Below, piece by piece: positions 1 through 64,000 of a stretch of 64,000 nucleotides of DNA. A program made the position numbers and the translations under genes. The notes under the pieces were generated by a model. That model searched no databases. It had not been told where the DNA came from and saw only the letters and a program-made list of their open reading frames with translations. Numbering within the stretch: the stretch's first letter is position 1; every line of letters starts with the position of its first letter. Origin of the DNA: an uncultured Pseudohongiella sp. (GTDB lineage: Bacteria; Pseudomonadota; Gammaproteobacteria; Pseudomonadales; Pseudohongiellaceae); contig CAXBER010000005.1 in NCBI GenBank assembly GCA_963974875.1, positions 120,928-184,927 on the forward strand, in the 5' to 3' direction.

Positions 1-429
1 GGCATGGGTTGCAAAAAACAGCATGGTGGTTTGTGGTACATACATTAATACGGCGTACCACAGGGTGTCCAGTTCGCCGCCGGTGCTGATGATGGTCGAG
101 CCTGCCAGTCGCAGGCTGGTGTAGGCCAGCAGGATGCCCCAAGCCCAGTTCGGTATGGCTGACTCATCGGTAAACAGATGGCGGCTGATCAGCCACAAAA
201 GGAAGGGGGCACTGATGGCCAGTGCGCGGACTACCTGTTGCAAGAAAATGGGGGCGGTCAGCGTGGCAGGCATTACCAGCACGATATAGGCAATCAGGCA
301 GAAGCTGTAAAATGCTACCAATCGACCCAGTTTCTGATGGCGGTAATGCGCCAGATATGAGAATCCCATGAACAGCAATTGTGAAATTGCGAGTGCACTG
401 ACTGAATAATGCAATATGAGCTGTGTCAT
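1..429 (-). CDS. Partial membrane-anchored protein running off the window start, probably an AraC-family regulator with an N-terminal transmembrane domain
   Basis: My own translation from ATG at 429 (MTQLILHYSVSALAISQLLFMGFSYL...) is open to base 1 and has several hydrophobic segments. It is divergent from a TBDR. The HTH domain would lie outside the window, so the product is inferred. Confidence 0.55.
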   Translation of the reverse strand, partial: MTQLILHYSVSALAISQLLFMGFSYLAHYRHQKLGRLVAFYSFCLIAYIVLVMPATLTAPIFLQQVVRALAISAPFLLWLISRHLFTDESAIPNWAWGILLAYTSLRLAGSTIISTGGELDTLWYAVLMYVPQTTMLFFATHA

Positions 430-702
430 AGCAGATTCGTCTTATTGTTGTTTTGATATTAATCAAGATAATCCACGGGAAATGATTAAGCAATAAAATT
501 TGCTGACAGATTTTTTTAAACGGCAAGGCAAGGCTGCTGTTCGGAATTCGTCAGGCCTGTCTATTCTGCAATCGCCGGATTTCAGAGTTCGTCAGAACTA
601 TTTTCATATTACGCAAGACTTGATGGCAGGGCATGTAAGGTAATGCAACAGAGCGTTACGTTCAGTAAGAAATAAATAACAATAATCAGACGAGGACTCT
701 AC

Positions 703-3700
703 ATGCTTATCAATCGCCATGGCTCACTGCGCCCGCGTTTTACCCGTAATACCAGCGCGCTGTGCGTCGCCGTTTCAATGTCAATGTTTGCTCTTTCATC
801 CACCACCCATGCCCAAAACAACACGCCCGAAGTGGAAGAGGTGCTTGTCACCGGTTCCTTTATCCGTCGCAGCGAAGGCCTGAACGCCGCATCGCCGGTT
901 ACTCAGCTGAGCGCCGAGGATCTGGAAGCGCAGGGCACCGTCAATATGGCCCAGGTCGTGCAGAATTTAACATTCAACAATGGCACTGCCGTTACCAACT
1001 CCATCCAGGGGGTCACCAGTACTACCTCCAGCTTCAATTTGCGCGGTCTTGGCTCAAGAGCCACGCTCACCCTGATTGACGGTAAACGAATTGCAACCGA
1101 TAACGTTCAGTCCATGCTGCCGGCATCGGCGCTGCAGCGCATCGAAGTGGTAACTGATGGCGCGGCTGCGCTTTATGGCACTGACGCGGTGGCCGGTGTG
1201 GTTAACCTGATTCCCTACAGCTCCTATGACGGCTTTAAGGCCGAGTATTTTGAAGAGGGTGACAGCCGGGGTGATTACCGCAAGGTGGAAACCTCTTTTC
1301 TGGGAGGCAAAAGTTTCGGCAGTGTGGATCTGGTGGTTGCCGGTTCCTACGTGGATGCCTCAGCGCTGGAATGGGCGGAACGTCCTGACTACGTCAAGTC
1401 TGGTCTGACCCACAACGGTGGCTCAAATCCCGGCAATTTTCTGGTGCCGAACCGCGATGCCAATGGTGATTTGACCGGCACGTCCGGCAGCCGCGTCGAT
1501 CCCAGCTGTGGATTTAAAACCGAACCTGATCAGGTGAGCAATGGCAATAACGCCTGGGGCAATCCGCTGGGCGGCCGCTGCTTTATGAGTTTTGGCGATA
1601 CCCGGGACTTTCAGCCGGAGTTTGATACGTCATCGCTGTACGGCAATCTGAACTGGGACGTCAATTCAGATATCACTTTCCGATCACAGGTTATCTGGAA
1701 CCGCCAGGTTACCCGTAACCGTAACAACACCGGTAACCCGGGCGCCCGAACCGCAGATCTTCCCATCGTCCGCGGGGAACTGCCGGGCAACAACTTCCGC
1801 GCAAGAACATCTACAGGCGCAGATCTGTTCGCAGAGCCGGCACGGGACGGCACCGGGGCAATCATACTGGACGGGTACGGCCGGCCACTGCCGCTGCGTA
1901 ATGCCTCAGGTCAGGTGCAGTTTGCCAACAACCGGTTTGCCTCCATAGACAGTGATCCATTGGGCGGTGTGCCGTTCAGTGAAGATGTCAGTATCAATGG
2001 TTCACAGTGGCTGCCTTTCGGCAAGCCCGAGGCAAACACCATCCCGACGGAAATGCAGAAATACGGCCATATTCAGATGAACCATGGTGACCGGCGTGCA
2101 CTGCGCTTTTCAACAGGGCTGGATTTTACCGTGCCGATGCTGGAAGGCTGGCGTGGTACCGCCAACTATGTCTACAGCCACTATGACAATGTGGGCAACA
2201 GCACGCAGCAATTCAGCCTGGGCGCTGTTGCGCAAGGTCTGAACTGCGATGTTGTCAATGACGTCAACAGCTGTTTCAACCCGTTTGGCGCAACTGATGC
2301 GCGGTTCAGAACGCCTCAGCACGTAGCCGACGCGATCTTTACCCAGGATCAGGTGGATGACCGGGATTCTCTGCAGACCTTTGACATTATCTTCAGTGGT
2401 GACGTGCGGCTGGGCAATTTTGAATTACCGGGCGGCGTTATCGCCATGGCGGCCGGTTACCAGCGCCGTGAAGAAACTGACAAGAACGGTCCCAGTGCGA
2501 CTTCCATCCGCAACGACCAGTTGATTGGCGTGCAGGCGCTGCCCACCAGTCAGAGTCGTACCAGTGACTCATGGTTTGCCGAGCTGGCATTTCCAATACT
2601 CGACAATCTGGAGCTGTCTGCTGCAGTACGCGACGAAAGTTTCAGTACCGGCCAGGGTGCAGTGGTCGACAAGTTCGGTCTGGTCTATGTACCCACCGAC
2701 TGGCTGAGCATGCGCGCTACCATGGGTGAGGCATTTATCGTGCCTACGTTGTCTCAGCTGAATTCACCTGAAGTCTGCGGGCTGAGCAACGTGGATGATC
2801 TGTTCTCACCCTTTCAGGGCTTCATTACTTCCTGCCGTACCGGGAACCCGAATCTGTTTTCCGAAGGTTCGGAAAGCCTGTCGTTTGGTGTGGATCTGGC
2901 CTTGCTCGACAACCTGACCTGGTCACTTACCTGGAGCGAAACAGACTTTGTTGACCGTATCGTGAGCACCACAACACAGGACATCATCCGTTCAGACTAC
3001 CGCAACTTCAGAGAAGCATCGGGTTTTAATCCGACAGACGCCAATCCCTATCCGACGCTGGCGCAACTGCAGTCCTGGATGAACGATCCGCGTTCAGACA
3101 AGCGTATTATTCGCAACGCGGCTGACATCACTACACCCGACAGAATCCTGCAGAGTGACTCAAATGCGTCGTCCATGCTGGTGCGTGCCTGGGATACCCA
3201 GATTGACTATGACTTCAGTCTGGATGATCTGAGCCTGAATGGCTGGGGTGATATCAGCATGCAGTTGCAGGCAACCTATGTGGATACCTACAGTTTCCAG
3301 ATGGCAGCAGATCTGCCAGTCATGGAAGCGGTCGGCAGGCAGAACAATGACTTTGGCGCGGTGCCGACCATTCCGCAGATCCGTGCCAACCTGCGCATCA
3401 ACTGGTCACTGGGTAACCACACGGTCAGCACGACGACACGGTTTATCGATGAGGTGTCGTTTGATGCCAACGAGTTCAGCTTCCAGCAGTTCTTCCCGGG
3501 CGCTGAATGGGGTGGTCCAACGGAGTCTCTGCGCGCCTGGACCCAGCTGGACATGTTCTACTCCTACCGGGGACTGGAGCTGTTCGGCAGCGATGTCAAT
3601 CTGTCAGTGGGCGCTCGCAACCTGACCGACCGTATGCCGCAGAAAACCGGCATGATTGCCGGTGTGGCGGCTGAATCCCAGGATGTTCTGGGACGGGTGG

Positions 3701-3729
3701 TCTACGGCCGGGTGAACTTCAACTTCTGA
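703..3729 (+). CDS. TonB-dependent outer-membrane receptor
   Basis: 1008 aa with signal peptide, TonB box-like EEVLVTGS, plug motifs (NLRGLG, RIEVVTDGAAALYGTDAVAGVVN) and C-terminal GRVNFNF. Confidence 0.95.
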   Translation: MLINRHGSLRPRFTRNTSALCVAVSMSMFALSSTTHAQNNTPEVEEVLVTGSFIRRSEGLNAASPVTQLSAEDLEAQGTVNMAQVVQNLTFNNGTAVTNSIQGVTSTTSSFNLRGLGSRATLTLIDGKRIATDNVQSMLPASALQRIEVVTDGAAALYGTDAVAGVVNLIPYSSYDGFKAEYFEEGDSRGDYRKVETSFLGGKSFGSVDLVVAGSYVDASALEWAERPDYVKSGLTHNGGSNPGNFLVPNRDANGDLTGTSGSRVDPSCGFKTEPDQVSNGNNAWGNPLGGRCFMSFGDTRDFQPEFDTSSLYGNLNWDVNSDITFRSQVIWNRQVTRNRNNTGNPGARTADLPIVRGELPGNNFRARTSTGADLFAEPARDGTGAIILDGYGRPLPLRNASGQVQFANNRFASIDSDPLGGVPFSEDVSINGSQWLPFGKPEANTIPTEMQKYGHIQMNHGDRRALRFSTGLDFTVPMLEGWRGTANYVYSHYDNVGNSTQQFSLGAVAQGLNCDVVNDVNSCFNPFGATDARFRTPQHVADAIFTQDQVDDRDSLQTFDIIFSGDVRLGNFELPGGVIAMAAGYQRREETDKNGPSATSIRNDQLIGVQALPTSQSRTSDSWFAELAFPILDNLELSAAVRDESFSTGQGAVVDKFGLVYVPTDWLSMRATMGEAFIVPTLSQLNSPEVCGLSNVDDLFSPFQGFITSCRTGNPNLFSEGSESLSFGVDLALLDNLTWSLTWSETDFVDRIVSTTTQDIIRSDYRNFREASGFNPTDANPYPTLAQLQSWMNDPRSDKRIIRNAADITTPDRILQSDSNASSMLVRAWDTQIDYDFSLDDLSLNGWGDISMQLQATYVDTYSFQMAADLPVMEAVGRQNNDFGAVPTIPQIRANLRINWSLGNHTVSTTTRFIDEVSFDANEFSFQQFFPGAEWGGPTESLRAWTQLDMFYSYRGLELFGSDVNLSVGARNLTDRMPQKTGMIAGVAAESQDVLGRVVYGRVNFNF

Positions 3730-3750
3730 TCAACAAACGTTGACTGCAAC

Positions 3751-3797
3751 AACCGGAAACCCTGCCCGACAGCAATGTCGAGCGGGGTTTTCCGGTT
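3751..3797. terminator. Probable bidirectional intrinsic terminator between convergent genes
   Basis: Long inverted repeat AACCGGAAACCC...GGGGTTTTCCGGTT. Confidence 0.75.
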
Positions 3798-5049
3798 ATT
3801 CAAGGCCCTGCGCCAGCGCAGCCGCCCCATCGGTGGCTATCTGCCGGGCCTGCTCAAGCAATCGTGCGGCTGCCTCGGGAGCATGCACGCCACGTGAGGC
3901 ATCGGCATCAACAAAATCCCAGCGAAACTGCGCCTGGCGATGCGCCCGCTGCGCTGCCGCAAGGGCCGGGTGATCAGGGTTGTCAGTCTGCGCCGTGGAC
4001 AACGCATCCATCAGAGTGCTCAGCGCTGATTCGGTCTGGGCAAGTAACGTATCGGTATTCTGCTGGATACGCTGAGTGCGTTGTGTCATTCGTGCAGCGT
4101 CACCGCGATGACAACCCATGCAGGCCTGCTGCACTTGCTGCAGTGGGCTGCGGATCCAGTGATCGGTGATTTCGCTACCCTGGAACTGCACGCGGGGCAT
4201 GTGACAGTCTGCACAGCTGACACCCACGGCGGCATGTGGTCCCTGACTGTGCAATTCATAGTTGGGGTGTTGCACCTTGATCAGTCCGGCACCCGTCCCG
4301 GGGTGGGTCCAGTCACTGAATCCCAGATCCGCATAAAAACGTTCGATGCTGTCCGGTTCCAGACCGTTTGCCCACGGAAAAACCAGTTCATTTCCATCGC
4401 CGCGAAAATAATATTCGACGTGGCACTGTGCGCAAACGTAGTCACGCATTTTTTCGGGTGGCGCAGCATCAGGATCGATGCCCTGCGACTGCAATGCATT
4501 GCGCAGTGCGGGACGGGTGATGGTCAATGCCATGGTGCCAGGCTGATGGCAGTCGGCGCAACTGCTGCCATGATGCACGCGTGCCGCAATATCCTGATAG
4601 GACATGGCATTCAGATTGTCCCAGCCCAGTTCTGCGACCAGCGCAGGGGCTTCGGCAGCATGACAGTGAATACAGCCGGCCGGCTGCTCGCGCTCCAGTG
4701 TACGGCGGCTGTTGCGCTGATCCGCTTGCGCATAGTAGTGCGCTCGTGCAGCGTTATACTCCAGTTCAAAGGCCATGCCTGCCCAGGCGCGGGCGCGGAA
4801 CGGATTTTCGGCCAGGCGATCATGCTGCGGGCTGGTATCGGCGCCGTTACCCTGCAAAAAACCGCCCTGAAAATAAGAGGCAACATGCAGCGGATACAGT
4901 GTTTGCCATAACGCCGGATCGGTCGCACTGCTCAACTGCTCGCCGCGCTGCAGTTGCTGCCAGCCGAACCCCAGCGCGAGTAGCATCACCACTGGCAGGC
5001 TGGCCAGTGCCAGCAGTTTTGCCCATCGTTCACGCATAGCTGACCTCAC
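3796..5049 (-). CDS. nrfA: NrfA-like pentaheme cytochrome c552 (ammonia-forming nitrite reductase family), heme-1 CXXCH variant
   Basis: Five heme motifs CIHCH, CADCH, CAQCH, CADCH, CMGCH; CAQCHVEYYF; KVQH between hemes 3 and 4; WAGMAFELEYNAARAHYY; QFRWDFV; N-terminal membrane anchor. Alternative start is ATG 5037. Confidence 0.85.
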   Translation of the reverse strand: MRSAMRERWAKLLALASLPVVMLLALGFGWQQLQRGEQLSSATDPALWQTLYPLHVASYFQGGFLQGNGADTSPQHDRLAENPFRARAWAGMAFELEYNAARAHYYAQADQRNSRRTLEREQPAGCIHCHAAEAPALVAELGWDNLNAMSYQDIAARVHHGSSCADCHQPGTMALTITRPALRNALQSQGIDPDAAPPEKMRDYVCAQCHVEYYFRGDGNELVFPWANGLEPDSIERFYADLGFSDWTHPGTGAGLIKVQHPNYELHSQGPHAAVGVSCADCHMPRVQFQGSEITDHWIRSPLQQVQQACMGCHRGDAARMTQRTQRIQQNTDTLLAQTESALSTLMDALSTAQTDNPDHPALAAAQRAHRQAQFRWDFVDADASRGVHAPEAAARLLEQARQIATDGAAALAQGLE

Positions 5050-6365
5050 GCCATATCAAAGAGTTCCGAGTGAATGCGACGCAGTGGCACGCCAAGCACG
5101 CGCAGATATTTTTCCATATTGACAATCATCGGGCGCGGACCACAAATAAAATACTCATAGTCTGCGCGATTGTCCGGGAGGTGTCGCTGCAGGATGTCCC
5201 GGGTAATCCAGCCAGTTTCACCGTGCCACTGCGCAGGTGGTGACTCAAGCACCGGCACGCTGGTCAGGTTCAGGTTTGCCGCCAGGGCGGTGATGTCCTC
5301 TCGCCGGGGTATGCGCTCAAATTCACTGTGCGCGGCAAACAGGACGTGCAGGCGTTTGTCGTTTGCGGCCAGCAGACCTTCCAGCATACTGATGACCGGC
5401 GCGACACCAATGCCGCCGGCGATAAACACAAATCCGGGTGCCTGAGGATAGTGCGAACAGGAAAATATACCATACGGCCCGTCCACACAGGCCGGCGTGC
5501 CAACCGGGTAGTTTGCCAGCGTGGCGGTGAAATCGCCCAGCGCCTTGATGGTAAAACACACACTGCCGTCCGCAGTCGGTGCACATGAAAAAGAGAAGGG
5601 ATGTTCCTGCATGGTAAAGGGTGAATGCCCCAGGCTGAGCCAGGCGAACTGCCCCGGCGTGAACTGCATACCATTGTGCCCCACTGGTCTGAGCACCAGC
5701 GTACGACTTTCACCACGTTCAGCGCGGTTTTCCACCAGTTGCCAGGGCCGGGCGGCCAGTCGCCAGGGTCTGATCAGACGGACAGTGACTATCAGCGCTA
5801 CCAGAATCAGCAACATCAGCACCAGTGCAAATGCCAGGACCGGTGTCGCGCTGTAGTAACCAATGGCAAACAGATGGGCCACCACCAGACCAACCACCGT
5901 CAGTGCCAGAAGCAGATGCAGAATGCGCCAGTGGTTATAGTGTAGCTGCAGTGTGCGGCGCCAGACCGAGGTCACTACCAGCAGTGCCAGCACCAGTAGC
6001 GCCAGCCAGCCACTGGTGAGCGCCCAGTCAGCCGGCAACAGACGTTGCCAGCGGGCGGGATCGTCAGCCAGCAGAAACAGCGGGTGCAGCAATACCAGCA
6101 TCACAAGAGCGCTGGCGGCATACCGATGAAAGTAATAGATGATGTCGATGCCAAAGGGCGCAGTGGGCTGGCGCAACCGCGCTGTCAGCGGAAACTGGCC
6201 CAGCAGCAGGCCCAGCGCACCAAAACCCAGCGCAATACCACTTTCCCACCAGAAACCGCCCTTGGCCGGCACCGGCGTGGTGAGCATCAGCAGCAGCGGT
6301 GCCAGCGCCAGCAGCGCATACAGCGTGAACCAGCTCAATGCCTGAATGCGCAGTGGTACGGTCAT
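5046..6365 (-). CDS. Ferric-reductase/NOX-like transmembrane flavocytochrome (heme b domain + FAD + NAD(P)H-binding domains)
   Basis: Six hydrophobic segments with two H-X13-H pairs, followed by HPFS, DGPYG, AGGIGVAP and ICGP motifs. Confidence 0.9.
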   Translation of the reverse strand: MTVPLRIQALSWFTLYALLALAPLLLMLTTPVPAKGGFWWESGIALGFGALGLLLGQFPLTARLRQPTAPFGIDIIYYFHRYAASALVMLVLLHPLFLLADDPARWQRLLPADWALTSGWLALLVLALLVVTSVWRRTLQLHYNHWRILHLLLALTVVGLVVAHLFAIGYYSATPVLAFALVLMLLILVALIVTVRLIRPWRLAARPWQLVENRAERGESRTLVLRPVGHNGMQFTPGQFAWLSLGHSPFTMQEHPFSFSCAPTADGSVCFTIKALGDFTATLANYPVGTPACVDGPYGIFSCSHYPQAPGFVFIAGGIGVAPVISMLEGLLAANDKRLHVLFAAHSEFERIPRREDITALAANLNLTSVPVLESPPAQWHGETGWITRDILQRHLPDNRADYEYFICGPRPMIVNMEKYLRVLGVPLRRIHSELFDMA

Positions 6366-6455
6366 CTGTGTCCCCCGCGGGTCAGTGTTGTACCCGTCAA
6401 TTGATTACATGAGCTTATCGACAATATGAACTTTATGTGTCAAATAAGCGAATTT

Positions 6456-6512
6456 TTGTCAAGCAAGATTCATAAATATCAAGAAAATCTGTCACACAAG
6501 TCTCTCTATAAT
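6456..6512 (+). promoter_or_regulatory. Putative PhoB-type promoter for the TBDR-phosphatase genes
   Basis: Heptamers in an 11-bp register (TTGTCAA 6456, GATTCAT 6467, CTGTCAC 6489; the 6478 position is poor), with a perfect TATAAT at 6507-6512, 11 bp after the last heptamer. Confidence 0.55.
6469..6482 (-). promoter_or_regulatory. FNR/DNR-like box upstream of the reductase-nrfA operon
   Basis: Minus strand reads TTGAT-ATTT-ATGAA, a 9/10 match to TTGAT-N4-ATCAA. Confidence 0.45.
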
Positions 6513-6629
6513 GCGCTCGCACTAAACTGTTAGAGCCGGCGCCCTTTTTGGGTGCGCGGGCATTTCTCCTAACCAAAAAACACTGACCATAAAGTGTCAG
6601 GTTTACGTCATATTACCTGGAGTTACAAG

Positions 6630-9600
6630 ATGAAGTTCAGAAAAAACCTGTTGAGTCAGGCAATTATAGTTGCGCTGTTTACGGTGCCGGCTATGGAGCT
6701 GGTGGCACAGACGCCCGGATCAGCTAATTTTGCTATCGCACAGGCAGGTGCAACCGGTATGGTCGCGGTGACCGGAGAAATCAGCGGTGTGGTAACAGAT
6801 GCCGTGCGAGGCGTTTATCTGGTTGGCGCAGAGGTGCGCATCAGTGGCATTGAAGTTGTAGCCGTAACGGACAGCGAAGGACGTTTCACACTGCGTTCGG
6901 TGCCAGTCGGCAACTACACGCTGGACGTCAGTTATCTGGGCCGCCCGTCGCGCCAGGCCACAGTAACAGTGACCGGCAATCAGGTGGCGACAGTAGACGT
7001 GGTGCTTGGTGCAACAGGTGAAAATGACCAGGTAATAGAGAGTATGGTAGTGATCGGCGCGCGCCCGCAGGCTGAATCCGAAGCCAGGGCACTGCAGATG
7101 CAGCGCTCTTCCGCTGCCATCATCAGTGTGGTGTCGGCAGACGCCGTGGGTCAGTTCCCGGACCAGAACATTGCTGCGGCGCTCTCACGTCTGCCGGGTA
7201 TCGCGGTTCAGCGCGACCAGGGGCAGGAGCGTTCAGTCAGTCTGCGCGGCGCGCCATCGCGCTGGAGCACGATTTCATTTGACGGCGTCAACGTGATTGC
7301 GCCCAGTGGTAAATCCGCGCGTACCGACACAGTGCCTGCGGCCATTGGCAGCGCTGTTGCTGTGCGCAAGGCAGTGACGCCAGCCATGCAAGGTGAGTCG
7401 CTGGCAGGCAATGTTGATATCATCACCCGGGGCGCGTTTGATTATCGGGGCTTCAAGTCTGCCTTGAACGTTGGTGCCGGTTACAACGAACTCGGCGGCA
7501 CGGATCAGAATGAGATTGGCGGCTTTGTTGCCAATACATTCGCCGATGGGCGTTTTGGTGTGCTGGTGTCGGCATCGCGATACGAGCGCGACATGATCAC
7601 CGACAACTTTGAGACTGACTGGGAAACCGGAGAGGATTCCCAGGACCGTGAACCCGGTTTCGAAGATCGCGCCTGGGCGGATGCACACCAGAACAAACTT
7701 TACCGCCTGACTCGCAGCAATACTGCGTACTCCGGCCGGTTTGACTTCCGTCCATCTGACGAACATCATTTTTTCTTCAGCTCCATCTACACCGAATTCA
7801 CCGATGATGAGTTGCGCAATGCTCACGAATTCGATTTTGATGACGGCGCAACGCGTACCGACCGTGCTGATGTGACACGCGGCTATGCCGATGTCCGTAC
7901 CGGCAACACCCCGTTGCAGGGTACAATCTACGGTGTGGAACTGGACAGCTCCCTGAATTCCAACAGGACACTGGAAAGCATTTTCACCAATACGCTTGGC
8001 GGTGAACAGCGATTCGGTGACTGGGATGCCTCCTGGCGGCTCAACTACAGTAATTCCCGTTCCGAGAGCGGACCGTCTATCCAGTCGGCCTGGAGAAGCC
8101 CTCGCGGAGCAGATGCGTTCAGCCATCGTCCGACTGTGGTCTATGATTACACCGACCGGGCAAGACACGGCGTCAGGCTTTACGAAACCATCGTAAATGC
8201 CGATGGGTCGCTCTCGCAAGGTGCCGTGAAGCGCTCTCTTGATCCACAGGATTACGAGTTTGTCCGACTGCGGAACAATGAACGGTTACAGGACAGTGAG
8301 TCCTCCAGCGTGCGTCTGGACCTGAGTCGTGATCTGACACTGTTCGGCCGACCGACTGATTTCCAGTTTGGTTTCCAGTACGACGACAGATCAAAGAAGG
8401 ACACCCGCCAGAGGCAGGAAATTTCTTCGGGCGCACTTGCCGATGCCGGCGTCGCTTTCCCGACTACCGATGATTTTGCCATCAATGATCCGTACCAGGG
8501 CGCACTACCGCTGGGTTATACCTTCCGCTACTTCTCGGACAGTGGTCTGCGGAGCCTGTGGAGCAGTCTTGCCGGACAGGGTCTGGCCGAAATCGACGCT
8601 AACGACTCACGGACCAATAATTACGAGGTCACCGAAACCGTGCTGGCCGGCTATGCGATGGCAACCACCTATTATGACTGGGGTAACATCCTGACGGGTG
8701 CACGTGTTGAACGCGTAGAAAACACCGGCAGCGCTCTGGTCCGGTTCGGAAATAATTTCGAGCCTGCCAAGGTTGGCGGCGACAGCGTTGAGATATTCCC
8801 CAGTGTGCACGTGAACTGGGACATCAACGACGAGCTCAAACTGCGCCTTTCAGCCAACAGCGGTGCGGCGCGGCCTGATTTCACCGTCCTGCGGCCGAAC
8901 TACACCGTCTCTGACGAGAACGAAACAATCAGCGGCGGCAATCCGCTGGCTGGTCCGGAGAAGGCTGTCGGCGGTGATGCCTACCTCGAATGGTACATGC
9001 CATCTGGCGCCTTCTTCTCTGTTGGTGCGTATTACAAGGCGCTGGATGATGTGCTCTTCACTGTCACCCGGCCGCGCTTCGGCAGCGATGTCTTGAACCA
9101 GACCGGGGTTGACCGGTCCGGGTACGAGTACACGACTATCGATAATGGTGGCAGTGGTCATATCGCCGGGTTTGAACTTGCAGTGTCACAGACGCTCGAG
9201 CCGTTCGCAGACCGTATGAACCTGCCAGACTGGGTGAGCGGTTTCGGCTTCCGCGGCAACCTGACGCTCAACGATTCGGAGAGCGAAACGCCTGACGGTC
9301 GCAAGATCCAGTTGCCCGGTTCGTCCGACACCATCTACAACCTGGCGCTGTCCTATGAGCGCTATGATCTGTCGACTCGGCTCAGCTGGCAGTACCGCAC
9401 CAAGTGGATCGACAGCATCGGCAATGGCGACATTCTGGGTGACGGCTACTGGGATGAAGTCGGTCGTCTGGATTTCAAGGTAGGGTATTCGTTTAATGAG
9501 AACGTTAATGTCTATCTGGAAGCGAACAACCTGCTGGAAGAGCCGGGTATCCGTTATGAAGGTGAGACGTACCGGGTCTCTGAGTACGAGGAGTTCGGGC

Positions 9601-9635
9601 GCCGCTACATGATCGGCCTGCGCATGAACTTCTGA
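6630..9635 (+). CDS. TonB-dependent receptor with N-terminal carboxypeptidase-regulatory-like domain
   Basis: ORF 6594..9635 with likely ATG at 6630 (MKFRKNLLSQA); VGQFPDQNIAAALSRLPGI plug motif; C-terminal GLRMNF. Confidence 0.95.
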   Translation: MKFRKNLLSQAIIVALFTVPAMELVAQTPGSANFAIAQAGATGMVAVTGEISGVVTDAVRGVYLVGAEVRISGIEVVAVTDSEGRFTLRSVPVGNYTLDVSYLGRPSRQATVTVTGNQVATVDVVLGATGENDQVIESMVVIGARPQAESEARALQMQRSSAAIISVVSADAVGQFPDQNIAAALSRLPGIAVQRDQGQERSVSLRGAPSRWSTISFDGVNVIAPSGKSARTDTVPAAIGSAVAVRKAVTPAMQGESLAGNVDIITRGAFDYRGFKSALNVGAGYNELGGTDQNEIGGFVANTFADGRFGVLVSASRYERDMITDNFETDWETGEDSQDREPGFEDRAWADAHQNKLYRLTRSNTAYSGRFDFRPSDEHHFFFSSIYTEFTDDELRNAHEFDFDDGATRTDRADVTRGYADVRTGNTPLQGTIYGVELDSSLNSNRTLESIFTNTLGGEQRFGDWDASWRLNYSNSRSESGPSIQSAWRSPRGADAFSHRPTVVYDYTDRARHGVRLYETIVNADGSLSQGAVKRSLDPQDYEFVRLRNNERLQDSESSSVRLDLSRDLTLFGRPTDFQFGFQYDDRSKKDTRQRQEISSGALADAGVAFPTTDDFAINDPYQGALPLGYTFRYFSDSGLRSLWSSLAGQGLAEIDANDSRTNNYEVTETVLAGYAMATTYYDWGNILTGARVERVENTGSALVRFGNNFEPAKVGGDSVEIFPSVHVNWDINDELKLRLSANSGAARPDFTVLRPNYTVSDENETISGGNPLAGPEKAVGGDAYLEWYMPSGAFFSVGAYYKALDDVLFTVTRPRFGSDVLNQTGVDRSGYEYTTIDNGGSGHIAGFELAVSQTLEPFADRMNLPDWVSGFGFRGNLTLNDSESETPDGRKIQLPGSSDTIYNLALSYERYDLSTRLSWQYRTKWIDSIGNGDILGDGYWDEVGRLDFKVGYSFNENVNVYLEANNLLEEPGIRYEGETYRVSEYEEFGRRYMIGLRMNF

Positions 9636-9669
9636 CTATGACGTTCCAGCTATGACGTTCTAAAAAGAC

Positions 9670-9705
9670 ATGCCCCCTCCGGTGAACGCCGACGGGGGCA
9701 TTTTT
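9670..9705 (+). terminator. Intrinsic terminator/attenuator hairpin
   Basis: ATGCCCCC...GGGGGCAT followed by a T-run. Confidence 0.7.
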
Positions 9706-9730
9706 CAAATAAATCGCGGGAATCATACTC

Positions 9731-11164
9731 ATGACAAATGCAATTTTTATCATCAAATCCCGGCGTCACCTGCTTCATGCAATTGTGCTCGCTGCGCTGA
9801 TGGCCGGTGGTCTGACAGTAACGCCGGCCATGGCACAGAACACACTGGTACCCGAGGGTGAAACATCACCCTATATCGCCACAGCTTTCCCGGATCGCAT
9901 CGTGCTGACCGCAACTGCCGACCCCGCACATGCCCAGACAGTCAACTGGCGTACCCGCAGCTCCGTTAATACGGCCTATGCCCAGATTACCAAAGCTACC
10001 GGGTCACCCGCACTGCACCTGACCGCACAAAATATTCAGGGCGAGACGCAGGCGCTGGATGCGCACAACGGCATGGCTCATCACCATCATGTAACCTTTA
10101 CCGGTCTCGAGCCGGACACGCTGTATGCCTACCGTGTCCGGGGCGACAACACCTGGAGCGAGTGGTTTCAGTTCCGCACCGCAACAAATGATTTCTCGCC
10201 ACATTCGGCAATCTATTTCGGTGACGCGCAGAACGCCGTCAAGTCCCACTTTTCACGGGTCATGCGTGAAGCCTACAGCACTGCGCCACGTGCACAGGTC
10301 ATGGTGCATGCCGGTGACCTGGTCAATTCTGGTGGCAACGACAACCATGACGATGAGTGGGGTGAGTGGTTTGATGCCGGCAGTTTTATCAACAGCATGC
10401 TGGTGAATGTCGCTGTTGCCGGTAACCATGAGCATATCCGCACAGAAACCGGTCCGCGGGTACTGATGCCACAGTGGCCGGTGCATTTCCGGTTTCCCGG
10501 CAATGGTCCTGCGCCGCTGAACAACACGGTCTATTACATGGACTACCAGGGTGTGCGTTACATAGGCCTGGATTCCCAACAGGCGTTGCAGGATGAAGCG
10601 CTGCTGAAACTGCAGGCCGACTGGCTGCGTGGCGTGCTCAGCGACAATCCCAATCGCTGGACCGTTGTGAGCTATCACCACCCGATGTTCTCTGTATCAC
10701 TGGGTCGCGACAATCCGCCGTTGCGTCAGCAGTGGCAGCCGGTGTTCGACGAATTCAATGTGGATCTGGTCCTGCAGGGCCATGACCACACCTATGGTCG
10801 TGGTGAAAACGTGGCAAGCGGCGCGTCGGGTCAGATGAACGGTGCCGGTCCCATGTACGTAGTGTCGGTTTCCGGCCCCAAGATGTATATGCTGGGCGAC
10901 CAGTCTGCGGCAACCATGGATCGGGTTGGCGAGGACGTGCAGTTGTTTCAGGTCATGGAGTTCCGCGAAGACCGTATTGTGTATCAGGCCCGAACGGCAA
11001 CCGGTGAGTTGTACGATGCCTTTGATATTGAGCGGGCGAGCGATGGCAGCAAACGTGTCATCGATCGTCGCCCGGATACGCCGGTCAGCCTGTGCAGCAA
11101 TCCCGAGGCGCGCACCGGTTCAAGCTGCTGGAGTGGCAGCAGTTTTTTGCAGCCGGATCTGTAA
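9731..11164 (+). CDS. Purple-acid-phosphatase-like metallophosphoesterase with FN3-like N-terminal domain
   Basis: Signal peptide; FGDAQ, HAGDLVN, AGNHEH, YHHP and QGHDHTY motifs. Confidence 0.9.
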   Translation: MTNAIFIIKSRRHLLHAIVLAALMAGGLTVTPAMAQNTLVPEGETSPYIATAFPDRIVLTATADPAHAQTVNWRTRSSVNTAYAQITKATGSPALHLTAQNIQGETQALDAHNGMAHHHHVTFTGLEPDTLYAYRVRGDNTWSEWFQFRTATNDFSPHSAIYFGDAQNAVKSHFSRVMREAYSTAPRAQVMVHAGDLVNSGGNDNHDDEWGEWFDAGSFINSMLVNVAVAGNHEHIRTETGPRVLMPQWPVHFRFPGNGPAPLNNTVYYMDYQGVRYIGLDSQQALQDEALLKLQADWLRGVLSDNPNRWTVVSYHHPMFSVSLGRDNPPLRQQWQPVFDEFNVDLVLQGHDHTYGRGENVASGASGQMNGAGPMYVVSVSGPKMYMLGDQSAATMDRVGEDVQLFQVMEFREDRIVYQARTATGELYDAFDIERASDGSKRVIDRRPDTPVSLCSNPEARTGSSCWSGSSFLQPDL

Positions 11165-11181
11165 CAGCTGATATGTGTCAG

Positions 11182-11212
11182 AAAACCGGAGCCCTGTGCT
11201 CCGGTTTTTTTT
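11182..11212 (+). terminator. Intrinsic terminator
   Basis: AAAACCGGAGC-CCTGT-GCTCCGGTTTTTTTT. Confidence 0.85.
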
Positions 11213-11300
11213 GCTTGCCTTGTCCGACTGGGTTAATCTTGAACGCGCCGTTACCAAAAACACGCGCAATTCAATGCCTCAAAGTCAGGGGAATGCAAGA

Positions 11301-12740
11301 ATGAACAAAACAATGATATCCGTCGCCCTAATGAGTCTGGTGTTATCTGCTGACGGAATCGCCCAGCAGACCGAACAGTATGATTACTGGGCACCGCAGC
11401 GGGCCATGGTGCAGCGCGGGCAGCAGGCGGTATTCATGTGCAATGGCCTGTTCACCAGCAACCGTACGCTGGAGCAGGTGTTCAGCCAGGAACTGGCTTT
11501 TCTGCGCAATCCCGTTGGTACGGCTGACGGCGGTGACTACCAGATTGACTCCGAGCGTCGCGCGGTGGAAGTCGGCGCGCCGGGTGATGTGCCGGTGATG
11601 CGCGCGGTGTTCCGGGAAGGCATAGGCTGCATCATTCTGCCGCCGGATCAGACGCTGGCAGACATCGACAGTCTGCCCGAACTGACCCTGCCGCTACCTG
11701 CCGGTGATGCGGCACAGATACCCTGGCCCGACGTCGACCTGATCGAACCGCAGGCATTACCCGCCAATATCGATGCCAATGCCCTGCAGGCGGCTTCTGA
11801 CTGGGCCTTTAATCGTCCGACCCCGGAGCAGGACACGCTCAGCCTGGTGGTGGTTTACAAAGGGCAGATCATCCTGGAACGTTACGCGCCCGGTATTGAT
11901 GTGGCCACGCGCACGCGTACCTGGTCCACGGCCAAGAGTATTGCTTCCACCTTGATCGGCATGCTGGTTGACGATGGTCAGCTGGCCCTGGATAAACCGC
12001 TGAATCTGGGCTGGCAGCCACAAGTGGACGCCGTCGAATCCGACCCGCGACGTCACATCACGCTCAGACATGTGCTGAATATGAGCAGCGGGCTGGAAAG
12101 TCCTGACAACGGAGGCATGGAATATGCAACCGGGTCAGGACTTTCCTATTGGGCGGGCGCCAGCTCCGTCAAGGGCGCCCTGAGTCGCGCCATGATCCGG
12201 GAGCCCGGCACACACTGGGACTACGAGAACTACGACACCATACTGGGTGTGTATGCCATGAAGCTGGCGCTGGGTGGCGAAAACGCGTACGCCGAGTTCC
12301 CCCGCAAAGCCCTGCTGGATAAAATTGGCATGCGCAACACCCTGGTCAGCACCGATCGGTTTGGTGACTTTGTGCTCAGCAGCCAGGTCTACACCAATGC
12401 CAGAGACCTGGCACGGTTTGGTCTTCTGTACCTGAACGATGGCATGTGGAATGGTGAGCGGCTCATTTCAGAGGACTGGATTGAATTCTCCCGCACCCCT
12501 GCGCCCGCCACGGTGGGTCGGGGTGGTCAGTACGGCGGGCAATGGTGGCTGGTGCCGGAAGGGCGCACTGACATCCCGGCGGATGCCTACTCCACCAATG
12601 GTAACCGTGGCCAGTACACCGTGGTTGTGCCATCGCATGACCTGGTGATTGTGCGCCGGGGTCTGGATTATGGCAGGCAGGGGTTCAGTCAGTGGGATCT
12701 TGCGCGGGAAGTGCTGAAGGCGGTGGGGCCGGCGCAGTGA
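11301..12740 (+). CDS. Secreted serine hydrolase, beta-lactamase/AmpC family
   Basis: SxxK (STAKS), WDYENYDT, GNRGQY; likely ATG at 11301 with signal peptide. Confidence 0.85.
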   Translation: MNKTMISVALMSLVLSADGIAQQTEQYDYWAPQRAMVQRGQQAVFMCNGLFTSNRTLEQVFSQELAFLRNPVGTADGGDYQIDSERRAVEVGAPGDVPVMRAVFREGIGCIILPPDQTLADIDSLPELTLPLPAGDAAQIPWPDVDLIEPQALPANIDANALQAASDWAFNRPTPEQDTLSLVVVYKGQIILERYAPGIDVATRTRTWSTAKSIASTLIGMLVDDGQLALDKPLNLGWQPQVDAVESDPRRHITLRHVLNMSSGLESPDNGGMEYATGSGLSYWAGASSVKGALSRAMIREPGTHWDYENYDTILGVYAMKLALGGENAYAEFPRKALLDKIGMRNTLVSTDRFGDFVLSSQVYTNARDLARFGLLYLNDGMWNGERLISEDWIEFSRTPAPATVGRGGQYGGQWWLVPEGRTDIPADAYSTNGNRGQYTVVVPSHDLVIVRRGLDYGRQGFSQWDLAREVLKAVGPAQ

Positions 12741-12781
12741 GTCAGGCTTTGTTTGTTGCTTTGGGTTGGCATGCATAATAT

Positions 12782-12856
12782 GTCGATATATTCTATAAAT
12801 ATCGACTTATCGTCTTGACGTGTCGATGTCATCGACATATTCTGTAAACATGTCGA
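12782..12856 (+). promoter_or_regulatory. Sigma70 promoter of fic with overlapping GTCGAT/ATCGAC palindromic operators
   Basis: TTGACG(12815)-17 bp-TATTCT(12838); GTCGAT-GTC-ATCGAC in the spacer; GTCGATAT-N9-ATATCGAC at 12782-12806. Confidence 0.65.
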
Positions 12857-12878
12857 AAAAAACAGATGATGTAAATAT

Positions 12879-14018
12879 ATGACTTGGGATCCAGCCAAGC
12901 CATATAACAACCTCCCTTTGTTACCACCGGCTCAAGAGTTGGAGACAAAGGCCGTCCTGAAACGCTGTATTGTCGCCAGGGCAGCACTTGCCGAACTCAA
13001 GCAGGCAGCTGAGCTTATTCCTAACCAGGCGATGCTGATCAACACTCTGCCACTCCTGGAGGCAAAAGACAGTTCAGAAATCGAGAATATCGTCACCACG
13101 ACTGACATTCTTTTGCAGTTTGCCTACGGCAATCAGGCACGTGCAGACTCAGCCACCAAGGAGGCTTTGCGATACCGCAGGGCGCTTTACGAGGGTTGGA
13201 AAACATTAGCCCATCGTCCGATCAATACCAACATGGCCGAATCAATCTGCAGCCAGATAAAAGGTGTTGATATGGCGGTGCGGAAAGTGCCGGGCACTAC
13301 GTTGGCCAACGACAGAACAGGTGAAGTAATCTACACGCCACCCCAGGGTGAAAAAGCGCTTCGTGATCTTCTGAGCAACTGGGAAAAGTTGCTTCAAGAA
13401 CACCCAGATCTTGACCCTTTGGTTCGTATGGCGGTGATGCATTACCAGTTCGAAGCAATCCATCCGTTTACAGATGGCAATGGACGTACTGGTCGCATTC
13501 TGAATATCCTGTACCTGGTGCAGGAGGGATTGCTCAATCTGCCAATCCTGTATCTGAGTCGTTTTATCATCGCCAATAAGGGGCGATATTATGATAGTTT
13601 GCTGGCAGTCACCCGGGAAAATGCGTGGGAATCCTGGATTCTATACATGCTGGATGCAGTTGAGAGCACTGCATTGTGGACGACACACAAAATCGTCAGT
13701 ATCCGTAACCTTGCCGATGATACGGCGGATCATGTGCGGGCGCAGTTACCGAAAGTCTATAGCCGTGAACTGATTGATGTTCTGTTTCAACAACCTTACT
13801 GCCGAATCAATAATCTCGTAGACGCTGGCATTGCCATGCGGCAAACAGCCTCGGAATACCTCAAAAAGCTGTCCGCTATAGGCGTGCTGACTGAGAATCA
13901 GGTAGGCAGAGAAAGAATATTTGTACAATCCAAACTGGTTCACCTGCTTACGACAGATGACAATGAATTTGAACCGTATCCCCGGCACGGGACACGTTTT
14001 CCGTCATCGTCCAAATGA
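12879..14018 (+). CDS. fic: Fic family adenylyltransferase with intramolecular inhibitory motif and C-terminal winged HTH
   Basis: HPFTDGNGRTGR catalytic motif; SSEIEN inhibitory motif; C-terminal wHTH-like segment. Confidence 0.92.
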   Translation: MTWDPAKPYNNLPLLPPAQELETKAVLKRCIVARAALAELKQAAELIPNQAMLINTLPLLEAKDSSEIENIVTTTDILLQFAYGNQARADSATKEALRYRRALYEGWKTLAHRPINTNMAESICSQIKGVDMAVRKVPGTTLANDRTGEVIYTPPQGEKALRDLLSNWEKLLQEHPDLDPLVRMAVMHYQFEAIHPFTDGNGRTGRILNILYLVQEGLLNLPILYLSRFIIANKGRYYDSLLAVTRENAWESWILYMLDAVESTALWTTHKIVSIRNLADDTADHVRAQLPKVYSRELIDVLFQQPYCRINNLVDAGIAMRQTASEYLKKLSAIGVLTENQVGRERIFVQSKLVHLLTTDDNEFEPYPRHGTRFPSSSK

Positions 14019-14110
14019 AAATATAACTTCGTCCAAATGAAAATAAAGTGACTCTTATAGTCGGCAGCCCCATTGGTATATACTCAGGGTTTTAATGTTG
14101 GGAGTCAGCC

Positions 14111-14896
14111 ATGCCTGATCGTCTGGTCGTCATCACCGGCGCCACCAGTGGTATTGGTGCCGCCTATGCCGAAGCGTTTGCGCAGCGCGGGTATAATCTG
14201 CTGCTGTGCGGGCGGCGCGAAAAAGAGCTCGGAGAACTGGCCGGTCGGCTGGCGCAGCAATATTCAGTGTCTGCAGAACTGCAGCTCGGCGACCTGGCTG
14301 ATCTGCACGATCTGCAGGCCCTGGTGGACACCGTCACGCAGTTGCCCAATCTGGATGCCATGGTCAATAATGCCGGTTATGCTGTTGATGGCCGCTTTGG
14401 AGAGGTTGACTGGCCACAGCATCAGGCGCTGCTGGATGTGCATGTGACCGCAACCACACAGCTGACGCATGCGGCTTTGCCCAATCTGCTCAAGGCAAAA
14501 GGCATCCTGATCAACGTTGCCTCGGTTGCCAGCTGGATTCCCACCGCGCAAAGCGCCCTGTATGGCCCGACCAAGGCGTACGTGCGAAGTTTCACCGAAA
14601 GCATTGGCCTGGCTTATCGCCATGATGGTCTGAAAGCCCTGGCACTGTGCCCGGGTTTCACCGTCACCGACTTTCATTCCCGCATGGGTATCAACCCGGA
14701 CAAGTTCTACAAAAAGAAAGGTTTCACCAGGGCCTGGACAGCCGGGCAGGTGGTCAGCCAGTCATTCAGGGATCTTGACAGAGGCCGTCTGATCTCAGTG
14801 CAGGGCTGGAACTACAAACTGCTGGTGTTTTTTGTGAGACACTTGCCCATGCGGTGGTTGTTTGCCGCGCTGGGGCGTTCCCGGTCAGCGCGGTAA
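14111..14896 (+). CDS. Short-chain dehydrogenase/reductase
   Basis: TGATSGIG, NNAG and YGPTK motifs. Confidence 0.93.
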   Translation: MPDRLVVITGATSGIGAAYAEAFAQRGYNLLLCGRREKELGELAGRLAQQYSVSAELQLGDLADLHDLQALVDTVTQLPNLDAMVNNAGYAVDGRFGEVDWPQHQALLDVHVTATTQLTHAALPNLLKAKGILINVASVASWIPTAQSALYGPTKAYVRSFTESIGLAYRHDGLKALALCPGFTVTDFHSRMGINPDKFYKKKGFTRAWTAGQVVSQSFRDLDRGRLISVQGWNYKLLVFFVRHLPMRWLFAALGRSRSAR

Positions 14897-14934
14897 AATC
14901 AGCCGCCAAACTTATTACAGGCAAGGAGTTAACC

Positions 14935-16293
14935 ATGTCATTCGCAACGTTCACCGGCGCTGGTGAATACAATGAATTCCGCCAGCACGATCTGCGCAAG
15001 CGTCGGCTGGTGATGGTCGATGGCAATCTGATGGCAAACGACAGTAATCATCTGGTCGGCCAGTCGGCACGGGTCTACCAGAATGGTTACTGGGGATTTG
15101 CAGCAGCCACAGAAGCCACCGGCGCGGAAAAGCTGGGCAATATTGCACTGGCCAATGCCAAAGCGATGCAACTGTTCGGCGGAACCAGCCGACCGTTGCC
15201 CGGTGAGGGCAGTCAGGGCGAATACGGCATCGTCTGCCAGCCAAACTGGTCATCTGAACAGCTGATCGAATGGCTGCAGGCGGTCAATGATCTGGCGCGC
15301 TTACGCTATGACAAGCTGGCATCAGTCACGCTGCTGGCCATGGATGAGTACCACGACAAATATGTGCAGAACAGTGTTGGGGCACGCGTCTACAACAATA
15401 TCTCCAGGGCGCTGGCGTACATGACGCTGACCGTCAAGGACAAGGACGACAAGCCGGTCAAACTGACACAGATCATCAGCGGCAAAGGCAGCTTTGGTGA
15501 TCTGGACATGTCACTGGGATCAGTGGAAAAACAGCTGGATGAGCTCTACCAGCACTTGCTGGCCAAGCGCGAAGCGGTGCACGCCCAGGGCGGTCTGCAG
15601 ACCGTGGTGCTGGCCCCGGATCTGGCCGGTATTCTGGCACACGAAGCGATGGGGCATCCGTGTGAGGCTGATCTGGTGCTGGGCGGTGCCGTGACCGGCG
15701 ACCTGCGTGGTCAGCGTATCGCCAGCGAACTGGTCACCATGATTGATTTCGCCCACAGCTATAACGGCGAAGAACTGCTGATGCCGGTATATGTGGATGA
15801 TGAGGGCACCCCGGCGCGTGATGTCACCCTGATCAGGGACGGTATCCTCACCGATTTTATGCATAATCGCGAAACGTCAGTCAGCTTTGGCGATCAGGTC
15901 ACCGGCAATGCCCGCGCCTATGCGCCGGACGACGAGCCACTGATTCGTATGCGCAACACCGCAATTCTGCCCGGCACCAGCAAGCTCGAAGAGATGATCG
16001 CCGGGGTGGAAGATGGCTACTATCTGATGAAAACCGGCAACGGTCAGGCCGATACCACCACCGAATTCATGTTTGGTGTAAACCTGGGATACGAAATCAA
16101 AAACGGCAGGCTGGGCCGTGCCATCAAGGACACCACGTTGTCCGGTTCCGCCATCAAGATGCTGCAGTCAGTGGACGCTGTTTCTGCGGATATGCGCTGG
16201 GAGAATTCAGGGTATTGCGGCAAGAAGCAGCCGATGGTTGTGTCCATGGGCGGGCCGGCACTGCGGGCCAAAGCACAGCTGGGAGGTGAATAA
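14935..16293 (+). CDS. tldD: TldD-family metalloprotease
   Basis: HEAMGHPCEAD, GNARAY...IRMRNT and terminal SGYCGK...GGP; ATG at 14935 preceded by AAGGAG. Confidence 0.9.
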   Translation: MSFATFTGAGEYNEFRQHDLRKRRLVMVDGNLMANDSNHLVGQSARVYQNGYWGFAAATEATGAEKLGNIALANAKAMQLFGGTSRPLPGEGSQGEYGIVCQPNWSSEQLIEWLQAVNDLARLRYDKLASVTLLAMDEYHDKYVQNSVGARVYNNISRALAYMTLTVKDKDDKPVKLTQIISGKGSFGDLDMSLGSVEKQLDELYQHLLAKREAVHAQGGLQTVVLAPDLAGILAHEAMGHPCEADLVLGGAVTGDLRGQRIASELVTMIDFAHSYNGEELLMPVYVDDEGTPARDVTLIRDGILTDFMHNRETSVSFGDQVTGNARAYAPDDEPLIRMRNTAILPGTSKLEEMIAGVEDGYYLMKTGNGQADTTTEFMFGVNLGYEIKNGRLGRAIKDTTLSGSAIKMLQSVDAVSADMRWENSGYCGKKQPMVVSMGGPALRAKAQLGGE

Positions 16294-17558
16294 TGCAGGA
16301 ACAGGCAAACGCCATACTCAAGACGCTTGGTGACGCCGGGTTTGATGACGGACGCGTGACCGTGCAGCAGACCGATGTCAATGAATTGAACATTGCCCAC
16401 AACCACGTCAGCCTGATGCGCACCACACAGAGCCTGTCACTGTCACTGATGGCAATCAGACAGGGACGGCGGGTGACCGCGTCAGTTACCGGTCTGGATG
16501 ATGCCGTCATACAACAGGTTGTTGCAGATCTGCTGCGTGATGTTACCGCTTCGCCGCAGGATGAAGCCTACGCCGTGGCACCGGACCAGACCGGCGACTT
16601 CAGCAGAGGCCCGCAGTCGGCAGACCGCGATGCCATTGCCAGCAGCGCCAAAGGTCTGCTGGATACCCGCAGCAGACTCTATCCGAGCTTCGGCATAGAG
16701 GAATGTGCAGTCAAACACACACTGCAAAAAACCACACTGGTGACCAGTCGTGGCAGCGGACTGACATCATCGGTTGGCAGCTATGGTGTCATGGTCATGG
16801 GTTCGAGCAAGGACAGCCATGGCAGCAGCTCGTTTACCTTCACCGGTGGTGAGCTGGAAGCACTCCCGGAACAGCTGGCCAGTGTGCTGGATATTGACGC
16901 CATGATGGCCAACAGTGTGCAGGAAACGCGCACGGAAATGATCGCTGAAAAATTCACCGGCGATGTGATTCTGACACCCATGGCCGTGATGGATGTGATT
17001 GGCTGGCTGCTGGGCCAGATCGGGGATTTTGCCCTGCTGAGCCAGGCCTCGGTGTATCAGCGCGCCGTTGGTGAAATGATCGCTGCGCCGGCACTGACAC
17101 TGCGCAACAACCCGCAGGGCGCGGGGCAGTCACCGTTCAACGATGAAGGATTTATTGTTGAACCGGTGACGCTGATAGACGCCGGTCGCCTGACCTGTCA
17201 GCTGCCATCTTACTATGGCAGTCGCAAGCTCAAATTGCCGCACCTTCCGGCCGGCAATGCGTGGCGCATCAGCGCAGGCGATGTGCCGCGCGCGGACATG
17301 CAGGCCAGTGTCGGGCGTGGCGCGCTGGTCGGTCGTCTGTCCATGGGTAACCCGGCGCCGAACGGTGATTTTTCCGGCGTGATCAAAAACAGTTTTCTGC
17401 TGGAGAACGGGCAGCGCACCAAAGCACTGTCAGAGACCATGATCACCGGCAACGTCGCGCAGATGCTCAAGGATATTGCGGCGATCAGTGAAGAGGTATC
17501 AGACTTTGGCGGGTACCAGGTGCCGTGGTTGAAAGTGACAGGGTTGCGATTCAGTTGA
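16293..17558 (+). CDS. pmbA: PmbA/TldE-family partner subunit
   Basis: Coupled to tldD (TAATG overlap); SPFNDEG, GDFSG...FLLENG and ETMITGN motifs; no HExxH. Confidence 0.85.
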   Translation: MQEQANAILKTLGDAGFDDGRVTVQQTDVNELNIAHNHVSLMRTTQSLSLSLMAIRQGRRVTASVTGLDDAVIQQVVADLLRDVTASPQDEAYAVAPDQTGDFSRGPQSADRDAIASSAKGLLDTRSRLYPSFGIEECAVKHTLQKTTLVTSRGSGLTSSVGSYGVMVMGSSKDSHGSSSFTFTGGELEALPEQLASVLDIDAMMANSVQETRTEMIAEKFTGDVILTPMAVMDVIGWLLGQIGDFALLSQASVYQRAVGEMIAAPALTLRNNPQGAGQSPFNDEGFIVEPVTLIDAGRLTCQLPSYYGSRKLKLPHLPAGNAWRISAGDVPRADMQASVGRGALVGRLSMGNPAPNGDFSGVIKNSFLLENGQRTKALSETMITGNVAQMLKDIAAISEEVSDFGGYQVPWLKVTGLRFS

Positions 17559-17610
17559 TCGCGGCAGTGACTCAGCGTCCTTGGAATTGAGGGGGCTGAG
17601 CACAAAAGTC

Positions 17611-17664
17611 TTGACATAAGCTTCATCAGTGTTAATTTATTAGCATAATGCTAAATAATTAACA
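17611..17664 (+). promoter_or_regulatory. Promoter with 35-bp imperfect inverted repeat (operator) upstream of the M56 gene
   Basis: TTGACA at 17611; inverted repeat TGTTAATTTATTAGCAT-A-ATGCTAAATAATTAACA at 17630-17664 overlapping the -10 region. Confidence 0.7.
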
Positions 17665-17705
17665 TTAATGAGGCGCTCCGGCGCTAATCAGGGCTGGAGA
17701 GATCC

Positions 17706-19058
17706 ATGGACTTGTCATCTGTCACACACAGCTTCGTCACTTCTGCCCCGGTGATGTTCGGGCTCAATCTGTTATTGAAATCAACGGCTGTGCTTGCTGT
17801 ATTTTGGTTGATCGACAAGTTGATCGGCCAGCGACTGAGCAGTCAGAACCGTCATCTGCTGTGGCTGAACGCGTTATTCTGCCTGGCAGTATTGCCAATA
17901 ATGTCTCTGCTGCTCAGTAATACTGTGGTCAGCGACAGCGGTGTTGTGGCAGACGCCTGGTTTGAGATCACGGTGGCGCCAGTCAGTGCAGGTGATGCAG
18001 TTGGTGACAGCAACGTTGCTGCGTCCTGGTTATTGCTGCTGTATCTGGTACCCACTGCCTGGTTGCTGCTAAGAATGCTTGTGTCATGGGTGCAATTGCG
18101 ACGGATCAGTCAACGCTCCGGACGTGTGTCATGTTTATCAACCAAGCGCCTGCTTTCAGAGCTGCGAACTCAGCTGGGCATCTCACGCAACATAACACTG
18201 CGCAGCGGTCACATTGATTCACCCCTGTCATTCGGACTGCTGAAACCCTGTATTATTTTGCCCGCACAGTCCCGCCACTGGTCATCATCGGTGATGACTG
18301 ATGTGCTATTGCATGAACTCAGTCATATCAAGCGTCTGGACTGGCTCACCATGCTGCTGGCGTGGTTTGTTGCCGCTTTCTACTGGATCAATCCACTGGT
18401 CTGGTTTGCCATAAGACGTCTTGACGATGAAGCGGAAAACAGTTGTGACGCGGCGGTGCTGCACGCCGGACGCAGTGACACAGACTATGCAGAAAGTCTG
18501 CTGAGTGTGGCCCAGGCCTGTATTCATTCCGCGCAACTCGCGCGCGGTGCAAAACTGCCGGCGCAGATGATGCTGGATCGTAATACCCTGAAAGCCAGAA
18601 TCCATCGCATACTGGAGAACAACACTATGAATACGTCTGACAAGAAATCCGTTAACCACCTCAGGAAATCACTGGCGCTGATGTTGCTGGTATCGGCGGG
18701 CACACTGTTCGGTATTGGCGGCACGCATCTGGTTTCTGCCCAGCCATCAAATCTGTCGCTGGAGATTGGCGAAGAGTTGGTTATTTTGCAACAGGTTGAA
18801 CCGGTGTATCCGGTCAGAGCTTTCCAACGGAAAGTGGAGGGCTGGGCACAAGTCCAGTTTACTGTCACTGCGGCAGGCACTGTTGATCCGGATTCCATCG
18901 AGGTCTGGGATTCCGAACCGCGTGGGATGTTCAATACCAGCGCCATGAAAGCCATTGCCCAATTCACATTCAAACCGAGAATCCAGAACGGAGTCGCAGT
19001 GGATGTGCCAAATGTGCAGTATGTATTCCGCTATGACATTGGAGATGACGCAGAGTAA
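17706..19058 (+). CDS. M56 (BlaR1/MecR1-like) metallopeptidase fused to a C-terminal TonB domain
   Basis: SPLSFGLLKPCIILP, HELSHIKRLD, WINPLVW, ENSCD; C-terminal PVYP...VEGWAQVQFTV...AMKAIAQFTFKP. Confidence 0.9.
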   Translation: MDLSSVTHSFVTSAPVMFGLNLLLKSTAVLAVFWLIDKLIGQRLSSQNRHLLWLNALFCLAVLPIMSLLLSNTVVSDSGVVADAWFEITVAPVSAGDAVGDSNVAASWLLLLYLVPTAWLLLRMLVSWVQLRRISQRSGRVSCLSTKRLLSELRTQLGISRNITLRSGHIDSPLSFGLLKPCIILPAQSRHWSSSVMTDVLLHELSHIKRLDWLTMLLAWFVAAFYWINPLVWFAIRRLDDEAENSCDAAVLHAGRSDTDYAESLLSVAQACIHSAQLARGAKLPAQMMLDRNTLKARIHRILENNTMNTSDKKSVNHLRKSLALMLLVSAGTLFGIGGTHLVSAQPSNLSLEIGEELVILQQVEPVYPVRAFQRKVEGWAQVQFTVTAAGTVDPDSIEVWDSEPRGMFNTSAMKAIAQFTFKPRIQNGVAVDVPNVQYVFRYDIGDDAE

Positions 19059-19224
19059 TCTCTTTTTATGCAATCAACTATGAGGTCTTCAAATACGCTG
19101 TTTTAGATCGATAACTGCGCGGAGTACAGAAGCCCGGTTATTATGCACAATTAAGCGTTATGTCAAAAAACGGCCAGTTTCTGACATAAGGAGCGCTCTT
19201 ATGTCAAATCTGAATCATAGCTGT

Positions 19225-20310
19225 TCAGAGCGAACAATCTACGATATGGTCTTCGAATACTGAGCCGATCAGCAGTCGCCCGTTGTACCAGGCACCTACG
19301 CTGGCGCCGGACATCAGCTCTCCGGTATCGATAAACTCAGTGCTCACCCCATAGCCAGAGGTGCCTTGTCGCACACGAACAACCTGTGATGGTGAATTTA
19401 CATTTTCATCTGTAGAGTGACGCACAAATGTGAGCAGGCGTGGATGCCCGCCAACCCAGAGATCACCAGTGACCGGGTCGATCTCGATATTGTCAGCGCC
19501 AAAACCAACGTCAATGACTTGCTGATGGGTCAGTGCGCCGCTGGCGGGTTCTCGCTGATAAACCTGAATGCGATTGCGACTGACTTCAGCAACGTACAGT
19601 CGTGTCCCGTCGGGGGAGACATTGATGCCATTGGCATAACTGAGCTGGCCGGCCACTTCGCTGAAAGCGTCGCCGTCAAAATAAACGACATTGGCCAGTG
19701 GCAGGCGCAGGTAGTCCTCCAGTTGACGCATCGCGCCGGGGCCTGAGCCGTGGTCGTTGCTAAAATAGAACCGTTCGTGGTCAACCCCCACCACATCATT
19801 GGGGCTGATCATCAGTTCATGCGCATGGGTCTGCCGATGAATCAGCGCATTGTCCACCACATCAAACACCTCAATGGTATGCCGCGGGCCACGCCCTTCG
19901 CCTTCGGGCGCGCCAAACAGGGACTCCCCCGGGTGATTGACGACAAACAGTGTTTCGCGTCCATCAGCGCCAACGTACAGAGAGAGCCCGTGAGGACGAA
20001 AGCGCAGGTCGGCATCCGGTGTCAGATTGATCGGAGTGGCTGATGGCGTGTCCAGATCGTACCGGAAAATTGCGCCGGGAGACGGGTTCCCGCTGATCAC
20101 CGAGCGTCGGTCGTCACTGGAAATATAGGCAAGGCGCCCATCGGGACGGATGGTGATATCTTCGCTGCCGGGCATGCCCGGGATCTGGCGGCATTGTCCG
20201 TAGTGCTGGTCGGCAAGGGTCCGGAATTCACCCGCATCGTTGGCCAGATAAATGACATAGGCAATGATCAGGGCGCATACGGCGCCAAAACCAATCAGGA
20301 ATTTCCGCAT
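19225..20310 (-). CDS. Paraoxonase/arylesterase-like (SMP-30/strictosidine synthase-like) beta-propeller lactonase
   Basis: N-terminal anchor; GSEDI, PHGL, PNDV, ANGI and ADNI motifs. Confidence 0.85.
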   Translation of the reverse strand: MRKFLIGFGAVCALIIAYVIYLANDAGEFRTLADQHYGQCRQIPGMPGSEDITIRPDGRLAYISSDDRRSVISGNPSPGAIFRYDLDTPSATPINLTPDADLRFRPHGLSLYVGADGRETLFVVNHPGESLFGAPEGEGRGPRHTIEVFDVVDNALIHRQTHAHELMISPNDVVGVDHERFYFSNDHGSGPGAMRQLEDYLRLPLANVVYFDGDAFSEVAGQLSYANGINVSPDGTRLYVAEVSRNRIQVYQREPASGALTHQQVIDVGFGADNIEIDPVTGDLWVGGHPRLLTFVRHSTDENVNSPSQVVRVRQGTSGYGVSTEFIDTGELMSGASVGAWYNGRLLIGSVFEDHIVDCSL

Positions 20311-20580
20311 TTGTTTATCTCCCTATTTGTTAACTTCCCTATCTACTGGCCCGCCTATCTATTAGCCCGCATGCTATTAACCCGCATGGGGACGCACCTA
20401 TCACCTTTAGTCAGTGAAGCGAATTATGGTGTAGATGTAAAGTCCGGCGGTAATATTTTGAGTGTGTGAATTCGTAATACTTTTCTGCTATACCCATTCG
20501 GGGGATTCAATAGAACATGATTTGTTTGAGGTTGTCAGTTGACAACCGGCTTTTCTCTTGTCACAATCAGGAGCCAAGGA

Positions 20581-20733
20581 ATGGCAAGGCCGACACACCC
20601 GAGAAAGGAAATTGAGCAGGCACTTCGTTTTGCAGAACAGCGGGGATGGGAGGTTAAGGTCAGTCACGCCAGAGCGCTGAGAAGGGTGGTAGAAAAATGC
20701 GTTAATCTGGCAGATCGTGTGGATTTAAATTGA
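20581..20733 (+). pseudogene. HicA-like toxin-family gene with probable in-frame internal deletion
   Basis: MARPTHPRKEIEQALRFAEQRGWEVKVSHA joins directly to RALRRVVEKC. Homologues I recall have a ~30-aa Cys-rich middle between GSHAWG and NHARALRR. Confidence 0.6.
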
Positions 20734-20742
20734 GAAATTGCC

Positions 20743-21267
20743 ATGGAATATACGTTCACCCTCAGATACCAGCTATCAGAACAAGACTGTGATCCCGACT
20801 TACTGCTTGAAAGGCTGGGAGCCGCGGGTTGTGATGACGCTCTGGTAGGTATCGGTCAGCCCGGCAGACTGGCACTGGAATTCTCCCGGGAGGCGCCTGA
20901 TGCGGAGCAGGCAATTGAATCGGCGTTGGCTGACGTGAAAACAGCTGTTCCATCAGCAACGTTGATTGAGGTTGCCCCGGATCTGGTTGGCTTGACGGAC
21001 GTTGCCGAGCTTGTGGGCGTGTCTCGCCAGGCGATGCGTAAACTGATGCTGTCCCATTCGATGACTTTCCCCAGCCCCATTCATGAAGGTGTTTTGTCTA
21101 TCTGGCATCTGGCCGACGTGCTTGATTGGCTGAAGGTGCGGGGTACGTACTCATTTGATGAGCGCGTGCTGGAAATCGCACAGGTGGCGCTGGGTGTGAA
21201 TATAGCCAAGGAAGCAAAGAGGCTTCATGAATTGTCCGCATCAACATACAACCATCGTCCGTCCTGA
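20743..21267 (+). CDS. HicB-like/HTH DNA-binding protein (putative antitoxin)
   Basis: GCDDALVGIGQPGRLALEFSREA N-terminal domain; HTH LVGLTDVAELVGVSRQAMRKL. Confidence 0.7.
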   Translation: MEYTFTLRYQLSEQDCDPDLLLERLGAAGCDDALVGIGQPGRLALEFSREAPDAEQAIESALADVKTAVPSATLIEVAPDLVGLTDVAELVGVSRQAMRKLMLSHSMTFPSPIHEGVLSIWHLADVLDWLKVRGTYSFDERVLEIAQVALGVNIAKEAKRLHELSASTYNHRPS

Positions 21268-21629
21268 CGCACAAACCGCGACTTCTCATGATGCAGTTGA
21301 ATCTGCCCATTTTCGTCGCGCCAGAATGCCTTGAACTCCACGGTGGCAGTATTGCCCTGCTGCTGACTGTCCACGACCTCCAGCCTGATCCAATCGGTAT
21401 CTGCAGCCCCCATCACAGCAGCGCTCACCGCCGGGCGGGTATCCGGGTGCCAGGTTTGCAGCAGATAGTCTCCCAGACCGCCGAGGGCAAATGCGCTGTA
21501 ACGCGAGCGCATCAGCTGTCTGGCGGTGCGCGCGTAAGCCTTGACGGCGTGGTAGGGGCCGCAGCAGGCGGCCAGACGTTTGTTGCTGCCGCATGGGCAT
21601 TGGGATTGTGAGTTGGTCATGGGTTGCAT
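21225..21629 (-). CDS. ychJ: YchJ family SEC-C motif protein
   Basis: CPCGS...CCGPYH, LMRSRYSAF, HEKSRF...WLYVD; ATG at 21629. Confidence 0.9.
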   Translation of the reverse strand: MQPMTNSQSQCPCGSNKRLAACCGPYHAVKAYARTARQLMRSRYSAFALGGLGDYLLQTWHPDTRPAVSAAVMGAADTDWIRLEVVDSQQQGNTATVEFKAFWRDENGQIQLHHEKSRFVRQDGRWLYVDADNS

Positions 21630-21739
21630 ATTAAACCAAATCCGGGCGCCAGCCGACAGGCAGGCTGGACAACGCCTTGAGCAGGAGATACCTTTTGTGG
21701 ATTGTGAATCCCATCCGCCTGCACCAGTGAGACCGACCG

Positions 21740-23137
21740 ATGAAGTTACACACGCTGCCATCCGCACGCCAGTCCACCCTCTTACTCAGCCTCGTGTTCA
21801 CTGTCCTGCACGGGGGCAATCTTCTGGCCCAGGCGCCCATAATGGTGCCGGCGTCCACGCCGGCACACGTACAGCCGTTGCCGACACTGCGTGAGCAGGC
21901 GTCCGAGCAGCAGGCGTGGCTGGAAGCGCGCCTCAATCGTGTGTTGCCGGCGCTGATGAGCGAGTACGGCGTCGACATGTGGATTCTGTCCATGCGCGAG
22001 TATGCCGAAGATCCCGTATTCTGGTCGATCACCGCGCCCACCACCTTCGCCGCCCGGCGCCGCTCCATTTATGTGATGACGCTGCAGCCTGATGGCACGG
22101 TAGAGCGGCTGGCACTGGGCGGTGGCAGCCAGGGCGGTGTGTTCGAGGCGTACCGGTCAACCCGGCCCGCACCCACGCAGGAGACCGGCGAGCTGGTGGG
22201 CGATGAGCAGTGGCAGCTTTTGCGTGAACTGATCGAAGATCGCGACCCGGCCAACATCGCGCTCAACATAGACCCTGACTGGGCCTTTTCTGACGGACTG
22301 CACGCCGGTGAGCGCGAGGTGCTTGAGGAGGCACTTGGCCCCTACGTCGATCGCGTGGTGCGTGAACCCCGCCTGGCGCTGAATTACATTGGGCTGCGCA
22401 TTCCCGAAATGATGCCGCGTTACCGCAAGATGATGGAGACCGTTCACGCGGTGATCTCTGAAGCCTTCTCCAACGCGGTGATTACACCCGGCGAAACCAC
22501 CACCGAAGACGTGATCTGGTGGCTGCGTCAGCGCGTGCAGGAACTGGGTTATCAGGTATGGTTTCAGCCCTCCGTGGATGTCTCACGCCAGGGCAGCGGG
22601 CGCATCAGCGGCGATACCGTCATCGAACCGGGTGATTTGCTGTGGACCGACTTCGGCGTGGTGGCCATGAACCTGCACACCGACACCCAGCATCTGGGTT
22701 ATGTGCTCAAACCCGGTGAAACCGAAGCACCTGCCGGTCTGCAACGCTGCCTGGCGGACTCCAATCGCATGCAGGCGTTGCTGCTGGAAGAAATGCAACC
22801 GGGCCGCACCGGTAACGAGATCCTCGCCTCAACACTGGCGCGCATCAGCGCCGAGGGCATCACCGGTACCGTCTACACCCACCCCATTGGTGACCACGGC
22901 CACGGCGCCGGACCGCTCATTGGCCGCTGGGATGGACAGGAAGGCGTGCCGATCCGGGGCGACGAAGTGCTGTTGCCTTCCACCTGGCACTCCATTGAGC
23001 TTCAAGCCACGCGTGAGATCCCCGAGTGGGGCGGTGAGCTGGCAAATTGTCGGCAGGAAGAAGAGGCGTATCTTGATGGCAGCGGTCAGCGGCATTGGGT
23101 ATATCGGCGTCAGACTGAGTTTCATTTAGTGTGGTGA
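21740..23137 (+). CDS. Secreted M24 family (Xaa-Pro-like) metallopeptidase
   Basis: Signal peptide; DFG...HTDTQ, YTHPIGDHGHGAGP and WHSIE motifs. Confidence 0.85.
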   Translation: MKLHTLPSARQSTLLLSLVFTVLHGGNLLAQAPIMVPASTPAHVQPLPTLREQASEQQAWLEARLNRVLPALMSEYGVDMWILSMREYAEDPVFWSITAPTTFAARRRSIYVMTLQPDGTVERLALGGGSQGGVFEAYRSTRPAPTQETGELVGDEQWQLLRELIEDRDPANIALNIDPDWAFSDGLHAGEREVLEEALGPYVDRVVREPRLALNYIGLRIPEMMPRYRKMMETVHAVISEAFSNAVITPGETTTEDVIWWLRQRVQELGYQVWFQPSVDVSRQGSGRISGDTVIEPGDLLWTDFGVVAMNLHTDTQHLGYVLKPGETEAPAGLQRCLADSNRMQALLLEEMQPGRTGNEILASTLARISAEGITGTVYTHPIGDHGHGAGPLIGRWDGQEGVPIRGDEVLLPSTWHSIELQATREIPEWGGELANCRQEEEAYLDGSGQRHWVYRRQTEFHLVW

Positions 23138-23244
23138 TAAGAGAAGGGTAAGTAAATATAGACGCACTCTTGAGCACATTTTCTGCTATACCTCGTAGGG
23201 GGAGTTGGTAAGCTAATAACTCAGCAACAAGGATCGGTGCTGAT

Positions 23245-23481
23245 ATGAAAACGACCGCATACTTTGACAAGTTGCATGCCAGAGAAGACAGATCATGTAT
23301 ACGGCTGCAATGGATTCAAAGAGTCATCGAGTCACCCATACGGGAGGTGACTCAAAGCGATGGAGGAATTAGACTTTGGGGTAGCGTGCCAGAAATGGAG
23401 AACAGATTTTTACGTGTTGTCCTGCTGTCAGATAGAGAGACAGTGCATAACGCTTTTTTCGACCGGAGATTTCGACCATGA
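23245..23481 (+). CDS. Small RelE/BrnT-like putative toxin
   Basis: 78 aa; DGGIRLWG...FLRVVLLSDRETVHNAFFDRRF; ATGA overlap with the DUF2283 gene. Confidence 0.6.
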   Translation: MKTTAYFDKLHAREDRSCIRLQWIQRVIESPIREVTQSDGGIRLWGSVPEMENRFLRVVLLSDRETVHNAFFDRRFRP

Positions 23482-23675
23482 AAATGAGTTACTTTGCGGA
23501 CACAGATACCCTGTACATTGAATTCAGGTCGATGGGAGCCGCAGATACAATAGATCTTGATGATAACACCGTCGTTGATTACGACGCGGCGGGTAACATT
23601 GTTGCGATCACGCTGGAGCATGCCAGTGCCAGAACAGATCTGCAGAATGTGACGCTATCCGGAATCGCGGCTTGA
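23478..23675 (+). CDS. DUF2283 family protein (putative antitoxin)
   Basis: YFADTDTLYIEF...VDYDAAGNIVAITLEHAS. Confidence 0.85.
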   Translation: MKMSYFADTDTLYIEFRSMGAADTIDLDDNTVVDYDAAGNIVAITLEHASARTDLQNVTLSGIAA

Positions 23676-23677
23676 TC

Positions 23678-24253
23678 CTAGTCAGTCGGCGCAGGCAGAC
23701 GCCATGAGTACACCAGCAACCACAGCGTGTTCACCATAATCTGTAATTTCTGCGCCATGGCCGTGGTGCCCAGGTTGGAGTCTGTCTCCCCATTCCACAC
23801 CAGCAGCAGGAAAAAGGCCGTGCTCAGCAGCGCACACACAAATGTGAAACTGCGCAGCGGATCATCACGGCGCAATATTGCATGCAATAGCAGAAACACA
23901 GGGAACAGCCCCAACTGCAGCGCGGCGCCTGAGTTGTGCGGCAGCCTGACGGGGTAGGGGAATGTCGCCACCAGCAGGATGCCAGTCGCCGCCACCACCA
24001 GCACTGCCACGGTCAACAAATTTCCCGCGGATTGCCGCAGTTGATAAAGACGAAACGCAATCATGAACTGCGTAATGGCAATGGCGTAGAAACCCAGGGT
24101 CAGCACCCAGCCTGCCGGACCGACAGCATAAATGCTCAGCGTCCGGTGCCACAACAACAGGTCGTCGCGGACAATATGCACAACAATAACGGCAACACAG
24201 AACCATGCTGCGCAGGCAAACGCCAGGTTTCGATAGAGCCTGTCTGATGTCAT
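23678..24253 (-). CDS. DUF998-like membrane protein
   Basis: Multi-TM; HIVRDDLLLWHRTLSIYAVG, FPYP...HN; likely ATG at 24253. Confidence 0.65.
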   Translation of the reverse strand: MTSDRLYRNLAFACAAWFCVAVIVVHIVRDDLLLWHRTLSIYAVGPAGWVLTLGFYAIAITQFMIAFRLYQLRQSAGNLLTVAVLVVAATGILLVATFPYPVRLPHNSGAALQLGLFPVFLLLHAILRRDDPLRSFTFVCALLSTAFFLLLVWNGETDSNLGTTAMAQKLQIMVNTLWLLVYSWRLPAPTD

Positions 24254-24487
24254 TCTGGAACCCGGTCCGGATAAAAGGAAGGTCAAATCAACGCCCATAT
24301 CTTCGCACGAAGTCCCACTTGAACAAACCGGTGATTCCGTGGCGGCAGCAATTTCTGTGCTGTCGTTCAGGGGGACGAAGTGTGCATTTGGCTGGCCAGT
24401 GAGCCGAATAAAAAGCATAATCGGCGCATATTCTGAACCAGATAATCGGTATGTGGTGGCAGAGATTGAGAACATTGGGCACATGAA

Positions 24488-25147
24488 GTGATTCAACTTA
24501 ACGCAACACGCAAGCTGTTCGCGAAACTCCCGTTGAAAAGTGACGGACAGTTGGCCGTGACCAAACGGACCGGGTGGCTTTACGAGCAGCCCGCGATTGA
24601 TGTCAATCCGTTGAGCGGCTGGCACGGCAATCTGGTGACTTTGCAGCGGCGTAACTGTGTCTTGCTGGTGCACGATCAGACTCGATTTCCCCTGGTATTA
24701 CCAGCGCTGACCAAACCGGATTTTGTTGAACTCAATGACCGTTTTGACGACGCGTTTATGAATACGCTGCTGAAGTGCGGCGCAGACGACCACCATCTTG
24801 ATACTGCCCATCGGTATCTGCGACCGTTTGTGGTCGGCACGCAAATTGACCGATCCGTGTTGGGTACCCTCAATCGTATGAAGGGTGATGTCGAGCACCT
24901 GCTGTGGTACGACAATGTCAACATAGCAGAATTGACAGGTTATCGTTTGGGGGCGTGGCTGGCGGACATGCCCTGGACAGCCAAGGGGCGTGGATACCTC
25001 CATCCACAAAAGGAAATGCTTGGCCTGCTTGACTCCCTGTCGGGCGCGGCATTATCGCGTCACGAACAAACCGGTACCGAGATGGATGCTGCGCAGGAGC
25101 TGCCAGGCAATGTGGTGTCCATGCAGGCGTTTCGGGACCGTCGCTGA
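24488..25147 (+). CDS. DUF6933-like hypothetical protein
   Basis: LSGWHGNLVTLQRRNCVLLVHDQTRFPLV pattern; GTG start. Confidence 0.55.
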   Translation: MIQLNATRKLFAKLPLKSDGQLAVTKRTGWLYEQPAIDVNPLSGWHGNLVTLQRRNCVLLVHDQTRFPLVLPALTKPDFVELNDRFDDAFMNTLLKCGADDHHLDTAHRYLRPFVVGTQIDRSVLGTLNRMKGDVEHLLWYDNVNIAELTGYRLGAWLADMPWTAKGRGYLHPQKEMLGLLDSLSGAALSRHEQTGTEMDAAQELPGNVVSMQAFRDRR

Positions 25148-25208
25148 CTTGATGTGTATTCGGTGGTTTTCCGACTACTTGTGATTTTCAGCGCCGGCCG
25201 GTGTCAAC

Positions 25209-26434
25209 TCAGGCCCGCTGTGCACCAGCTCGCCCATTCTCTACAACAAAAGATCTGGCCGTGCTCAGGGTAGCATTCGGATCCACCAGGCGGGCATCAG
25301 GCATGCTGCGATGGGCGGTACGCCACTCGTCGGTATTGACTTCACACAGCATGTAACCACGCTCCCGGGTCTCGATAAAACCCACATGCGGGTTCTGTGG
25401 TAACAGGGCGTTATAGGTGTCCATGTCGCCGCCGCCCGAGGTGATGGAGGTGCCGACAAATTCCGAGGCCACTGTGGCCGAGTCGGCATCGCGCCAGTCC
25501 GCCTTGATGTCGGTCACCCAGTAGGAATGCACATCCCCGCCAAGAAACACGGGGTTGGTGGTACTGTAATCCTGCAGAGTCTGCACAATTCGATCGCGTG
25601 CCGCTGGATAACCACCCCAGCCGTCGGTGGCATAGACAGGCATCTGCGGTGACCCGCGATTGAATTCGGCGAACAGGGTCTGCTGCGCCAGCACATTCCA
25701 GCGCGAATCGCTGTCGCGCAGGTGGTTGCGCAACCAGCTCTCCTGCGTCTCGCCCAGCATGGTCCGCGAGGGATCATTGAACTCGTTACACAATGCCGGT
25801 GTGACAGCCGGGCCGCGACCATTGTAGTCACAGGGATGATCACTGCGGTACTGGCGGTTATCCAGCACATGGAAGGCCAGCAGGTTTCCGAACGCCACAC
25901 GCTGATAGATGTGCATGTCCGGTCCGCGCGGGCGGGCACTGCCACGCAGCGGCATCATCTCGTAGTAGGCTTGATAGGCAGCGGCCCGGCGCTGCCTTCC
26001 ACAGGCGTGGTGATGGCTCGGCCAACCGGGCTGACATGATCGCCGAAACGGAACCGGTACCAATAGTCGCGCCCCGGCGTCAAGCCCTGAAATTCGACAT
26101 GGACGCTGTGTCCCCACGCTGGCTCGGCGATGGCGGTACCACTGCGCACGATGCGATTCATCGACTCGCTCTCGGCCAGCTCCCATTGCACGGGCACTGC
26201 CGCATCCGGCATACCGTAGTCTTCCAGCATCGGCTGCGGCGCCAGCCGGGTCCAGATCACAAAACCGTCGGAAAGGGGATCTCCCGAGGCCACGCCCAGG
26301 GTGAACGGATCGTCGGGCAGGCGCAGTTGGGCATGGACGCGCGGGATGATGATGGCCGGGGCAGCCGCGATTGTGGCGATTGAGGCGCCGAGCAGTCCGG
26401 CTGTCTTCAGGAACTGTCTGCGCGTGCGATGCAT
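25209..26434 (-). pseudogene. phoD: Alkaline phosphatase D pseudogene (internal deletion with frameshift)
   Basis: Tat signal (RRQFLK) and PhoD_N ([16 protein letters not shown]) are in one frame. [23 protein letters not shown] and GDVHSYW are in another. The GDYIY/WDDHE core is missing. Confidence 0.85.
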
Positions 26435-26480
26435 GGTTTTTCTCCCGGCCAGTTATTTGCACCCAGTCTGGCCGGCGTTT

Positions 26481-26498
26481 GTGACAGTACGTGAACAG
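26481..26498 (-). promoter_or_regulatory. Pho-box-like element upstream of phoD
   Basis: Minus strand CTGTTCA-CGTA-CTGTCAC, 11-bp period. Confidence 0.5.
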
Positions 26499-26534
26499 AT
26501 TTGTGTCGGTTCCGAGACGGTTTTGTGTCGCGTG

Positions 26535-26660
26535 CAGTTCAGCCATGCCTTTTGCCCGGGCAATATCTCCAAGCGCCATGGCGATAAAGGCGGCATCTCC
26601 GTCGCCTTCCTCATTAGCTGCTTCCAGATAGGCAGCCATTTCCTCGCAACTGCGAAGTTG
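26535..26660 (-). pseudogene. Internal fragment of an addiction-module antidote (HigA/HI1420-like) gene
   Basis: LRSCEEMAAYLEAANEEGDGDAAFIAMALGDIARAKGMAEL; clear DNA similarity to 41815-41940; no start codon and no HTH C-terminus. Confidence 0.85.
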
Positions 26661-26738
26661 CCGTCCATTTGCTGGTTTTGTCAGCGTCCATTTGTAGGGT
26701 GGATGGGATATACCGTCACTTCGCACTTTCTTTACGGA

Positions 26739-26762
26739 ACTATTAAGCGTATTATTAATAGT
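26739..26762 (+). promoter_or_regulatory. TA operator inverted repeat
   Basis: ACTATTAA-N8-TTAATAGT upstream of the Phd-like gene. Confidence 0.6.
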
Positions 26763-26796
26763 GCTTTTAAGAGTTCTTTTGTTGGAGGCAATACTG

Positions 26797-27054
26797 ATGG
26801 GTGCATTAACTGCCAATGACCTGAAAACCCGCGGGGTCAGCGCCGTGGAAGACGGCCTGCAGCACAATGATGAGCTCGTGATCTCCGTGCGCGGCAAGGA
26901 GCGTTATGTAGTTATGGCGATTGAGACCTATAACCGACTGCGCGAGCTGGAGCTGGCTGCCGCCGTGGCCGAAGCCAAAGCCGACTACGCGGCGGGGCGT
27001 TTCCACACGGACAGCGTGGAAGATCACATAAAGCGGATCACCGATGACCTATAG
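26797..27054 (+). CDS. Phd/YefM family antitoxin
   Basis: MGALTANDLK...VISVRGKERYVVMAIETY; GGAGG RBS. Confidence 0.85.
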   Translation: MGALTANDLKTRGVSAVEDGLQHNDELVISVRGKERYVVMAIETYNRLRELELAAAVAEAKADYAAGRFHTDSVEDHIKRITDDL

Positions 27055-27319
27055 GCTGGTTTACACCGACAGCTATGTGCGCCGCGCAAAGAAGTTTATT
27101 AAGCGTCACCCGCAGATACTGGGGCAATACGAAAAAACACTGCAGCTGCTGGAACTCAATCCCCGCCATCCTTCCTTGCGGCTGCATAACCTGGAGGGTG
27201 CGCTCAGCGGCTTGTCATCGGTGTCGATCAACATGAGTTACCGCATTGTGTTGGAATTTGTGATTCAGGATCGCGACATCATACTGATTGATATTGGTAA
27301 TCATGATCGGGTGTACTGA
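27044..27319 (+). CDS. RelE/ParE-superfamily toxin
   Basis: HPSLRLHNLEG...SVSINMSYRIVLEF; overlaps the antitoxin stop. Confidence 0.88.
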   Translation: MTYRLVYTDSYVRRAKKFIKRHPQILGQYEKTLQLLELNPRHPSLRLHNLEGALSGLSSVSINMSYRIVLEFVIQDRDIILIDIGNHDRVY

Positions 27320-27360
27320 TGGGCGGATCTCCCGCCCAGGATCAGCAGACCTGCATAGAA

Positions 27361-28689
27361 TCAGTCCGGCGCCGCCGCCAGGTCCGCGCGCAGATTTCTG
27401 GACGCCAGATAAAAATGGCAAGACGACCAGAACAGTACCGTCGGAATCAGTGCCACCATGGCATAACGCAGCGACTCATTACCCAGTGTGGGTAACAGGT
27501 AGTCACTCAGCATACCAACAGACCAGGGGCCAAGACCCAGACCAATAATATTGAGTATCAGGAACAAAATGGCCGACGCGGTGGCGCGCATGCGTTGCCC
27601 AACCAGGGCGTGCGAGGTCGCGATGGTGGTGCCCAGATAAACGTTAAACAGCAAGCCTGGTATAAAGGCCAGAATCAATGCCGTGTATTGGCTTGACGTC
27701 AAATAGACCGCCATCGTAAACGGCAAACTGATAAAGCCCGCGATGGCAGGCAGCCACATATACCAGCGCTTGTCGCGCGGTGCCAGTTTGTCGGCAATGA
27801 TACCGCCGGCAAACACGCCTATGGCACCAAACAGCCCGGTTGACAGCGCCAGCCAGGTGCCGAGTTCACCGGTTGTCATGCCGTGACTGCGGATAAAAAA
27901 CGAAGCCAGCCAGTTCAGTGTGCCGTAGGCCGCAAACGCATTGAGTCCTGCTGCCAGTGCCATATGACGGAATGATCTTCTGCTCCACAGTAGGGTTAAT
28001 ACATCCTTAAAAGGTACCAACGTTTCCGGGACATATTTATTTTCATTCAACCCACGGATTGGCTCGGCCAAGGTTCTGCGAATCAGCAAGGCGATCAGGA
28101 TGCCGGGTGCACCCACGACCACAAAGGCAACGCGCCAACCAAAAAACTCATTAAGCCAGCCGCCAAACAGGAAGCCAAACAGGATACCGATGTTGACACC
28201 TGTCGAGTAAATTGACAGCGCAGTCGCACGTTTTTCCGGCGGGTAAATGTCAGACACAATTGAGTGGGAGGGTGGGCTGCCGCCCGCCTCGCCGATCCCT
28301 ACGCCGATACGCGCCAGCAACAGCTGAATATAGTTCTGCACAAAACCACTGATGGCGGTCATAAAGCTCCAGACACCGATGGCCAGGGCAACAATATTGC
28401 GCCGGTTGCCCCGATCGGCCCAGCGCGCGATGGGTATGCCTGCCGTGACATAAAACATCGCAAACGCAAACCCGGTCAACAAACCCAGTTGACTGTCTGA
28501 CAACGACAGTTCCAGTTTGATGGACTCCTGCAGGATCGATAATAATTGCCGGTCGATAAAGTTAAAGCTGTAAACAACGGTAAGCACGCCGAGTGCGTAA
28601 TTCCTGGCGCGGTTGGTTGAGTAGGGGTTAAAGACGGGCGGTGGCGTTTGCTGTTGTTTTTCTTGTGTGCTTGCGCTTGTGTCAGTCAT
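27361..28689 (-). CDS. MFS transporter (spinster-like)
   Basis: NFIDRQLLSILQESIK, ADRGNRRN, GEAGGSPPS motifs; about 12 TM segments. Confidence 0.92.
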   Translation of the reverse strand: MTDTSASTQEKQQQTPPPVFNPYSTNRARNYALGVLTVVYSFNFIDRQLLSILQESIKLELSLSDSQLGLLTGFAFAMFYVTAGIPIARWADRGNRRNIVALAIGVWSFMTAISGFVQNYIQLLLARIGVGIGEAGGSPPSHSIVSDIYPPEKRATALSIYSTGVNIGILFGFLFGGWLNEFFGWRVAFVVVGAPGILIALLIRRTLAEPIRGLNENKYVPETLVPFKDVLTLLWSRRSFRHMALAAGLNAFAAYGTLNWLASFFIRSHGMTTGELGTWLALSTGLFGAIGVFAGGIIADKLAPRDKRWYMWLPAIAGFISLPFTMAVYLTSSQYTALILAFIPGLLFNVYLGTTIATSHALVGQRMRATASAILFLILNIIGLGLGPWSVGMLSDYLLPTLGNESLRYAMVALIPTVLFWSSCHFYLASRNLRADLAAAPD

Positions 28690-28829
28690 TAGGTGTTCCT
28701 GATAAGGCGTGCGTTTAAGAGAGCAGTTCTTTGAATTTTTTTATGTCTGGCATGCCGCTGTGAGACATCATATTGTGTTCTGCGTCATAAAAATAGCTGT
28801 ATGGCAGTTTGCCGGATCCGCTTTCTTTT

Positions 28830-28925
28830 AATGCCACAGACCCCGCGACCCTGCTCAATGACGATATCCACCTCAACCTGGTCTTTGTCCCGATAGTGGG
28901 TCAAGCGCAATTCGTCATCCAGCAC
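28830..28925 (-). pseudogene. Remnant of a DUF4143-type C-terminal domain (AAA ATPase family)
   Basis: Translates as LTHYRDKDQVEVDIVIEQGRGVCGI, the YR..EVD..GIE-type signature. Confidence 0.65.
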
Positions 28926-29113
28926 ACTGGTATTCGCCTCAACTCTTTATGGATCTTGCGGTATATAAGAGGGTTTCTTGGCAGCTTGTCCAATGCTTCT
29001 TCAATGCACAAAAGGAAGTCGTGACCCAAACCAACCCGCTTGCTCTCGTAGATCGTGAATTGTTCTTCAATATCAAATTCGGCCTCGGGCCGAACCGTTA
29101 GCGTGTAGACCAT
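28901..29113 (-). pseudogene. ParE/RelE-family toxin, 3'-truncated
   Basis: VRPEAEFDIEE...YESKRVGLGHDF...YRKIHKELRRIPV, then an out-of-family tail; the FPY-containing C-terminus is missing. Confidence 0.75.
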
Positions 29114-29773
29114 TTACTTGGACAGAATTCGGGCTTTGACAGTCGACCAGGTCGAGCCGACGTTTTGGTCTATCTCGAACGCTGACAGACGGCGATCCAA
29201 TTCCTCACGCTGGGGAGCCGTTACGTCGATCTCGGCCTCTTCAGCGATCACACTGTCCCACAACGCCTCCTCCATATGCGAAAAGCGATGCGAGCCACCA
29301 GTAAAGGTATGCGCCGTCATTTGCGGTCCCAGCGCATCAAGGGTCGCCCGGGAGTCAAGCAGCTCGTCAGCCATGTCCAGTAGCACCATGCCTCGCGCTG
29401 AGGGCAGGAAGTCCGGATAACCACTGGCGGTATCAGCGGTCAGGGTAAACGGCCGGCCATAGTGATCAAGATGGGAACCTATGTATTTGCTCAGTATGGC
29501 CGAAGGCGCCATGACCGGATTGATTGCCACAAAGGGTTTGCCTGTTGCCTCGGACAGCCTAGAGACCAGAAAGCCGCCCATGGAGGTGCCGATCAGCAGA
29601 TCCGCTTGCTGCAGCAAGGGCTCTACATCGGCCAGGACTTTTTCATACCCCTGCGAATAGTCAGGCGCGAAGGCGGAGACATTGGCTATTTTCCTAAGCG
29701 CCACCTGCTTGTCGCCGTTAGGGTCGACCTGGGAGCCGAAGCCGTGGATGTACAGGATGTTTAGCTTGGTCAT
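29114..29773 (-). CDS. Chimera: YqiA/YcfP-like esterase fused to the C-terminal part of a putative addiction-module antitoxin
   Basis: YIHGFGS, IGTSMGG and GGSHRF, followed by ALWDSV...QREELDRRL...TWSTVKARI. Confidence 0.75.
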   Translation of the reverse strand: MTKLNILYIHGFGSQVDPNGDKQVALRKIANVSAFAPDYSQGYEKVLADVEPLLQQADLLIGTSMGGFLVSRLSEATGKPFVAINPVMAPSAILSKYIGSHLDHYGRPFTLTADTASGYPDFLPSARGMVLLDMADELLDSRATLDALGPQMTAHTFTGGSHRFSHMEEALWDSVIAEEAEIDVTAPQREELDRRLSAFEIDQNVGSTWSTVKARILSK

Positions 29774-29843
29774 GCGGGTGCGTTCCTTCCGCAGCGAAGC
29801 CGCGATAGGGCTCCTCACGCTGTTGATTTTTTAAAGGGTATAC

Positions 29844-30131
29844 TCATGTGCGAACTAACTTGATTTGCAGTTCATACCCAACGGCATGCGCATACTTTTG
29901 CAGCGTAGCCAGCGAAGGGGAGTGTTTGCCATTGCCCAGGGAAGACTCCAGTCGCGTCACTGCTGGTGGTTTGGTTCCCATCAGTGCCGCAACATCGGCC
30001 TGGCTAAGCCCTGCCGTTTGTCTCGCCTTGAGCATCTGGCGCAGAAGAGTAAATTCTGGCGCCATGTCATCGTACGCAGCTTTTACCTTGGGATTGGAAA
30101 GTGCTTTTGGTTTTAATTCACTATGGTTCAT
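29844..30131 (-). CDS. XRE/HigA-like HTH antitoxin (orphaned)
   Basis: VKAAYDDMAPEF...GLSQADVAALMGTKPPAVTRLE...PSLATLQKYAHAVG; ATG at 30131. Confidence 0.88.
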   Translation of the reverse strand: MNHSELKPKALSNPKVKAAYDDMAPEFTLLRQMLKARQTAGLSQADVAALMGTKPPAVTRLESSLGNGKHSPSLATLQKYAHAVGYELQIKLVRT

Positions 30132-30159
30132 TTTGTCCTCACTCAATCGTCCATGACAT
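30128..30159 (-). pseudogene. Scar of an almost completely deleted HigB/RelE-like toxin
   Basis: ATGTCATGGACGATTGAG (MSWTIE) is fused to GTGAGGACAAAATGA, which overlaps the antitoxin ATG. Promoter TTGCGC-16-TACCAT and operator AACATA-N5-TATGTT (30171-30187) remain. Confidence 0.65.
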
Positions 30160-30204
30160 TGGAGAATGGTAACATATTTGTTATGTTGCGCAAGAGGTTT
30201 GGTG

Positions 30205-30260
30205 TTGGGTCAATGGCAACGCCTCCTCCATATGCGAAAATCGATGCGAGCCGCCGGGTG
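30205..30260 (-). repeat. 3' fragment of the YqiA-like gene
   Basis: GGCGGCTCGCATCGATTTTCGCATATGGAGGAGGCGTTGCCATTGA, near-identical to 42335-42379. Confidence 0.9.
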
Positions 30261-30289
30261 TGCGCTGCTGGTCAAATATCACCTAGCGA

Positions 30290-32005
30290 CTATTCCCGCC
30301 TGAAATTCCACTCCGCCAGCTGCTGACTGGCCCTCAATCTGGCGCGCTGAAACTCCATGGCGTGGAACATATCCTCCACCGATCTGCTGTCCGGTCCCAG
30401 CAAGGGTAATGCCGCCTCTGCCTCGATAAAAAACTGTTGGCTGAGTTTGTCGTCATCCAGATAGGCGGCTTCCCACCAGTGCAGAATATTGCTGCGTGAA
30501 TCCTTGAGCAGCGCCGCGGATGGCAGTTTGTCTGCTTTCGAATTGTTGGCCGCTGAGGTGCTGGGCATCAGGTTCCACAAGTCATTGTTGAACCAGCGCG
30601 ACCAGGGGAAGCAATGATCGACTGCATAATTGTCCAGTTTCAGTTTCCTGCTGGTCCACACGCAACTGACTGGATTTCCCGAAGCTGAGAGGGCGCCAAT
30701 GCGTGCGCGCACACCGGCAGTGTCACGATCCGCGTCAATCCAGTCAAACACATTTGCATAGACGGCGTTGTCGTACTGGTGGCGCCAGGACTGCATCAGC
30801 CGTATCCACTCATTGAAAATGGCGGGTTCAATCCAGCAGGCATATTGGCTGAAGCATTGCCACAAATTCGCCGGGATGCGGAAGACGCCAAATCGGGCGA
30901 GATTGCCTTTGGTGATTTGCCAGGGTTTGGTGATCCGGCCGGCAGAGCCAGTGCTGCACTCGAATACCTGCCGGTTCTGGCCAGGCCAGGTGATGAAGTT
31001 GGCGGGCATGCGTTTGATGTTGACGCAGGCGTCACCGATCGCGCCCACCAGGCGGCGTGAAGTCTCGGCATCGAAGGTGGCGCCAACACGCAGGTCGAAG
31101 GGCGACAGGTCCTGCAGGCTGTAGAAGTTGTTCTTGCTGGCCCAGCCGTAGCCGCGTTGATTGCGGTGGTCGGCCGTGGGTGTCTGAATAAGATTATGAC
31201 GCAGCACCAACGGCATATAGGTTTTCAGCCAGTACAAACCCACCAGCCCAAAGGGGATATCGACCCAGTCGTCGGAGCGCTGCAACACCATGCCCGGCGC
31301 GCCTTCTGCAATTCGTACCAGCACCCGCAGCAGACCGAGTTTATAGGTAGCAGCCTTGTTGTCGTTGACGATGATGTGCCGCAGCAGCGGCAGAGCGCCC
31401 GTGCCATCGTCGGGCAGTTTGAAGGCCAGGTAGTCCCAGCTGACTTCAGGGCGTGAGACGTCGGCAATTGCGCGAGTGTCCCGCTTGCTGATCAGCGCCC
31501 GGTTCTGCGCCAAGCGAATGATGTCGTTGGTCTCGAAGGGATGGAAACGCCCGGCATCATCTGGCCCATGCCGTAGTGAGATGATCAGCAAACCGTCGGG
31601 TGCCAGCAACTCACTGATGATGCGCATGGCGCGCTCGTGCTCGCTGGGTTTTAAGTGCATCCAGACGGCGCTGATCAGGATTAGCTGAAAGCGCTGGTCC
31701 AGCGCACGCAGGCGTTTGAGTTCAGGCAGGCGATCATCCAGCCAGTTGACCGAGCCTTGCTGCGCAGCCTGACTCGACGTGTGTTGCTCGCCCAGCTTGC
31801 GTAGCTCATCTGCTGGCTCGACCGCAATAACGTCCCAGCCCTTGCCGGCAAGCCAGGTTGCGTCGCGACCGGAGCCGGCGCCGATGTCGCAGGCCAGGCC
31901 TGGTTGGTCTGGCAACAGATCTGACCAGCTTTGATGCAGGAGCGCCGGATCCGCAGACTGGTAGAAGCGGAACAGGTCGTTGGCGTGGTCGGAGTAGTAG
32001 GTCAT
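30290..32005 (-). CDS. Class I SAM methyltransferase fused to a C-terminal HNH endonuclease
   Basis: DIGAGSGRD, SAVWMHL; NNKAATYKLGLL; VDHCFPWS..NNDLWNLMP...NNSKADK; ATG at 32005. Confidence 0.85.
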   Translation of the reverse strand: MTYYSDHANDLFRFYQSADPALLHQSWSDLLPDQPGLACDIGAGSGRDATWLAGKGWDVIAVEPADELRKLGEQHTSSQAAQQGSVNWLDDRLPELKRLRALDQRFQLILISAVWMHLKPSEHERAMRIISELLAPDGLLIISLRHGPDDAGRFHPFETNDIIRLAQNRALISKRDTRAIADVSRPEVSWDYLAFKLPDDGTGALPLLRHIIVNDNKAATYKLGLLRVLVRIAEGAPGMVLQRSDDWVDIPFGLVGLYWLKTYMPLVLRHNLIQTPTADHRNQRGYGWASKNNFYSLQDLSPFDLRVGATFDAETSRRLVGAIGDACVNIKRMPANFITWPGQNRQVFECSTGSAGRITKPWQITKGNLARFGVFRIPANLWQCFSQYACWIEPAIFNEWIRLMQSWRHQYDNAVYANVFDWIDADRDTAGVRARIGALSASGNPVSCVWTSRKLKLDNYAVDHCFPWSRWFNNDLWNLMPSTSAANNSKADKLPSAALLKDSRSNILHWWEAAYLDDDKLSQQFFIEAEAALPLLGPDSRSVEDMFHAMEFQRARLRASQQLAEWNFRRE

Positions 32006-32145
32006 CTTGGCGCCACATTTTGAATTGTATCGAGTCTTGACGAGCACAAGTCGATTGTCAATGGTTGGGCTTGCTTGCGATAGCATGGCCAGACGACTAT
32101 GCTTGATCGATTGATTGGCTTAGGCATTAGCAAGGAGCAAGCAGG

Positions 32146-33006
32146 ATGGCCAGAAGGCGACGAACCAGCCCGATTGAGGATCTGATGGATGTTGTATCAA
32201 AGTTGCCATGGTGGTTCGGTCTGACGCTGGCCATAGTGTCCTATGTTTTCTTAAGCAACTACGCTGCAAATTCAACTGCTGCGATTGAAGCTAACACGGG
32301 GAATTCAGCGGCGTTTGTAAGAGCTACTTACCTGCATACGCTTGCAAGTTTCGGCCAGTACCTGCTGCCGGGCGTGTTTCTTATAGGCGCTATCGCCTCC
32401 CTGATAAACCGAACTAAACGCAAATCATTGTTCCGCAACGCAGTGAATTCAGAGTCCGGCTCAGCGGTGCGGGAAATGAGCTGGCGGGAATTCGAAATGC
32501 TGGTAGGGGAACTCTTCCGCAGGCGCGGATATGCAGTTGCAGAAAACGATGGCAGTGGCGCCGATGGCGGGGTCGATCTGAAATTACGCAAAGGCTCCGA
32601 AACCTTTCTGGTGCAATGCAAACAATGGCGAGCTTACAAAGTGTCGGTAAATATTGTTCGCGAACTTTACGGCGTGATGGCAGCAGAAGGAGCCGCAGGC
32701 GGGTTTGTGGTGACATCGGGGGTATTTACATCTGACGCAAAAGCGTTTGCCAGTGACAAAAATGTCGAGCTGATTGATGGTTCGCAGTTGAGCGCTCTTT
32801 TGCGGGAAACGCAATTGAAAAGCACCGCGGACAGCTGGCAAGCTAAACCTGACATGGAGACCGTCAGGCATAACACGAAGACACCGCCATGCCCTCAATG
32901 CGGTGGTGTAATGGTGAGGCGCACTGCCAGACGAGGACAAAATGCGGGGCGGGAATTCTGGGGGTGTTCGAGTTATCCGGGGTGCCGTGGGATTGTGAAT
33001 GGATGA
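32146..33006 (+). CDS. mrr: Mrr-family restriction endonuclease with N-terminal TM segments and C-terminal topoisomerase-type C4 zinc ribbon
   Basis: WREFEMLVGELF, ADGGVDL, VQCKQW; CPQCG...FWGCSSYPGC. Confidence 0.88.
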   Translation: MARRRRTSPIEDLMDVVSKLPWWFGLTLAIVSYVFLSNYAANSTAAIEANTGNSAAFVRATYLHTLASFGQYLLPGVFLIGAIASLINRTKRKSLFRNAVNSESGSAVREMSWREFEMLVGELFRRRGYAVAENDGSGADGGVDLKLRKGSETFLVQCKQWRAYKVSVNIVRELYGVMAAEGAAGGFVVTSGVFTSDAKAFASDKNVELIDGSQLSALLRETQLKSTADSWQAKPDMETVRHNTKTPPCPQCGGVMVRRTARRGQNAGREFWGCSSYPGCRGIVNG

Positions 33007-33074
33007 TGGGGGTCGCGCGACTTTCACCAAACCGGCGTGGGTGGCTGACGACACGAATCAACAATGAGGACTGT

Positions 33075-33353
33075 ATGAAAGAGATGTTGAGAGCTATCTT
33101 TTCGCCGGTGCTGGCGGTGTTTGAGAAAGGCGAACCTGCCGAGAGCTACCGGCCATCGCACCGGAAAATTTTGCTGGCCGTTGGCCTGCTGTTTTTCGTC
33201 CTGTTTGCCGTGTCTTTATATGTGGCGGTTAATTCGGCGCAACTGGCATCGTTTCTGCCGGCTTTGATTTTTGGGGTGGTGAGTCTGGTGAGCTTGGTGG
33301 TGGCGGGTCTTGGGCGTGATGTGGCTGTGGCGCGGATCTGGGGACTGAAGTAG
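33075..33353 (+). CDS. Small two-TM hypothetical membrane protein
   Basis: ATG at 33075 with GAGG RBS; two hydrophobic segments. Confidence 0.65.
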   Translation: MKEMLRAIFSPVLAVFEKGEPAESYRPSHRKILLAVGLLFFVLFAVSLYVAVNSAQLASFLPALIFGVVSLVSLVVAGLGRDVAVARIWGLK

Positions 33354-33358
33354 GGGGT

Positions 33359-33889
33359 TCATTTGGTTTGGTGGGGTTGGCGGAAGAATCGGTAGGACGC
33401 AAATACTGTGACAATGGCAAAGAGACCAACGGTTGGAGCTACGGTCACTGGTAAATACCATCCATCACCCCATGGTGCGCTAATAAAAACGAAAAACAAA
33501 TTCAGGCCAGTAAGCGCATAAAAGCGATAGTAGCTTGATGACGGCGCCAACTGGTAGTCGACATCGGAGAGTGAAAACGTGGATACCCCGTTTCTAAGCG
33601 TCAGCGTACTGATCCAGGTGACAAGAACAGGCGCTGATATCATTACCGCAAGAACACTGATCGTCTCGAATGACACCGGATCGTGTGTCAATTTCTTAAT
33701 GAATGCGTACCCGAATAACGGCACCGCCAGCATGCATTGAGCGACAAGAGAACACCTGAAGATCTGCAGTATGTTGAGAAACCGTTGGGGCTTGAAAGTA
33801 TAAGCCGACAGCTCTTGCCGCCTGTTCTGTGACAAAGGATTCGCCACACCGTTCAAATAGTAGATATCGCCATTCTTGTATATCGCCAT
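33359..33889 (-). CDS. Hypothetical membrane protein
   Basis: 176-aa ORF with about four TM segments; convergent with the previous gene. Confidence 0.6.
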   Translation of the reverse strand: MAIYKNGDIYYLNGVANPLSQNRRQELSAYTFKPQRFLNILQIFRCSLVAQCMLAVPLFGYAFIKKLTHDPVSFETISVLAVMISAPVLVTWISTLTLRNGVSTFSLSDVDYQLAPSSSYYRFYALTGLNLFFVFISAPWGDGWYLPVTVAPTVGLFAIVTVFASYRFFRQPHQTK

Positions 33890-33937
33890 GTCTTTTCATT
33901 TCTCGTGTTTGTTGATGGGCAATTCATTGATCAGGTT

Positions 33938-33963
33938 GCGATAGCCCGTTGAGGGGCTATCGC
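33938..33963. terminator. Hairpin (terminator- or REP-like)
   Basis: GCGATAGCCC-GTTGAG-GGGCTATCGC. Confidence 0.5.
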
Positions 33964-33997
33964 CGCCCCCGGCTCTGAGACAGTTTCGTGTCACTGG

Positions 33998-34114
33998 CTA
34001 GCGGTTTATAGCAGTTTCAGCCCACAAAAATTCGATTAATGGCAGCGCTTCATCCATATGCGAAAAACGATGCGAGCCGAAGCCGTGGATGTACAGGATG
34101 TTTAGCTTGGGCAT
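33998..34114 (-). pseudogene. Collapsed YqiA-like minigene (38 aa)
   Basis: MPKLNILYIHGFGS joined directly to HRFSHMDEALPLI; start and end of the gene are retained. Confidence 0.85.
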
Positions 34115-34202
34115 GATTTTTCCGTCTATTGGGGAACTGGACTTCCGGCGATTTCAGGGCTACTGTTGCCCTCCTCTAACACACTGATACAGTGAGGTTT
34201 TC

Positions 34203-36455
34203 ATGCGTGGCGCGTTAATTGTTGTCTTGCCCTTCATCCTTGTCGCCTGCGAGCGGGCAGCAACACCGATCACGGACGGGTCCGGTGAACAACTGACCAT
34301 CGAGCGTCTCTACGGCTCGCCAGATCTGACCGGCCCAACTGCCCGCAATGTGCAGTTCTCACCCGATGGCAGTCGCATCAGCTTCCTGCGCGCAAAAGTT
34401 GATGACCGCACCGTGCAGGATTTGTGGGCAATGGATGTTGCCACCGGCGAGGCCTATTTGCTGGTTGATGCGCGCCAGCTGGTACCAGAGGAGCGCGAGC
34501 TGACGGAGGCTGAAATCCAGTTCCGCGAGCGATCGCGCATCACCTCTTCCGGGGTGGTGACCTATCAATGGGACGAAACAGGCGCAGCGGTTCTGGTGCC
34601 TCTCGACGGCGATGTGTTCTACGTTGATGTGGAAAGCGCACAAACCCGCCGCCTGACCGAAACAGAGGCGTTTGAGACCGACGCCAAGGTCAGTCCAAAC
34701 GGCGGCTTCGTCTCCTTTATCCGCGACCAGAATCTATGGATACATGATCTGTCTACCGGGGAAGAGCGTGCCCTGACGACCGAAGGCGGTGGTGAAATCA
34801 GCTGGGGCATGGCCGAGTTTGTTGCCCAGGAAGAGATGAGCCGCTACACCGGTTACTGGTGGTCGCCCGATGACAGTCGCATCGCGGTTGCACGAGTGGA
34901 TGAAAGCCCGGTGATGGTGGTGGAGCGCTTCGGCATTTCTGCCGACGCTGTGTCGGTGTCGGAACAGCGGTATCCGCGGGCCGGCACGGCAAATGCCCTG
35001 GTGACACTGCACGTCATCGACCTTGGCTCTGGTGACATCGGTGAGGCCTCTGGCGAGATGCGCGAGATGGACCTGGGTAGCGATACCGACATCTACCTCA
35101 GCCGCGTCAACTGGAGCGAGTCTGGCGAGACCTTATGGGTGCAGCGACAGAATCGGGCGCAGACGCAGTGGGACTTGCTTGCACTTGATCCGCGCACGGG
35201 TGCTGAAGACACAACACGACGTATCACAGAGCAGGCAGATACCTGGATCAATCTGGCGCACGATCTGCGAACACTTGCCGGGGGCGGTCTGCTCTATCTC
35301 AGCGAACAATCCGGCTTTCGCCATATCCGTCATGTCGGCGCAGATGGCGTAGCCCGCGATATCACATCGGGTGATTGGGTGGTCGATAGCCTGGAAGCCG
35401 TCGACGAGGACGCGGGTACTGTCTGGTTCTCCGGCTGGCGGGACACACCATTGGAGCGCCACCTGTACTCAGTGAACCTTGATGGCGGCGAACCGCAGCG
35501 TATTACGTCTGGCGAAGGACGCTGGAACGTATCGGTCGGTTCTGGCGGGTCAGGCTTGATCGGCACCTATTCTGACATCGACACCCCGCCCAACACCGGG
35601 CTGTATTCCATTGCAGGTGAACGCATTGCCTGGGTGGAGGAAAACCCGCTGAACCAGGCTCATCCTTACGCGCCTTATCTGGCGCGTCATGTCCGGCCCG
35701 AGTATGGCACGCTGACGGCTGCAGACGGGCAGACCGAACTGCACTGGCAGATGTACCGGCCGGACCACTGCACTGCGGCGACGCCCTGTCCGGCCATTGT
35801 TCAGGTGTATGGCGGGCCAGGCGTACAGACTGTCACCAGGGGATGGCAGTCACTGCGCGATCAGATTCTTGCCCAGTCCGGCTACGTGCTTTTTAAGGTC
35901 GATAACCGGGGCAGTTCAAACCGCGGCCATGCCTTTGAAGCGCCGCTGCATCTGCGCATGGGTATTCTTGAAGTTGAGGACCAACTGGCCGGGCTGGACT
36001 GGCTGCAGGGGCGCGATTTTGTGGACGCCGACAGGGTGGGGCTGTGGGGCTGGTCCTATGGTGGCTACATGACATTGATGACCACGCTGCAGGCGCCGGG
36101 CAGGTTTGCCGCAGGCATTGCCGGGGCGCCGGTTACGGACTGGGCGCTATACGACACACACTACACCGAACGCTTCATGTCGACCCCGCAGGACAATGCC
36201 GAAGGGTATGACGCCGGCTCGGTCTTTGCCCACCTTGATGGTTACCAGACCCCTCTGCTGATTATTCACGGCATGGCGGATGACAACGTGACGTTTGATC
36301 ACTCCACCCGATTGTTCGCAGAGCTGCAAGAGCGCGGCCAGGTGTTCGAGATGATGACCTACCCAGGCCAACGCCACGGCATCCGTCCGCCCCCTCTGCA
36401 GACTCACTTGCTCAGAACGCAAATGGCGTTTTTTAACCGGTACTTGCGCGATTAA
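34203..36455 (+). CDS. S9 family dipeptidyl-peptidase IV-like lipoprotein
   Basis: Lipobox-like LVAC; AQEEM.RYTGYWWSPD; GWSYGGY; HGMADDNV; YPGQRHG. Confidence 0.93.
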   Translation: MRGALIVVLPFILVACERAATPITDGSGEQLTIERLYGSPDLTGPTARNVQFSPDGSRISFLRAKVDDRTVQDLWAMDVATGEAYLLVDARQLVPEERELTEAEIQFRERSRITSSGVVTYQWDETGAAVLVPLDGDVFYVDVESAQTRRLTETEAFETDAKVSPNGGFVSFIRDQNLWIHDLSTGEERALTTEGGGEISWGMAEFVAQEEMSRYTGYWWSPDDSRIAVARVDESPVMVVERFGISADAVSVSEQRYPRAGTANALVTLHVIDLGSGDIGEASGEMREMDLGSDTDIYLSRVNWSESGETLWVQRQNRAQTQWDLLALDPRTGAEDTTRRITEQADTWINLAHDLRTLAGGGLLYLSEQSGFRHIRHVGADGVARDITSGDWVVDSLEAVDEDAGTVWFSGWRDTPLERHLYSVNLDGGEPQRITSGEGRWNVSVGSGGSGLIGTYSDIDTPPNTGLYSIAGERIAWVEENPLNQAHPYAPYLARHVRPEYGTLTAADGQTELHWQMYRPDHCTAATPCPAIVQVYGGPGVQTVTRGWQSLRDQILAQSGYVLFKVDNRGSSNRGHAFEAPLHLRMGILEVEDQLAGLDWLQGRDFVDADRVGLWGWSYGGYMTLMTTLQAPGRFAAGIAGAPVTDWALYDTHYTERFMSTPQDNAEGYDAGSVFAHLDGYQTPLLIIHGMADDNVTFDHSTRLFAELQERGQVFEMMTYPGQRHGIRPPPLQTHLLRTQMAFFNRYLRD

Positions 36456-36615
36456 TGCAACGAAGGCAAGTCAATCTAAGAGGTGGGTAACTACAGAGAG
36501 TCGCGTGAGCGACGTGCTTTAGAGCTTCGCATAAATAAGCCGTATTAACTAATATCTTGAAAAACACCGGGATAGTAAAAAGTACTTGCAATTTGCCGGG
36601 CGCCTTGTAATGTCT

Positions 36616-36639
36616 GTCCCATGTCCTAGGACGCGGGAC
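36616..36639 (+). promoter_or_regulatory. Palindromic operator upstream of the HTH-NTase-PP2C operon
   Basis: GTCCC-AT-GTCCTAGGAC-GC-GGGAC. Confidence 0.6.
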
Positions 36640-36658
36640 GGTAAATGAGGTAATATTA

Positions 36659-37303
36659 ATGAAAAGTCAAGACATCGGACTGCTTTTAAAACTGGAATCC
36701 ATGGGCAAGTCAGGCCTGAGCCCGCAGCGTAAACTGCTGTCCGCATGGCCACATGACTGGAAAGACTGGGCCAGTAGTCCAGGTGATGCGGATTGGGCGG
36801 GCGACTGGGAAGGGTTGGATCTTGCGATCTCCGGGCCTTCGATCTATAGCGCTCGCAGCTTGGAAAAACTCACAGGCATCAGTAAGTCTCAGATAAATCT
36901 GTCCTTACGCCGCTGTGTCGATGTCGGGCTTGCCAAATACGACCGTAAAACAGGTGTGCCCAAGGCGAACTCCAGGGCGCTCTACGAGTTCATCAAATAC
37001 GGCCTAAAATACGTGTTTCCCGCCAAACCCGGTGAGCTGGTGCGCGGCATCGCAACCACATTCAGCGCGCCCATCCTGAAAGACAAGTTGTTGAGTGCCG
37101 GGGACTTCAAGCTGGTTTGGCCGAATGCTGACGGCAACACCAAGGGGTTGGCGATAGAACCCCTGTTCAAGTCAGTAGGCTATGCCGTGCGTTACGATCC
37201 CACGCTGTATGCCATGCTGGCTCTGGTCGATGCCATTCGGATCGGGCAGCCTCGGGAAAAAAACCTGGCGCAGGCCATGTTGCAGGAGTTACTCCAGCCA
37301 TGA
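36659..37303 (+). CDS. Winged-HTH protein, putative type IV TA-like antitoxin/regulator
   Basis: YSARSLEKLTGISKSQINLSLRRC HTH-like segment; LYEFIKYGLKYVFP; ATGA overlap with the next gene. Confidence 0.65.
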   Translation: MKSQDIGLLLKLESMGKSGLSPQRKLLSAWPHDWKDWASSPGDADWAGDWEGLDLAISGPSIYSARSLEKLTGISKSQINLSLRRCVDVGLAKYDRKTGVPKANSRALYEFIKYGLKYVFPAKPGELVRGIATTFSAPILKDKLLSAGDFKLVWPNADGNTKGLAIEPLFKSVGYAVRYDPTLYAMLALVDAIRIGQPREKNLAQAMLQELLQP

Positions 37304-38010
37304 GTCACCACGATACTCATATCGCCATGTTAAAAGCCGTTGCCAAGGCGCTGGGCGATAAATTGCGTTCGGAAATGGCGTTTGTTGGCGGCAGCACAAC
37401 AGGCTTGCTGATTACCGATGAGTTTACACGCGAACAGGTGCGGGGAACTGATGACGTTGATTTGATTGTCCATGTAATTGGTCACCGAGGATTTAATCTG
37501 CTGCAGAAGGAGCTGGCTGGACACGGTTTTCAAGTCGCAATGCCCATTCCTGGCGAGGCTCCACCTATTTGTGCCATGACACTCGGCCAGTTGCGGGTGG
37601 ATTTCATGCCCGATGATGAAGCAGTGCTGGGTTTCAGCAACCGGTGGTATCAGGAGGCCATTGCGACTGCCTGGCCTCATGATCTGGGAGATGGCTTGCA
37701 GATCAAGCTGGTTTCACCTCCGTATTTTATTGCTACCAAGCTGGAGGCATGGAATGGGCGAGGCAATGGCGATGCCCTGGAGAGCAGGGATATCGAAGAC
37801 ATCATCAACCTAGTGGACGGTCGGCCGGAGTTGCTGGATGAGGTCGCAGAGTGCTCACCAGAACTGCGTCAGTACATTGCTGTGGAAGTCGTGAAACTGC
37901 TTGAAGACAGCAACTTCGAGTACGCCATACAGAGTCACACCGGTAACTCATCTGAGCGCGAGTCCATTATATTTTCTCGCTTCGAGAAACTTGGCGGGAT
38001 CAGCGCTTAA
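37300..38010 (+). CDS. AbiEii-like nucleotidyltransferase
   Basis: FVGG...RGTDDVD; KLEAW..RG....SRDIEDI. Confidence 0.75.
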   Translation: MSHHDTHIAMLKAVAKALGDKLRSEMAFVGGSTTGLLITDEFTREQVRGTDDVDLIVHVIGHRGFNLLQKELAGHGFQVAMPIPGEAPPICAMTLGQLRVDFMPDDEAVLGFSNRWYQEAIATAWPHDLGDGLQIKLVSPPYFIATKLEAWNGRGNGDALESRDIEDIINLVDGRPELLDEVAECSPELRQYIAVEVVKLLEDSNFEYAIQSHTGNSSERESIIFSRFEKLGGISA

Positions 38011-38747
38011 TGCAGGTTTCATGGAATAGTCGACAAGGACGCCAACGGCAAAGCAACAATGACGCTGCGACCATCGCCATCGGTGAGAACCAGCTGGTTG
38101 CCGTATTGGTAGATGCGGCGGAATCCCGCCAGTCAGGTGGTAACCAGGCCAGAGAGCTCGCACACTATTGGAGCCAGTTTCTGGCCCGGGCGGCGATGAG
38201 TCTTGCATTTCCTGTAGATGCCATTCAGCTGGATAAGCTGATGCGCCAGGAACAGGCGATCTTACGACACCGCTATCTGCACGAGATAGCCAGCTACTGT
38301 CTGGTCGTGCTCAATCCCGACTCGGGGCAGTACCAGGTTTTTCACTGTGGTGACACCCTTGCGGGTATAACGGTATCGCCCGAAGCCATTGACGGTGTGC
38401 AGTGGTTATACCCACCACATACGCTCACGCAGCAATACGCCGCCATTGGATCATCACCGGTGACGCAGTGCGTCAATGGCGAATCCGGTAGTACCAGTCC
38501 GGTATTAACCCGATGCCTGAATTCGCGACGCTTTCATTGCCCCGATACGCTCCACGGAACGCTTGATTCAGAGATCAGTATGGTGATTGCCAGTGATGGC
38601 TATTGGGATAAAAACACTGATGACGACAGCAGCGTCATTTTGATTCGTTCTGGTCAGCAGTCTGTGCAGTCCGACTCGGACTGTGACAACCTGTTCGTTT
38701 TTCCGGAAAGCACAGCGGTCACACGACAAGGAAGCCTCGCAACATGA
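38010..38747 (+). CDS. PP2C/PPM-like phosphatase
   Basis: RQSNND, VLVDAAE, HCGDT, LTRCL, ASDGYW and DDSSVI motifs; TAATG coupling. Confidence 0.7.
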   Translation: MQVSWNSRQGRQRQSNNDAATIAIGENQLVAVLVDAAESRQSGGNQARELAHYWSQFLARAAMSLAFPVDAIQLDKLMRQEQAILRHRYLHEIASYCLVVLNPDSGQYQVFHCGDTLAGITVSPEAIDGVQWLYPPHTLTQQYAAIGSSPVTQCVNGESGSTSPVLTRCLNSRRFHCPDTLHGTLDSEISMVIASDGYWDKNTDDDSSVILIRSGQQSVQSDSDCDNLFVFPESTAVTRQGSLAT

Positions 38748-38817
38748 ACACCGCTCCCACCAAAAAGCGGAACAGGCCGTTGGCGTGGTCTGAGTAGTAG
38801 TTCATCTTGTGGCAGCT

Positions 38818-41010
38818 CTAGTCCAGCACTCTCAGAAACTCACCCACCACACGGTATCGGCTGGTATCGTCTTCGCTCAGCACAAGCGTCTCAAATGACG
38901 GGTCAGAAGATCGCGGTTTCAGCAGGATTCTCTGATGTGCCCAGCTATCGCCATCCTCCGACTTGATGCTCTCGTATTCCTTGACGGTGTAGTGCGAACC
39001 ACTGTCGTCATCAATGATGTCTGAATGCTCCACCAGGACGATCTTGCCGTTGCGGCTACCGCCCTGATCGGTCCGGAACAGGCACACGGCGCCATTGGGA
39101 ATTATCCTGTTCATGGACTCCCCCTGAACCTTGCATGCGAACAGGTTTTTGTCAGCACGCTCTCCCTCAGGCAGAACAATCCAGTCGTCTATTTCGGCCC
39201 GTTGCTGCTCGCTGAAGCTGCCAGCGGCCGGGAGCAGACTATACAGCGGCACGGCATTGACGTAAGGCTCGGCTTTCACTTGCGGCAATTCGACAACATT
39301 ATCTGACGGCGTGATTTCGCGCGGTATGTGCTTAGCCAGGTACTCGCGGAAATCGGGATCGCAGGCATAAACAAAGGTGCCTCTGATACCCCGCAGCATG
39401 ATGGTTTTGTAGATGTTGAGAATATAACGCTTCAGTTGTTCCGGATCGGTGATCGACTGTTTGCCGTTGCGATCAAAATACAACTCAGGCCGGATGATTA
39501 TTTCGCCCTTGGTCTTGTCATAGCCGATCTCACGGCCAAATATGATACCGGCATAGTTCAGATCATATCCCTGTGTGGTGTGGATACAACCCACTTCAGT
39601 TGCTGATCCTGCCGCGTTGATCCAGTCCGAGCTGGTGCTGTTCCATCGCAGTTTTATGTTTTCGATTTCAATGTCGAACTTGTCGCGCTCTTTATTCGAT
39701 ACCCAGGGCCATGAATAACCGGCAATCATTCGGGATAAACCGATCTCGCTCTCTTTTTCCTGAATTTTCTGCTGGAACTCACAGAAACTGTCAAACAGTT
39801 TGAACTCGTAGGACCTGGACGTATGCTTTGCCGACGCAGGCAGGCGGGCATTGAGCAGGTCGTCAACAAACTTCACATAGGGATTGCCGCCCAGCACGCG
39901 GAACTGGGAGACCAGTTCCTGTACTTCGGTGTCTGGTGAGGCTTTCAGGGCTGAGAATACGTCTGCGGCGGCATCCGAGGGTTTTATGGTCTGATCGGTG
40001 TCATAGAAGAATACCGCCCGGCTGGATTGTTTGCGAACCCAGTCAACTTCGCTGCACTGCTTTGGATCAAACCCCAGTGCGACCGATGCTTTGTCGAAGG
40101 CGTGATAGTAGGCGCCGAGGTTTATCCGCTGACGTAATCGATGGGCCTCATCCACCAGCACGATGTCGTAATGCTGTTTCGCCAGCTCTGCTGGGCCAAT
40201 GACCATGCTGGATTTCAGGCCCGCTACGTTCGAGAAAGCTTTTTGCAAGGTTTTCCGGAAAGACGACATGGGTACAACCAGTGCCATGCGTGGTTTTTGC
40301 CCGTATTTTTCTCGCAGCCGTATCAACAGATCCTTGATTTCGGCCTCTTCGCTGGAGAACTCCCGGAAATTGAATTCATCATTTTCAGACTGCAGCAGTT
40401 TGAAGAGGAATATCGCCAGCACGGATTTACCCGTTCCCGCACCACCCTGAACCACCAGCGTGCGTGTGGTGTCGCTCACCAATGAGTGCATGATACCCAG
40501 CAGCCCCTGGCGTTGGTCTGCCGACAGCGCTTTATAGGGTGAGTATTTGAACAGGTCAGAGTTGTCCAGATGATCCAGCGAGTGCTGGGTAACGCCTTTT
40601 GCCCGAAGCTGATCCCATAAATGCTGGAAGATGTCGGCGTAGAGGATGTCCTTCTGGTAGTAGTTGTGATCCGCCAGCCCCAAGTTGCCGTTCAGCAGTT
40701 TGAACCGGCCATCGGCAGACATGTATTTGATCAGATTGGATTCAATATCCAGCGTCGCTGACTTGTTGAACTTCAGGCTGGTGATCAGATGGACCACCGA
40801 CAGATGCCGTTTGGCGTCATGTTTCAGGTGGGTAGTCATGCGGGCGACCGCATCAGCAGTCTCGCCAACGTAAGCCAAACGCTTATTGTCATCGCTCAGC
40901 ACATAGACCAGCGGCCAGTAGTTCTGCGCAAAGGAGTTGGCGCGGATATCGCTCAGCTGCTTGTCACTGAAGACAAAACGGCTGACTTCAATGACAGGAG
41001 ATGTGCTCAT
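38818..41010 (-). CDS. GIY-YIG-like nuclease / DUF2075 (Schlafen group-3-like) helicase / S24 peptidase-like fusion
   Basis: VY...YVGET; GGAGTGKS, VDEAHRL, HTTQGYDL; VQGESM...VKEY. Confidence 0.8.
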   Translation of the reverse strand: MSTSPVIEVSRFVFSDKQLSDIRANSFAQNYWPLVYVLSDDNKRLAYVGETADAVARMTTHLKHDAKRHLSVVHLITSLKFNKSATLDIESNLIKYMSADGRFKLLNGNLGLADHNYYQKDILYADIFQHLWDQLRAKGVTQHSLDHLDNSDLFKYSPYKALSADQRQGLLGIMHSLVSDTTRTLVVQGGAGTGKSVLAIFLFKLLQSENDEFNFREFSSEEAEIKDLLIRLREKYGQKPRMALVVPMSSFRKTLQKAFSNVAGLKSSMVIGPAELAKQHYDIVLVDEAHRLRQRINLGAYYHAFDKASVALGFDPKQCSEVDWVRKQSSRAVFFYDTDQTIKPSDAAADVFSALKASPDTEVQELVSQFRVLGGNPYVKFVDDLLNARLPASAKHTSRSYEFKLFDSFCEFQQKIQEKESEIGLSRMIAGYSWPWVSNKERDKFDIEIENIKLRWNSTSSDWINAAGSATEVGCIHTTQGYDLNYAGIIFGREIGYDKTKGEIIIRPELYFDRNGKQSITDPEQLKRYILNIYKTIMLRGIRGTFVYACDPDFREYLAKHIPREITPSDNVVELPQVKAEPYVNAVPLYSLLPAAGSFSEQQRAEIDDWIVLPEGERADKNLFACKVQGESMNRIIPNGAVCLFRTDQGGSRNGKIVLVEHSDIIDDDSGSHYTVKEYESIKSEDGDSWAHQRILLKPRSSDPSFETLVLSEDDTSRYRVVGEFLRVLD

Positions 41011-41327
41011 AACTCATTGTATTTCCTGGCGGTTCCCTTGGCCTTGCTGACCGGGTACTTCTCCTCGTTCTGCTTGATCTTGGCCAGCACGATGTCTTTG
41101 ACATCCAGATCACAGGCATCGGCCAGCAGAAACGCAAACGCGAAAACGTCCGCCAATTCCTCTCTAATCTTCTGTTTGTCGGCTTCTTCAGGCTGTTTCC
41201 ACAGGAAAGCTTCAAGTAGTTCGCCGGCCTCTATGCTCAGCGCCAGCGACAGATCCTTGGGGTTGTGGAATTGCTGCCAGTCCCGTTCGTCGCGAAATTT
41301 CTTGAGGGCGTCTATGATTTCATTCAT
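41007..41327 (-). CDS. MazG-like nucleotide pyrophosphohydrolase
   Basis: RDWQQFHNPKDL...EAGELLE...EELADV...KNEEKYP. Confidence 0.9.
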   Translation of the reverse strand: MNEIIDALKKFRDERDWQQFHNPKDLSLALSIEAGELLEAFLWKQPEEADKQKIREELADVFAFAFLLADACDLDVKDIVLAKIKQNEEKYPVSKAKGTARKYNEL

Positions 41328-41363
41328 GTTTTTGGTCTGTCGGTGTTCAGGTTGGTGGGTCGT

Positions 41364-41525
41364 ATGATTTCATGGAAGGCGCTGGCGGGCAATGGGCGCG
41401 CATGGTTCTCCCAACTTGACTCGAAACAAATAGATATTGGGAGCGGCAAGCGTGTATTGGTTCAAGATGGCAAGCTGAATAAGAAATATCAAATAACGCT
41501 GCCGTTATTTTTGTTCAAGGAGTAA
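41364..41525 (+). pseudogene. C-terminal remnant of an AbiEi-type (type IV TA) antitoxin
   Basis: AWFSQLDSKQIDIGSGKRVLVQDGKLNKKYQITLP; no upstream body. Confidence 0.65.
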
Positions 41526-41682
41526 GGCATTGGGATTTAAAGACATTTTTAAAAACAGGTTGAACTACTTGTCAGGGCGCTCCCCCATGTGCAGGTGGGA
41601 AAACAATTAAACCAGACGGGCTAAGCTCATGCACTTCGCGCAGCATGGTTTGACCGCCCTTATTCTCTAGTGGCCGATAAGG

Positions 41683-41976
41683 TCACGCTGCTGGCTTGAT
41701 ATGGAGCTGTAACCCCAGCGCCTTGGCAACTTTCAGCACAGTGCTTAGCTGAGGGTTACCGTCAGCTGAAAGTGCCTTGTACAGGCTTTCGCGTCCCAGG
41801 CCTGTCTCTCGGGACAGTTCGGCCATACCTTTTGCCCGTGCAATGTCTCCCAGCGCCATTGCGATAAAGGCGGCGTCTCCGTCGCTCTCAGCAATAGCTG
41901 CTTCCAGATAGGCAGCCATTTCCTCGCGACTGCGAAGATGCTTTGCTACATCGTATTCATGAAGTTTAGTTGTCAT
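41683..41976 (-). CDS. Addiction-module antidote (HigA/HI1420-like HTH)
   Basis: YDVAKHL..EEMAAYL...ALGDIARAKGMAELSRETGLGRESLYKALS.DGNP. Confidence 0.92.
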   Translation of the reverse strand: MTTKLHEYDVAKHLRSREEMAAYLEAAIAESDGDAAFIAMALGDIARAKGMAELSRETGLGRESLYKALSADGNPQLSTVLKVAKALGLQLHIKPAA

Positions 41977-42274
41977 TACCCGACTCCAAGCCTTTAACCA
42001 ATTCATAGGCCAGTTCAATATCATCACGCTGGCTCGACTTATCTCCGCCGCAGAGCAGGATGATGAGCACATCGTCCCGCTCCGTGTAATAAACCCGGTA
42101 ACCAGGGCCCACATCGACCTTCAGTTCGGAGACTCCGTGCTTCAGATTACGGGAAGTCCCCGGGTTACCCAGCGCCAAGCGTTGGATACGGGCCTGTACC
42201 CGAGCCCTACCGCTTATATCCTTTAAGCGATCCAGCCACTTGGTGAACTGGACGGTGGTTTGGATCCTTTTCAT
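41966..42274 (-). CDS. Addiction-module killer (HigB/RelE-like, HI1419 family)
   Basis: F..WLDRLKD...RIQRL..GNPG...GVSELKVDVGPGYRVYY...LLCGGDKSSQ..DI; ATG at 42274. Confidence 0.92.
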   Translation of the reverse strand: MKRIQTTVQFTKWLDRLKDISGRARVQARIQRLALGNPGTSRNLKHGVSELKVDVGPGYRVYYTERDDVLIILLCGGDKSSQRDDIELAYELVKGLESGNDN

Positions 42275-42280
42275 GTGGCT

Positions 42281-42308
42281 ATTGTATCTCATGGGATACA
42301 ATTTGCAA
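42281..42308 (-). promoter_or_regulatory. TA promoter and operator
   Basis: Minus strand TTGCAA-16-TACAAT overlapped by ATTGTATC-N6-GATACAAT. Confidence 0.75.
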
Positions 42309-42310
42309 GA

Positions 42311-42853
42311 CTAATTTGGGCTCTGCGTCTGGATCAACGGCAACGCCTCCTCCATATGCGAAAATCGATGCGAACCGCCGGCGAAGATATGCACCGTCAT
42401 TTGCTGACCCAGCGCATCCAGGGTCGCCCGGGAATCAAGCAACTCGTCAGCCATGTCCAGCAGCACCATGCCCCGTGCTGAGGGCAGGAAATCCGGATAA
42501 CCCCTGGCGGTGTCAGCGGACAAGGTAAACGGCCGGCCATAGTGATCAAGATGAGAGCCGATGTATTTGCCCAGTATCGCCGAAGGCGCCATGACCGGAT
42601 TGATCGCCACAAAGGGTTTGTCTGTTGCTTCGGACAGCCTGGAGACCAGAAAACCGCCCATGGATGTGCCGATCAGAAGATCTGGTTGCGACAGGAAGGG
42701 GTCTACGTCGGCCAGGACTTTTTCATACCCCTGTGAGTAGTCGGGCGCGAAGGCGGACACATTAGCGATTTTCCTGAGCGCGACCTGCTTGTCGCCATTG
42801 GGGTCGACCTGGGAGCCGAAGCCGTGTATGTACAGGATGTTTAGTTTGGTCAT
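42311..42853 (-). CDS. YqiA/YcfP-like alpha/beta hydrolase (intact copy)
   Basis: YIHGFGS, IGTSMGG, AINP, DELLD and GGSHRF motifs; ATG at 42853. Confidence 0.9.
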   Translation of the reverse strand: MTKLNILYIHGFGSQVDPNGDKQVALRKIANVSAFAPDYSQGYEKVLADVDPFLSQPDLLIGTSMGGFLVSRLSEATDKPFVAINPVMAPSAILGKYIGSHLDHYGRPFTLSADTARGYPDFLPSARGMVLLDMADELLDSRATLDALGQQMTVHIFAGGSHRFSHMEEALPLIQTQSPN

Positions 42854-42989
42854 GGTGACACTTTCCTTCGAGGGCGTGAAAACTGCAAGTATGTCGTAAT
42901 CTGCGGCTGGGGAGGTCGTACCGGTGGGTAAAAAAGAAACCTTGGTCACTTCGTAGGAACTGCGGCGCGGTGGTGTGCGGGCGGCGCGT

Positions 42990-43787
42990 TTACCTGTTGC
43001 TCAAAGGGCTATTCTCAGTCAGCAGCTTGATCATCTCTCCTTTTGCTGTGTCAAAGACGCGATTGAAGCCGCCAAAGTACGCTGGGTGATACAACCTTAA
43101 AGCAGGTCTGGTCAGCTTGGATGAATTGACCCGTGCTAACGCTCGTTTTTTGATTTCCCCGGATACCGCAAAGAAATCAGGCTTTGGAAGATTGAAACTA
43201 ATATCACCGTCGCGATTCGGGCCAGTCATAAATATAACCAAGTCAGGTTTGAGTAACGCTAGCTCTTCCCTAAATACCGGAAAGTGGTCACGCTCAAGTT
43301 TTCGGATTTTTGCATTCATCCCCTTTCTATCAGCTATTCCAATCTTGGATATATTGTTCCAGATAGAATAGACATTTCGGTCGGGAAATGCAGATTTCAG
43401 CGCTTGATCAAACTTTTCCACTGCTCGCCAGAATACTCGTTTGCCTAGTTCCTTTTCTTTATAACCGCCGTTAGTAAAGTATTTCTCGTAGGTCGCTGCC
43501 AACTCATCGACTGACTTTGCTCCCAGAGCAGACTGGCCTTTGGATGAGCCACCCCAGCCATACGTCTCTTGGCCGCAATACATGATTCTGAGATCAGATT
43601 GCTCATAAGCCTCTTCATTAATGCGAATCAGTAAAGGGTTTGCCGGTTTAATAGGCGCTGTCATTAAGGAGTCAGCAGCAGAAACAAGGCCGGACCAATG
43701 GTAGTCGTAAATTTCCTTTAGCTGAGAATTTATATGGGCCATATTCTTTCCTTTCGGATATTGTTTGAGTATATCTGACTCGAGCAT
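42990..43787 (-). CDS. Uracil-DNA-glycosylase-superfamily-like protein
   Basis: RIMYCGQETYGW, WNNISK, EL.LLKPDLVIFMTG, LYHPAY; start may be ATG ~43742. Confidence 0.6.
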   Translation of the reverse strand: MLESDILKQYPKGKNMAHINSQLKEIYDYHWSGLVSAADSLMTAPIKPANPLLIRINEEAYEQSDLRIMYCGQETYGWGGSSKGQSALGAKSVDELAATYEKYFTNGGYKEKELGKRVFWRAVEKFDQALKSAFPDRNVYSIWNNISKIGIADRKGMNAKIRKLERDHFPVFREELALLKPDLVIFMTGPNRDGDISFNLPKPDFFAVSGEIKKRALARVNSSKLTRPALRLYHPAYFGGFNRVFDTAKGEMIKLLTENSPLSNR

Positions 43788-43843
43788 CAGAGCAGTCTGT
43801 CACATAGCTCGCTAGCGAGCCAGCGTGGAATTGGGGCAAAAAG

Positions 43844-44260
43844 TCAGTTTTTCACTTGCCACCGGTTCTTCACGAACACATCATTCAAATCGCTCAGCGA
43901 GACCTCTGGATCCATCGGATTCAGCGCAGGATTGTGCAGGGTAATGCCACCGTCTGCTCCGGGTATAAATGAGAAGCAGCCTTTAGCGCTCACTATGCTG
44001 CCGGGACCGACGAATGACTCTATTTTCTCTGCTTCCGGGCGGGTAATGCTGAAGTGAAGAGTGACCTCGAAAATCATGCCTAGTCCGTCAAGCGCCAACG
44101 CATCGCCGTAGATATCGGCACTACCGTCCGCAAAAAAGCAGTACGATATATCAGTGATCTTCAATATTGTTTCCAGCTCAAACTGTAACAGCCAGAGGTA
44201 GGTCTCCCTTGGGTGTGTGTATTCAACATCATTCGTATCTCTCATGAGGTAAATCTCCAA
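43844..44260 (-). CDS. Hypothetical protein
   Basis: 138-aa ORF starting 3 bp after the previous stop in a co-oriented run. Confidence 0.6.
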   Translation of the reverse strand: MEIYLMRDTNDVEYTHPRETYLWLLQFELETILKITDISYCFFADGSADIYGDALALDGLGMIFEVTLHFSITRPEAEKIESFVGPGSIVSAKGCFSFIPGADGGITLHNPALNPMDPEVSLSDLNDVFVKNRWQVKN

Positions 44261-44263
44261 TGA

Positions 44264-44608
44264 TCAATCAGCGGCAAGCATGGTGTCAGCGCTGATTTTT
44301 GTGTGCCACTCAATAGTTACTACGTCGCCAGTAAATTCAACAACGCCTGCATTCTTTGGCAGTTGATTGCACTGCCCGCGATACTGGATAAAGATATCCA
44401 GGAGATTCATAAGTTCAATTTTGAAACCGGTTTCGCTGCAACGGGCGCCGACTTTCTCGTCCTCCAGGAACCACCTGGACCAGGAAATGCGATCCTCATT
44501 GTCTTCGGCGAAGAATATGACCCTGACTTTATGCGCTACTATGTCAGGGTATTGCCGTGCCAGCATTGTCAGCCGCATCTGTTCGAAGTCAGGATCGTAA
44601 TCTGACAT
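44264..44608 (-). CDS. Hypothetical protein
   Basis: 114-aa ORF with GGGGTGGG RBS-like sequence, directly downstream of the AAA ATPase. Confidence 0.65.
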   Translation of the reverse strand: MSDYDPDFEQMRLTMLARQYPDIVAHKVRVIFFAEDNEDRISWSRWFLEDEKVGARCSETGFKIELMNLLDIFIQYRGQCNQLPKNAGVVEFTGDVVTIEWHTKISADTMLAAD

Positions 44609-44641
44609 TTCCCACCCCTGTTATTGTTAACGGTAAAAATT

Positions 44642-46753
44642 TCAATGCAAAAACCCCATCGGCCGCCGCGCATCCTCTTTGGCAGCACACTCGCCCTGCA
44701 GCACCGAGACAAACTCCCGCGCTGATCCAATAGGCGAGAATTTGTGCCGCCGGGAGGCCGTGGCAAAATCACCCGGCGTCAGATTGCCCAGAGAACCCAG
44801 TGTGCGCGTTACCGATTCATCAGGCGCTGGCAAACCCAGCGACTCGCAGCAGCGATGCGTCAGCTGCACCGCCTGCTCTGGCGCCAGATAGCCAAAACGC
44901 AACTTAAGATCAAAACGCCGCAACGCCGCCTGGTCCAGGTTGTCAGCCAGGTTGGTGGAGGCAATAAAAATACCCTCAAAGGCTTCCAGTTGTGTCAGCA
45001 GTTCATTGACCATGGTCACTTCCCAGCCGGCGCGCAGGGAGCGGCGATCCTGCAGCAGGCTGTCCACCTCATCAATCAGCAGCACACTGGGTTCCTCGCG
45101 TGCCTGCTCAAGGGCCCTGGCAATATTTTTCTCGGTCTGCCCCACATACATGCCCAACAGATCCGAGGACTTTTTCATGATAAGCGGCAGGTCCAGTTGT
45201 TTGGCCAGCCAGTGCGCATACGCAGTTTTGCCGGTGCCGGGTGGGCCGTACAGACAGAGCCGGGCGCTGCTGGCTTTGCCGATGCCTCGGGCCAGCGACA
45301 CCAGGTCGGATTCGCAGTTAACAAAGGCCGGATCATACACGGCGGGCAAGGGCGGGGCTGCTTTGGTTTTCTCCAGCGTGCGGAATCCCTGGGCCTTCAA
45401 TGTGCTGTTGACCAGGCTTTTGACCACGTCGGCTGACTTGCTGTCCGGCAACTGCGCCTTGACCGAGCAGGCCACCGCGATGGCTGAACGGGCGACTGCC
45501 GGGGACAGGTCAGTCAGTTGCGAGAACTCAGCGATTTCCTCCTTGCTCAGCATGTCGCCAAAAAATTCAGTCAGCATACGGCTGCGGTGTTTGCGTGAAG
45601 GAATCGGCAATTCAATCACCATGTCGAAGCGACGGATTACGGCAGGGTCGATACCGTAGGTGCTGTTGGACAGCCACAGCGTGGGCACGGCGTTTTCTTC
45701 CAGCATGCGGTTCAACCAGGCCTTGCGCGACTGAGCGCGCCTGGGTCTGAATATATCGTTTTCGCCAGTCAGCACATCCTCGGCTTCATCAAAGACCAGC
45801 ATGGCACGCGAATTGGCGAAAAAGCACTGGCCGGCACGGTACGCGCGAAGCCGGTTTTCGCCTCCCACCGAGTCGCCGTCCTCATCACAAAACGCCACCT
45901 CATAGAGTTGACGTTGCAGATGCTGCGCCACCACACGTGCGAGCTGACTCTTGCCGGTGCCGGGATCGCCGTGCAGCAGGATGTTGACGCCTGTTTTTGC
46001 CCCGGCAGAGACTGCCTCCAGGTAGCTGCGCAGGATAAGCATGTCATGCTCGATATGCGCATAGTCAGACCATGCCAGCTCCGGTGCAGATGCAGGCGTG
46101 ACCGTCTCGCGCAGCAGCGAAACCGGTTCGGCATCCAGCGTCAGCAGGCAGTCGGCAAAGCTGTTCGACAACAGGTCCAGCTTGCGGCTGATATAGTTCA
46201 TGCCGTTGCGATCAATGGATACCAGCCCGGACCTGACCAACAGCCCCCGCTCACCCAGGGACAGTCGGATATCAGGCTCCGGTATGTCGAGAAGCACAGA
46301 CAGCGCCCGCATCAGGTCATTACTGGACACATTGCCCAGAGAGTCCGTCGCGGTCGTCAGAAAGTCGTTATTAAAAACCATAACAGCAAACTCAAGTACC
46401 CGGCAGTCAGTATCAGTCAGCCCCACCATACCGGCCAGCTTGTGTATGTTTTGCTGAAGCGAGGCGGGCAGCGATGTGCCGGCGGCTGTTTTCTCGGCAA
46501 CAAGTGCCAGCTTTTTCAGCTCCGCCCGGATTGCTTTGTCGTCAAAATCGTCCGCGTTTATCCAGTGCTCAAGGCCGATGACCTTGGCCAGGCGCTCGTC
46601 TTCAAAGCCATGGGATTGGATAAACTCGCGATATCCGCCGCACTGCATCAGCGCCCGGTAGATCCACAGCTTTACCCGCGACGGGACAGAGGTGCTGACA
46701 TTGAAATGAGCTCGTCGATGGCGTCGAACAGATGGTAGCGCTGGCATAAGCAT
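44642..46753 (-). CDS. Double-domain AAA+ ATPase
   Basis: Two Walker A motifs (GDPGTGKS, GPPGTGKT) and two Walker B motifs (VFDEAE, LIDEVD); C-terminal MGF; start ATG 46753 or 46747. Confidence 0.9.
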   Translation of the reverse strand: MLMPALPSVRRHRRAHFNVSTSVPSRVKLWIYRALMQCGGYREFIQSHGFEDERLAKVIGLEHWINADDFDDKAIRAELKKLALVAEKTAAGTSLPASLQQNIHKLAGMVGLTDTDCRVLEFAVMVFNNDFLTTATDSLGNVSSNDLMRALSVLLDIPEPDIRLSLGERGLLVRSGLVSIDRNGMNYISRKLDLLSNSFADCLLTLDAEPVSLLRETVTPASAPELAWSDYAHIEHDMLILRSYLEAVSAGAKTGVNILLHGDPGTGKSQLARVVAQHLQRQLYEVAFCDEDGDSVGGENRLRAYRAGQCFFANSRAMLVFDEAEDVLTGENDIFRPRRAQSRKAWLNRMLEENAVPTLWLSNSTYGIDPAVIRRFDMVIELPIPSRKHRSRMLTEFFGDMLSKEEIAEFSQLTDLSPAVARSAIAVACSVKAQLPDSKSADVVKSLVNSTLKAQGFRTLEKTKAAPPLPAVYDPAFVNCESDLVSLARGIGKASSARLCLYGPPGTGKTAYAHWLAKQLDLPLIMKKSSDLLGMYVGQTEKNIARALEQAREEPSVLLIDEVDSLLQDRRSLRAGWEVTMVNELLTQLEAFEGIFIASTNLADNLDQAALRRFDLKLRFGYLAPEQAVQLTHRCCESLGLPAPDESVTRTLGSLGNLTPGDFATASRRHKFSPIGSAREFVSVLQGECAAKEDARRPMGFLH

Positions 46754-46789
46754 CTCCGGTTGGTGGGAGTTGCAGAATACCCGGAGTTG

Positions 46790-46862
46790 CGACGAGAAGT
46801 GTCGTTTATGACGGATTGATTGAATTAGCCAATTGGGTAGGTTGCAACGACACAAAATGTCG
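46790..46862. promoter_or_regulatory. Two CGAC-N7-GTCG palindromes (putative WYL-regulator sites)
   Basis: CGAC-GAGAAGT-GTCG at 46790-46804 and CGAC-ACAAAAT-GTCG at 46848-46862. Confidence 0.65.
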
Positions 46863-46922
46863 GTACTATCATTAAGGTACCATCGTTACGGTACCATCGA
46901 TATAAGCAAGGCAGGTACTACC
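46862..46922 (+). repeat. GGTACYAYC direct repeats
   Basis: Copies at 46862, 46876, 46890 (14-bp period) and 46914. Confidence 0.75.
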
Positions 46923-46995
46923 TGACGCCAGGCGCAAAAAATAATGCGTCGGAAAACTAAAAACATGAAAAAACAGACAGATAACGGAAGCATTC

Positions 46996-47952
46996 ATGCC
47001 AAAACGCCCTGATGGCATGGAAACGGTTCATCTGACCATTGAACTGTTACAGCGCATCCCCAGGCAGCGCAAAATCACCGCCAACGAGCTTCAGGCACAG
47101 TTGGCGGATGCCGGTTATGAGCGGACTTTGCGCAGCATCCAACGTCAACTGCAGCAGATCACCGAGCATTTTGATGTCGAATGTGATGACCGTAGCAAAC
47201 CCTTTGGCTACCGCTGGAAAGAGAAATCCAAAGGTTTGTCCCTGCCCGGGCTGAACCAGCATGAATCATTACTGCTGGCGCTGGCAGAGCAACATCTGCG
47301 CAACCTGCTGCCCGGCAAACTCATGGCCTCCATGGACGCGTACTTCCGCCAGGCCCGAACCAATCTGCAGGACACCAGCAAAGCACACCTTGAAAAAGAA
47401 TGGCTGCAGAAAGTCAGAGTGGTCAGCGCAACCCAACCATTACTCCCGCCAACCATAGACGAAAGCATTTTCTCCCAGATCAGCCATGCGCTGTATAACA
47501 ACCTGTGGCTGAAGATCCGGTATCGCAATGCCAGCGGCAAGGAGGTTGACTCGCGCGTCATGCCTCTGGGGTTGGCACAGCAAGGCGTGCATTTGTACCT
47601 GGTGTGCCGCTTTGAAGGGTTTGACAATGAGCGCACACTGGCATTGCATCGGTTTATTTCGGCGGAAGCCGGTACGATGACGTTCAAGCGGCCGAAAGAG
47701 TTTGATCTGCGGCGTTACGACGATGATGGGCGCTTTGGTTTTGGCGAGGGGGAGCGAATCAAGTTGAGCTTCTGCATCAATAAGGCGGCCGGGAAACATT
47801 TGTTAGAGGCGCGGTTGTCTGAGGATCAGGTGGTTGAGGAGTTTGAGGGGTATTACCGGATTACGGCGACGGTGGTGGATAGTGCGATGCTGGATAGGTG
47901 GCTTCGTGGATTTGGGGGGGAGCTCTGGGCCGCATCAAAAAATGGAATTTAG
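46996..47952 (+). CDS. wHTH-WYL-WCX transcriptional regulator
   Basis: RIPRQRKIT...RTLRSIQRQL; YRNASG...MPLGL...LYLVC...ALHRF; LLEARLSEDQ...WLRGFG. Confidence 0.92.
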   Translation: MPKRPDGMETVHLTIELLQRIPRQRKITANELQAQLADAGYERTLRSIQRQLQQITEHFDVECDDRSKPFGYRWKEKSKGLSLPGLNQHESLLLALAEQHLRNLLPGKLMASMDAYFRQARTNLQDTSKAHLEKEWLQKVRVVSATQPLLPPTIDESIFSQISHALYNNLWLKIRYRNASGKEVDSRVMPLGLAQQGVHLYLVCRFEGFDNERTLALHRFISAEAGTMTFKRPKEFDLRRYDDDGRFGFGEGERIKLSFCINKAAGKHLLEARLSEDQVVEEFEGYYRITATVVDSAMLDRWLRGFGGELWAASKNGI

Positions 47953-48460
47953 CCCACTTTCACTAAATGATTGCCGCCAAAGGTAAGGATCGCTTTCGAA
48001 GTTAAGCTTTAGTGTTTCCACAGTGAGAGGGAGCGCATAAAAGGTGGTCACCAACGAACGACCGTCCCATTTTCCACGGGTCAGTCGGGCTCGGTGATGC
48101 AGATAGCCCTAGCGATCAAGTATAAGGAAAGTACTCTGGCTCTGTTTTATGCCGGATGTGTAAATCTGGGTGCGGCGGCACCGGTGCATGCTTGGCGGGA
48201 TGACTGCAAGTGAAAGCAGCGGTCAGCGTAATTTAGTAATTGAGTGGGTGAGCATTGAAGTGACGCCATTTGTAGCGAAAATATATTCCTCACGGCGGTG
48301 ACTGTGGGTGGAGGCTGCTTTGCATAGAGTATGGGAAATAGCTCACGGAAGCGACTACGTTCTACTTGAAGTGTGCGGGAAGCTTGGGCTGGTCCAGACA
48401 TTTTACTAAAGTGTCCGAAATTTCCAGGGCAGAGTCCATAACAATAAAACAGGATAAAAC

Positions 48461-50747
48461 ATGTCAATTTTTAAAGCAGAAGCTAAATCGTTGCTAAAAT
48501 TGTTTACAGGTGAGGCAAACCGTATCGGCTTTAAAATCCCGGAATATCAAAGGAAATATGACTGGGGTGAAAACAATATCATTAGATTATTCGAAGATAC
48601 TCTGTCTGGATTGAAATCATTGGAGCGGGATCCAGATTCCATCACATTCTTAGGTTCAATAATTCTTATCCAAAATCAAGATCTAAGAGAGCCGAGCTTT
48701 GACGGAGAATCTTTAGAAATAGTGGATGGTCAGCAGCGAATAACTTCATGCGCTATAGTAGCGGTGCATCTTCACGAAGCGATAGACACGGAACTGTCTA
48801 GTCTTCCCGAGATAGGCACTGATCTTAGAGAGTGGTTAACAAGAGAAGCGAAAAGAACGAAGCAATTGCTGCTGCAGTGCGTATTTGGGAATTTATTGGT
48901 GGATGGTATAGATAATTTCCCATTTCCTAGAATTGTAAGAACGAATGATAATAGAGCTGCGTCAGATGGTGAGTTGGAATATCGGTCATTAACTGCTAAG
49001 TATTTTTTTGGGTATGCTCAACATATTAGAAAAAGGACTAGTCGCCTATACGAGAAACCCGAAGCAGACAAAAATGATCAATCGACAGTCAGATTCTTGG
49101 AGAATGTCAAATTTATAGAAAAATGCATAAGGGTTCTCAGTAAGAGCTCCGAAGAAGTTGACTTTGGAGTAGAGCTTCTAGAAACGAATACTTTCAAGGT
49201 GACAAATATAAGAAAGCTCTTTCAGGCTCCATCGGAACGACAAGACATCACTAATAGACACTTCGAAATGATATGTGGCAAGTACCGATGTGAAACAGAA
49301 GCTCTGGTGAGGCTTGTCATTTTTGCAAACTATTTCCTGGAAAATGTAATTCTAACCGTTGTAACTACTCGGGCAGAGAAATACGCTTTTGATATCTTTG
49401 ACTCCCTTAATACGACAGGCGAGCCATTGACTGCGATCGAAACATTTAAGCCTAAGGTAATTCGATTCGAAAACGGCCAGCAAGGAAAGTACAAGGGATC
49501 CGAAAGTGAGTCCCATTTTGCCGTGGTAGAGAAATATATCGATCAATTTAGTAAAAATAGTGACAAACAAGAAGAGTCGCGTGACCTAATTCTTCCCTTT
49601 GCGCTGCTAACGACTGGTGACAGATGTTCTCGCCATTTGGTAAACCAGCGACGATATCTGAGAGCAGAGTATGATTCAATACCTGTTGAAAATAAGGTTA
49701 ATAAACGGAAATTCATTAAAAATCTCGCAGACATTGCGAGGTTTAAAAGCGAGTTTTGGAATCGAGATAACTTGCTTCAAAGGCTGCCAGTACTCTCGGA
49801 CAGAGAGTCTGTAATATTGTGCCTTGCATTCCTAATAGACCTTAAAAACACTCTTGCAATACCCATACTCACGCGAGTATGGGTTCATTCAGAAGAGATG
49901 GGCGATTTTAAGTTTTTTGCGGACTGTGTCAAAGCACTAACAGCTTTTGTAGTACTTAGAAGAAGCGCTACGGGAGGGACTGCAGGGATCGATAATGATC
50001 TAAGAGGTGTGATGGAAAAAGGGGGGGGTAGATGGAAGCGACCGAGGAATGAAAACTGGGACGAGGTTTGACCGTCCGATGACTTCCGTGACTGACTTCA
50101 AGGAGATGCTGAAAGTTCGTCTAGCAAGACGACCTGCGGAAATTAACGGCAAAGAATCTTGGCTTGACCAGGCCAAAAAGCAACCTTTGTATTTAAGCTC
50201 GCGACCTCTTTGTCGGTTCATTATTCTCGCCGCAAGTCACAATTCTCGCCCATCCCAGGCAGAACCCATACTTTTATTGAAAGATAGACCCAGCCCTGAA
50301 CTGGAGTATCTTTCTTATAGAAAGTGGTTTGAAGACGATTTACTAACAATTGAGCATATAGCACCCGAAAGCGACCGGGAGCGGAAGTGGCCGCTGCCAA
50401 TTTATGATCTACCCTATCTAAGGCACACAATCGGAAATTTGACGTTACTTTCACAGGAGCAGAACTCTGCAATAGCCAATTATGAATGGGGACGGAAGAA
50501 GCTTTTCTATAAAGCATTTTCTGTAGATACGATACGGGAAGTTGAAGCAGCTATCCATGAAGCTTCTGGTCACGGGGTTTCCTTTAGTAACAGGACCAAA
50601 GTGATGCTGAGGGGAATGCGGCAATTGCCAGTGGCAAAAGGGATATCCTTGGCCAGTACGTGGTCTGTCGCGGAGATTGAAGCTAGAACTGAAAATTTGC
50701 TTAGCATCTGTTGGGATGAGATTTCCCCTTGGCTTTTTGATAGCTAA
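48461..50747 (+). pseudogene. sspE: SspE-like DUF262-DUF1524 effector split by a +1 frameshift in a G8 tract (ORFs 48461..50071 and 50049..50747)
   Basis: IPEYQRKYDW, DGQQR and FDSLNTTG in ORF1; EHIAP and GNLTLL in ORF2. Removing one G from 50021-50028 gives a single 761-aa frame. Confidence 0.8.
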
Positions 50748-51067
50748 AGTTTTCTCTGTTTAATAATGCCAGCAACACGATTTGTATCGTAGGTCTTTGG
50801 CCGTAGTTGGAATGGCTCAAAATTAACTCAGGGTCATCGATCAGGATAAGTTATTCGAGAACGGATAATGTGTCCTGAAAGAGCGATTCCGCGGGCCTGA
50901 CGTCTTGAGGGTTGGTTGTATTGAGTATATTGAAAGTATTGTGGTGTGCCTAATTTAAATTGATGGTGAGGTTGCGAGTTGAAGTTACGGCTTTTCGAGC
51001 TGCTTTCGTTTTAATAGGCGGTACACTGGCAGGTTGGCAACAAAGGTATACCTTATAGGCCGGCGTG

Positions 51068-51096
51068 ATGTAACATTATCTCATGTTATGTTACAT
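51068..51096 (+). promoter_or_regulatory. Inverted-repeat operator in front of the ssp operon
   Basis: ATGTAACAT-N11-ATGTTACAT. Confidence 0.7.
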
Positions 51097-51109
51097 AGAG
51101 GGTAAAGTG

Positions 51110-51310
51110 ATGGCAGTGGGCTCAAGCGGTCGAATTGTGATAGAGATTGATCCGGCTACGAAAAAAGAGCTATATCATATGCTTAGAGAGGAAAACTCCA
51201 ATTTAAAAGAGTGGTTTCTACGGCATGTAGAGGATTACCTGGCAGGTAAAGAGCAGTTTCAGTTAGATCTTGGGGCTCCGGTTCGTAACAAAGGCAGACA
51301 TTTTATATGA
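51110..51310 (+). CDS. Small ribbon-helix-helix-like regulator leading the ssp operon
   Basis: RIVIEID...KKELY..L...NLKEWF pattern; ATGA overlap with sspB. Confidence 0.6.
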   Translation: MAVGSSGRIVIEIDPATKKELYHMLREENSNLKEWFLRHVEDYLAGKEQFQLDLGAPVRNKGRHFI

Positions 51311-52227
51311 GATTCAACCCCGAAAAAATGGCCTTCGGGCGGCACGAGACTTTCGCTCTACGCTATGGCTGGCTCTCCAAGGGTTTTCAGGCGCTAGAAG
51401 AAGACGACGGCATCTTCGAGTCAGACGACGCAACTGTAAAGTTGGGCGTGGGTAAAAACATGGTAAATGCCATCAAGTATTGGTTGCGCGCTTGTCAGAT
51501 GATGCACCCTACTCAGAATGCCCCTACTCAGCTTGGAAAAGAGTTGTTGTCTGGTACTGGGTTCGATCCCTACCTAGAAGATGAAGCTACGATATGGTTA
51601 TTGCATTGGCTTTTGGCTACGAATGCTGAACTAGCGACCTCATGGTATTGGTTCTTTAATCGCTTTCATAAGCCAGAGTTTACTGGTCAAGAGTTGAACA
51701 CGGCCCTCAATGACTTCGTTTCGGACAAAGTCATTAATAGAAAAAAACCTGCCCCTGCGACTTTAGCGAACGACGCGAATTTGCTTCCACGCATGTACAC
51801 CCAATCAAAGGGAAATACTCGAACGCCTCTGGAGGACGCACTAGACTCACCATTTTCTTTGTTAAAGCTAGTGACTCAGAGTGCGAGTGGCAGGAGTTTT
51901 CAATCGCGGCCTATGGCGAGACCCGATTTGCCGCTCGGGGTCTTGGGCTTTGCTGTATGCCAAACGTTTGAGATTAAAAACACCAAGGCAATTCCTATAG
52001 AAGATTTTATGTACAGCAAAGATAATTATCCTGCGATAGGTTCGGTATTCCGACTGACAGAAAGCGACTTAGTAACAAAACTCGAAAAACTAATTAACTA
52101 TATCCCAGGTAAATTCGATATCAGAGATACTGCAGGACAGCATCAGCTTTACTCCTCAGAGGTGACTGATGGAATGATCTACATTGCTGAACACTACAAC
52201 CACCCCGCCCAAGGTGTCGCAGCATGA
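51307..52227 (+). CDS. sspB: SspB (DUF4007) phosphorothioation protein
   Basis: FGRHETFALRYGWLSKG, LGVGKNMVNAIKYW, FDPYLED..TIWLLHWLL. Confidence 0.88.
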   Translation: MRFNPEKMAFGRHETFALRYGWLSKGFQALEEDDGIFESDDATVKLGVGKNMVNAIKYWLRACQMMHPTQNAPTQLGKELLSGTGFDPYLEDEATIWLLHWLLATNAELATSWYWFFNRFHKPEFTGQELNTALNDFVSDKVINRKKPAPATLANDANLLPRMYTQSKGNTRTPLEDALDSPFSLLKLVTQSASGRSFQSRPMARPDLPLGVLGFAVCQTFEIKNTKAIPIEDFMYSKDNYPAIGSVFRLTESDLVTKLEKLINYIPGKFDIRDTAGQHQLYSSEVTDGMIYIAEHYNHPAQGVAA

Positions 52228-55200
52228 CCATAGCAAGGCAAGTCCAAATAAATACACATTACACTCGTTCTATTAATTTGGAGCGCGATGCCAATTCCAT
52301 CGACGTTGTCAAAGCATATATACCTACTTCTAGGTCTCTGAAACTATTCGGTCGTATAGCTGACGGATTTCATGGTGAGCGTGCTCCGCGAGCTTGGTCG
52401 CTAATCGGACCGTATGGATCTGGTAAGTCTTCGGCATCTGTATTTCTTTCCCAATTGTTATCGTCCCCAGACTCTCCCGCAACTAAAGTAGCGACGAAAG
52501 CGCTAAAGGCGGCAGCGCCCGAGATCGCATCGCAATTCCGAAAAGAGACTAGTGGAACCGATGGTTATTTGAAAGTACTAGTGACGGGTTCGCCAGAGCC
52601 GATGGGCAAGAAAATAATTAGAGGGTTGTCGGCATCGGTGGTTCAGTATTTCACAAAATTCAAAGGCTCTAACCCCAAAGTAGTTTCGCGCATTGAGGAA
52701 CTTGTCGAATTAGAGATAGTATCTACTTCGGTTGTGCTCGAGATTATGCTGGAATTGCAAGCAGCTCTTGCAAAAAAGAAATGCAAGGGTATCTACATCG
52801 TTATTGATGAACTAGGCAAATTTCTGGAGTTTGAAGCACGTCACTATGGTGCCAACGATATCTATTTGCTTCAAACTTTGGCAGAGCATGCCTGTAAAGG
52901 TGATGAGTGTAATCTCTTTCTTTTTGTGTTGCTGCATCAGTCCTTTGAGCAGTACGCCAAAGGATTAGGTGAGAGCCTTAAGAACGAATGGGCTAAAGTC
53001 CAAGGACGCTTTGAAGATGTGCCGTTTCTTGAGTCGGTAGAACAAGTTCTGAGGGTGGTGAGTGCTGCCTTCAGCTATGATTTTAAACCGAAAGAGCAAG
53101 CGTTGCTTAAGAAGAGAATGGCTGGCTTTGTTGAAGTATTGGGTTCGAACGGCGCTCTACCCGGCGTCGCAGATAGAAGCGCTATGGTTGATCTCATGTG
53201 CCACTGCTATCCGTTTCATCCAGTTAGTGCTGTGTTATTGCCCACGCTCTGCCAGAAAGTAGCGCAGAATGAGCGGACATTATTCAGTTATCTTGGGAGC
53301 CACGAAGAATTTGGACTCCAAGATATGATTGAACGGTTTAGTTCGCTCGATGATTTTATCTACCCGCATCATGTTTACGATTATTTCATTACGAACCAGC
53401 CCGCGGCTTTAGGTGATTATCGTACTCATAGGCGTTGGGCGGAAGTAGTTACCGCGATAGAGAGGTTGGGCGACGCCCCAGAAGATCAGCTCAACCTTCT
53501 TAAAACGATTGGCCTAATGAATATTATCGGGATAAAGGGAGGTTTCAAACCTTCGAAGGCACTGTTAGGGATCTGTGCGCCCGGAAAAGCAGGGGTAAGT
53601 AGTTCCTTAAAGGCGCTGCAAGATAAGTCAATAGTCACCTATCGGCGTTTTAGCGGAGAGTACAGGGTTTGGCAAGGTAGCGATTTTGATCTTGAAGAGG
53701 CGCTAGAAGAAGAACTAAACAATCTTGGTGAGTTCTCTCTGGCCGAAGAGCTTAATAGTGCTAACGCTTTGATGCCAATCGTAGCTCGAAGGTATACGAT
53801 TAAAAGCGGCGCTCTACGCTACTTTGTCCCCGAGTTTGTAGATGCCCAGACTTATATAAAGTCTTCTGGAAAAACAAGCGAGCCGCGCATAATATTTTTC
53901 CTGGCGACCGCCCAGGATGATGAGGCTCTTTTTAGGAAGTTAGTTGTTCAGCACTATTCAGAGCTCGATCTGGTAGCGCTATGCCTTAACGGAACCCAGT
54001 TAAGAGAAGCTACCGCAGAGGTGTTGGCGTTACGACAAGTGCAAAACAAGAGGCAAGAGTTAAACACTGATCCGGTGGCTAAAAGAGAGTTTGAAGATCG
54101 CCTAACTGCAGCAGAGAACGCGGAGCGGCAGCTTCTTCAGCGACTGCAAGAGCAACCGCAAGAGTGCAATTGGTACCATAGTTCCAAAGAGTATAGCGTA
54201 GACGCAAAGCGCGAATTCCAAGAACTATTGTCCTCAGTTCTAGAAAATGTGTATAGCAAATCGCCTCAGCTGCACAATGAGCTCTTAAACAGAGATCGAC
54301 CATCCGCTCAAGCGAACGCGGCACGCAATAGACTTTTAGAAGCGATGATGTTGAATCCGCTGGATAAGGACGACCTTGGGATAGAAAAATTCCCTCCAGA
54401 GAAGGCTATATATCGATCAATCCTGTTGACTACGGGGCTCCACAATAAGGTTTCGAGGGAATTCCAGGAGCCTGCCAAAGACTCCACAATATTCCACGTA
54501 TGGCGACAGATAAATGAGTTCCTTGACTCTACCGAGAAGGCTCCGAAGAGTTTTGCGCAGCTAAATGAATTGTTGATGGCCCCCCCTTATGGCGTTAAAG
54601 CTGGCATGCTTCCTGTTCTTTACGTGGCCGCATATATCGTCTATCAACATGAGCTTGCTTTATACGAAAACAGGCAATATAAGCCAGTTTTTACCCAGGA
54701 GATGATCGAGAGATTTGTCAAGCGCCCTGATGAGTACACTTTTCAAAGATTCAGGATAACTGGTCTGCGGTCTTCAATTTATAAAGAGTATTGCAAGATT
54801 ATTGATACCGGATCGAAGCAAACTGTAGTTCAGCTAGTGAAGCCCTTAGCTCAATTTATTAGTTCATTGCCTGATTTCACTCAGCGTACAAAGAACTCAG
54901 AAATATCGGACCAAGCTATAAAAGTCAGGAATGCATTTAATTTTGCAAAATCTCCAGAGCACCTGATATTCGAGGAAATACCAAAGGCACTCGGATATGA
55001 GGAAGAGCTCCGTAAGAAGAAACCAAACTTGGAGGGTCTCTCCGCAGCCCTTCAGGATTGCTTGCAACAATTAAAGAAAGCATATCCTCAAATGATCCGG
55101 AATCAAATCCGTATGTTGCTAGGCGCATTTCATATGGATGTTAACGCGGACCTGGAAACCCTTAGAAGAAAGGTAATTGGTCGCTATGAAGGTTTAGAGC

Positions 55201-55703
55201 AGCATACTGTGGATGTAGACGGACTCAAGGCGTTTATAAAGAGGTTGACGAAGAGAGAGGGTGATGACGATAGCTGGCTTGAGAATGTTCTACTTTTCTT
55301 GGGACAGAAGCCTACTACGAAATGGACTGATATGGACTGTACAGAAGTCGATATCAAGCTAAGTGAGTACGCCAAACGAATATTAGACCTTGAGGCTTTG
55401 CGTGTTCACTACGATCGCGTAAAGAGCAATATGGATGGGGACTTTGATGTCATTCTGTTAAAGGCAGTAAAGAAAGGCAGTGAGCCCATCGATGAGGTGG
55501 TGGCGATAGACGCTCGAAAGAAAGAAGCCATTCAACTTTGTAAGGCTGGAATATACGCGGCTATAGAAGGTCATTCGGACTCAGAGTTGCAGCTTGCGGC
55601 TTTAGCCGAAGTCGTCGAAGAGTTTCTGAAGAAACGGAAAAACTCTGTTATGTCTGGTCGTCGCCCCACAAAACAAGTTAGGGAGGTGAAGCGTGGCAAT
55701 TAG
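52224..55703 (+). CDS. sspC: SspC P-loop ATPase
   Basis: SINLERD, GPYGSGKS, IDELGKFLE, YPFHP, QNERTLFSYL; 1159 aa between DUF4007 and PAPS reductase genes. Confidence 0.85.
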   Translation: MTIARQVQINTHYTRSINLERDANSIDVVKAYIPTSRSLKLFGRIADGFHGERAPRAWSLIGPYGSGKSSASVFLSQLLSSPDSPATKVATKALKAAAPEIASQFRKETSGTDGYLKVLVTGSPEPMGKKIIRGLSASVVQYFTKFKGSNPKVVSRIEELVELEIVSTSVVLEIMLELQAALAKKKCKGIYIVIDELGKFLEFEARHYGANDIYLLQTLAEHACKGDECNLFLFVLLHQSFEQYAKGLGESLKNEWAKVQGRFEDVPFLESVEQVLRVVSAAFSYDFKPKEQALLKKRMAGFVEVLGSNGALPGVADRSAMVDLMCHCYPFHPVSAVLLPTLCQKVAQNERTLFSYLGSHEEFGLQDMIERFSSLDDFIYPHHVYDYFITNQPAALGDYRTHRRWAEVVTAIERLGDAPEDQLNLLKTIGLMNIIGIKGGFKPSKALLGICAPGKAGVSSSLKALQDKSIVTYRRFSGEYRVWQGSDFDLEEALEEELNNLGEFSLAEELNSANALMPIVARRYTIKSGALRYFVPEFVDAQTYIKSSGKTSEPRIIFFLATAQDDEALFRKLVVQHYSELDLVALCLNGTQLREATAEVLALRQVQNKRQELNTDPVAKREFEDRLTAAENAERQLLQRLQEQPQECNWYHSSKEYSVDAKREFQELLSSVLENVYSKSPQLHNELLNRDRPSAQANAARNRLLEAMMLNPLDKDDLGIEKFPPEKAIYRSILLTTGLHNKVSREFQEPAKDSTIFHVWRQINEFLDSTEKAPKSFAQLNELLMAPPYGVKAGMLPVLYVAAYIVYQHELALYENRQYKPVFTQEMIERFVKRPDEYTFQRFRITGLRSSIYKEYCKIIDTGSKQTVVQLVKPLAQFISSLPDFTQRTKNSEISDQAIKVRNAFNFAKSPEHLIFEEIPKALGYEEELRKKKPNLEGLSAALQDCLQQLKKAYPQMIRNQIRMLLGAFHMDVNADLETLRRKVIGRYEGLEQHTVDVDGLKAFIKRLTKREGDDDSWLENVLLFLGQKPTTKWTDMDCTEVDIKLSEYAKRILDLEALRVHYDRVKSNMDGDFDVILLKAVKKGSEPIDEVVAIDARKKEAIQLCKAGIYAAIEGHSDSELQLAALAEVVEEFLKKRKNSVMSGRRPTKQVREVKRGN

Positions 55704-56562
55704 AAAAGTATCCATAAAGGACATCGAAGGTTTCGATAGCTGTCGGCATGTCTTGGGCTTGTCAGGTGGCAAGGATAGTGCGGCGCTAGCTGTGTACATT
55801 AAGGATAAGTATCCGGAAGTTCATGAGAAAGTAGAGTATTTCTTTACCGATACTGGTGCCGAACTGAAGGAGGTTTACGATTTTCTGGACAAATTGGAAG
55901 CATACTTAGGAAAAGAAATCGCAAGGCTCAGTAGCGGGAAAGACTTCGATCACTGGCTAAAGGTTCACAATGAATACCTACCATCTGCCAAGCAAAGATG
56001 GTGTACCCGCACGATGAAGATAAAACCTTTCGAAGAGTTCGTGGGTAATGATCCGGTGATTAGCTATATTGGCATCAGAGCGGATGAGAATAGAGAAGGA
56101 TATATAAGCCACAAGGAAACGATAAAAGCGGTATTCCCTTTTGTGGAAGACGGGTTAATTAGAAGCGATATCTTTCAGATTCTAAGTGATTCAGTTGGTG
56201 TGCCTGAGTATTACAAGTGGCGCTCACGCTCGGGATGTTACTTCTGCTTTTTTCAACGACAAGATGAGTGGCTCGGCCTAAAGAGAAATCATCCAGACCT
56301 CTTTGAGAAAGCACGTGAGTATGAAAATAAAATTAGGTCAAAGTTCGACTGGAAGGATGGGGTGATTCCAGTGAATGGTCACGGTTATACTTGGTCGTCA
56401 CAAGGGTCCATTGATGAGCTCGTTCTGCGTGCCGAAGCAAGGGAGAAAGAGCAAGGTATTATTGCAAAGTCATCGACGAAAGCTGAGCGGTGGCAGAAAA
56501 CTATAGAGAATATGATAGATGATGATCCCGAAGACCAGGCTTGTTTGATTTGCAGCCTCTAG
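55693..56562 (+). CDS. sspD: SspD PAPS-reductase-family protein
   Basis: SGGKDS, RWCTR.MKIKPF, YKWRSRSGCYFCFFQ, terminal CLICSL. Confidence 0.88.
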   Translation: MAIRKVSIKDIEGFDSCRHVLGLSGGKDSAALAVYIKDKYPEVHEKVEYFFTDTGAELKEVYDFLDKLEAYLGKEIARLSSGKDFDHWLKVHNEYLPSAKQRWCTRTMKIKPFEEFVGNDPVISYIGIRADENREGYISHKETIKAVFPFVEDGLIRSDIFQILSDSVGVPEYYKWRSRSGCYFCFFQRQDEWLGLKRNHPDLFEKAREYENKIRSKFDWKDGVIPVNGHGYTWSSQGSIDELVLRAEAREKEQGIIAKSSTKAERWQKTIENMIDDDPEDQACLICSL

Positions 56563-56779
56563 GTGTCGCCAAGTTCTCTCTTCGTTGCGAGATTCTCTTG
56601 ATCTCTCTACACATTATGTGTGAGATGAGGCCAGTAATTTCGAAAGGGAAGGTGGCGATTATCTACGTTTTTTCTTCCAGCTACGAATTTCTAGTTGTTA
56701 GATACAGGCTTGCTATTTAACTCAGCTGGGTGGCTTTTTTGCCTATGGAAGGGTTCAACGAGAAAATAGAGGTAAAATT

Positions 56780-58957
56780 GTGACGCTTAGGGAATTGCCG
56801 CTTAAGTCAGTCTACCGCAGTGGTGAAGATAATATTCTGACTGACTTCTATATACCATGCTTGAAATCAAGTGTGCTATACGAAAGAGCAGTTGGCTTTT
56901 TCTCTTCGTCAATTCTAATTTATGCCATGTGCGGTATCTCTGAACTCCTTCGAAATGGGGGTGAAATGCGTCTCATCATTGGCTATCCTCTAGAAGATGA
57001 TGAGTTTGAGATGTTACAGGCAAGTGAGTCGCTTAACCATCTTGGTAGTAAGCTTAGCGCTGATCTCGAGAAAATGATTTTAGGCGCCAATACTGACTTG
57101 CTTAAGTATAGGTTGAAACTCTTTTTCCTGATGACAGTTACAGGCAAGTTGAAAATTAAGTTTGCCTATCGCCGCAACGGCATGTATCACGAAAAAATTG
57201 GGATTTTACATGATGCAAGTGGAAACAAAGTCTTGTTTCAAGGTTCGGCCAATGAGACAACAAACGCTGTAAATCCAGACCTAAACTTTGAATCTATTAG
57301 TATATATCGCAACTGGGTACATGAGATTTACAGTGACTATGCGCAACCCTACGAGAATGGGTTCGCAAGACTGTGGTCTGGCTCTGACCCTCACACTAAA
57401 ACCTTAGATATCCCGAGCGAACTATATACGTTTATTCACAAGCAGATTAATAGGAGTGTCGAGTACTCAAGACTTGATGACCTTATCGAAGACGAGCGAC
57501 TGTTAGGCGAGCGTCAGGTTGTAGCATACGTTAATAGCTACCCAGTGGTGCCGGCGGAGATTGGAGGGAGACCTTTTACGCCCTATCCGCATCAAATTTC
57601 CGCTCTTAGAACCTGGGCCGCTAGTGAGTATCAAGGGATATTCAAACTGGCGACTGGGGCTGGAAAAACGATAACCGCGATGTACGCCGTAGCTAAAGTT
57701 TTCGAGGCAAATAGGGATGAGCGAAGAATTGCCTTAATAGTTGCTGTTCCATATATCGCTCTTGCGGAGCAATGGATCAAAGAGCTAAGGTCATTTAATA
57801 TGAACCCGATCCCATGTTTCGGGGTGCTTGAAACATGGAGGGACCGTCTCAACTCGTCGATAAGCCAGCTTAATTTAGGGGAGCTTGAGTTTTTTAGTGT
57901 TGTTGTTGTTAATCAGACTCTCCATAAAGAGCCATTCCAGTTGAGTATGGCCAGATTATCCCCAGATAATATTTTCTTCGTTGGTGATGAATGCCACCAC
58001 CATGCTACATCTACTCTCGCAAGTGCAATACCTGCCGCCGCATTCAAGATTGGGCTCTCTGCTACTCCATACTCCGACGAGCTTGATGCCGGGTACGAAA
58101 CCGATCCCGTTAGAATAGGCGCTCTTACAAGTGCATACGGCGGGATAGTTGCTGAATACGGGTTAGCAAATGCGCTCGGTGATGGTGTTCTTACGCCTTA
58201 CAACTACTATATTGAACACGTCTATCTTACAGATGTTGAGATGGACGAGTACCAGGAACTCAGTAAAGAAATAGCAACATGGTTGTCTTCAAATGAAAGC
58301 GAGTTGAGCAATAAGGTAAAAGACCTAATCCGGCGCCGAAATCGTATTATTAACAATGCGTCTCAAAAAATACCTGCGCTTCAGAGGCTTCTGGAAGCAG
58401 AGAATATTGATGACAAAAAGCACACCCTAGTGTACGTCGGGGAGGGGAGGGTACTAGAGCAGGAGGGAAATGTTAGCTTAGAAAAAGACCTAAATCAGCT
58501 TAGTGCCGTGGCTAACTGTATGATGAATCTCGGCTGGAAAGTTTCTAGATTTACCGCGCAAGAAAATAAATCTGACAGATTGGCTATTATAAGCGATTTT
58601 AAGGAAGGTAATATTGAAGCTCTAGTATCAATGCGAGTGCTAGATGAGGGCATCGATATACCCGCGTGCGAGAGAGCCTTCATTCTAGCAAGTACAACAA
58701 ACTCTCGGCAGTTCATACAAAGGCGGGGCAGGATATTGCGAAAATCTCCTGGGAAAGAAGTGGCGAACATTTATGATTTCATAGTAATCCCTAGCGTGAC
58801 AGGTAACTCAGCGCCAGCACCTTGCTTCGTAAGTTTAGTCCGAAGAGAGCTTTACCGATTAATGGAGTTTGTGAAATTGTCAAAGAATAGAAAAGAAGGA
58901 GAGAGCTGGGCGGCAAATCTCGCGAGCCAATTTGATCTGGACATAAAGGAGTTCTAA
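56780..58957 (+). CDS. PLD-like/SF2 helicase of PT-associated restriction modules (SspFGH/PbeA-like)
   Basis: YHEKIG...QGSANET; ATGAGKT; DECHH; LSATP; RVLDEGIDIP; QRRGRILR. Confidence 0.8.
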   Translation: MTLRELPLKSVYRSGEDNILTDFYIPCLKSSVLYERAVGFFSSSILIYAMCGISELLRNGGEMRLIIGYPLEDDEFEMLQASESLNHLGSKLSADLEKMILGANTDLLKYRLKLFFLMTVTGKLKIKFAYRRNGMYHEKIGILHDASGNKVLFQGSANETTNAVNPDLNFESISIYRNWVHEIYSDYAQPYENGFARLWSGSDPHTKTLDIPSELYTFIHKQINRSVEYSRLDDLIEDERLLGERQVVAYVNSYPVVPAEIGGRPFTPYPHQISALRTWAASEYQGIFKLATGAGKTITAMYAVAKVFEANRDERRIALIVAVPYIALAEQWIKELRSFNMNPIPCFGVLETWRDRLNSSISQLNLGELEFFSVVVVNQTLHKEPFQLSMARLSPDNIFFVGDECHHHATSTLASAIPAAAFKIGLSATPYSDELDAGYETDPVRIGALTSAYGGIVAEYGLANALGDGVLTPYNYYIEHVYLTDVEMDEYQELSKEIATWLSSNESELSNKVKDLIRRRNRIINNASQKIPALQRLLEAENIDDKKHTLVYVGEGRVLEQEGNVSLEKDLNQLSAVANCMMNLGWKVSRFTAQENKSDRLAIISDFKEGNIEALVSMRVLDEGIDIPACERAFILASTTNSRQFIQRRGRILRKSPGKEVANIYDFIVIPSVTGNSAPAPCFVSLVRRELYRLMEFVKLSKNRKEGESWAANLASQFDLDIKEF

Positions 58958-58960
58958 AAG

Positions 58961-59182
58961 ATGGACCCTATCGAAGAGTTGAAAGCAATAAAGGAAGAAC
59001 TTATCAAGGACGAACAGGAGGACGTGATTCAGAGAACCCTTTCTAAGCTAATTGCTATAGAGAAGTCCGCTGTGTACGGAGGTAGGGTTTCAAATAAAGC
59101 CGGAAAGATAGAGAGCGTGATCGATTCGGAGTTTAAGGTTTATAAGGAGAACTCGGGTGCTTCTAAAAAGAATAAAGCTTAA
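58961..59182 (+). CDS. Small 73-aa protein (PbeB-like position)
   Basis: Tightly packed, 3 bp after the helicase stop and overlapping the next gene; KLIAIEKSAVYG. Confidence 0.65.
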   Translation: MDPIEELKAIKEELIKDEQEDVIQRTLSKLIAIEKSAVYGGRVSNKAGKIESVIDSEFKVYKENSGASKKNKA

Positions 59183-61208
59183 AAATTTTAGGCAGTATTA
59201 TGGCGACGTCCATATACGTTTCGCGACTGATAAACATAAAAATATCACAGTAATACATGGTGAAAATGGGGTTGGTAAGACTGCACTTTTGAATGCAATT
59301 AAATGGTGCTTTTATGGAAACGTCACTACCAATTTCAGAAACCCGCAGGATTTAATATCATTCGCTGCTTTAGAGGAGGATGTTAGATCTTGCTCAGTGG
59401 AAGTAGAGTTCGAGAACGGTGGTGAATTGTTTCTAATAATAAGGACCTATGATAGCTCCAAGGGCTCGCTTACAAAGGCTGCGACTTGTCCGCCAGGGAT
59501 AGTGAAGGTATACAAGCAAAATGACAATGTATGGAGTGCCGCTCTACCGGAACCTGAGCTAGTCATCAATGGCATGCTGCCTCGAGAAATGGCGGATTAC
59601 TTCTTTTTTCAAGGTGAAGGTAGTAATGCGGTTGAAACAGGAAATAAAGGTATCAACTTAGCTAAATCAATTAGAAATATACTCGGTTTTGCGATCGCAG
59701 AGTCTACTCGAGATATGCTACGTAAATACAATAATACATTATCAAGGAAAATCGCTGAGTACGATACATCAGGAGAGGCGCAAAAATCTGCACGGGAAGT
59801 AGAGAAGTTGAGTGATTCTCTGCAGGCAATAGCTTCGCAGATCAAAGATACTGAAGACCTAATTCCTGAACTACAGTCGAGTTTAGAAGAGGCTGAGGCC
59901 AATTTGGCTAAAATAAATCACTTTGATCTTCAGTCGCTTAGGGCCGATGAAACTAAAGCGGAAAGGGAATTATCTTCGCTTCAGAAAGAGCATGCTGAGC
60001 TAAGTATTCGGAAAATAAGGAGTATTAATACTTTTGGTTGGGCGTTGTTTGGCAGTGAGTTCGCAGATGAATCGCTAGATTTTATTGATGACAGTACCTT
60101 AAAGGGCAAGCTACCTGAGCCTTATAACAAAACTTTTATAGATGACATATTGTCAGCCGCTGTGTGTATTTGTGGGCAGTCGCTCGAGCCCGGCTCTCCC
60201 GGCTATCTTAAGATCGCTAGCTTATTAGATAAGGCTGCTAACCCGGCTCTGCAAAATAGGTTGGGAGGCATTCGAGCGCAAATCCAAGACATCAAAACTA
60301 AAAATGAACTAGCCCCGGATTCAATAAGAAGTTTATTGGGCAATGTAGATAAAATCGAGTCCGATATTCAGCTTCAGAAGAACAGGCTCCAATCAATACA
60401 TGAAAAAATCACGTTGATTCCGGAGGATAGAATAGCTGCTCTTCAGAGAGCAAAATCTTCCATCCAAAAAGATCTAAGCAGTCAGAACCAAATGCTGGGC
60501 GGCCTTAAGACTAGGTTTGAAAATCTAACAAAAGAGCACGACTCGAAAAGCAGGCAACTTAAATCACTGCAGCCAAATAGTACTCTGATCGGCGACCTTA
60601 ATTTGCGGAAGTCGTTCATATCTGAGCTACAAGATTTTCTTGTCCGACATATGGAAAAAATTGAGAGCAATGTTCGGTTTCATATCATCAATAGCGTAAA
60701 TAAAATGATGCAAGATTTTTCTCGGCATTCATACAGTATTCGGGTCAAGGAGGAGGACTTCAGTATACAACTCGTTGACAACGATAGTAACTTCGTGGGT
60801 CAAGGGGATGGATTGAATCTTCTTCTGAATTTGTCTATTACTGCATCCCTCATTGAATTCGTCCGAACAAACCAGTTCGTGCGAGATCCCTTGTTGAGTT
60901 CGGCAACTGTCGCCCCGCTAGTTATTGATGCGCCATTCGGAGTGCTAGATAACGCTTATCGAAACGTCGTCGTTGGGAGTTTGCCCGCGCACGCCGAGCA
61001 AGTAATGTTCTTCGTATCTAGTAGTCAGTGGGGTGAGGATATGGATTCGGCCATACGCGATAGAATTGGTGCGGAATACTGTCTAATTCTAGAACAAAAA
61101 GAAGATAAAGGCTCCAAGCCTCTTGATATATTCACTATCAAAGGTCAGGAAATTGTTGCCAATAGATATGAATGTGAGCGTGATCGCGTTTTTGCGCTGG
61201 AGGTTTAA
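59157..61208 (+). CDS. SMC/DndD-like ATPase
   Basis: LKNFRQYYG, GENGVGKT, YFFFQGE, long coiled coil, PLVIDAPFGVLD. Confidence 0.85.
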   Translation: MLLKRIKLKNFRQYYGDVHIRFATDKHKNITVIHGENGVGKTALLNAIKWCFYGNVTTNFRNPQDLISFAALEEDVRSCSVEVEFENGGELFLIIRTYDSSKGSLTKAATCPPGIVKVYKQNDNVWSAALPEPELVINGMLPREMADYFFFQGEGSNAVETGNKGINLAKSIRNILGFAIAESTRDMLRKYNNTLSRKIAEYDTSGEAQKSAREVEKLSDSLQAIASQIKDTEDLIPELQSSLEEAEANLAKINHFDLQSLRADETKAERELSSLQKEHAELSIRKIRSINTFGWALFGSEFADESLDFIDDSTLKGKLPEPYNKTFIDDILSAAVCICGQSLEPGSPGYLKIASLLDKAANPALQNRLGGIRAQIQDIKTKNELAPDSIRSLLGNVDKIESDIQLQKNRLQSIHEKITLIPEDRIAALQRAKSSIQKDLSSQNQMLGGLKTRFENLTKEHDSKSRQLKSLQPNSTLIGDLNLRKSFISELQDFLVRHMEKIESNVRFHIINSVNKMMQDFSRHSYSIRVKEEDFSIQLVDNDSNFVGQGDGLNLLLNLSITASLIEFVRTNQFVRDPLLSSATVAPLVIDAPFGVLDNAYRNVVVGSLPAHAEQVMFFVSSSQWGEDMDSAIRDRIGAEYCLILEQKEDKGSKPLDIFTIKGQEIVANRYECERDRVFALEV

Positions 61209-61214
61209 GGAAAA

Positions 61215-61727
61215 ATGGGATCACTAAGCAAAGAAATAGCAACAAAGGAAGTTCGTCGTAATAACAAATACAATGTTCTGGTAAACCTGCTGGTATTTGG
61301 TTCGCTTGATGGAGATGAAAGCTTTAAAGGTCAACGGGTTTTTCCTTACATTAAGGACTTAATAATATTCGCTGCGATGGTCGGCAAGCGTTTTAATGTT
61401 CAAGAGGAAGTCGAGCGCGAGAATACAAAAATTATTCTAGGTACATTTGAGGGTAGTGCTGGAAGTAGTCGTGAAACAAGAATTGATCAGCATAATATTA
61501 TATTTATGTTTGGGCTTTCTGTGCTCAGAGATATGAAATACTTAAGAGATGAGAATGTGGACGAAGTGATTGAGGTCTTCGAAAGATACTCCAATGGAGG
61601 GTTGGGCATTATTTACGAGTGGCTCCGGGATGCGGCTTGGAACCCTATGGTGTTGCTAGACAAAATGGTCGATGAAGTAGAAGCGTCTGCCGGTGGACAG
61701 CCTAGTGCGATCACCAACCCATTTTAA
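61215..61727 (+). CDS. DNA phosphorothioation-associated small protein (dnd-associated protein 4/PbeD-like)
   Basis: FPYIKDLIIFAAMVG...FERYSNGGL pattern; last gene of the module. Confidence 0.65.
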   Translation: MGSLSKEIATKEVRRNNKYNVLVNLLVFGSLDGDESFKGQRVFPYIKDLIIFAAMVGKRFNVQEEVERENTKIILGTFEGSAGSSRETRIDQHNIIFMFGLSVLRDMKYLRDENVDEVIEVFERYSNGGLGIIYEWLRDAAWNPMVLLDKMVDEVEASAGGQPSAITNPF

Positions 61728-61951
61728 AGAAGCCTCGGTGGCAGTGGCTGTGCCGTATGGCGATGTCTTCTGGAGTGTCGAGCATTCGATTTAGGCAATG
61801 AGTACATCGCTCAATTGGGTTAGGTTCAAGTTGCGACACGTTGCTACAACTATTGCGGGCTTTGGAGGCTGCTAGGAATTAGTGCGTGTGCGTTTCAGAT
61901 GATTCTCGAAGCTGGTTAGGTAAGTGAAAGAAAAAACAAGTAACCAGTTAA

Positions 61952-62038
61952 TGGTGCCCAGGAGAGGACTTGAACCTCCACGACCTTTCGATCACTAGCA
62001 CCTGAAGCTAGCGTGTCTACCAATTCCACCACCTGGGC
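61952..62038 (-). tRNA. tRNA-Leu(CAG), CCA encoded
   Basis: GCCCAGGTGGTGGAATTGGTAGACACGCTAGC-TTCAGGT-GCTAG...GTTCAAGTCCTCTCCTGGGCACCA; 87 nt with long variable arm. Confidence 0.97.
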
Positions 62039-62205
62039 ATTGCGGGGTGAAGCATTTCAGAGCGCGCATTTTGCCCATCTGCACTTCAGCTGTCAATGGG
62101 TGTTCGCAAAATCTTCAGGAAATAAGGTGCCGTAGCGTGTATACTGGCCGCAAAATAGCGACGAAACAGACGAATACAGACGAATAAAGAGAAATCAGAG
62201 AATAT

Positions 62206-64000
62206 ATGTCAAGACAGAAGCAAGACGGAAAGCCCACCGGGGCGGCCCAACAGAAGTCCACAGGCAATGCCCCCATCAAAGACCCCTTCGCCAACCGCGA
62301 AGCGGAAAACTACGAAAAACCCATCCCCAGCCGCGAATTCATCATGGAGTACATGGAGGAAGTTGGCGAGCCGGTGAGTTATGAGCACCTGTGTGAACAC
62401 CTGGAACTGACCGATGATGAGGATCAGCTGGAGGCCCTGCGCCGCCGCCTGATCGCCATGGCCCGTGATGGCCAGCTGATCAGCAACCGCCGTGGCGTGT
62501 ATGGCCTGGCGGACAAGATGGAGCTGATCAAGGGCCGCATCCAGGGTAACAAGGAAGGCATGGGCTTTTTTATCCCGCAGGATGGCTCGGGTGACCTGTT
62601 CCTCAGCCCCGGCGAGATGGTCAAGGTATTTGACGGTGATATCGTGCTGGCGCGGGTGTCGGGCGTGGATCGCCGTGGCCGCCGTGAGGGCATGATTGTT
62701 GAGGTGCTGGAGCGGCGCACCACGCAGGTGGTCGGTCGTTTCTACCATGAGAGTGGTTTTGGCCTGGTGGTCCCGGATAACCGGCGCATCAGCCAGGAAA
62801 TCCTGATTCCAGAAAAAGACATCGGCAAAGCCAAAGACGGCCAGTTTGTAGTGGCGGAAATCCGCAGCTACGCCGACAACCGCCGCAAAGCCGTGGGCGC
62901 AATCACCGAGATCCTGGGCGACCACATGGCGCCGGGCATGGAGATTGATGTGGCCCTGCGAGGCCATGGCATTCCCTTTGAGTGGCCGGCCGATGTTGAG
63001 CACGCGGTGGAGGGCCTGACTGAAGAAGTGGCCGAAGCCGATCTGGCCCATCGTATTGATCTGCGCAAACTGCCCTTTGTCACCATTGATGGTGAGGATG
63101 CCAAGGACTTTGATGACGCGGTATTCTGTGAGCCCATGGATAATGGCGGCTCGCGGCTGTACGTGGCGATTGCCGATGTCTCGCACTATGTAAAGCCCAG
63201 ATCACCGCTGGACGATGAGGCGCAAAAGCGTGGCAACTCGGTGTACTTCCCGGGCCACGTGGTGCCGATGCTGCCGGAGGTGCTGTCCAACGGCCTGTGC
63301 TCACTCAAGCCCAAGGTCAATCGGTTGACCATGGTGTGTGAGATGGAGCTAAGCCCCACGGGCAGAGTGGAGCATTACCGCTTTTATGAAGGTGTGATTT
63401 TCTCCCATGCCCGCCTGACCTACACCGAAGTGGCGGACATGCTGGAGGAGTCGGACAGCGATGTCCGCGCCCGATCCCGCGAGCGTCTGCGTGAACGTTA
63501 CGCGGATGTTGTGCCGCATCTGGAAACGCTGTATGCCACCTACCTGAAGCTGGCTGAAGCCCGGCGTCAGGCCGGTGCGCTGGATTTCTCCAGCACCGAA
63601 ACCCGAATTGTGTTTGGCGAGACGCGCAAGATTGCCGAGATCGTGCCGGTGATTCGCAACAATGCTCACCGCCTGGTGGAGGAGTGCATGCTGGCGGCCA
63701 ACGTCTGCACCGCGCGCTTCCTGGAAGATTCTGACTTGCCGGTGCTGTACCGGATACATGAAGGCCCCAATCCGGAAAAAATGGAAAACCTGAGCGCGTT
63801 CCTGCGTGAGCTGGGCCTGGTGCTGACGCGCAAGTCCAAGCCGGAGCCAAAGGATTACCAGCGTATTCTGGAAAGTGTGAGTGACCGCCCGGATGCGCAT
63901 CTGATTCAGACCATGCTGGTGCGTTCGATGCTGCAGGCGGTGTATGCGCCGGAGAACATCGGCCACTTTGGTCTGGGTTTTGACGCCTATACCCACTTTA
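62206..64000 (+). CDS. rnr: Ribonuclease R (3' partial; missing from the ORF track because it runs off the window)
   Basis: PIPSREFI, FVTIDGEDAKDFDDAV, VAIADVSHYV, RGNSVYFP, AHRLVEECMLAAN, HFGLGFDAYTHF. Confidence 0.97.
   Translation, partial: MSRQKQDGKPTGAAQQKSTGNAPIKDPFANREAENYEKPIPSREFIMEYMEEVGEPVSYEHLCEHLELTDDEDQLEALRRRLIAMARDGQLISNRRGVYGLADKMELIKGRIQGNKEGMGFFIPQDGSGDLFLSPGEMVKVFDGDIVLARVSGVDRRGRREGMIVEVLERRTTQVVGRFYHESGFGLVVPDNRRISQEILIPEKDIGKAKDGQFVVAEIRSYADNRRKAVGAITEILGDHMAPGMEIDVALRGHGIPFEWPADVEHAVEGLTEEVAEADLAHRIDLRKLPFVTIDGEDAKDFDDAVFCEPMDNGGSRLYVAIADVSHYVKPRSPLDDEAQKRGNSVYFPGHVVPMLPEVLSNGLCSLKPKVNRLTMVCEMELSPTGRVEHYRFYEGVIFSHARLTYTEVADMLEESDSDVRARSRERLRERYADVVPHLETLYATYLKLAEARRQAGALDFSSTETRIVFGETRKIAEIVPVIRNNAHRLVEECMLAANVCTARFLEDSDLPVLYRIHEGPNPEKMENLSAFLRELGLVLTRKSKPEPKDYQRILESVSDRPDAHLIQTMLVRSMLQAVYAPENIGHFGLGFDAYTHF

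Follow-up and report, generated by a model that had tools for sequence, protein, structure and literature searches.

Introduction

How is a NrfA-type pentahaem nitrite reductase supplied with electrons when the gene in front of it encodes a NOX-like flavocytochrome b? Two adjacent genes raise this question in the window, as we call the whole 64,000-nucleotide stretch of DNA from an uncultured Pseudohongiella sp. that was analyzed here. The partners of NrfA listed in a 2025 review are NrfH, CymA and NrfBCD only, all of them quinol-linked, and according to the same review the NrfAs whose haem motifs are all CXXCH invariably use NrfH (PMC12285233). For the bacterial NADPH oxidase homologue SpNOX, direct and anaerobic reduction of cytochrome c has been reported and a protein acceptor was suspected by the authors (PMC11564096, PMC5676040); its natural acceptor is not known according to the authors of the structure (PMC11564096). 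An initial annotation of the window had suggested that the two genes form a conduit from NAD(P)H to the pentahaem protein that bypasses the quinones. We explored this possibility by analyzing the anatomy of both proteins, the conservation of their pairing and the other electron donors encoded in the genomes that carry them.

Results

The NOX-like flavocytochrome

The upstream gene (5046..6365, minus strand), referred to as FRD, encodes a NOX-type flavocytochrome b of 439 aa with an FRD-FAD-NAD arrangement, as judged by Pfam, invariant motifs, an AF2 model and Foldseek. The Pfam domains are PF01794 Ferric_reduct (residues 46-160), PF08022 FAD_binding_8 and PF00175 NAD_binding_1. Two H-X13-H pairs, His80/His94 and His150/His164, were invariant in an alignment of 18 homologues, as were the FAD motif HPFS (255-258) and the NAD(P)H motifs GGIGxAP (317-323, here GGIGVAP) and CGP (408-410). 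The AF2 model (pLDDT 82) contains six TM helices, with the bis-His pairs on TM3 (residues 73-101, His80 and His94) and TM5 (residues 143-168, His150 and His164). The ligands were assigned as His80/His150 for the inner haem and His94/His164 for the outer haem. The FNR-like domain, which bears HPFS and GGIGVAP/CGP, is cytoplasmic.

In a fold search with Foldseek, the top three matches were all SpNOX structures (TMq 0.71-0.72, TMt 0.78-0.79, E 2.5e-19). The best full-length match was 8qt6, with TM scores of 0.72/0.79 over 442 columns and an identity of 19%. The protein thus shares six TM helices, two haems b and an FAD/NAD(P)H domain with SpNOX and the prokaryotic NOX proteins (PDB 8qt6, 8qq7; Hajjar 2017, Dubach 2024), and the initial assignment of the gene to the NOX/ferric reductase type is borne out. 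It differs from SpNOX in this low sequence identity and in its NAD domain, for which Pfam reported PF00175 (FNR/BenC/MMO-C type) and not the NOX-type NAD_binding_6 (PF08030). The nearest sequences are those of the MMO-C, BenC and flavohaemoglobin reductases.

The pentahaem NrfA

The downstream gene encodes a NrfA of the all-CXXCH clade, with 413 aa from the likely ATG at 5037 (3796..5037, minus strand), as indicated by PF02335, the alignment to 3ubr and the N-termini of homologues; the alternative open reading frame (3796..5049, minus strand) starts at a GTG at 5049 and has 417 aa. The match to PF02335 Cytochrom_C552 scored 363 bits and covers profile positions 2-383 of 438. Five haem c sites follow in the order and spacing of NrfA, CIHCH at 126, CADCH at 164, CAQCH at 206, CADCH at 279 and CMGCH at 310, all in the numbering from the GTG. 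A single hydrophobic helix at the N-terminus (residues 12-30) forms the membrane anchor. The initial description of a membrane-anchored protein with five haems therefore stands.

The protein was aligned residue by residue to Shewanella NrfA 3ubr (2e-55) and matched Desulfovibrio vulgaris NrfA 2j7a at 2e-54. In both structures, the equivalent residues line up with its second-sphere catalytic Arg (ARAH, Arg102), its Tyr (HVEYYF) and its His, and with the Ca-site motif IKVQHP (KxQH), which lies between haems 3 and 4. The first motif, CIHCH, aligns with CWSCK of the Shewanella enzyme, and there is no Lys-ligated CXXCK active-site haem. The all-CXXCH clade includes functional enzymes (PMC12285233, PMC10716430), and CXXCK is a mark of the majority NrfA type rather than a defining feature of the family. 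The NCBIfam equivalog models, which were built on CXXCK enzymes, scored below their cut-offs (NF008339, 264 bits versus 595; TIGR03152, 220 versus 692). All five haem sites, the Arg/Tyr/His triad and KxQH were kept in 8 of the 8 full-length FRD-linked NrfAs examined. Since the catalytic residues are kept throughout the clade, reduction of an N-oxide is favored over reduction of a metal. Of the substrates first suggested, nitrite, NO or hydroxylamine thus gained ground and metals lost it.

Junction, flanks and transcription signals

The two genes were described initially as translationally coupled, with a 4-bp overlap. They are tightly linked on the minus strand, and the overlap is probably not real. 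At the junction (5037..5049, minus strand), the TGA stop of the FRD gene lies at 5048-5046, and a GAGG Shine-Dalgarno sequence at 5047-5044, which overlaps this stop codon, precedes the ATG at 5037 with a spacer of 6 nt. The overlap (GTGA) is real only if the GTG at 5049, 12 nt upstream of this ATG, is the start of NrfA. Since the FRD-linked homologues all begin with MRER, which matches the ATG, and GAGG precedes it, a gap of 8 nt is the likelier arrangement. The gap in relatives is roughly 10-85 nt.

Just after the NrfA stop, between convergent genes, the RNA is predicted to fold into a strong hairpin (3748..3800, minus strand) of -35.1 kcal/mol (z = -6.3; none of 200 shuffles folded as well). 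It lacks a T-run and was not called as a canonical terminator by a T-run scanner; it is likely to mark the end of a two-gene transcript. The promoter of the pair presumably lies in the 228 bp (6366..6593) that separate the FRD gene from the divergent gene upstream, where a promoter scan found no sigma-70 consensus. A single FNR/CRP-like half-palindrome, TTGATatttATGAA, precedes the FRD ATG by about 117 nt. We considered this box as a signal for anaerobic regulation and dropped the idea because it is not conserved upstream of 10 related operons.

On either side of the pair, the window has a TonB-dependent receptor gene (703..3729 and 6594..9635). A clean insertion of the pair between them was also considered, and no empty site could be defined as other species in this genus have the receptor orthologues on separate contigs.

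Conservation of the pair

The synteny of the two genes was examined, as the initial annotation had proposed. The pair was found in 10 other species-level gammaproteobacterial genomes, 11 with that of the window. In all 10 of these other genomes, the carriers of the FRD clade (52-81% identity for the FRD protein) have NrfA directly downstream. The linked FRDs form one clade with an SH-aLRT of 100, and so do the linked NrfAs, with a support of 100/100 and a long stem of 0.74. With one clade in each partner tree, the pairing appears to have a single origin. Where protein identity is down to 52-59%, in genomes labelled Pseudohongiellaceae, Chromatiales and Pseudomonadales, the pair is still intact, and its neighboring genes all differ among the relatives' loci. 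Within the genus, it is an accessory trait that 2 of 22 species carry, and the region around it has no conserved synteny there.

The NrfA clade is nested within nrfHA lineages, with the nrfHA of Thermus scotoductus as its sister. Among the other NrfA rows on the tree, a four-haem gene adjoins NrfA in 68 of 74, mostly upstream, and the four examples tested all matched PF03264 (NapC/NirT family). In the nearest other NrfA lineages, an NrfH gene of this family fills the upstream slot that FRD occupies in the pair. Judged by gene order and tree position, nrfH has been replaced in situ by the NOX-like gene. The long stem of the NrfA clade suggests adaptation after this swap of partners. In FRD, only 8 positions are specific to the NrfA-linked clade, and 1 of them falls among the 26 residues of the periplasmic loops, which is no enrichment.

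Other electron donors and nitrogen genes

The lack of nrfH and nrfBCD, noted initially for the window, extends to the whole of its genome, which is 99.3% complete. A profile search found PF03264, the NapC/NirT/NrfH family, in none of the 11 pair-bearing genomes. In the window's own genome there was no match to NrfD (PF03916) and no other open reading frame with at least four CXXCH motifs, including any NrfB-like pentahaem protein. Several mono- and dihaem cytochromes c are encoded there.

The same genome contains no molybdopterin enzyme and no nitrate reductase. Since it has no nitrate reductase, any nitrite would come from outside or be an intermediate of a NirK-like pathway. The nas regions of two relatives were examined, and full nrtABC-nirBD-nasA clusters are present alongside the pair in G041, of the same genus, and in G046. 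The pair is therefore not essential for nitrite use in these two genomes. These clusters, together with the missing nitrate reductase in the window's genome, indicate that the module is independent of nitrate assimilation, and a role as an assimilatory substitute for NirBD was ruled out on these grounds.

The wider FRD family

In the wider family of the FRD protein, a c-type cytochrome gene lies directly downstream in 50 of 76 untruncated loci, and the remaining 26 have no cytochrome gene next door. These cytochromes are mostly monohaem proteins (PF00034), and some loci also encode MtrA/MtrB. The monohaem gene is absent from the NrfA-linked clade. Since 50 of the 76 loci adjoin a c-type cytochrome gene, a periplasmic cytochrome c acceptor seems to be the habit of the family. 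This gene context argues for a protein rather than O2 as the physiological acceptor of FRD.

Discussion

We propose that the two genes form a module in which the NOX-type flavocytochrome b is probably the dedicated donor of a periplasmic, membrane-anchored NrfA, driven by NAD(P)H and free of quinones. The conserved pairing, the swap in the nrfH slot and the missing donors all favor the conduit that was suggested initially. In the proposed route, NADH or NADPH would bind the cytoplasmic FNR-like domain and reduce the FAD. Electrons would then traverse the membrane one by one from the inner haem b (His80/His150) to the outer haem b (His94/His164). We infer that they would pass from this outer haem directly into the haem chain of NrfA and on to its His-ligated active-site haem, where they would convert nitrite to ammonium (6 e-, 8 H+) or serve to reduce NO or hydroxylamine. 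The quinone pool and NrfH or NrfBCD would both be bypassed.

Because electrons would exit the cytoplasm and protons would be used outside, this route is expected to consume the proton-motive force. Such consumption favors a role in detoxifying nitrite, NO or hydroxylamine, or in providing an overflow or sink for the electrons of NAD(P)H. Detoxification or an electron sink is accordingly the more likely role; scavenging of exogenous nitrite is possible and energy-conserving respiration seems unlikely. The reverse flow from cytochrome c to NAD+ was also considered and rejected on thermodynamic grounds, since the electrons would have to climb more than 0.5 V and move against the membrane potential.

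The two genes may be linked without any direct transfer between their products. The NOX-like protein would then deliver its electrons to a soluble cytochrome c, O2 or another acceptor, and NrfA would be fed from a periplasmic cytochrome c pool (bc1 or c4/c5 type). The mono- and dihaem cytochromes c of the genome fit this explanation, as do the class-I monohaem cytochromes c that accompany most of the wider family and are missing from the NrfA clade; the clade-specific FRD residues, not being enriched in the periplasmic loops, also fit. NrfA could also draw its electrons from a soluble cytochrome c or from the bc1 complex. However, NrfA sits in the exact place of the monohaem gene, 8 to about 85 nt after FRD, in 11 of 11 genomes, NrfH is gone from the same slot and from all of these genomes, and the long stem of the NrfA clade suggests adaptation to a new partner. 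On balance we regard linkage without direct transfer as unlikely. A chance adjacency of functionally uncoupled genes, specific to a lineage and located in a variable region, would agree with the accessory distribution of the pair and the lack of synteny around it, but not with a pair that stays together across three labelled groups while all its neighbors change, nor with a single clade for each partner; we consider it extremely improbable.

Two other explanations grant the NOX-like protein a different acceptor or the pair a different substrate. The flanking TonB-dependent receptors suggest a reductive system for iron or other metals, in which Fe(III)-chelates or other metals would be taken up through these receptors, and there are ferric reductases in the FRD superfamily and many metal reducers among multihaem cytochromes. 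These flanks are not conserved, however, the receptor orthologues being on other contigs in the genus and the neighbors in relatives being unrelated, and the triad of nitrite reductase and the Ca site are present in every clade member examined. Given also the very low ferric reductase activity of SpNOX (PMC11564096), a metal system appears very improbable. A true oxidase is suggested by the NOX-type fold and motifs; it would generate external superoxide or H2O2, and NrfA would act as a periplasmic peroxidase or a scavenger of NO or peroxynitrite that protects the cell or uses the products. In Wolinella, NrfA has been linked to the tolerance of peroxide, NO and hydroxylamine, which would suit such a role. 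But across the family these proteins are paired with c-type cytochromes and MtrAB, which speaks for protein acceptors, and since NrfH is an electron donor, its replacement is best explained by another donor, making an oxidase very improbable.

The dedicated-donor module resembles NrfHA of Wolinella and Desulfovibrio (PDB 2j7a) in its catalytic subunit, which is likewise pentahaem and bears the Arg/Tyr/His triad and the KxQH Ca motif, and in being a two-gene operon with the donor gene first; its nearest NrfA relatives are themselves from nrfHA operons. The donor there is a NapC/NirT tetrahaem quinol dehydrogenase, whereas here it is a NOX-type flavocytochrome b with a site for NAD(P)H, so that electrons are predicted to come from NAD(P)H in the cytoplasm rather than from quinol. 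MsrQ-MsrP (with Fre) and the MsrQ-like proteins with PF01794 and PF00175 likewise send electrons outward, from a dihaem membrane protein of the FRD type to a periplasmic reductase dedicated to it, and the long forms bearing PF00175 have already been proposed to use NAD(P)H (Meheust et al. 2021, PMC8238504). Their partners are the molybdoenzyme MsrP or ApbE-flavinylated FMN proteins, mostly in Actinobacteria, and MsrQ itself has no fused dehydrogenase domain; the pair described here, from Gammaproteobacteria, joins FRD instead to a multihaem nitrite reductase of the c type. The porin-cytochrome clusters PCC3/PCC4 of Fe(II) oxidizers (PMC5566968) and ptdABCDEFG also encode a dihaem FRD-like protein with multihaem cytochromes c, and ptd includes a separate FAD/NAD(P) oxidoreductase and a pentahaem protein of COG3303, the NrfA family (bioRxiv 10.1101/2023.11.21.568154). 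Those clusters, whose function is not known, are large, comprise many genes, porins and decahaems among them, and keep FRD and flavoprotein separate, whereas the pair consists of one fused NOX-like protein and a bona fide NrfA-type catalytic subunit and nothing else.

Unlike SpNOX, FRD is genetically linked to a specific periplasmic haem enzyme as its candidate acceptor. For bacterial NOX enzymes the pair thus offers a candidate for the natural acceptor, one whose reaction is easy to assay, and the acceptor question is directly testable with its two proteins. FRD may represent a fourth kind of NrfA partner and the first that is independent of quinones, within a large bacterial NOX-like clade (at least 580 species genomes) of transmembrane NAD(P)H:cytochrome c reductases, and not of oxidases, whose acceptor has been swapped among monohaem cytochromes c, multihaem wires, MtrAB and NrfA; we hold this broader view with about even confidence. 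As far as genomic comparison goes, the pair points to quinone-free, NAD(P)H-driven reduction of nitrite (or NO or hydroxylamine) in a small, marine-type group of Gammaproteobacteria. If true, an NAD(P)H-fed NrfA would differ in its bioenergetic design, being a periplasmic equivalent of NirBD, which is cytoplasmic, and spending proton-motive force, and nrfA in marine and sediment metagenomes would be read as detoxification or an electron sink, not as respiratory DNRA. A run search found no RNA runs containing the locus, and the DNA metagenomes that contain the gene were from marine, seawater, landfill and sediment samples only.

The FRD and NrfA proteins

The first of two consecutive ORFs on the minus strand (5046..6365, 439 aa; hereafter FRD) matches the Pfam families Ferric_reduct, FAD_binding_8 and NAD_binding_1. 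His80/His94 and His150/His164, each spaced as H-X13-H, are invariant across 18 aligned homologues, as are HPFS (255-258), GGIGxAP (317-323) and CGP (408-410); the two heme-b pairs and the FAD and NAD(P)H motifs described in the initial annotation are thus confirmed. An AlphaFold2 model (pLDDT 82, pTM 0.78) places an FNR-like domain after six TM helices and the histidine pairs on TM3 and TM5. Structures of Streptococcus pneumoniae NOX (SpNOX) are its top three PDB fold matches (TM 0.72/0.79). By sequence, the dehydrogenase domain is nearest to MMO-C, BenC and flavohaemoglobin reductases, and the Pfam family matched by its NAD domain is PF00175, not the NOX-type PF08030.

The second ORF (3796..5049, minus strand, 417 aa counted from a GTG) scores 363 bits against Cytochrom_C552 and aligns with solved NrfAs at E values of 1e-44 to 1e-55, while the NCBIfam equivalog cut-offs for NrfA are not reached. 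Its five CXXCH motifs and single N-terminal hydrophobic helix agree with the earlier description of a membrane-anchored pentahaem protein. Haem motif 1 is CIHCH and aligns with CWSCK of Shewanella NrfA; the catalytic Arg, the tyrosine of HVEYYF and the KxQH His/Ca motif are retained in the alignment with solved NrfAs. This NrfA therefore belongs to the published all-CXXCH clade (PMC10716430, PMC12285233).

The two genes had been said to overlap by 4 bp. Their tight linkage stands, but the overlap requires the GTG at 5049 as start codon. FRD-linked NrfA homologues all start with MRER, which corresponds to the ATG at 5037, and this ATG is preceded at a 6-nt spacing by a GAGG that overlaps the TGA stop of FRD. 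The favored layout is therefore likely an 8-nt gap, with which translational coupling would still be compatible. The sequence 3' of the NrfA stop codon folds into a highly stable hairpin (-35 kcal/mol, z = -6.3), and FRD and NrfA therefore look like a two-gene operon. Conservation of an FNR-like box upstream of FRD was not found in related loci.

Electron donors and nitrogen genes in the genome

The genome of the window (3.68 Mb, 25 contigs, 99.3% complete) encodes a single NrfA. The possibility that nrfH or nrfBCD located elsewhere serves this cytochrome found no support, as a PF03264 protein is absent from this genome and from the 10 other pair-bearing genomes (0/11), and NrfD is absent from the window's genome. 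In the latter, no ORF besides nrfA reaches four CXXCH motifs; the next haem-richest protein is a three-haem MauG/MbnH-like peroxidase.

No molybdopterin enzyme was detected in the window's genome (Pfam Molybdopterin, PF00384), which hence lacks nitrate reductase. The missing PF00384 match extends to NuoG and formate dehydrogenase and implies complex-I-free NADH oxidation, probably of the Nqr type. NirS is absent from the genome and one NirA/CysI-like sirohaem protein is present. A NirK-like two-domain cupredoxin scores 167 bits against the TIGR02376 cut-off of 296; a dihaem cytochrome c and then a second two-domain multicopper oxidase lie 3' of it, and these genes (G000:C9:152841-155940) may form a divergent Cu nitrite reductase cluster. 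Complete nrt-nirBD-nasA clusters coexist with the pair in two relatives, one of the same genus (G041) and one other (G046), so assimilatory nitrite reduction alone does not account for the module.

Conservation and history of the pair

When the NrfA protein was scanned against one genome per prokaryotic species, 80 loci were returned, and FRD was upstream only in the two closest. Of the 74 other NrfA rows on the tree, 68 adjoin an ORF of about 150-200 aa with four haem motifs, mostly on the upstream side, and all four such ORFs tested matched PF03264 (NapC/NirT/NrfH family). More loci came from querying with the FRD protein and, separately, with an alignment of FRDs. In all ten other species genomes that carry an FRD with 52-81% identity to that of the window (L081, L002, L082-L084 and L092-L096), the gene directly downstream encodes an NrfA homologue. 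Labels of these genomes include Pseudohongiellaceae, Chromatiales, Pseudomonadales and Gammaproteobacteria, and the genes surrounding the pair vary from locus to locus.

On the maximum-likelihood NrfA tree, the eight full-length FRD-linked NrfAs form one clade (support 100/100) on a long stem (0.74). This clade sits inside nrfHA lineages, with Thermus scotoductus nrfHA as its sister (99/92). On the FRD tree, the 11 NrfA-linked FRDs are likewise one clade (SH-aLRT 100), whose sister consists of FRDs linked to a monohaem cytochrome c. The pairing is conserved in 11 species-level genomes, the window's own included. The simplest history would be a single exchange of the donor gene before a CXXCH-type nrfA, in which NrfH was lost and the NOX-like gene gained, followed by co-inheritance; from the FRD side, NrfA would have replaced a monohaem partner in the same event.

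The pair is an accessory trait, carried by two of the 22 species in the genus. Marine, seawater, landfill and sediment metagenomes contain near-identical DNA. In the closest relative (L081/L001, same genus, 79% identity; MAG CAJXPR010000046.1), a frameshift near residue 338 (about 7312-7317) splits NrfA, and the L096 copy is also in two ORFs (about 2341-2363); either split could reflect a MAG assembly error or a pseudogene. Convergent to NrfA in Pseudohongiellaceae-type relatives (L169 10608-12482 and L084 7685-9574, both minus strand) is a gene for a PQQ-dependent dehydrogenase with a C-terminal cytochrome c domain, which is absent at the window's locus.

The wider FRD family

The NOX-like FRD family is large, with 2406 proteins at E<=1e-10, and at least 580 species genomes carry members of it. 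We classed 76 untruncated loci by the directly downstream gene, with L081, L082 and L096 reassigned by tblastn. This gene encodes NrfA at 10 loci, a monohaem class-I cytochrome c (about 130-170 aa, PF00034) at 35, a larger multihaem protein at 5 and no cytochrome at 26. The usual neighbor of FRD is a periplasmic c-type cytochrome, which fits the direct, anaerobic reduction of cytochrome c by SpNOX, an enzyme whose physiological acceptor is unknown (PMC11564096, PMC5676040).

In each of the three larger partners scanned, of the five, a class-I cytochrome c domain of the same kind comes first, and c7/c3-type modules or further class-I domains come after it; this first domain looks like a conserved docking module. 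These fusions with an N-terminal PF00034 are L108 6315-7949 (12 haems) and L111 6318-7217 (5), both with c7/c3-type domains, and L101 3145-4287 (3), with further class-I domains. MtrA-like decahaems occur in several loci of the family. In L090 (1870-6731, JGI contig Ga0556613_000040), an MtrA-like decahaem, an MtrB/PioB porin directly upstream of FRD, FRD and a monohaem cytochrome c form one same-strand cluster, pointing to an outer-membrane conduit supplied by NAD(P)H. Decahaems near FRD are also seen in L116, L128 and L132.

Proposed electron route and role

NAD(P)H is confined to the cytoplasm. As the TM helices number six, N-terminus and dehydrogenase domain share one side of the membrane, and the direction of electron flow can be deduced. 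Electrons would pass from NAD(P)H to FAD, the inner and outer haems b, the NrfA haem chain and the active site. Reverse flow, from cytochrome c to NAD+, was rejected because it would be uphill by >0.5 V and would oppose the membrane potential. Too few FRD residues are clade-specific to indicate a docking surface, and a soluble cytochrome c could carry electrons between FRD and NrfA.

The route from NAD(P)H to NrfA would export electrons and use up periplasmic protons, and so would dissipate the proton-motive force. Energy-conserving respiration is therefore unlikely, and the analysis favors one of three roles: protection against nitrite, NO or hydroxylamine toxicity, an outlet for surplus NAD(P)H, or nitrite scavenging. 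The genome context is consistent with such non-respiratory roles.

The earlier proposal that NAD(P)H feeds this NrfA is supported as far as genomics reaches, by the conserved pairing and the absence of canonical donors. The pair is a candidate for an NrfA system whose donor is of a new type that does not depend on quinone. No description of a NOX-like gene paired with nrfA was found in the literature searched, and a 2025 review names only NrfH, CymA and NrfBCD as NrfA partners (PMC12285233). The nearest published ideas are MsrQ-MsrP, 'MsrQ-like' PF01794+PF00175 systems proposed to transfer electrons from NAD(P)H to flavinylated proteins (PMC8238504), the porin-cytochrome clusters PCC3/PCC4 with FRD-like membrane proteins (PMC5566968) and the ptdABCDEFG cluster (bioRxiv 10.1101/2023.11.21.568154). 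As the predicted FRD-NrfA activity is simple to assay, a bench test is worthwhile.

Other features of the window

On either side of the pair is a gene for a TonB-dependent receptor of about 1010 aa (703-3729 and 6594-9635, both plus strand); the genus has many paralogous receptors of this type. Next come genes for a purple-acid-phosphatase-like metallophosphoesterase and a beta-lactamase-family serine hydrolase; the interval 9731-12740 (plus strand) also belongs to this region. A Fic/DOC family protein at 12879-14018 (plus strand) has Fic_N, Fic and SoFic-like C domains and the motif HPFTDGNGRTGR. The region 48000-62000 is low in GC (0.42-0.46 vs about 0.55 elsewhere) and carries a defence-island-like gene set: a split GmrSD (N and C domains), a PLD-helicase (ResIII/SNF2), an SMC-like AAA ATPase, and DUF4007, a 1159-aa protein without family match and a PAPS-reductase-like protein, the last three of which we take to be an Ssp/Dnd-like set.

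Follow-up and report, generated by a model that had tools for sequence, protein, structure and literature searches.

The window, a stretch of 64,000 nucleotides from contig CAXBER010000005.1 of an uncultured Pseudohongiella sp. (assembly GCA_963974875.1), encodes an intact five-haem enzyme of the NrfA family (EC 1.7.2.2 family). We consider it likely that this enzyme is a CXXCH-clade NrfA that lost NrfH and works with a NOX-type partner in NAD(P)H-fed, non-respiratory reduction, the pathway, substrate and role being those that we infer from sequence. Whether the two genes form a membrane-spanning NAD(P)H:nitrite (or NO/hydroxylamine) oxidoreductase, in which the NOX-type protein would feed the His-ligated NrfA directly and provide a fourth, quinone-independent NrfA supply, is put at about an even chance. 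The novelty is the proposed NOX-type electron supply to an NrfA subclade rather than the haem-1 His; the His-for-Lys motif is already known and of little importance alone. Full-text literature searches turned up no account of an NrfA and NOX-like pairing as electron supply.

The nrfA-like protein matched Pfam PF02335 (Cytochrom_C552) over residues 45–415 with an E value of 2.8e-108 and 363 bits (cut-off 24.1). Its five CXXCH motifs (CIHCH, 126–130; CADCH, 164–168; CAQCH, 206–210; CADCH, 279–283; CMGCH, 310–314), starting at residues 126, 164, 206, 279 and 310, align with haems 1–5 of 1gu6 and 3ubr, with order and spacing conserved. The cut-offs of the NCBIfam equivalogs for canonical Lys-type NrfA, NF008339 and TIGR03152, were not reached (264 versus 595 and 219.7 versus 692.5 bits, respectively). 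An AF2 model of the protein (pLDDT 92.7, pTM 0.90) was superimposed on E. coli NrfA 2rdz in Foldseek with a TM of 0.84 and an rmsd of 2.1 Å; TM values against the solved canonical NrfA structures were 0.81–0.84, and other multihaem enzymes matched far more poorly (OcwA TM 0.42, MccA TM 0.26). Sequence and model comparison gave no CXXCH-type structure among the PDB matches. Feature coordinates are collected in the table.

Table. Features of the nrfA-like gene, its NOX-like neighbour and the upstream region, in window positions
Feature	Position	Strand	Basis or remark
nrfA-like gene, pentahaem cytochrome c552-family protein	3796..5049	-	ORF, PF02335, HMMER alignments, AF2 model
Post-haem-4 loop, residues 286-293, counterpart of the NrfH-docking loop	4171..4194	-	mapped to D. 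vulgaris KKK329-331
KVQH: K258 and Q260 (Ca2+ site), H261 (catalytic His)	4267..4278	-	E. coli K261, Q263, H264
Haem-3 motif CAQCHVEYY: E212 (Ca2+ ligand), Y213 (catalytic Tyr)	4408..4434	-	E. coli E215, Y216
Haem-1 motif CIHCH, residues 126-130	4660..4674	-	aligned to CWSCK of 3ubr, 1gu6
R116 (RNSRRT), equivalent of catalytic Arg106 of E. coli NrfA	4702..4704	-	HMMER alignment; invariant in alignment A2
Hydrophobic N-terminal helix, approximately residues 9-31	4957..5025	-	AF2 helix residues 2-39, pLDDT >=90
Gene junction	5035..5049	-	NOX-like stop TGA 5046-5048 overlaps GTG 5047-5049
GAGG	5044-5047	-	6 nt ahead of ATG 5035-5037
NOX/ferric-reductase-type flavocytochrome b gene, 439 aa	5046..6365	-	Pfam Ferric_reduct, FAD_binding_8, NAD_binding_1
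Intergenic region upstream of NOX-like gene	6366..6593	-	divergent TonB-dependent receptor gene on the other side
FNR-like site TTGATATTTATGAA	6469-6482		1 mismatch; lone, in window

Translation from the GTG at 5049 gives 417 amino acids and from the ATG at 5037 gives 413. The ATG is the likelier start, since the GTG overlaps the stop of the preceding gene (GTGA) and the GAGG lies just ahead of the ATG; the 413-amino acid start is also used by the public protein cluster. The initial annotation had called the protein short at 417 amino acids. The shortness is real (413 being the likelier length), but it is a trait of the whole subclade to which the protein belongs, residing in a compact N-terminal region and loops: the stretch upstream of haem 1 has 118 residues in the NOX-coupled subclade versus 144 in other CXXCH NrfAs, and E. 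coli NrfA runs approximately 60 residues past the C-terminal end of the window protein. The subclade shares a conserved start, MRE.LAKL.AL, without an A-x-A site, and the modeled N-terminal helix probably serves as a signal anchor, left uncleaved, which would hold the enzyme at the periplasmic face.

Using HMMER with the solved structures, CIHCH was aligned with the CWSCK of E. coli and S. oneidensis NrfA, which places H130 at the position of E. coli K126. CXXCH occupies haem 1 in 120/120 nearest homologues, and the residue at this position is invariant within each type, His in 131/131 CXXCH-type rows and Lys in the 47 K-type rows. The motif is encoded by TGT ATT CAC TGT CAT, so that a change from His to Lys needs at least two base changes. 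A sequencing error or a chance motif was ruled out by the His in all 120 nearest homologues and by the distance of CAT from the Lys codons. R116, C126, C129, H130, E212, Y213, K258, Q260 and H261 are invariant across 58 relatives (alignment A2), KVQH is of the calcium-dependent KxQH type, and the Arg/Tyr/His triad and every Ca2+-site residue are invariant in 40/40 subclade members. The main claims of the initial annotation, that this is an NrfA-like enzyme with CIHCH rather than CXXCK at heme 1 and that the catalytic Tyr (CHVEYY), the KxQH His and the Arg (RNSRRT) are retained, are borne out by the Pfam match, the five motifs, the fold, the tree position described below and these alignments, in which R116, Y213 and H261 match E. 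coli R106, Y216 and H264.

An NrfA tree was built from 178 sequences, on which only two K/H changes are needed. In this phylogeny, which had been proposed as a check, the window protein is nested within a 130-row CXXCH clade of NrfA (SH-aLRT 94) and belongs to a subclade of approximately 40 sequences (SH-aLRT 99, median 415 amino acids). NrfA clades were reportedly treated by Welsh et al. in 2014. CXXCH NrfAs have been published as a monophyletic clade (Saghai et al., 2023, PMC10716430). The annotation had described His-ligated variants as a known minority; they were indeed already known, but as a large monophyletic clade that receives approximately 90% of soil nrfA read placements (PMC10716430).

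As had been noted, the window holds no CXXCK-specific lyase gene. Genome-wide, one CcmF/NrfE-family gene was found, located on a different contig, and besides it no dedicated CXXCK lyase (NrfEFG or NrfI). Since haem 1 is attached via an ordinary CXXCH, the standard Ccm system suffices and a CXXCK lyase is unneeded.

The protein encoded by the NOX-like gene matched PF01794, PF08022 and PF00175. It has six predicted transmembrane helices with the His pairs H80/H94 and H150/H164, the FAD motif HPFS (255–258), the NAD(P)H motif GGIGVAP (317–323), CGP (408–410) and a C-terminal ELFDMA; the four His, HPFS, GGIGVAP and CGP are invariant in eight orthologues (alignment A1). The best full-length match of its AF2 model was SpNOX 8qt6 (E 5.9e-16). 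From the domain order and the likeness to SpNOX, we infer that the protein delivers NAD(P)H-derived electrons to an acceptor on the outer side.

Across the subclade, a complete NOX-like gene lies directly upstream of nrfA at 10 of 12 examined loci (the window, L002, L004, L006, L008, L011, L012, L092, L093 and L094); in L091 the contig ends within this gene, and in L007 the gene is truncated. Genes flanking the pair vary between the 12 places, and the two genes of the pair overlap or are 8 nt apart. In the closest relative (L011) nrfA is frameshifted, which together with the truncated NOX gene of L007 indicates that the module is dispensable or sometimes decaying. A contig search with a single-protein query returned mainly NrfH-type relatives and added just two subclade species. 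None of the NrfH-adjacent loci, of which 66 are His-type and 5 are Lys-type, belongs to the 40-row subclade, and the partner state, NrfH or NOX, changes once on the tree. Pairwise distances of NrfA and the NOX-like protein are correlated (r 0.68, Mantel p 2e-4), and on these comparisons the two genes are co-inherited.

The loop following haem 4 was compared with the NrfH-docking loop. In the window protein, the Tyr, Arg and Lys conserved in NrfH-coupled enzymes are all replaced, with E293 in the Lys column; this column is Lys in 87/91 other CXXCH NrfAs and in 0/40 members of the NOX-coupled subclade. As judged from the alignment, the Lys-containing docking loop is decayed throughout this subclade. 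No tetrahaem ORF lies beside the nrfA-like gene, and the pattern of neighbors and loop residues is read as replacement of NrfH by the NOX-like protein in the subclade of the window protein.

The whole genome encodes no member of the NrfH/NapC/CymA family (PF03264) and no other ORF with at least four haem-c motifs. It also lacks any molybdopterin enzyme (PF00384), and hence nitrate reductase and formate dehydrogenase; four of the five genomes of other pair carriers have molybdopterin enzymes, so the missing nitrate reductase is not a general carrier trait. No NirB was found above the cut-off, and the one sirohaem protein, NirA/sulfite-reductase-like, is below all cut-offs. The oxidases are of aa3 and cbb3 type. 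A NorR/NnrS/NirK-like cluster is also present, given which the handling of nitrite and NO may be organized otherwise than proposed here.

Two TTGACA hexamers lie within the intergenic region upstream of the NOX-like gene. Operator scans for FNR, CRP, Fur and NsrR upstream of nine orthologous operons yielded the FNR-like site of the window alone, and none was conserved. A sigma-70 scan found no promoter, and no sigma-54 promoter was found by eye.

In the proposed mechanism, nrfA and the NOX-type gene would be co-transcribed and translationally coupled. Electrons would pass from cytoplasmic NAD(P)H to FAD, cross the membrane by way of a stacked pair of b haems and run along the NrfA haem chain to haem 1, where nitrite, and probably also NO and hydroxylamine, would be reduced to ammonium. 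Because this route would export electrons from the cytoplasm while consuming protons on the outer side, it could not conserve energy. An aerobe unable to reduce nitrate would use it to detoxify, to scavenge nitrogen or to balance its redox state. We take the most likely function to be non-respiratory: driven by NAD(P)H, the enzyme would reduce nitrite, NO or hydroxylamine in the periplasm, either to detoxify or to scavenge.

This mechanism was weighed against three other readings, one of which concerns the ligand of haem 1. H130, the motif's own His, is presumably the proximal ligand. A haem 1 that is not His-ligated is very improbable: a haem 1 without His ligation was raised as a possibility for CXXCH NrfAs in a 2025 review (PMC12285233), and a Lys-to-His exchange in W. 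succinogenes NrfA is reported to cut activity markedly (PMC8840924), but H130 is invariant in all 131 CXXCH-type sequences, the sole invariant Lys among 58 CXXCH-clade sequences is K258 of the distal Ca2+ site (E. coli K261), and beyond it no Lys is conserved at 90% in that set. With the Ca2+-site Lys alone conserved, a remote-lysine ligand for haem 1 was judged unlikely.

The other two readings concern the source and the destination of the electrons. An ordinary respiratory NrfA, fed by quinol through an unrecognized carrier and standing next to a functionally separate NOX-like gene for, e.g., ferric or flavin reduction, would suit an active site that is canonical throughout save for the Lys-to-His change, the nitrite ammonification reported for the C. 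jejuni enzyme and other CXXCH NrfAs (PMC12285233), and a respiratory chain whose cbb3 oxidase fits low oxygen. It is nevertheless decidedly unlikely, as the genome has no NrfH/NapC/CymA gene, no further cytochrome with four or more haem motifs as an NrfB candidate, no nitrate reductase and no formate dehydrogenase, the pairing recurs in all 12 examined places among unrelated neighbors with its genes overlapping or closely spaced, and the NrfH-docking Lys is lost subclade-wide. The same NAD(P)H-to-periplasm wire could instead end on an acceptor other than a nitrogen oxide (peroxide, sulfite, or a metal or extracellular acceptor), the protein being NrfA-like in fold only. Sulfite and other small molecules are turned over by NrfA enzymes (PMC8840924), catalase and NnrS genes adjoin the pair at one carrier locus, the host genome is unable to produce nitrite from nitrate, and the protein scores far under the NrfA equivalog cut-offs. 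Against these points stand the invariance of the Arg/Tyr/His triad of nitrite chemistry and of the Ca2+ residues in every subclade member, and the fit of the model to nitrite reductases, far closer than to OcwA or MccA, so that a non-nitrogen acceptor is considered unlikely.

The marker gene for counting nitrate ammonifiers in soils and waters is nrfA, and the majority of environmental reads belong to the CXXCH clade, on which little work has been done. If NAD(P)H-fed reduction through the NOX-type partner is correct and the genes reside in aerobes that lack nitrate reductase, nrfA of this subclade would signal detoxification or scavenging, and models based on gene counts would attribute too much to respiratory ammonification; part of the environmental nrfA signal would come from aerobes removing nitrite or NO non-respiratorily, and bacterial NOX homologues would gain a natural physiological protein acceptor. 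The pair would also offer a compact two-gene system for probing how His versus Lys ligation affects NrfA chemistry, with neither NrfH nor a dedicated haem lyase required.

Compared with canonical NrfA (E. coli, S. oneidensis, W. succinogenes and D. vulgaris; 1gu6/2rdz, 3ubr, 1fs7 and 2j7a), the window protein has the same fold, haem order, active-site residues and Ca2+ site, but it has CXXCH at haem 1, no NrfEFG/NrfI lyase, no NrfBCD, NrfH or CymA partner, a probable N-terminal membrane anchor and the shorter C-terminus described above. With the CXXCH clade (e.g., the Campylobacter jejuni, Anaeromyxobacter and Chloroflexota enzymes) it shares five CXXCH motifs, the haem-1 His, the catalytic Arg, Tyr and His, and a calcium site of the KxQH type. 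NrfH is given as the partner of every published CXXCH NrfA (PMC12285233), whereas the window subclade has a NOX-type flavocytochrome b and a decayed docking Lys loop and is more compact. In MsrPQ (with Fre; PMC12525009), a b-haem membrane protein with a ferric-reductase domain feeds a periplasmic repair or detoxifying reductase with electrons derived from the cytoplasm, much as is proposed for the window pair. This likeness is an analogy only, the acceptors not being homologous: MsrQ has no FAD/NAD domain fused to it and donates to a molybdoenzyme, whereas in the window pair the dehydrogenase is fused and the proposed acceptor is a pentahaem cytochrome c. SpNOX and the bacterial NOX-like FRD-FNR flavocytochromes (8qq7, 8qt6; PMC5676040, PMC11564096) share the three-domain build of the partner protein, and the four haem-ligating His, HPFS and GGIGVAP of SpNOX are also found in it, at a sequence identity of just approximately 18%. 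SpNOX has no assigned protein acceptor, whereas the NOX-like gene of the window has a co-inherited multihaem enzyme gene immediately downstream.

The NrfA-like protein matched Pfam Cytochrom_C552 (PF02335; E = 2.8e-108, residues 45-415) and contained five CXXCH motifs: CIHCH at 126-130, CADCH at 164-168, CAQCH at 206-210, CADCH at 279-283 and CMGCH at 310-314. In HMMER alignments with solved structures, CIHCH aligned exactly with CWSCK of S. oneidensis and E. coli NrfA; E. coli residues were counted along the 1gu6 chain, the chain index plus 26 giving the precursor number. All elements named in the initial annotation (haem-1 CIHCH, Tyr, His and Arg) were present and aligned with solved NrfA, and its observation of CXXCH at haem 1 of an NrfA-family protein was confirmed as a whole. 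The haem-1 DNA reads TGT ATT CAC TGT CAT, so that a change from His to Lys takes at least two substitutions. The GTG start codon at 5049 shares bases with the stop codon of the NOX-like gene upstream (GTGA); the ATG at 5037, 6 nt after GAGG, is the likelier start and the one used by the public protein cluster (413 aa).

Features of the NOX-NrfA locus and residue correspondences of the NrfA-like protein
Feature	Position	Strand	Remark
nrfA-like ORF, 417 aa	3796-5049	-	open frame
NOX-like gene, 439 aa	5046-6365	-	overlaps or abuts nrfA
TonB-dependent receptor gene, roughly 1000 aa	703-3729	+	flanks the pair
TonB-dependent receptor gene, roughly 1000 aa	6594-9635	+	flanks the pair
Haem-1 motif His	H130		E. 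coli NrfA K126; HMMER alignment
Arg in RNSRRT	R116		E. coli NrfA R106; HMMER alignment
Glu, Tyr in CHVEYY	E212, Y213		E. coli NrfA E215, Y216; HMMER alignment
Lys, Gln, His in KVQH	K258, Q260, H261		E. coli NrfA K261, Q263, H264; HMMER alignment

CXXCH was found at haem 1 in all 120 best homologues from a search of 5.8 billion proteins. Lys-type representatives from an exhaustive 50%-identity library were included in a maximum-likelihood tree built from 178 NrfAs; on it the Lys/His state changed only twice, and the protein fell inside a 130-row CXXCH clade (SH-aLRT 94), the clade treated by Saghai et al. His-type variants were already known, as the initial annotation had said: according to reviews, they go back to the genome of Campylobacter jejuni and to 3 of the 18 clades that Welsh et al. 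described (PMC8840924). His at haem 1 in place of Lys is a real feature and, as a finding, already known. The lack of a dedicated haem lyase gene, earlier reported for the window, held genome-wide, since the 99%-complete genome has only one CcmF/NrfE-family gene. That single gene fits an all-CXXCH protein, as does the strict conservation, in 58 members of the clade, of the active-site and Ca2+-site residues (Arg, Tyr, His, Glu, Lys and Gln). According to a 2025 review, the ligand in CXXCH enzymes could be either the motif His or a remote Lys (PMC12285233). Because the only invariant Lys in the clade alignment is K258, a distal Ca2+-site residue, a remote proximal Lys on haem 1 appears unlikely. 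Among the PDB matches, no NrfA structure had a CXXCH haem 1.

The AlphaFold2 model (pLDDT 92.7, pTM 0.90) superposed on E. coli NrfA with a TM score of 0.84 and an rmsd of 2.1 Å, and gave much lower scores with other multihaem enzymes (OcwA, TM 0.42; MccA, 0.26). The short length noted initially was borne out, with every core element kept: the NOX-linked subclade has a median of 118 residues before haem 1 (other CXXCH enzymes, 144; Lys types, 132) and slightly shorter loops between haems, and E. coli NrfA runs about 60 residues past the C-terminus of the protein. The N-terminus (MRE.LAKL.AL, then a hydrophobic stretch) is conserved in the subclade, contains no A-x-A site and was modelled as a single long helix; the conservation and the modelled helix suggest an uncleaved membrane anchor.

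The NOX-like protein matched Ferric_reduct, FAD_binding_8 and NAD_binding_1 (Pfam), and among full-length structural matches to its model the Streptococcus pneumoniae NADPH oxidase SpNOX ranked first (8qt6; E = 5.9e-16). In eight orthologues, four His are invariant, paired at a spacing of 14 on two predicted helices (H80/H94 and H150/H164); all eight also have HPFS for FAD, GGIGVAP for NAD(P)H, CGP and, at the C-terminus, ELFDMA. The region 117 nt before the start of the NOX-like gene has one FNR-like site, TTGATATTTATGAA (6469-6482, minus strand; 1 mismatch), which was not conserved in eight orthologous upstream regions.

Twelve places encoding NrfAs with at least 49% identity to the protein were examined (the window and homologous loci L002, L004, L006, L007, L008, L011, L012 and L091-L094). 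A complete NOX-like gene lay directly upstream of nrfA in 10 of the 12; the L091 copy is interrupted where the contig ends, and that of L007 stops at residue 315, just short of the NAD(P)H-binding motif. Neighbouring genes of the pair vary. In L007 it adjoins catalase and NnrS genes (truncated NOX-like gene and these neighbours at 3910-4758 and 6246-9240), and in L008 (1652-3432) a second NOX-like paralogue (439 aa), divergent from the pair, adjoins a BOF-domain protein gene. In the closest relative (79% identity; uncultured gammaproteobacterial MAG, L011:4001-5225), nrfA shifts frame near residue 337, and the public entry P0004 comprises only 346 aa, so that the gene is either a pseudogene or misassembled. 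At 66 His-type and 5 Lys-type loci, whose NrfAs have at most 47% identity to the protein, nrfA is instead accompanied by a four-haem NrfH-type gene, and no NOX-like gene is present. NOX-linked sequences formed a single 40-row clade (SH-aLRT 99), with NrfH-linked L009, then Thermus scotoductus L014, as nearest neighbours, and the partner state changed once on the tree. Pairwise distances of NOX-like proteins and NrfAs were correlated (nine pairs; r = 0.68, Mantel p = 2e-4) with similar mean divergence; the two genes have therefore been passed on together.

Past haem 4, the NrfA-like protein has a loop that aligned with D. vulgaris KKK329-331, a stretch reported in the 2J7A work to hold the Lys ligating NrfH haem 4. 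Other CXXCH enzymes have Tyr (83/91), Arg (85/91) and Lys (87/91) in this loop; Lys occurs in 0/40 members of the NOX-linked clade. A Lys ligand of NrfH haem 4 is described in a review (PMC8840924). In this loop, the NrfA-like enzyme itself carries a trace of the partner swap.

The host genome (G000, 99% complete) contained no NrfH/NapC/CymA family gene, no NirB above cut-off, no ORF with at least four haem-c motifs other than the nrfA-like gene and no Molybdopterin (PF00384) enzyme, and therefore no Nap, Nar or Nas nitrate reductase, formate dehydrogenase or DMSO/TMAO-type reductase. Molybdopterin enzymes were present in 4 of 5 other carrier genomes, so a lack of nitrate reductase is not a trait shared by all carriers. 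Two A-type oxidases and one cbb3 oxidase indicate that the host respires oxygen. NrfA-family matches occurred in only 4 of 201 genomes of the order, the other three without a close counterpart; two congeners lacked NrfA, as did two members of the family. Both flanking receptor genes occur in those congeners, and in one of them, G058, they lie on different contigs; the pair is therefore an accessory module, placed where synteny breaks. Elsewhere in the genome, a cluster (contig C9:149974-155940; loci L112, L113) encodes an NnrS-like membrane protein, NorR (689 bits, above cut-off), a NirK-like two-domain copper protein (167 bits, below the 296 cut-off, with HxxDFH and YHC...H...M copper-ligand patterns kept), a pair of small c-type cytochromes, and another multicopper oxidase of two domains; as the genome lacks nitrate reductase and Nor, the cluster may serve there as an NO-responsive nitrite/NO module. 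Window positions 48001-60000 (G+C 0.43-0.45 vs 0.55-0.57 in most of the remainder) are probably foreign DNA.

The best-supported reading is a two-protein wire in which electrons would pass from NAD(P)H through FAD and two b haems to the NrfA haems, and haem 1 would then reduce nitrite, NO or hydroxylamine to ammonium. With electrons moving outward and protons consumed outside, such a wire would, by established bioenergetics, dissipate membrane potential and not build it, which is consistent with a role in detoxification, in scavenging nitrogen or in balancing redox state, and not with respiration. A 2025 review lists only NrfH, CymA and NrfB(CD) as NrfA partners and has all CXXCH NrfAs using NrfH (PMC12285233); no description of a NOX-type partner was found in the literature searched. 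The initial interpretation is supported in part: it stands as to a known His-type NrfA, and the replacement of NrfH by a NOX-type partner goes beyond it. What is new is a subclade of NrfA whose electron donor appears to have been exchanged, a variant within known CXXCH NrfA. By analogy the pair resembles MsrPQ, in which a ferric-reductase-domain haem protein supplies a periplasmic reductase (PMC12525009).

Follow-up and report, generated by a model that had tools for sequence, protein, structure and literature searches.

Organization of the locus

The window analyzed here is a 64,000-nt stretch of contig CAXBER010000005.1 from an uncultured Pseudohongiella sp. It contains four copies of a short sequence block, each lying in a gene or gene remnant that we term c1 to c4. 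A degenerate 36-mer matches at 29261-29296 (c1), 30217-30252 (c2), 34043-34078 (c3), and 42341-42376 (c4), in every case on the minus strand as the original prediction had it, with no match in 100 shuffles of the sequence, and no further copy of the 30-nt core was found across the whole 3.68-Mb genome. The predicted contexts of a fusion gene, a bare 3' fragment, a collapsed minigene, and an intact gene are indeed those of c1, c2, c3, and c4, respectively, and the cargo said to lie downstream is also present, namely, a truncated ParE, a higB ghost with higA, a 176-aa membrane protein, and an intact pair of Gp49-type HigB and HI1420-type HigA. The features of the region are as follows.

26535-26661, minus: fragment of a HigA2-type antitoxin, 89% to 41815-41941 (repeat family D3), another eroded toxin-antitoxin module
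28715-28925, beyond the truncated ParE: fragment of a DUF4143-ATPase; an intact DUF4143-type gene is present in relative G012
28922-29113, minus: truncated ParE-family toxin, 63 of 98 codons
29114-29773, minus: c1, an esterase part of 171 codons (29261-29773) and an antitoxin part (29114-29260) (Pfam PF05728 and PF09720)
29844-30146, minus: orphan HigA1 antitoxin (Pfam HTH_3), in a region (29844-30193) shared with the higB1 ghost
about 30147-30193, minus: higB1 ghost upstream of higA1, aligned with the intact higB1-higA1 of relative G017
30206-30262, minus: c2, a bare 3' esterase fragment, block plus CCATTGACC (tblastn, residues 159-178)
30290-33889, mixed: c2-c3 interval, genes assigned to the backbone (Pfam, and homologues in esterase-less species)
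30290-32008, minus: methyltransferase-HNH gene in this interval (Pfam)
32146-33006, plus: Mrr-type endonuclease in this interval (Pfam)
about 33070-33353, plus: 92-aa membrane protein in this interval
33359-33889, minus: 176-aa membrane protein in this interval
33998-34114, minus: c3, a collapsed minigene of 38 codons
34203-36455, plus: dipeptidyl-peptidase IV (DPP-IV) gene, divergent neighbor of c3 (Pfam)
41683-41976, minus: intact HigA-like antitoxin (Pfam dnstrm_HI1420); the pair with HigB spans 41683-42301
41966-42301, minus: intact HigB-like toxin (Pfam Gp49), directly downstream of c4
42308-42281, minus: promoter-like site, TTGCAA-16-TACAAT (promoter scan)
42311-42853, minus: c4, an intact accessory esterase gene of 180 aa with its own precomputed PF05728 match
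46996-47952, plus: WYL-domain regulator (Pfam), in this genus the other conserved partner of the esterase gene besides DPP-IV

The repeated block is the 3' end of an accessory gene

We assign the gene present in four copies to the YqiA/YcfP (UPF0227) family of alpha/beta-hydrolases and predict that its product is an esterase. The c1 product matches PF05728 at 54 bits (cutoff 21), and the GTSMGG nucleophile motif (GxSxG) and C-terminal GGSHRF of the c4 product align with the esterase of PDB entry 4FLE, where GGSHRF lies over GGNHAF. The block itself codes for GGSHRFSHMEEAL, the catalytic-histidine motif of the family. Three features give it the appearance of a unit. It is the final conserved part of the coding sequence, with a fast-evolving C-terminal tail beyond it; its start coincides with the most 3' of the GGCTCGCA(TC) repeats internal to the gene; and the promoters of the downstream toxin-antitoxin operons follow at a distance of about 30 nt.

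The gene is not part of the core genome. A DNA pattern search for the block in 80 relatives found a match in G017 alone because the species representatives are too diverged, and a protein search was therefore needed; the latter places the close subfamily in 6 of the 22 species of the genus, while other genera have only a homologue of about 30% identity. In the genomes that carry it, the gene keeps one of two neighbors. It adjoins DPP-IV (95-97% nucleotide identity in relatives) in G017, L029, L055, and L082, and it lies 0.1-6 kb from the WYL regulator in G020 (two loci), G006, G014, and L027. On its 3' side are higBA1 (G017, L029), higBA2 (the window, L027, and metagenome contig L023, in which the gene is identical to c4 and the context is as well), a HigB-like/HTH pair (L082), an antitoxin-ParE pair (L055 and c1 of the window), Ysc84 (L055), and others. 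Hence, the same flank gene borders different cargo in related genomes, as at hot spots with a conserved flank, and homology among alleles with different cargo fades about 10-25 nt past the block.

We consider the four copies to be of independent origin. The identity of c1 and c4 is about 90% in nucleotides and 93% in amino acids, the c3 block differs from the other blocks at 4-6 of 36 positions, and the closest relatives of the copies are found in other genomes. About 52 nt are common to c2, c3, and c4 (the block plus CCRTTRAYC), and over these c2 and c3 are 81% identical with a longest common run of 14 nt; the c2 block is c4-like (94% over 52 nt), and the c1 and c2 blocks have a run of 24 nt in common.

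Anatomy of the damaged copies

In c1, the reading frame continues after the esterase ...EEAL into the last 48 residues of an Unstab_antitox antitoxin, and an exact database look-up of the fusion protein returned no record. The intact antitoxin is kept in relative L030/L055, where its GCTGAGGCGTTGTGGGAC has 9 nt (GAGGCGTTG) in common with the block end. The fusion arose through the GAGGCGTTG common to esterase ...EEAL and antitoxin ...AEAL. The 96% identity of the adjoining ParE to the ParE region of L030 stops at 28922, and an intact 98-aa ParE is present in L055. The c1 allele itself reads as a mosaic from a small number of sites: the upstream region and 5' end are WYL-type and the 3' end is G017-type, with the last 114 nt showing 4-5 differences to G017/L029, compared to 7-9 per 57 nt in the 5' part and 3-8 in mid-gene.

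The c2 fragment begins 27 nt past the stop codon of the methyltransferase-HNH gene, and in the module beside it higB1 was evidently lost between TTGA repeats. The c3 minigene has the form MPKLNILYIHGFGS|HRFSHMDEAL..., in which the first 14 codons (MPKLNILYIHGFGS) are in frame with the block and a native-type tail, HRFSHMDEALPLIEFLWAETAINR. Over its 5' 70 nt it matches the intact L082 allele, which adjoins DPP-IV, at 95.7% identity, and the junction left by the collapse lies in GGCTCGCA, common to the GFGS and GGSH codons. The 38-aa gene is likewise called on TARA contigs. The genes between c2 and c3 have homologues at the same chromosomal neighborhood in G012, G003, and G018, which are without the esterase, and the interval is genus backbone and not mobile or incoming cargo.

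Damaged copies in the relatives extend this picture, the metagenome joints being drawn from assembled contigs and not from reads. An L055 fragment has a deletion from -12 to 51 nt before the block, L083 has lost residues 33-89 through CGCCTTCG, G014 is truncated from the 5' side at residue 47, and the X3 metagenome variant lacks approximately residues 99-158 through GGCTCGCATC. A reading of the X3 joint of 34073 to 42555 as an intact c3-type gene was rejected, as at lower stringency the joint proved to be this internal deletion between GGCTCGCATC repeats. An X3 metagenome contig is also a c1/c2 recombinant in which 29260 is joined to 30217 with 24 nt in common, at a place where the depth is zero. 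A short direct repeat at both ends with one copy left, as expected of microhomology deletion, is found for c1 (GAGGCGTTG), c3 (GGCTCGCA), higB1 (TTGA), L083 (CGCCTTCG), and X3 (GGCTCGCATC).

The block is kept in all seven of the damaged copies found and none of the seven keeps the 5' end alone, in what is a small and biased sample. The claim that the block survives when the rest of the gene is lost holds as a count, but it may have a simpler cause: the toxin-antitoxin promoters are close by, and a copy that had lost the block would not be recognizable as a copy.

Proposed origin of the locus

We propose, with a probability of about 0.68, that the four blocks are the 3'-terminal catalytic-histidine segments of four separately derived copies of the accessory esterase gene, which were brought together by homologous exchange across the whole gene, at a hot spot of toxin-antitoxin and defence modules, and then eroded. 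Specifically, the esterase gene would serve as the conserved flank of hypervariable hot spots, one beside DPP-IV and one beside the WYL regulator. Segments from related strains would be imported by recombination, with the whole esterase gene and neighbors such as DPP-IV providing the homology, and this would leave several diverged copies in direct orientation, each with a different module on its 3' side. Closer partners are accordingly found elsewhere for the 3' end of c1 (G017/L029) and for the 5' end of c3 (L082). Later deletions would then have destroyed three of the four copies, those in c1 and c3 occurring between short direct repeats, while c2 would have been truncated from its 5' side and the neighboring higB removed by a TTGA-mediated event.

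The original prediction had also called the block an anchor for homologous exchange. Since the esterase gene borders different cargo and there are signs of recombination inside it, such a role is plausible for the whole gene and is not supported for the 39-bp block; the anchor unit would plausibly begin some 20 nt ahead of the start codon, end some 10 nt beyond the block, and measure about 560 bp. This proposal takes in the observed anatomy of the copies, the microhomologies, the scatter of the junctions, the accessory status of the gene, and the mosaic allele, and to these we add by inference the mode of import and the sparing of the 3' end. The import events are seen through their end-products, and several orders would fit them. 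Three points sit less easily with the proposal. The retention of the block in every damaged copy leaves room for a directional process, the fading of homology shortly past the block would equally fit a fixed crossover site, and the presence of three toxin-antitoxin families directly 3' of the gene hints at a preferred entry point.

Alternative explanations

A more active role for the gene is conceivable, though we think it improbable. Here RecA would pop out circles of the esterase gene and its module via the whole-gene direct repeats, and re-entry by a Campbell-type single crossover after transfer would stack the modules in tandem without a recombinase. The copies all have the same orientation, arrays exist in two lineages (the window and L055) that have the same antitoxin-ParE module at different ranks, a c1/c2 recombinant occurs in the metagenome, and the chimeric c1 (WYL-type 5', G017-type 3') with a c4-type block in c2 just upstream is the reciprocal pattern predicted by a single crossover. 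However, neither a circle nor a tandem-duplication joint was seen, the c2-c3 interval is backbone and contains no module, non-replicating circles have no obvious route of transfer, the mosaic signal comes from few sites, and double crossovers together with illegitimate joins yield the same patterns. By extension, and with similarly low odds, the gene might act as a movable cassette of homology, giving an integron-like array in which a 560-bp gene takes the place of attC and the downstream addiction modules guard the junctions from deletion. If so, defence cargo would be stacked by a simple route that uses single crossovers between copies of the gene and needs no recombinase.

The landing pad or integration site of the original prediction fares considerably worse, and we regard it as very unlikely. 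It would make the block the core of an att site in the esterase 3' end, with an integrase that is elsewhere or lost and tandem accretion leaving one att per element. Direct repeats at module borders and a gene 3' end as target are classic of integrative elements, homology does break soon after the block, and in a distant relative (G020 contig 13) a weak match to PF22022 (Phage_int_M) lies 3 kb downstream of the esterase gene. Against this, Pfam scans of 30 proteins over 25-62 kb found no recombinase domain, in agreement with the predicted lack of a local integrase; no integrase adjoins the tRNA-Leu at 61952-62038, and a search for tRNA-Leu-derived direct repeats as a far island border found none. 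The repeats are non-identical, as the c2/c3 comparison illustrates, and no identical core repeat at both ends of the units exists among the four copies. Accretion at a 3' site does not produce three separate 5' starts of the gene, GAGGCGTTG and GGCTCGCA account for the edges of c1 and c3, and the supposed c2-c3 insert is backbone. Inverted repeats were absent at all four blocks, the blocks with flanks fold worse as DNA than shuffles (z-scores of +0.9 to +2.2) and so give no hairpin, and neither attC-type folding at the blocks nor IntI at the locus was found. Nucleotide-level constraint on the block can also be rejected: among about 170 twelve-codon windows it ranks 10-32 in nucleotide identity and 40-106 in third-codon-position identity, which is ordinary.

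The junctions point the same way. In the relatives, breaks fall 12 nt ahead of the ATG, inside the gene at residues 33, 47, and 89, and at 5' borders 51 nt before the block, 7 nt before it, and at its start; c1 breaks at the 3' edge of the block. No single junction nucleotide is common to independent events. This scatter along the gene is the outcome that the original prediction itself had held to be incompatible with a landing pad, and the absent recombinase, the non-identical cores, the scattered junctions, and the backbone interval together largely refute an attachment site.

Least probable of all is in-situ tandem duplication of one esterase plus toxin-antitoxin unit followed by divergence and decay, which would explain the common orientation and the alike design of the units (esterase gene, then type II pair) but which we reject because the copies differ by at least 10%, compared to the 95-97% identity of DPP-IV between species, and have their nearest relatives in other genomes, and the toxin-antitoxin pairs come from three unrelated families.

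Comparison with known systems

The arrangement invites comparison with the tandem accretion of integrative and conjugative or mobilizable elements (ICE/IME) in streptococci at an att site in the 3' end of a gene. In both, direct repeats of a gene 3' end lie between successive units, but the locus described here is without an integrase or identical core, has several full 5' ends and microhomology borders, and one of its "units" is chromosomal backbone. Another comparison is with homology-facilitated illegitimate recombination, reportedly described by de Vries and Wackernagel in 2002. As in that process and in microhomology deletion, one homologous anchor combined with joins of 3-10 nt would yield 5'-truncated resident copies and in-frame collapses resembling those at this locus; the term remains in use (PMC6382021).

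Belot et al. 2026 (PMC13617665) describe how chromosomal type II toxin-antitoxin systems are acquired and eroded. As in that work, pairs cluster in spots of high turnover and toxins go first by pseudogenization or deletion while orphan antitoxins and fragments stay, represented here by higB1, ParE, and the HigA2 fragment. The spots in that study are tied to transposases and integrases, whereas here there are none and a repeated esterase gene stands at the borders. Defence and toxin-antitoxin hot spots with conserved flank genes are known from the core defence hotspots of Pseudomonas aeruginosa (PMC10250203) and from P2/P4 elements (PMC9122126). There too, close relatives differ in what fills the slot next to a conserved marker gene, a local recombinase is not required, and exchange is usually attributed to homologous recombination in the flanking sequence. 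Unlike those cases, the flank gene here is accessory, is multicopy in one locus with three copies degraded, and its remnants punctuate the island.

Our best reading is that the locus is an example of these known hot-spot and erosion processes, that is, of ordinary island turnover and decay rather than of a dedicated landing site. It indicates that a repeat resembling an integration site can come from ordinary processes, in this case a conserved catalytic motif that closes a flank gene, short repeats within the gene that determine where deletions end, and adjacent addiction modules. The locus is also a natural record of toxin-antitoxin and defence turnover in a little-studied marine genus, with the intact, toxin-deleted, fused, and fragmentary stages preserved together.

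Four copies of an accessory esterase gene

A degenerate 36-mer built on the 3′ block of the esterase gene has exactly four matches in the window, all on the minus strand, and none in 100 shuffles of the sequence, and no further copy of its 30-nt core is present elsewhere in the genome (3.68 Mb, 25 contigs). This bears out the original prediction as to the four blocks and as to their contexts (fusion gene, bare 3′ fragment, collapsed minigene and intact gene, here c1, c2, c3 and c4):

29261, minus strand: block of c1, in which EEAL of the esterase runs on in frame into the C-terminal part of an Unstab_antitox antitoxin
30217, minus strand: block of c2, a bare fragment starting 27 nt past the stop of a methyltransferase-HNH gene
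34043, minus strand: block of c3, a 38-codon minigene with codons 1–14 joined to the block
42341, minus strand: block of c4, the intact gene (180 aa)

The c1 fusion is followed on its 3′ side by a ParE toxin cut short after 63 of 98 codons, and c2 by a higB ghost and then an intact HTH antitoxin. About 52 nt are common to c2, c3, and c4; in c1 the match is confined to the block and stops at ...GCGTTG. Homology among the copies extends from ~20 nt 5′ of the ATG to ~10 nt past the block, so that the repeated unit is the whole esterase gene and not the block.

The encoded protein matches PF05728 (UPF0227, YqiA/YcfP esterases) and, aligned to the solved esterase 4FLE, the GGSHRF of the block falls on GGNHAF. 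GGSHRF corresponds to the catalytic histidine motif of alpha/beta-hydrolases, and it is followed only by ...EEALPLI and a variable tail of 6–17 residues. In a codon alignment of ten alleles scanned in 12-codon windows (~170 in all), the block ranks 10th to 32nd by nucleotide identity and 40th to 106th by third-position identity at synonymous codons, and the segments around GTSMGG and MVLLDMADE exceed it in conservation. Hence, the block is constrained by protein coding and by nothing beyond it.

Deletion junctions and survival of the 3′ end

One relative (L030/L055) retains the arrangement ancestral to c1, in which the esterase 3′ end is followed by ~110 nt, an intact antitoxin beginning MEFQSLTVSERITLAEALWDSV..., and ParE. 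Because this antitoxin contains GCTGAGGCGTTGTGGGAC and the block ends in GGAGGAGGCGTTG, c1 is a ~170-bp deletion between two copies of GAGGCGTTG. At the c3 junction, CACGGCTTCGGCTC (HGFGS) is joined to GGCTCGCATCG (GGSH) via the common GGCTCGCA, a motif that occurs a third time in the gene at IGSHL, and a strain in a landfill metagenome (X3) has a different collapse at the c3 position, between the IGSHL copy and the block; the block start is thus one of a family of internal repeats, and the one lying furthest 3′. Different repeats served in other deletions: TTGA repeats flanked the lost higB1 (the ghost toxin gene beside c2), and in TARA contigs (L083) residues 33–89 are missing, with a frameshift, between CGCCTTCG repeats. 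The DPP-IV-proximal copy of L055 has lost the whole stretch that begins 12 nt upstream of the ATG and ends 51 nt short of the block, the G014 copy is without residues 1–46, and the 5′ border of c2 lies 7 nt before the block. Such scattered junctions are the outcome that the original prediction gave as refuting a recombination landing pad.

X3 also shows signs of ongoing recombination between copies: on one contig, 29260 is linked to 30217 through 24 nucleotides common to both, giving the order methyltransferase, block, antitoxin remnant, and neither the c1 body nor higA1 has any read depth. This is most simply explained if a related strain underwent a deletion between its c1 and c2 repeats. 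The arrangement of the window itself, minigene included, is reproduced on TARA and ENA contigs.

The block is kept in 7/7 damaged copies, and tblastn over 16 loci found no 5′-only esterase fragments. Three ordinary reasons may account for this survival. A copy lacking the block may simply escape recognition as a copy. Longer deletions may reach the addiction module, since the predicted promoter of the intact Gp49/HI1420 pair beside c4 (higBA2) starts 3 nt past the stop codon, at a distance of 33 nt from the block, and the operator-like palindrome of higBA1 is similarly close to c2. Finally, if imports anchor on the DPP-IV side, resident copies may be eroded from the 5′ end.

Separate origins and variable slots

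The copies arrived independently of one another. Identity between c1 and c4 is 90%, and for each copy the best partner lies elsewhere: over its 5′ 70 nt, c3 matches an intact allele (L082), itself beside DPP-IV, at 95.7% identity; the last 114 nt of c1 have only 4–5 differences from G017/L029 and its first 57 nt are c4/L027-like; and the c2 block is c4-like. All close esterase alleles diverge by 7–15%; the adjoining DPP-IV is 95–97% identical between the same genomes. As DPP-IV (34203–36455, plus strand) keeps this identity between genomes whose adjoining backbone genes are only ~82% identical, comparison of the sequences suggests that the esterase/DPP-IV unit was recently exchanged between species.

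The esterase gene is accessory and lies at slots whose content varies. Its subfamily is found in only 6 of the 22 species of the genus, which a named homologue suggests is probably Pseudohongiella, and other genera of the family have only a ~30%-identity relative. In relatives the gene occupies two positions, head-to-head with DPP-IV (G017, L029, L055, L082) or near a WYL regulator (G020 twice, G006, G014, L027), both of which recur in the window, with c3 beside DPP-IV and c4 separated from the WYL gene by 4 kb. The genes 3′ of it differ from site to site: a higB/higA pair of the type at 29844, a Gp49/HI1420 pair, a HigB-like/HTH pair, an antitoxin-ParE pair, Ysc84, and others. In one relative, the DPP-IV and esterase genes are parted by an insertion (L029:4418–7864) that encodes a TonB-dependent receptor, an HdeD-like membrane protein and a DUF3775 protein; the stop codon of the DUF3775 gene overlaps with the start codon of the esterase gene.

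The c2–c3 interval (92-aa and 176-aa membrane genes, an Mrr-type gene and the methyltransferase-HNH gene) was ruled out as incoming cargo because species wholly without the esterase carry homologues of its genes in the same neighbourhood of their chromosomes.

Several neighbouring features were also recorded:

25209–26434, minus strand: PhoD-like phosphatase, apparently split over two reading frames (N-terminal domain with TAT signal, 25955–26434; C-terminal part in the 25209–26897 ORF), a pseudogene or the result of a frameshift error in sequencing
26761–27319, plus strand: apparently intact Phd/YefM-like antitoxin and YafQ/RelE-like toxin pair, found at 88% identity beside backbone genes in G018
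28715–28925, minus strand: partial DUF4143-type AAA ATPase gene adjoining the truncated ParE; an intact 419-aa homologue in G012 (L079:6100–7359) is a backbone gene
38765–38809, minus strand: 45-nt remnant of the methyltransferase-HNH 5′ end (93% to 31965–32009), just downstream of a DUF2075/S24 gene
61952–62038, minus strand: tRNA-Leu(CAG), then RNase R, which together bound a defence island of roughly 20 kb on its right side

G017 also carries a methyltransferase-HNH remnant (L028:5612–5667), and the final gene of what was once a MazG-DUF2075-methyltransferase operon appears to have been lost. The defence island forms the right half of the window and terminates at tRNA-Leu and RNase R; it holds WYL, GmrSD-like, DUF4007/PAPS-reductase phosphorothioation, helicase and SMC-like ATPase genes, with neither an integrase nor a tRNA-derived direct repeat. 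In the complete, esterase-less genome G012, RNase R directly follows MazG. On G020 contig 13 (L059/L060), a distant esterase allele shares an island with genes for a WYL regulator, an SNF2 helicase and an Eco57I-like enzyme; the last gene of this island is integrase-like and adjoins Sel1-repeat and Suf genes.

Comparison with known systems

The locus fails the tests for both an attachment site and an integron-type site. As single-stranded DNA, each of the four blocks, taken together with its flanks, folds less well than shuffled sequence, and no recombinase domain was found among the 30 proteins spanning 25–62 kb. With coding constraint only and scattered junctions, a landing-pad function of the block is unsupported. 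The original prediction of a homologous anchor is plausible for the whole gene, over which the homology spans, but not for the block itself. RecA excision and single-crossover re-entry of the esterase gene with its module, needing no dedicated recombinase, is an improbable though not negligible alternative; its chief support is that c1 and c2 look like reciprocal chimeras and that two lineages carry arrays. The locus behaves as do defence-system hot spots flanked by conserved genes (PMC10250203, PMC9122126), and it resembles the high-turnover toxin-antitoxin spots in which toxins are the first to go (PMC13617665).

Follow-up and report, generated by a model that had tools for sequence, protein, structure and literature searches.

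Among the closest described systems to the operon analyzed here are MenAT1 and MenAT3 of M. tuberculosis and AbiE of S. agalactiae, type VII two-gene systems of an antitoxin and a DUF1814 nucleotidyltransferase toxin. The antitoxins MenA1, MenA3 and AbiEi induce auto-phosphorylation of the toxins MenT1, MenT3 and AbiEii, which silences them (PMC11375011; bioRxiv 10.64898/2026.01.19.700257). In MenT and AbiEii toxins the acceptor residues are carried by the loop that leads into the DxD strand (bioRxiv 10.64898/2026.01.19.700257). The PP2C phosphatases PstP and SaSTP dephosphorylate the phosphorylated forms of MenT3 and AbiEii in vitro, and SaSTP restores AbiEii activity; the phosphatase that acts on the silenced toxins in vivo is stated as not known (PMC11375011; bioRxiv 10.64898/2026.01.19.700257). 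The operon resembles these systems in the fold of its predicted toxin, in the overlapping partner gene upstream of the toxin gene and in the lack of a kinase. It differs from them in encoding a PP2C phosphatase as a third gene, whereas the known systems rely on housekeeping phosphatases (PstP, SaSTP), if on any.

The operon and its control region occupy the following positions in the window, by which we mean the whole 64,000-nucleotide stretch of DNA that was analyzed:

36586-36591, plus strand: hexamer TTGCAA, the probable -35 box of the promoter, deduced from cross-locus conservation.
36616-36639, no strand: putative operator GTCCCATGTCCTAGGACGCGGGAC, a 24-bp palindrome with two GTCC half-site repeats per arm.
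36659-37303, plus strand: gene A (PDC-M21A), 214 aa, MarR-like winged-HTH protein with a C-terminal alpha/beta domain; putative autorepressor and antitoxin.
37300-38010, plus strand: gene B (PDC-M21B), 236 aa, DUF1814/MenT/AbiEii-type nucleotidyltransferase; putative toxin with predicted phospho-acceptor Thr50.
38010-38747, plus strand: gene C (PDC-M21C), 245 aa, PP2C/PPM Ser/Thr phosphatase, which would act as an eraser by dephosphorylating Thr50 of B.

The three genes form a real and tightly coupled operon: in the ORF list and the sequence, the ATG of B overlaps the TGA of A as ATGA, and the ATG of C overlaps the TAA of B as TAATG. A DPP-IV/S9 peptidase gene lies 5' of the operon and a convergent GIY-YIG/DUF2075-helicase/S24 gene lies 3' of it. 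The neighbours of the operon in the window make up a defence hotspot: Mrr, a Gp49-like/HI1420-type addiction-module pair and the GIY-YIG-helicase-S24 fusion with MazG. Domain annotation revealed no kinase gene within or adjoining the operon. The original prediction of a tight three-gene operon, placed behind a 24-bp palindrome and devoid of a kinase, is borne out. TerY-P and other kinase-phosphatase defence modules, reportedly the subject of work by Gao et al. in 2020, likewise place a PP2C in a defence-island context. Unlike them, the present operon has neither a kinase nor a TerY/vWA gene and pairs its phosphatase with a nucleotidyltransferase toxin, and we rejected a TerY-P-like module on the absence of a kinase. 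Among sequencing runs, the locus is carried by metagenomic DNA runs alone, with no RNA runs found.

All three proteins match the PDC-M21A, PDC-M21B and PDC-M21C models of PADLOC-DB v2.0.0 over nearly the full model lengths (E 2.9e-75, 8.2e-94 and 9.8e-48, respectively) and in the co-directional order A>>B>>C. On these matches, the locus is a member of PDC-M21 and departs in nothing from its definition. PDC-M21 is listed in the supplement of Payne, Hughes, Fineran & Jackson 2024 as the cassette FAM_01665>>FAM_00091>>FAM_01402; it is a bioinformatic candidate, one of 145 phage defence candidates, and was nominated by its guilt-by-embedding signal (bioRxiv 10.1101/2024.01.29.577857). The trio had been put forward as a new tripartite candidate, which it is not, because PADLOC-DB already lists it. 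In the literature searched we found no published mechanism for PDC-M21, and the name is absent from the main text of the papers searched.

The palindrome lies 19 nt 5' of the ATG of gene A, and its 13-nt arms are 85% complementary. In generalised form, GTCCNNNGTCCNNGGACNNNGGAC, it is present a single time in the 64-kb window, against none expected from 100 shuffles. Of 80 related loci, 52 have the exact pattern, as a single site in most and as two in a few, at a distance of ~15-45 nt from the start of gene A. Alignment of the related loci on the palindrome reveals GTCCnnnGTCCnnGGACnnnGGAC and a -35 box common to ~74 of them. In these 74 aligned loci TTGaca is kept at a fixed distance, the hexamer starting 30 nt before the palindrome, and the 3' end of a -10-like nnnAnT abuts the palindrome. 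In Gamma- and Alphaproteobacteria alike, the operator keeps to one place, flanked by the -10 box on one side and the start of A on the other. A strict sigma-70 scan called no promoter in the window, and the -35 box is seen only in the cross-locus alignment; the promoter is therefore deduced from conservation. The palindrome looks functional and would be bound by protein A.

The predicted structure of B (AF2, pLDDT 92.7) is most similar to MenT1: in a Foldseek search the top matches are 8an5, 8an4 and 8rr5 (prob 1.0, E 5e-6), followed by MenT3/TglT, and ranks 1-9 are all MenT1 and MenT3/TglT (prob 0.99-1.0, TM 0.45-0.61). The similarity to MenT1 is moderate, with TM of 0.48-0.61. B contains the motif R48-G-T50-D-D52-V-D54 (RxTxDxD), with T50 in the loop preceding the DxD strand of the model. 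The RatdDvD stretch of the B-family profile aligns on RFT39RD41VD43 of MenT1, T50 falling on the position of its acceptor T39. Across 66-81 B homologues, no variation is seen at R48, T50, D52, D54, D101, K147 or D164, and the spacing of K147 and D164 suggests that they are the equivalents of motifs III and IV. PF08843 (AbiEii) is the sole recurrent Pfam family, matched by 33 of 66 B-family members (best 4.8e-6); B homologues carry the RefSeq label 'AbiEii/AbiGii toxin family'. The match is only marginal, unlike in MenAT and AbiE, and B of the window scores 17.9 bits, below the gathering cut-off of 22.5. By sequence, B would be a distant member or sister group of the DUF1814/AbiEii/MenT nucleotidyltransferases and not a core member. 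The retained T50 and the predicted MenT-type fold agree with the earlier proposal of a nucleotidyltransferase toxin of the kind silenced by phosphorylation. T50 is just as invariant where A-B lacks C, and its invariance is no proof of phospho-regulation, because the acceptor Ser/Thr is also catalytic in DUF1814/AbiEii/MenT nucleotidyltransferases.

Gene A is harder to connect to known antitoxins. A MarR_2 match is present in 37 of 76 family members, and the structural model (AF2, pLDDT 86.6) places a winged HTH at approximately residues 60-103. Foldseek returned only weak winged-HTH matches for this model, none at E <= 0.001. The N-terminal winged HTH, the C-terminal domain and the palindromic operator are reminiscent of AbiEi and MenA3 in general layout only. 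No Pfam AbiEi match was found in the 76 family members and no AbiEi structure (test case PDB 6Y8Q) among the Foldseek matches, and homology to MenA1, AbiEi or COG5340 was not detected by sequence or fold, which sets A apart from the partners in MenAT and AbiE. We therefore rejected A as an AbiEi homologue, and it cannot be shown to be an antitoxin of the AbiEi type. The suggestion that A might have a kinase-like or NTP-binding C-terminal domain did not hold either: Foldseek of the good AF2 model yields neither a kinase nor a P-loop fold. As A shows no such homology to AbiEi or MenA, the role we assign to it, that of a putative antitoxin and inducer of B phosphorylation, is drawn from analogy and position.

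Gene C has the PPM fold signature of the housekeeping PP2Cs. The C-family profile matches tPphA (5.8e-14), S. aureus Stp1 (5e-12), S. agalactiae Stp1 (SaSTP, 2pk0; 4.3e-10) and MspP (4e-6) in the PDB, while C of the window scores 21.9 bits against PF13672, just under the cut-off of 24. Residues G10, N16, D18, D35, G114, D115, D196 and D206 are invariant across 40 C homologues. The metal-binding Asp of PPM motifs 1, 2, 8 and 11 correspond to D18, D35, D196 and D206, and D115 belongs to the GD of motif 5; D18, D35, D115 and D196 align on NQDA, VADG, GDSR and SDG of tPphA, and D206 is assigned to motif 11 from its likely equivalent position. The metal-binding Asp are thus all kept, and the degeneracy that would have spoken against a phosphatase role is not seen; the retained residues mark C as a putatively competent PP2C phosphatase. 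The conserved non-catalytic residues comprise W132, H137 and an LTR motif. Unlike housekeeping PP2Cs (tPphA, Stp1/SaSTP, PstP), C is not paired with a Hanks kinase, and it does not have the glycine-rich DGxGG of motif 2, in place of which C of the window reads VDAAES.

The profile scores suggest that C forms a separate PP2C subfamily. Members found in nine C-centred loci reach <=1e-47 on the C profile, against ~5e-22 at best for generic PP2Cs; the PADLOC model PDLC04518 matches generic PP2Cs at 1e-17 to 1e-22. The genome that contains the window yields no further PP2C_2 match. Two C-like matches in other genomes were rejected, on inspection of their neighbours, as generic PP2Cs, one adjoining recO-pdxJ (locus L082) and the other paired with a Hanks kinase (locus L085), and the remaining C-like matches in other genomes fall in the generic score range of 1e-10 to 1e-15.

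Gene A is adjacent to B in all 80 loci surveyed, and C is directly 3' of B in 43 of the 80, so that co-occurrence of the PP2C with the pair is not rare. A motif scan of the 80 loci revealed no metallophosphoesterase in the third slot, and the B relatives listed by a profile search for more remote ones were all close. The trio need not be complete: A-B stands without C in ~43% of assessable loci. The phosphatase is not essential to the A-B core, because the pair persists without C, and in 7 of the 25 genomes of this kind no PP2C match was found at all. In the opposite direction the association is strict. Seven distant representatives of the C family (E 2e-22 to 8e-5 against C of the window) all lie directly behind B, and also behind A where the contig allows; every member sampled sits behind A-B, to which the subfamily is dedicated, again unlike the housekeeping PP2Cs. 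Pairwise identities of B and C are correlated as closely as those of A and B (r = 0.92 in both cases), and C diverges much faster, with a mean pairwise identity of 32% versus 54-55% for A and B. The presence of C is clustered on the B tree, requiring 10 changes versus 25 in shuffled data, and none of 500 shuffles is as low.

We propose, at about an even chance, that the operon is an AbiE/MenAT-like type VII toxin-antitoxin module of the abortive-infection type that carries its own reactivating phosphatase. The proposal builds on the gene order and coupling, the folds, the catalytic and acceptor residues, the conservation of operator and promoter, and the finding that C is tied exclusively to A-B and diverges in step with it. 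Its biochemical steps, its trigger, including the infection-triggered switch of the original prediction, and the defence phenotype are put forward conditionally, as follows. Protein A would bind the 24-bp palindrome abutting the -10 box and repress the operon. A would also bind the toxin B, upon which B would use bound NTP to auto-phosphorylate Thr50 in its active site and become silenced. Unphosphorylated B would act as a nucleotidyltransferase, most likely adding nucleotides to tRNA 3' ends, and translation would stop. The Mn/Mg-dependent phosphatase C would strip the phosphate from B, making A and C a push-pull pair on a stock of silenced toxin. If A were lost, titrated or outpaced, as in phage host shut-off or loss of a mobile element, C could activate the toxin stock without new protein synthesis. 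No kinase gene would be needed, because A would induce auto-phosphorylation of B as MenA1, MenA3 and AbiEi do for their toxins.

By analogy with the in vitro action of PstP and SaSTP, C probably switches phosphate-silenced B back on. The retained T50, the retained Asp of C and the restriction of the C subfamily to positions behind A-B make gating of the toxin by the phosphatase, as originally predicted, the best-supported reading. It counts against the proposal that constitutive co-translation of the eraser would seem to put the cell at risk of self-intoxication. With a little less than even confidence, we suggest that PDC-M21 would be the first toxin-antitoxin or abortive-infection system to encode its own eraser, a dedicated PP2C in push-pull with an antitoxin that serves as the writer-inducer.

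The faster evolution of C than of A and B is also what would be expected of a protein facing a variable, possibly phage-derived partner. C could be a working phosphatase tied to A-B with a substrate other than the toxin, either A, whose DNA binding or antitoxin activity it would alter, or phosphoproteins of host or phage; as a variant, C might reverse a phage-encoded kinase or serve as a second effector. PP2Cs act on many substrates, and W132, H137 and the LTR motif could form a docking surface for any partner. We consider this reading unlikely: no kinase is present to phosphorylate A, and C is placed exclusively behind a MenT-like nucleotidyltransferase with a conserved acceptor Thr. Since PP2Cs are already published to dephosphorylate silenced MenT3 and AbiEii in vitro, the toxin is the simplest substrate.

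The distribution of the cassette bears on what the proposed toxin with its eraser would be for. A B homologue occurs in 115 plasmid records, including 46 that are conjugative; the phage collection contains none. The cassette has spread between Alpha- and Gammaproteobacteria, Thermodesulfobacteriota and one Melainabacteria MAG. The same biochemistry could accordingly serve addiction, stabilising mobile elements such as plasmids, islands and embedded RM loci, and not anti-phage defence; the AbiE of S. agalactiae did not protect against phage under the conditions tried (bioRxiv 10.64898/2026.01.19.700257). Against this stand the defence hotspot in the window and the repeated embedding of the cassette in type I RM operons, with hsdM following immediately after A-B in 9 loci. 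One role does not rule out the other. Addiction in place of defence is, in our estimation, quite improbable. Least plausible, and very unlikely, is that B is an ANT(2'')-like small-molecule nucleotidyltransferase under a MarR-type repressor with C an unrelated co-regulated enzyme: Foldseek does match ANT(2'')-Ia (prob 0.91-0.97), resistance genes are often under MarR-family regulators and the legend of Fig. 6E in bioRxiv 10.1101/2024.01.29.577857 lists AAD(2'') with PP2C, but MenT1 and MenT3 outscore ANT(2'') (E 5e-6 vs 3e-2; TM 0.49/0.61 vs 0.36/0.44), AbiEii dominates the Pfam matches and RefSeq names, and the RxTxDxD motif, overlapping-gene layout and RM embedding fit a toxin-antitoxin or defence module.

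A toxin module with its own eraser accounts for an otherwise 'orphan' phosphatase without a kinase, and, for one of the 145 PADLOC candidates, would supply a mechanism. Work of 2024-2026 left open how silenced MenT and AbiEii toxins regain activity, housekeeping PP2Cs achieving this only in vitro. That about half of the operons of this toxin subfamily carry a private PP2C which co-evolves with them is natural genetic evidence for the missing reactivation step, and the compact three-gene system would make that step testable. If the proposed reading is true, it would amount to natural genetic proof that dephosphorylation is the activation route of type VII nucleotidyltransferase toxins.

The original prediction of a three-gene operon behind a palindrome is borne out by the ORFs, by their ATGA and TAATG overlaps and by the palindrome itself, with a DPP-IV/S9 peptidase gene as the upstream boundary.

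Features of the operon and its surroundings (window positions)
36616-36639: imperfect 24-bp palindrome GTCCCATGTCCTAGGACGCGGGAC, upstream of gene A
36659-37303, + strand: gene A, winged helix-turn-helix (wHTH) protein and putative regulator, ORF of 214 aa
37300-38010, + strand: gene B, MenT/AbiEii-type nucleotidyltransferase (NTase), ORF of 236 aa, start overlapping the stop of A as ATGA
38010-38747, + strand: gene C, PP2C phosphatase, ORF of 245 aa, start overlapping the stop of B as TAATG
38818-41327, - strand: fusion of GIY-YIG, SLFN-group-3/DUF2075 helicase and S24 peptidase, 730 aa, convergent downstream neighbour
32146-33006: Mrr_cat restriction nuclease with a C-terminal zinc ribbon, flanking the region
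41683-42301: Gp49-like/HI1420-type addiction-module pair, flanking the region

The Mrr_cat nuclease and the Gp49-like/HI1420-type pair mark the region as a defence or mobile hotspot. The convergent fusion gene overlaps and is coupled to a MazG-like gene, shows weak PADLOC matches to Nhi, AbiO and PDC-S14, and likely forms another defence gene pair with its MazG-like partner. Of the words sampled from 36500-38800, 94% occur in one marine metagenome run, and part of this stretch occurs in a second run of the same study; no RNA run containing it was found.

All three products match PADLOC-DB models over their full length: PDC-M21A (2.9e-75), PDC-M21B (8.2e-94) and PDC-M21C (9.8e-48). PDC stands for "phage defence candidate", a set of 145 cassettes derived from guilt-by-embedding and called untested by their authors; PDC-M21 is the cassette FAM_01665>>FAM_00091>>FAM_01402 of the supplement, and the legend of Fig. 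6E gives AAD(2'') and PP2C among example domains (Payne et al., bioRxiv 10.1101/2024.01.29.577857). The operon is thus a member of a known cassette, and not the new system that had been proposed. Since "PDC-M21" is absent from the main text of the papers covered by our literature search, the trio is catalogued yet mechanistically unexplored.

The palindrome pattern GTCCNNNGTCCNNGGACNNNGGAC occurs only once in the 64-kb window, where shuffles predict no occurrence, and recurs about 15-45 nt before the ATG of A in related loci, exactly in 52 of 80 and in a relaxed form in 74. When the loci are aligned at the palindrome, a TTGaca box stands out as conserved, followed by an 18-nt spacer and a -10-like nnnAnT ending right at the palindrome, so that the predicted operator would cover the transcription start. 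This is the classic geometry of an autorepressor, and a palindromic operator upstream of A parallels the inverted-repeat operators of AbiEi. The window has one operator copy; several relatives carry two GTCCnnnGTCCnnGGACnnnGGAC copies 44-145 bp apart upstream of A (L034, L036, L038, L045, L059, L099, L100, L104), an arrangement reminiscent of AbiEi promoters with their paired inverted repeats.

The AF2 model of A is good (pLDDT 86.6) and places a MarR-like winged helix at residues ~60-103, with a MarR_2 match in 37 of 76 relatives. Gene A had been suggested for a check for a kinase-like domain, and its product is not kinase-like. For the C-terminal alpha/beta domain of ~110 residues, the PDB search gave nothing at E <= 0.001. 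Homology of A to AbiEi was considered and rejected. Between the N-terminal helix and the wHTH, residues ~20-60 (36716-36838) form a Trp/Asp-rich linker WPHDWKDWASSPGDADWAGDWEGLD of low confidence (pLDDT about 50-58), which is not conserved among relatives, where the consensus is shorter.

Protein B matches AbiEii only marginally, reaching 17.9 of the 22.5 bits that PF08843 requires, and its AF2 model is confident (pLDDT 92.7). The nine best PDB matches of the model are MenT1 and MenT3/TglT, the MenT1 entries 8an5, 8an4 and 8rr5 reaching probability 1.0, E 5e-6 and TM 0.45-0.61. The family profile puts R-a-t-d-D-v-D on R-F-T39-R-D41-V-D43 of MenT1, and R48, T50, D52, D54, D101, K147 and D164 are invariant across 66-81 homologues. 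In the model, T50 lies in the loop preceding the DxD strand, at the site of the acceptors T39 of MenT1, S78 of MenT3 and T65 of AbiEii; it is invariant in loci with and without C alike.

Searched alone, C of the window falls just below the PP2C_2 threshold. Its family profile matches solved bacterial PP2Cs: tPphA (6e-14), S. aureus Stp1 (5e-12) and S. agalactiae Stp1 2pk0 (4e-10). Degenerate metal-binding Asp residues had been named as grounds for refuting the three-gene proposal; the sites are intact, with G10, N16, D18, D35, G114, D115, D196 and D206 invariant in 40 sequences and making up the metal-holding NxD, xD, GD, DG and DD motifs. The 245-aa start is backed by conservation in 40/40 homologues. 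The public collection holds C only as a 213-aa form (entry P0004, 100% identity, 87% coverage), which would be without the invariant N-terminal motif (G10, N16, D18).

Relatives of B at 44-69% identity turned up in 80 loci when one genome per species was scanned; the loci come from Gamma- and Alphaproteobacteria, one Thermodesulfobacteriota MAG and one Melainabacteria MAG. Gene A adjoins B in 80/80, and a C homologue comes after B in 43; of the other 37, 4 break off too near B to judge. Loci lacking C have A-B by itself or directly upstream of a helicase, a NERD nuclease or the type I RM gene hsdM, the last in nine loci of Pseudomonas, Moraxellaceae and Cellvibrio (L040, L043, L048, L053, L060, L063, L064, L037, L023). 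This position upstream of hsdM is the embedding signal behind PADLOC's nomination of the cassette. Presence of C is strongly clustered on the B tree, requiring 10 changes against 25 with shuffled labels (0/500 shuffles as low): one Gamma clade has all three genes in 20/21 loci, an Alpha clade mostly has them with sporadic losses, and a Pseudomonas/Moraxellaceae clade is A-B throughout. Pairwise identities of C and of A correlate equally with those of B (r = 0.92 each), and C evolves faster (mean identity 32% versus 55%). An Afipia MAG has C broken into two ORFs (L057 6680-7440), Devosia pacifica has it shortened to 156 aa (L072 6665-7135), and on an Advenella plasmid it is displaced 3 kb downstream of B (L042 9845-10567, counted among the 43); these genes fit ongoing loss of C from three-gene cassettes.

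An exhaustive HMMER search yielded 167 C-family representatives. All seven that were looked up (E 2e-22 to 8e-5) sit immediately behind a strong B homologue, preceded by A wherever the contig extends that far. Looked-up family members score 1e-47 or better with the C profile, and generic PP2Cs about 5e-22 at best. Two candidates, L082 and L085, were rejected as generic PP2Cs, one adjoining recO-pdxJ and the other paired with a Hanks kinase. PADLOC model PDLC04518 (PDC-M21C) scores such ordinary PP2Cs at 1e-17 to 1e-22 (L082 1468-2205, L085 1498-2205), and a lone match to it is therefore no evidence of the system. Even sampling of the class (400 genomes) gave a true C only in the window's own genome, which has no other PP2C_2; no genome with A-B only encodes a true C at another site, and 7 of 25 such genomes lack any PP2C match. 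The locus survey and the look-ups indicate that C implies A-B and A-B does not require C. C is a dedicated, co-inherited accessory of A-B.

When induced by MenA1, MenA3 or AbiEi, none of which has kinase motifs, DUF1814 toxins auto-phosphorylate an active-site Ser/Thr, which abolishes NTase activity and defines type VII TA; in vitro, PstP and SaSTP, both PP2C enzymes, take this phosphate off, and AbiEii treated with SaSTP regains its activity (PMC11375011; bioRxiv 10.64898/2026.01.19.700257). A-B is probably a TA-type pair, and we infer all biochemical steps, the trigger and the phenotype of the three-gene system. A would repress the operon and induce auto-phosphorylation of B, an NTase toxin that would target tRNA and be silenced at pT50, and C would be the private eraser of that phosphate. 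The A/C push-pull switch would allow quick release of a toxin stockpile once A fails. The chances that C acts on phospho-B are about even; this role would explain an "orphan" PP2C without a kinase. It is unlikely that C acts instead on A or on host or phage phosphoproteins. Somewhat less probable still, the same biochemistry may serve mobile-element addiction and not phage defence, a role favoured by the presence of B on 115 plasmids and its absence from the phage records. An identity of B as an ANT(2'')-like transferase acting on small molecules is very improbable, as ANT(2'')-Ia ranks after MenT1 and MenT3/TglT with far weaker E-values and PF08843, matched in 33/66, is the only recurrent Pfam family among B relatives.

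Our literature search found no paper proposing a type VII mechanism with a dedicated phosphatase. The gene cassette being known, what would be new is the proposed mechanism: a tripartite form of type VII AbiE/MenAT with its own phosphatase. After the MenT and AbiEii work of 2024-2026 this is not very surprising, and it makes the question of toxin reactivation directly testable in a three-gene system.
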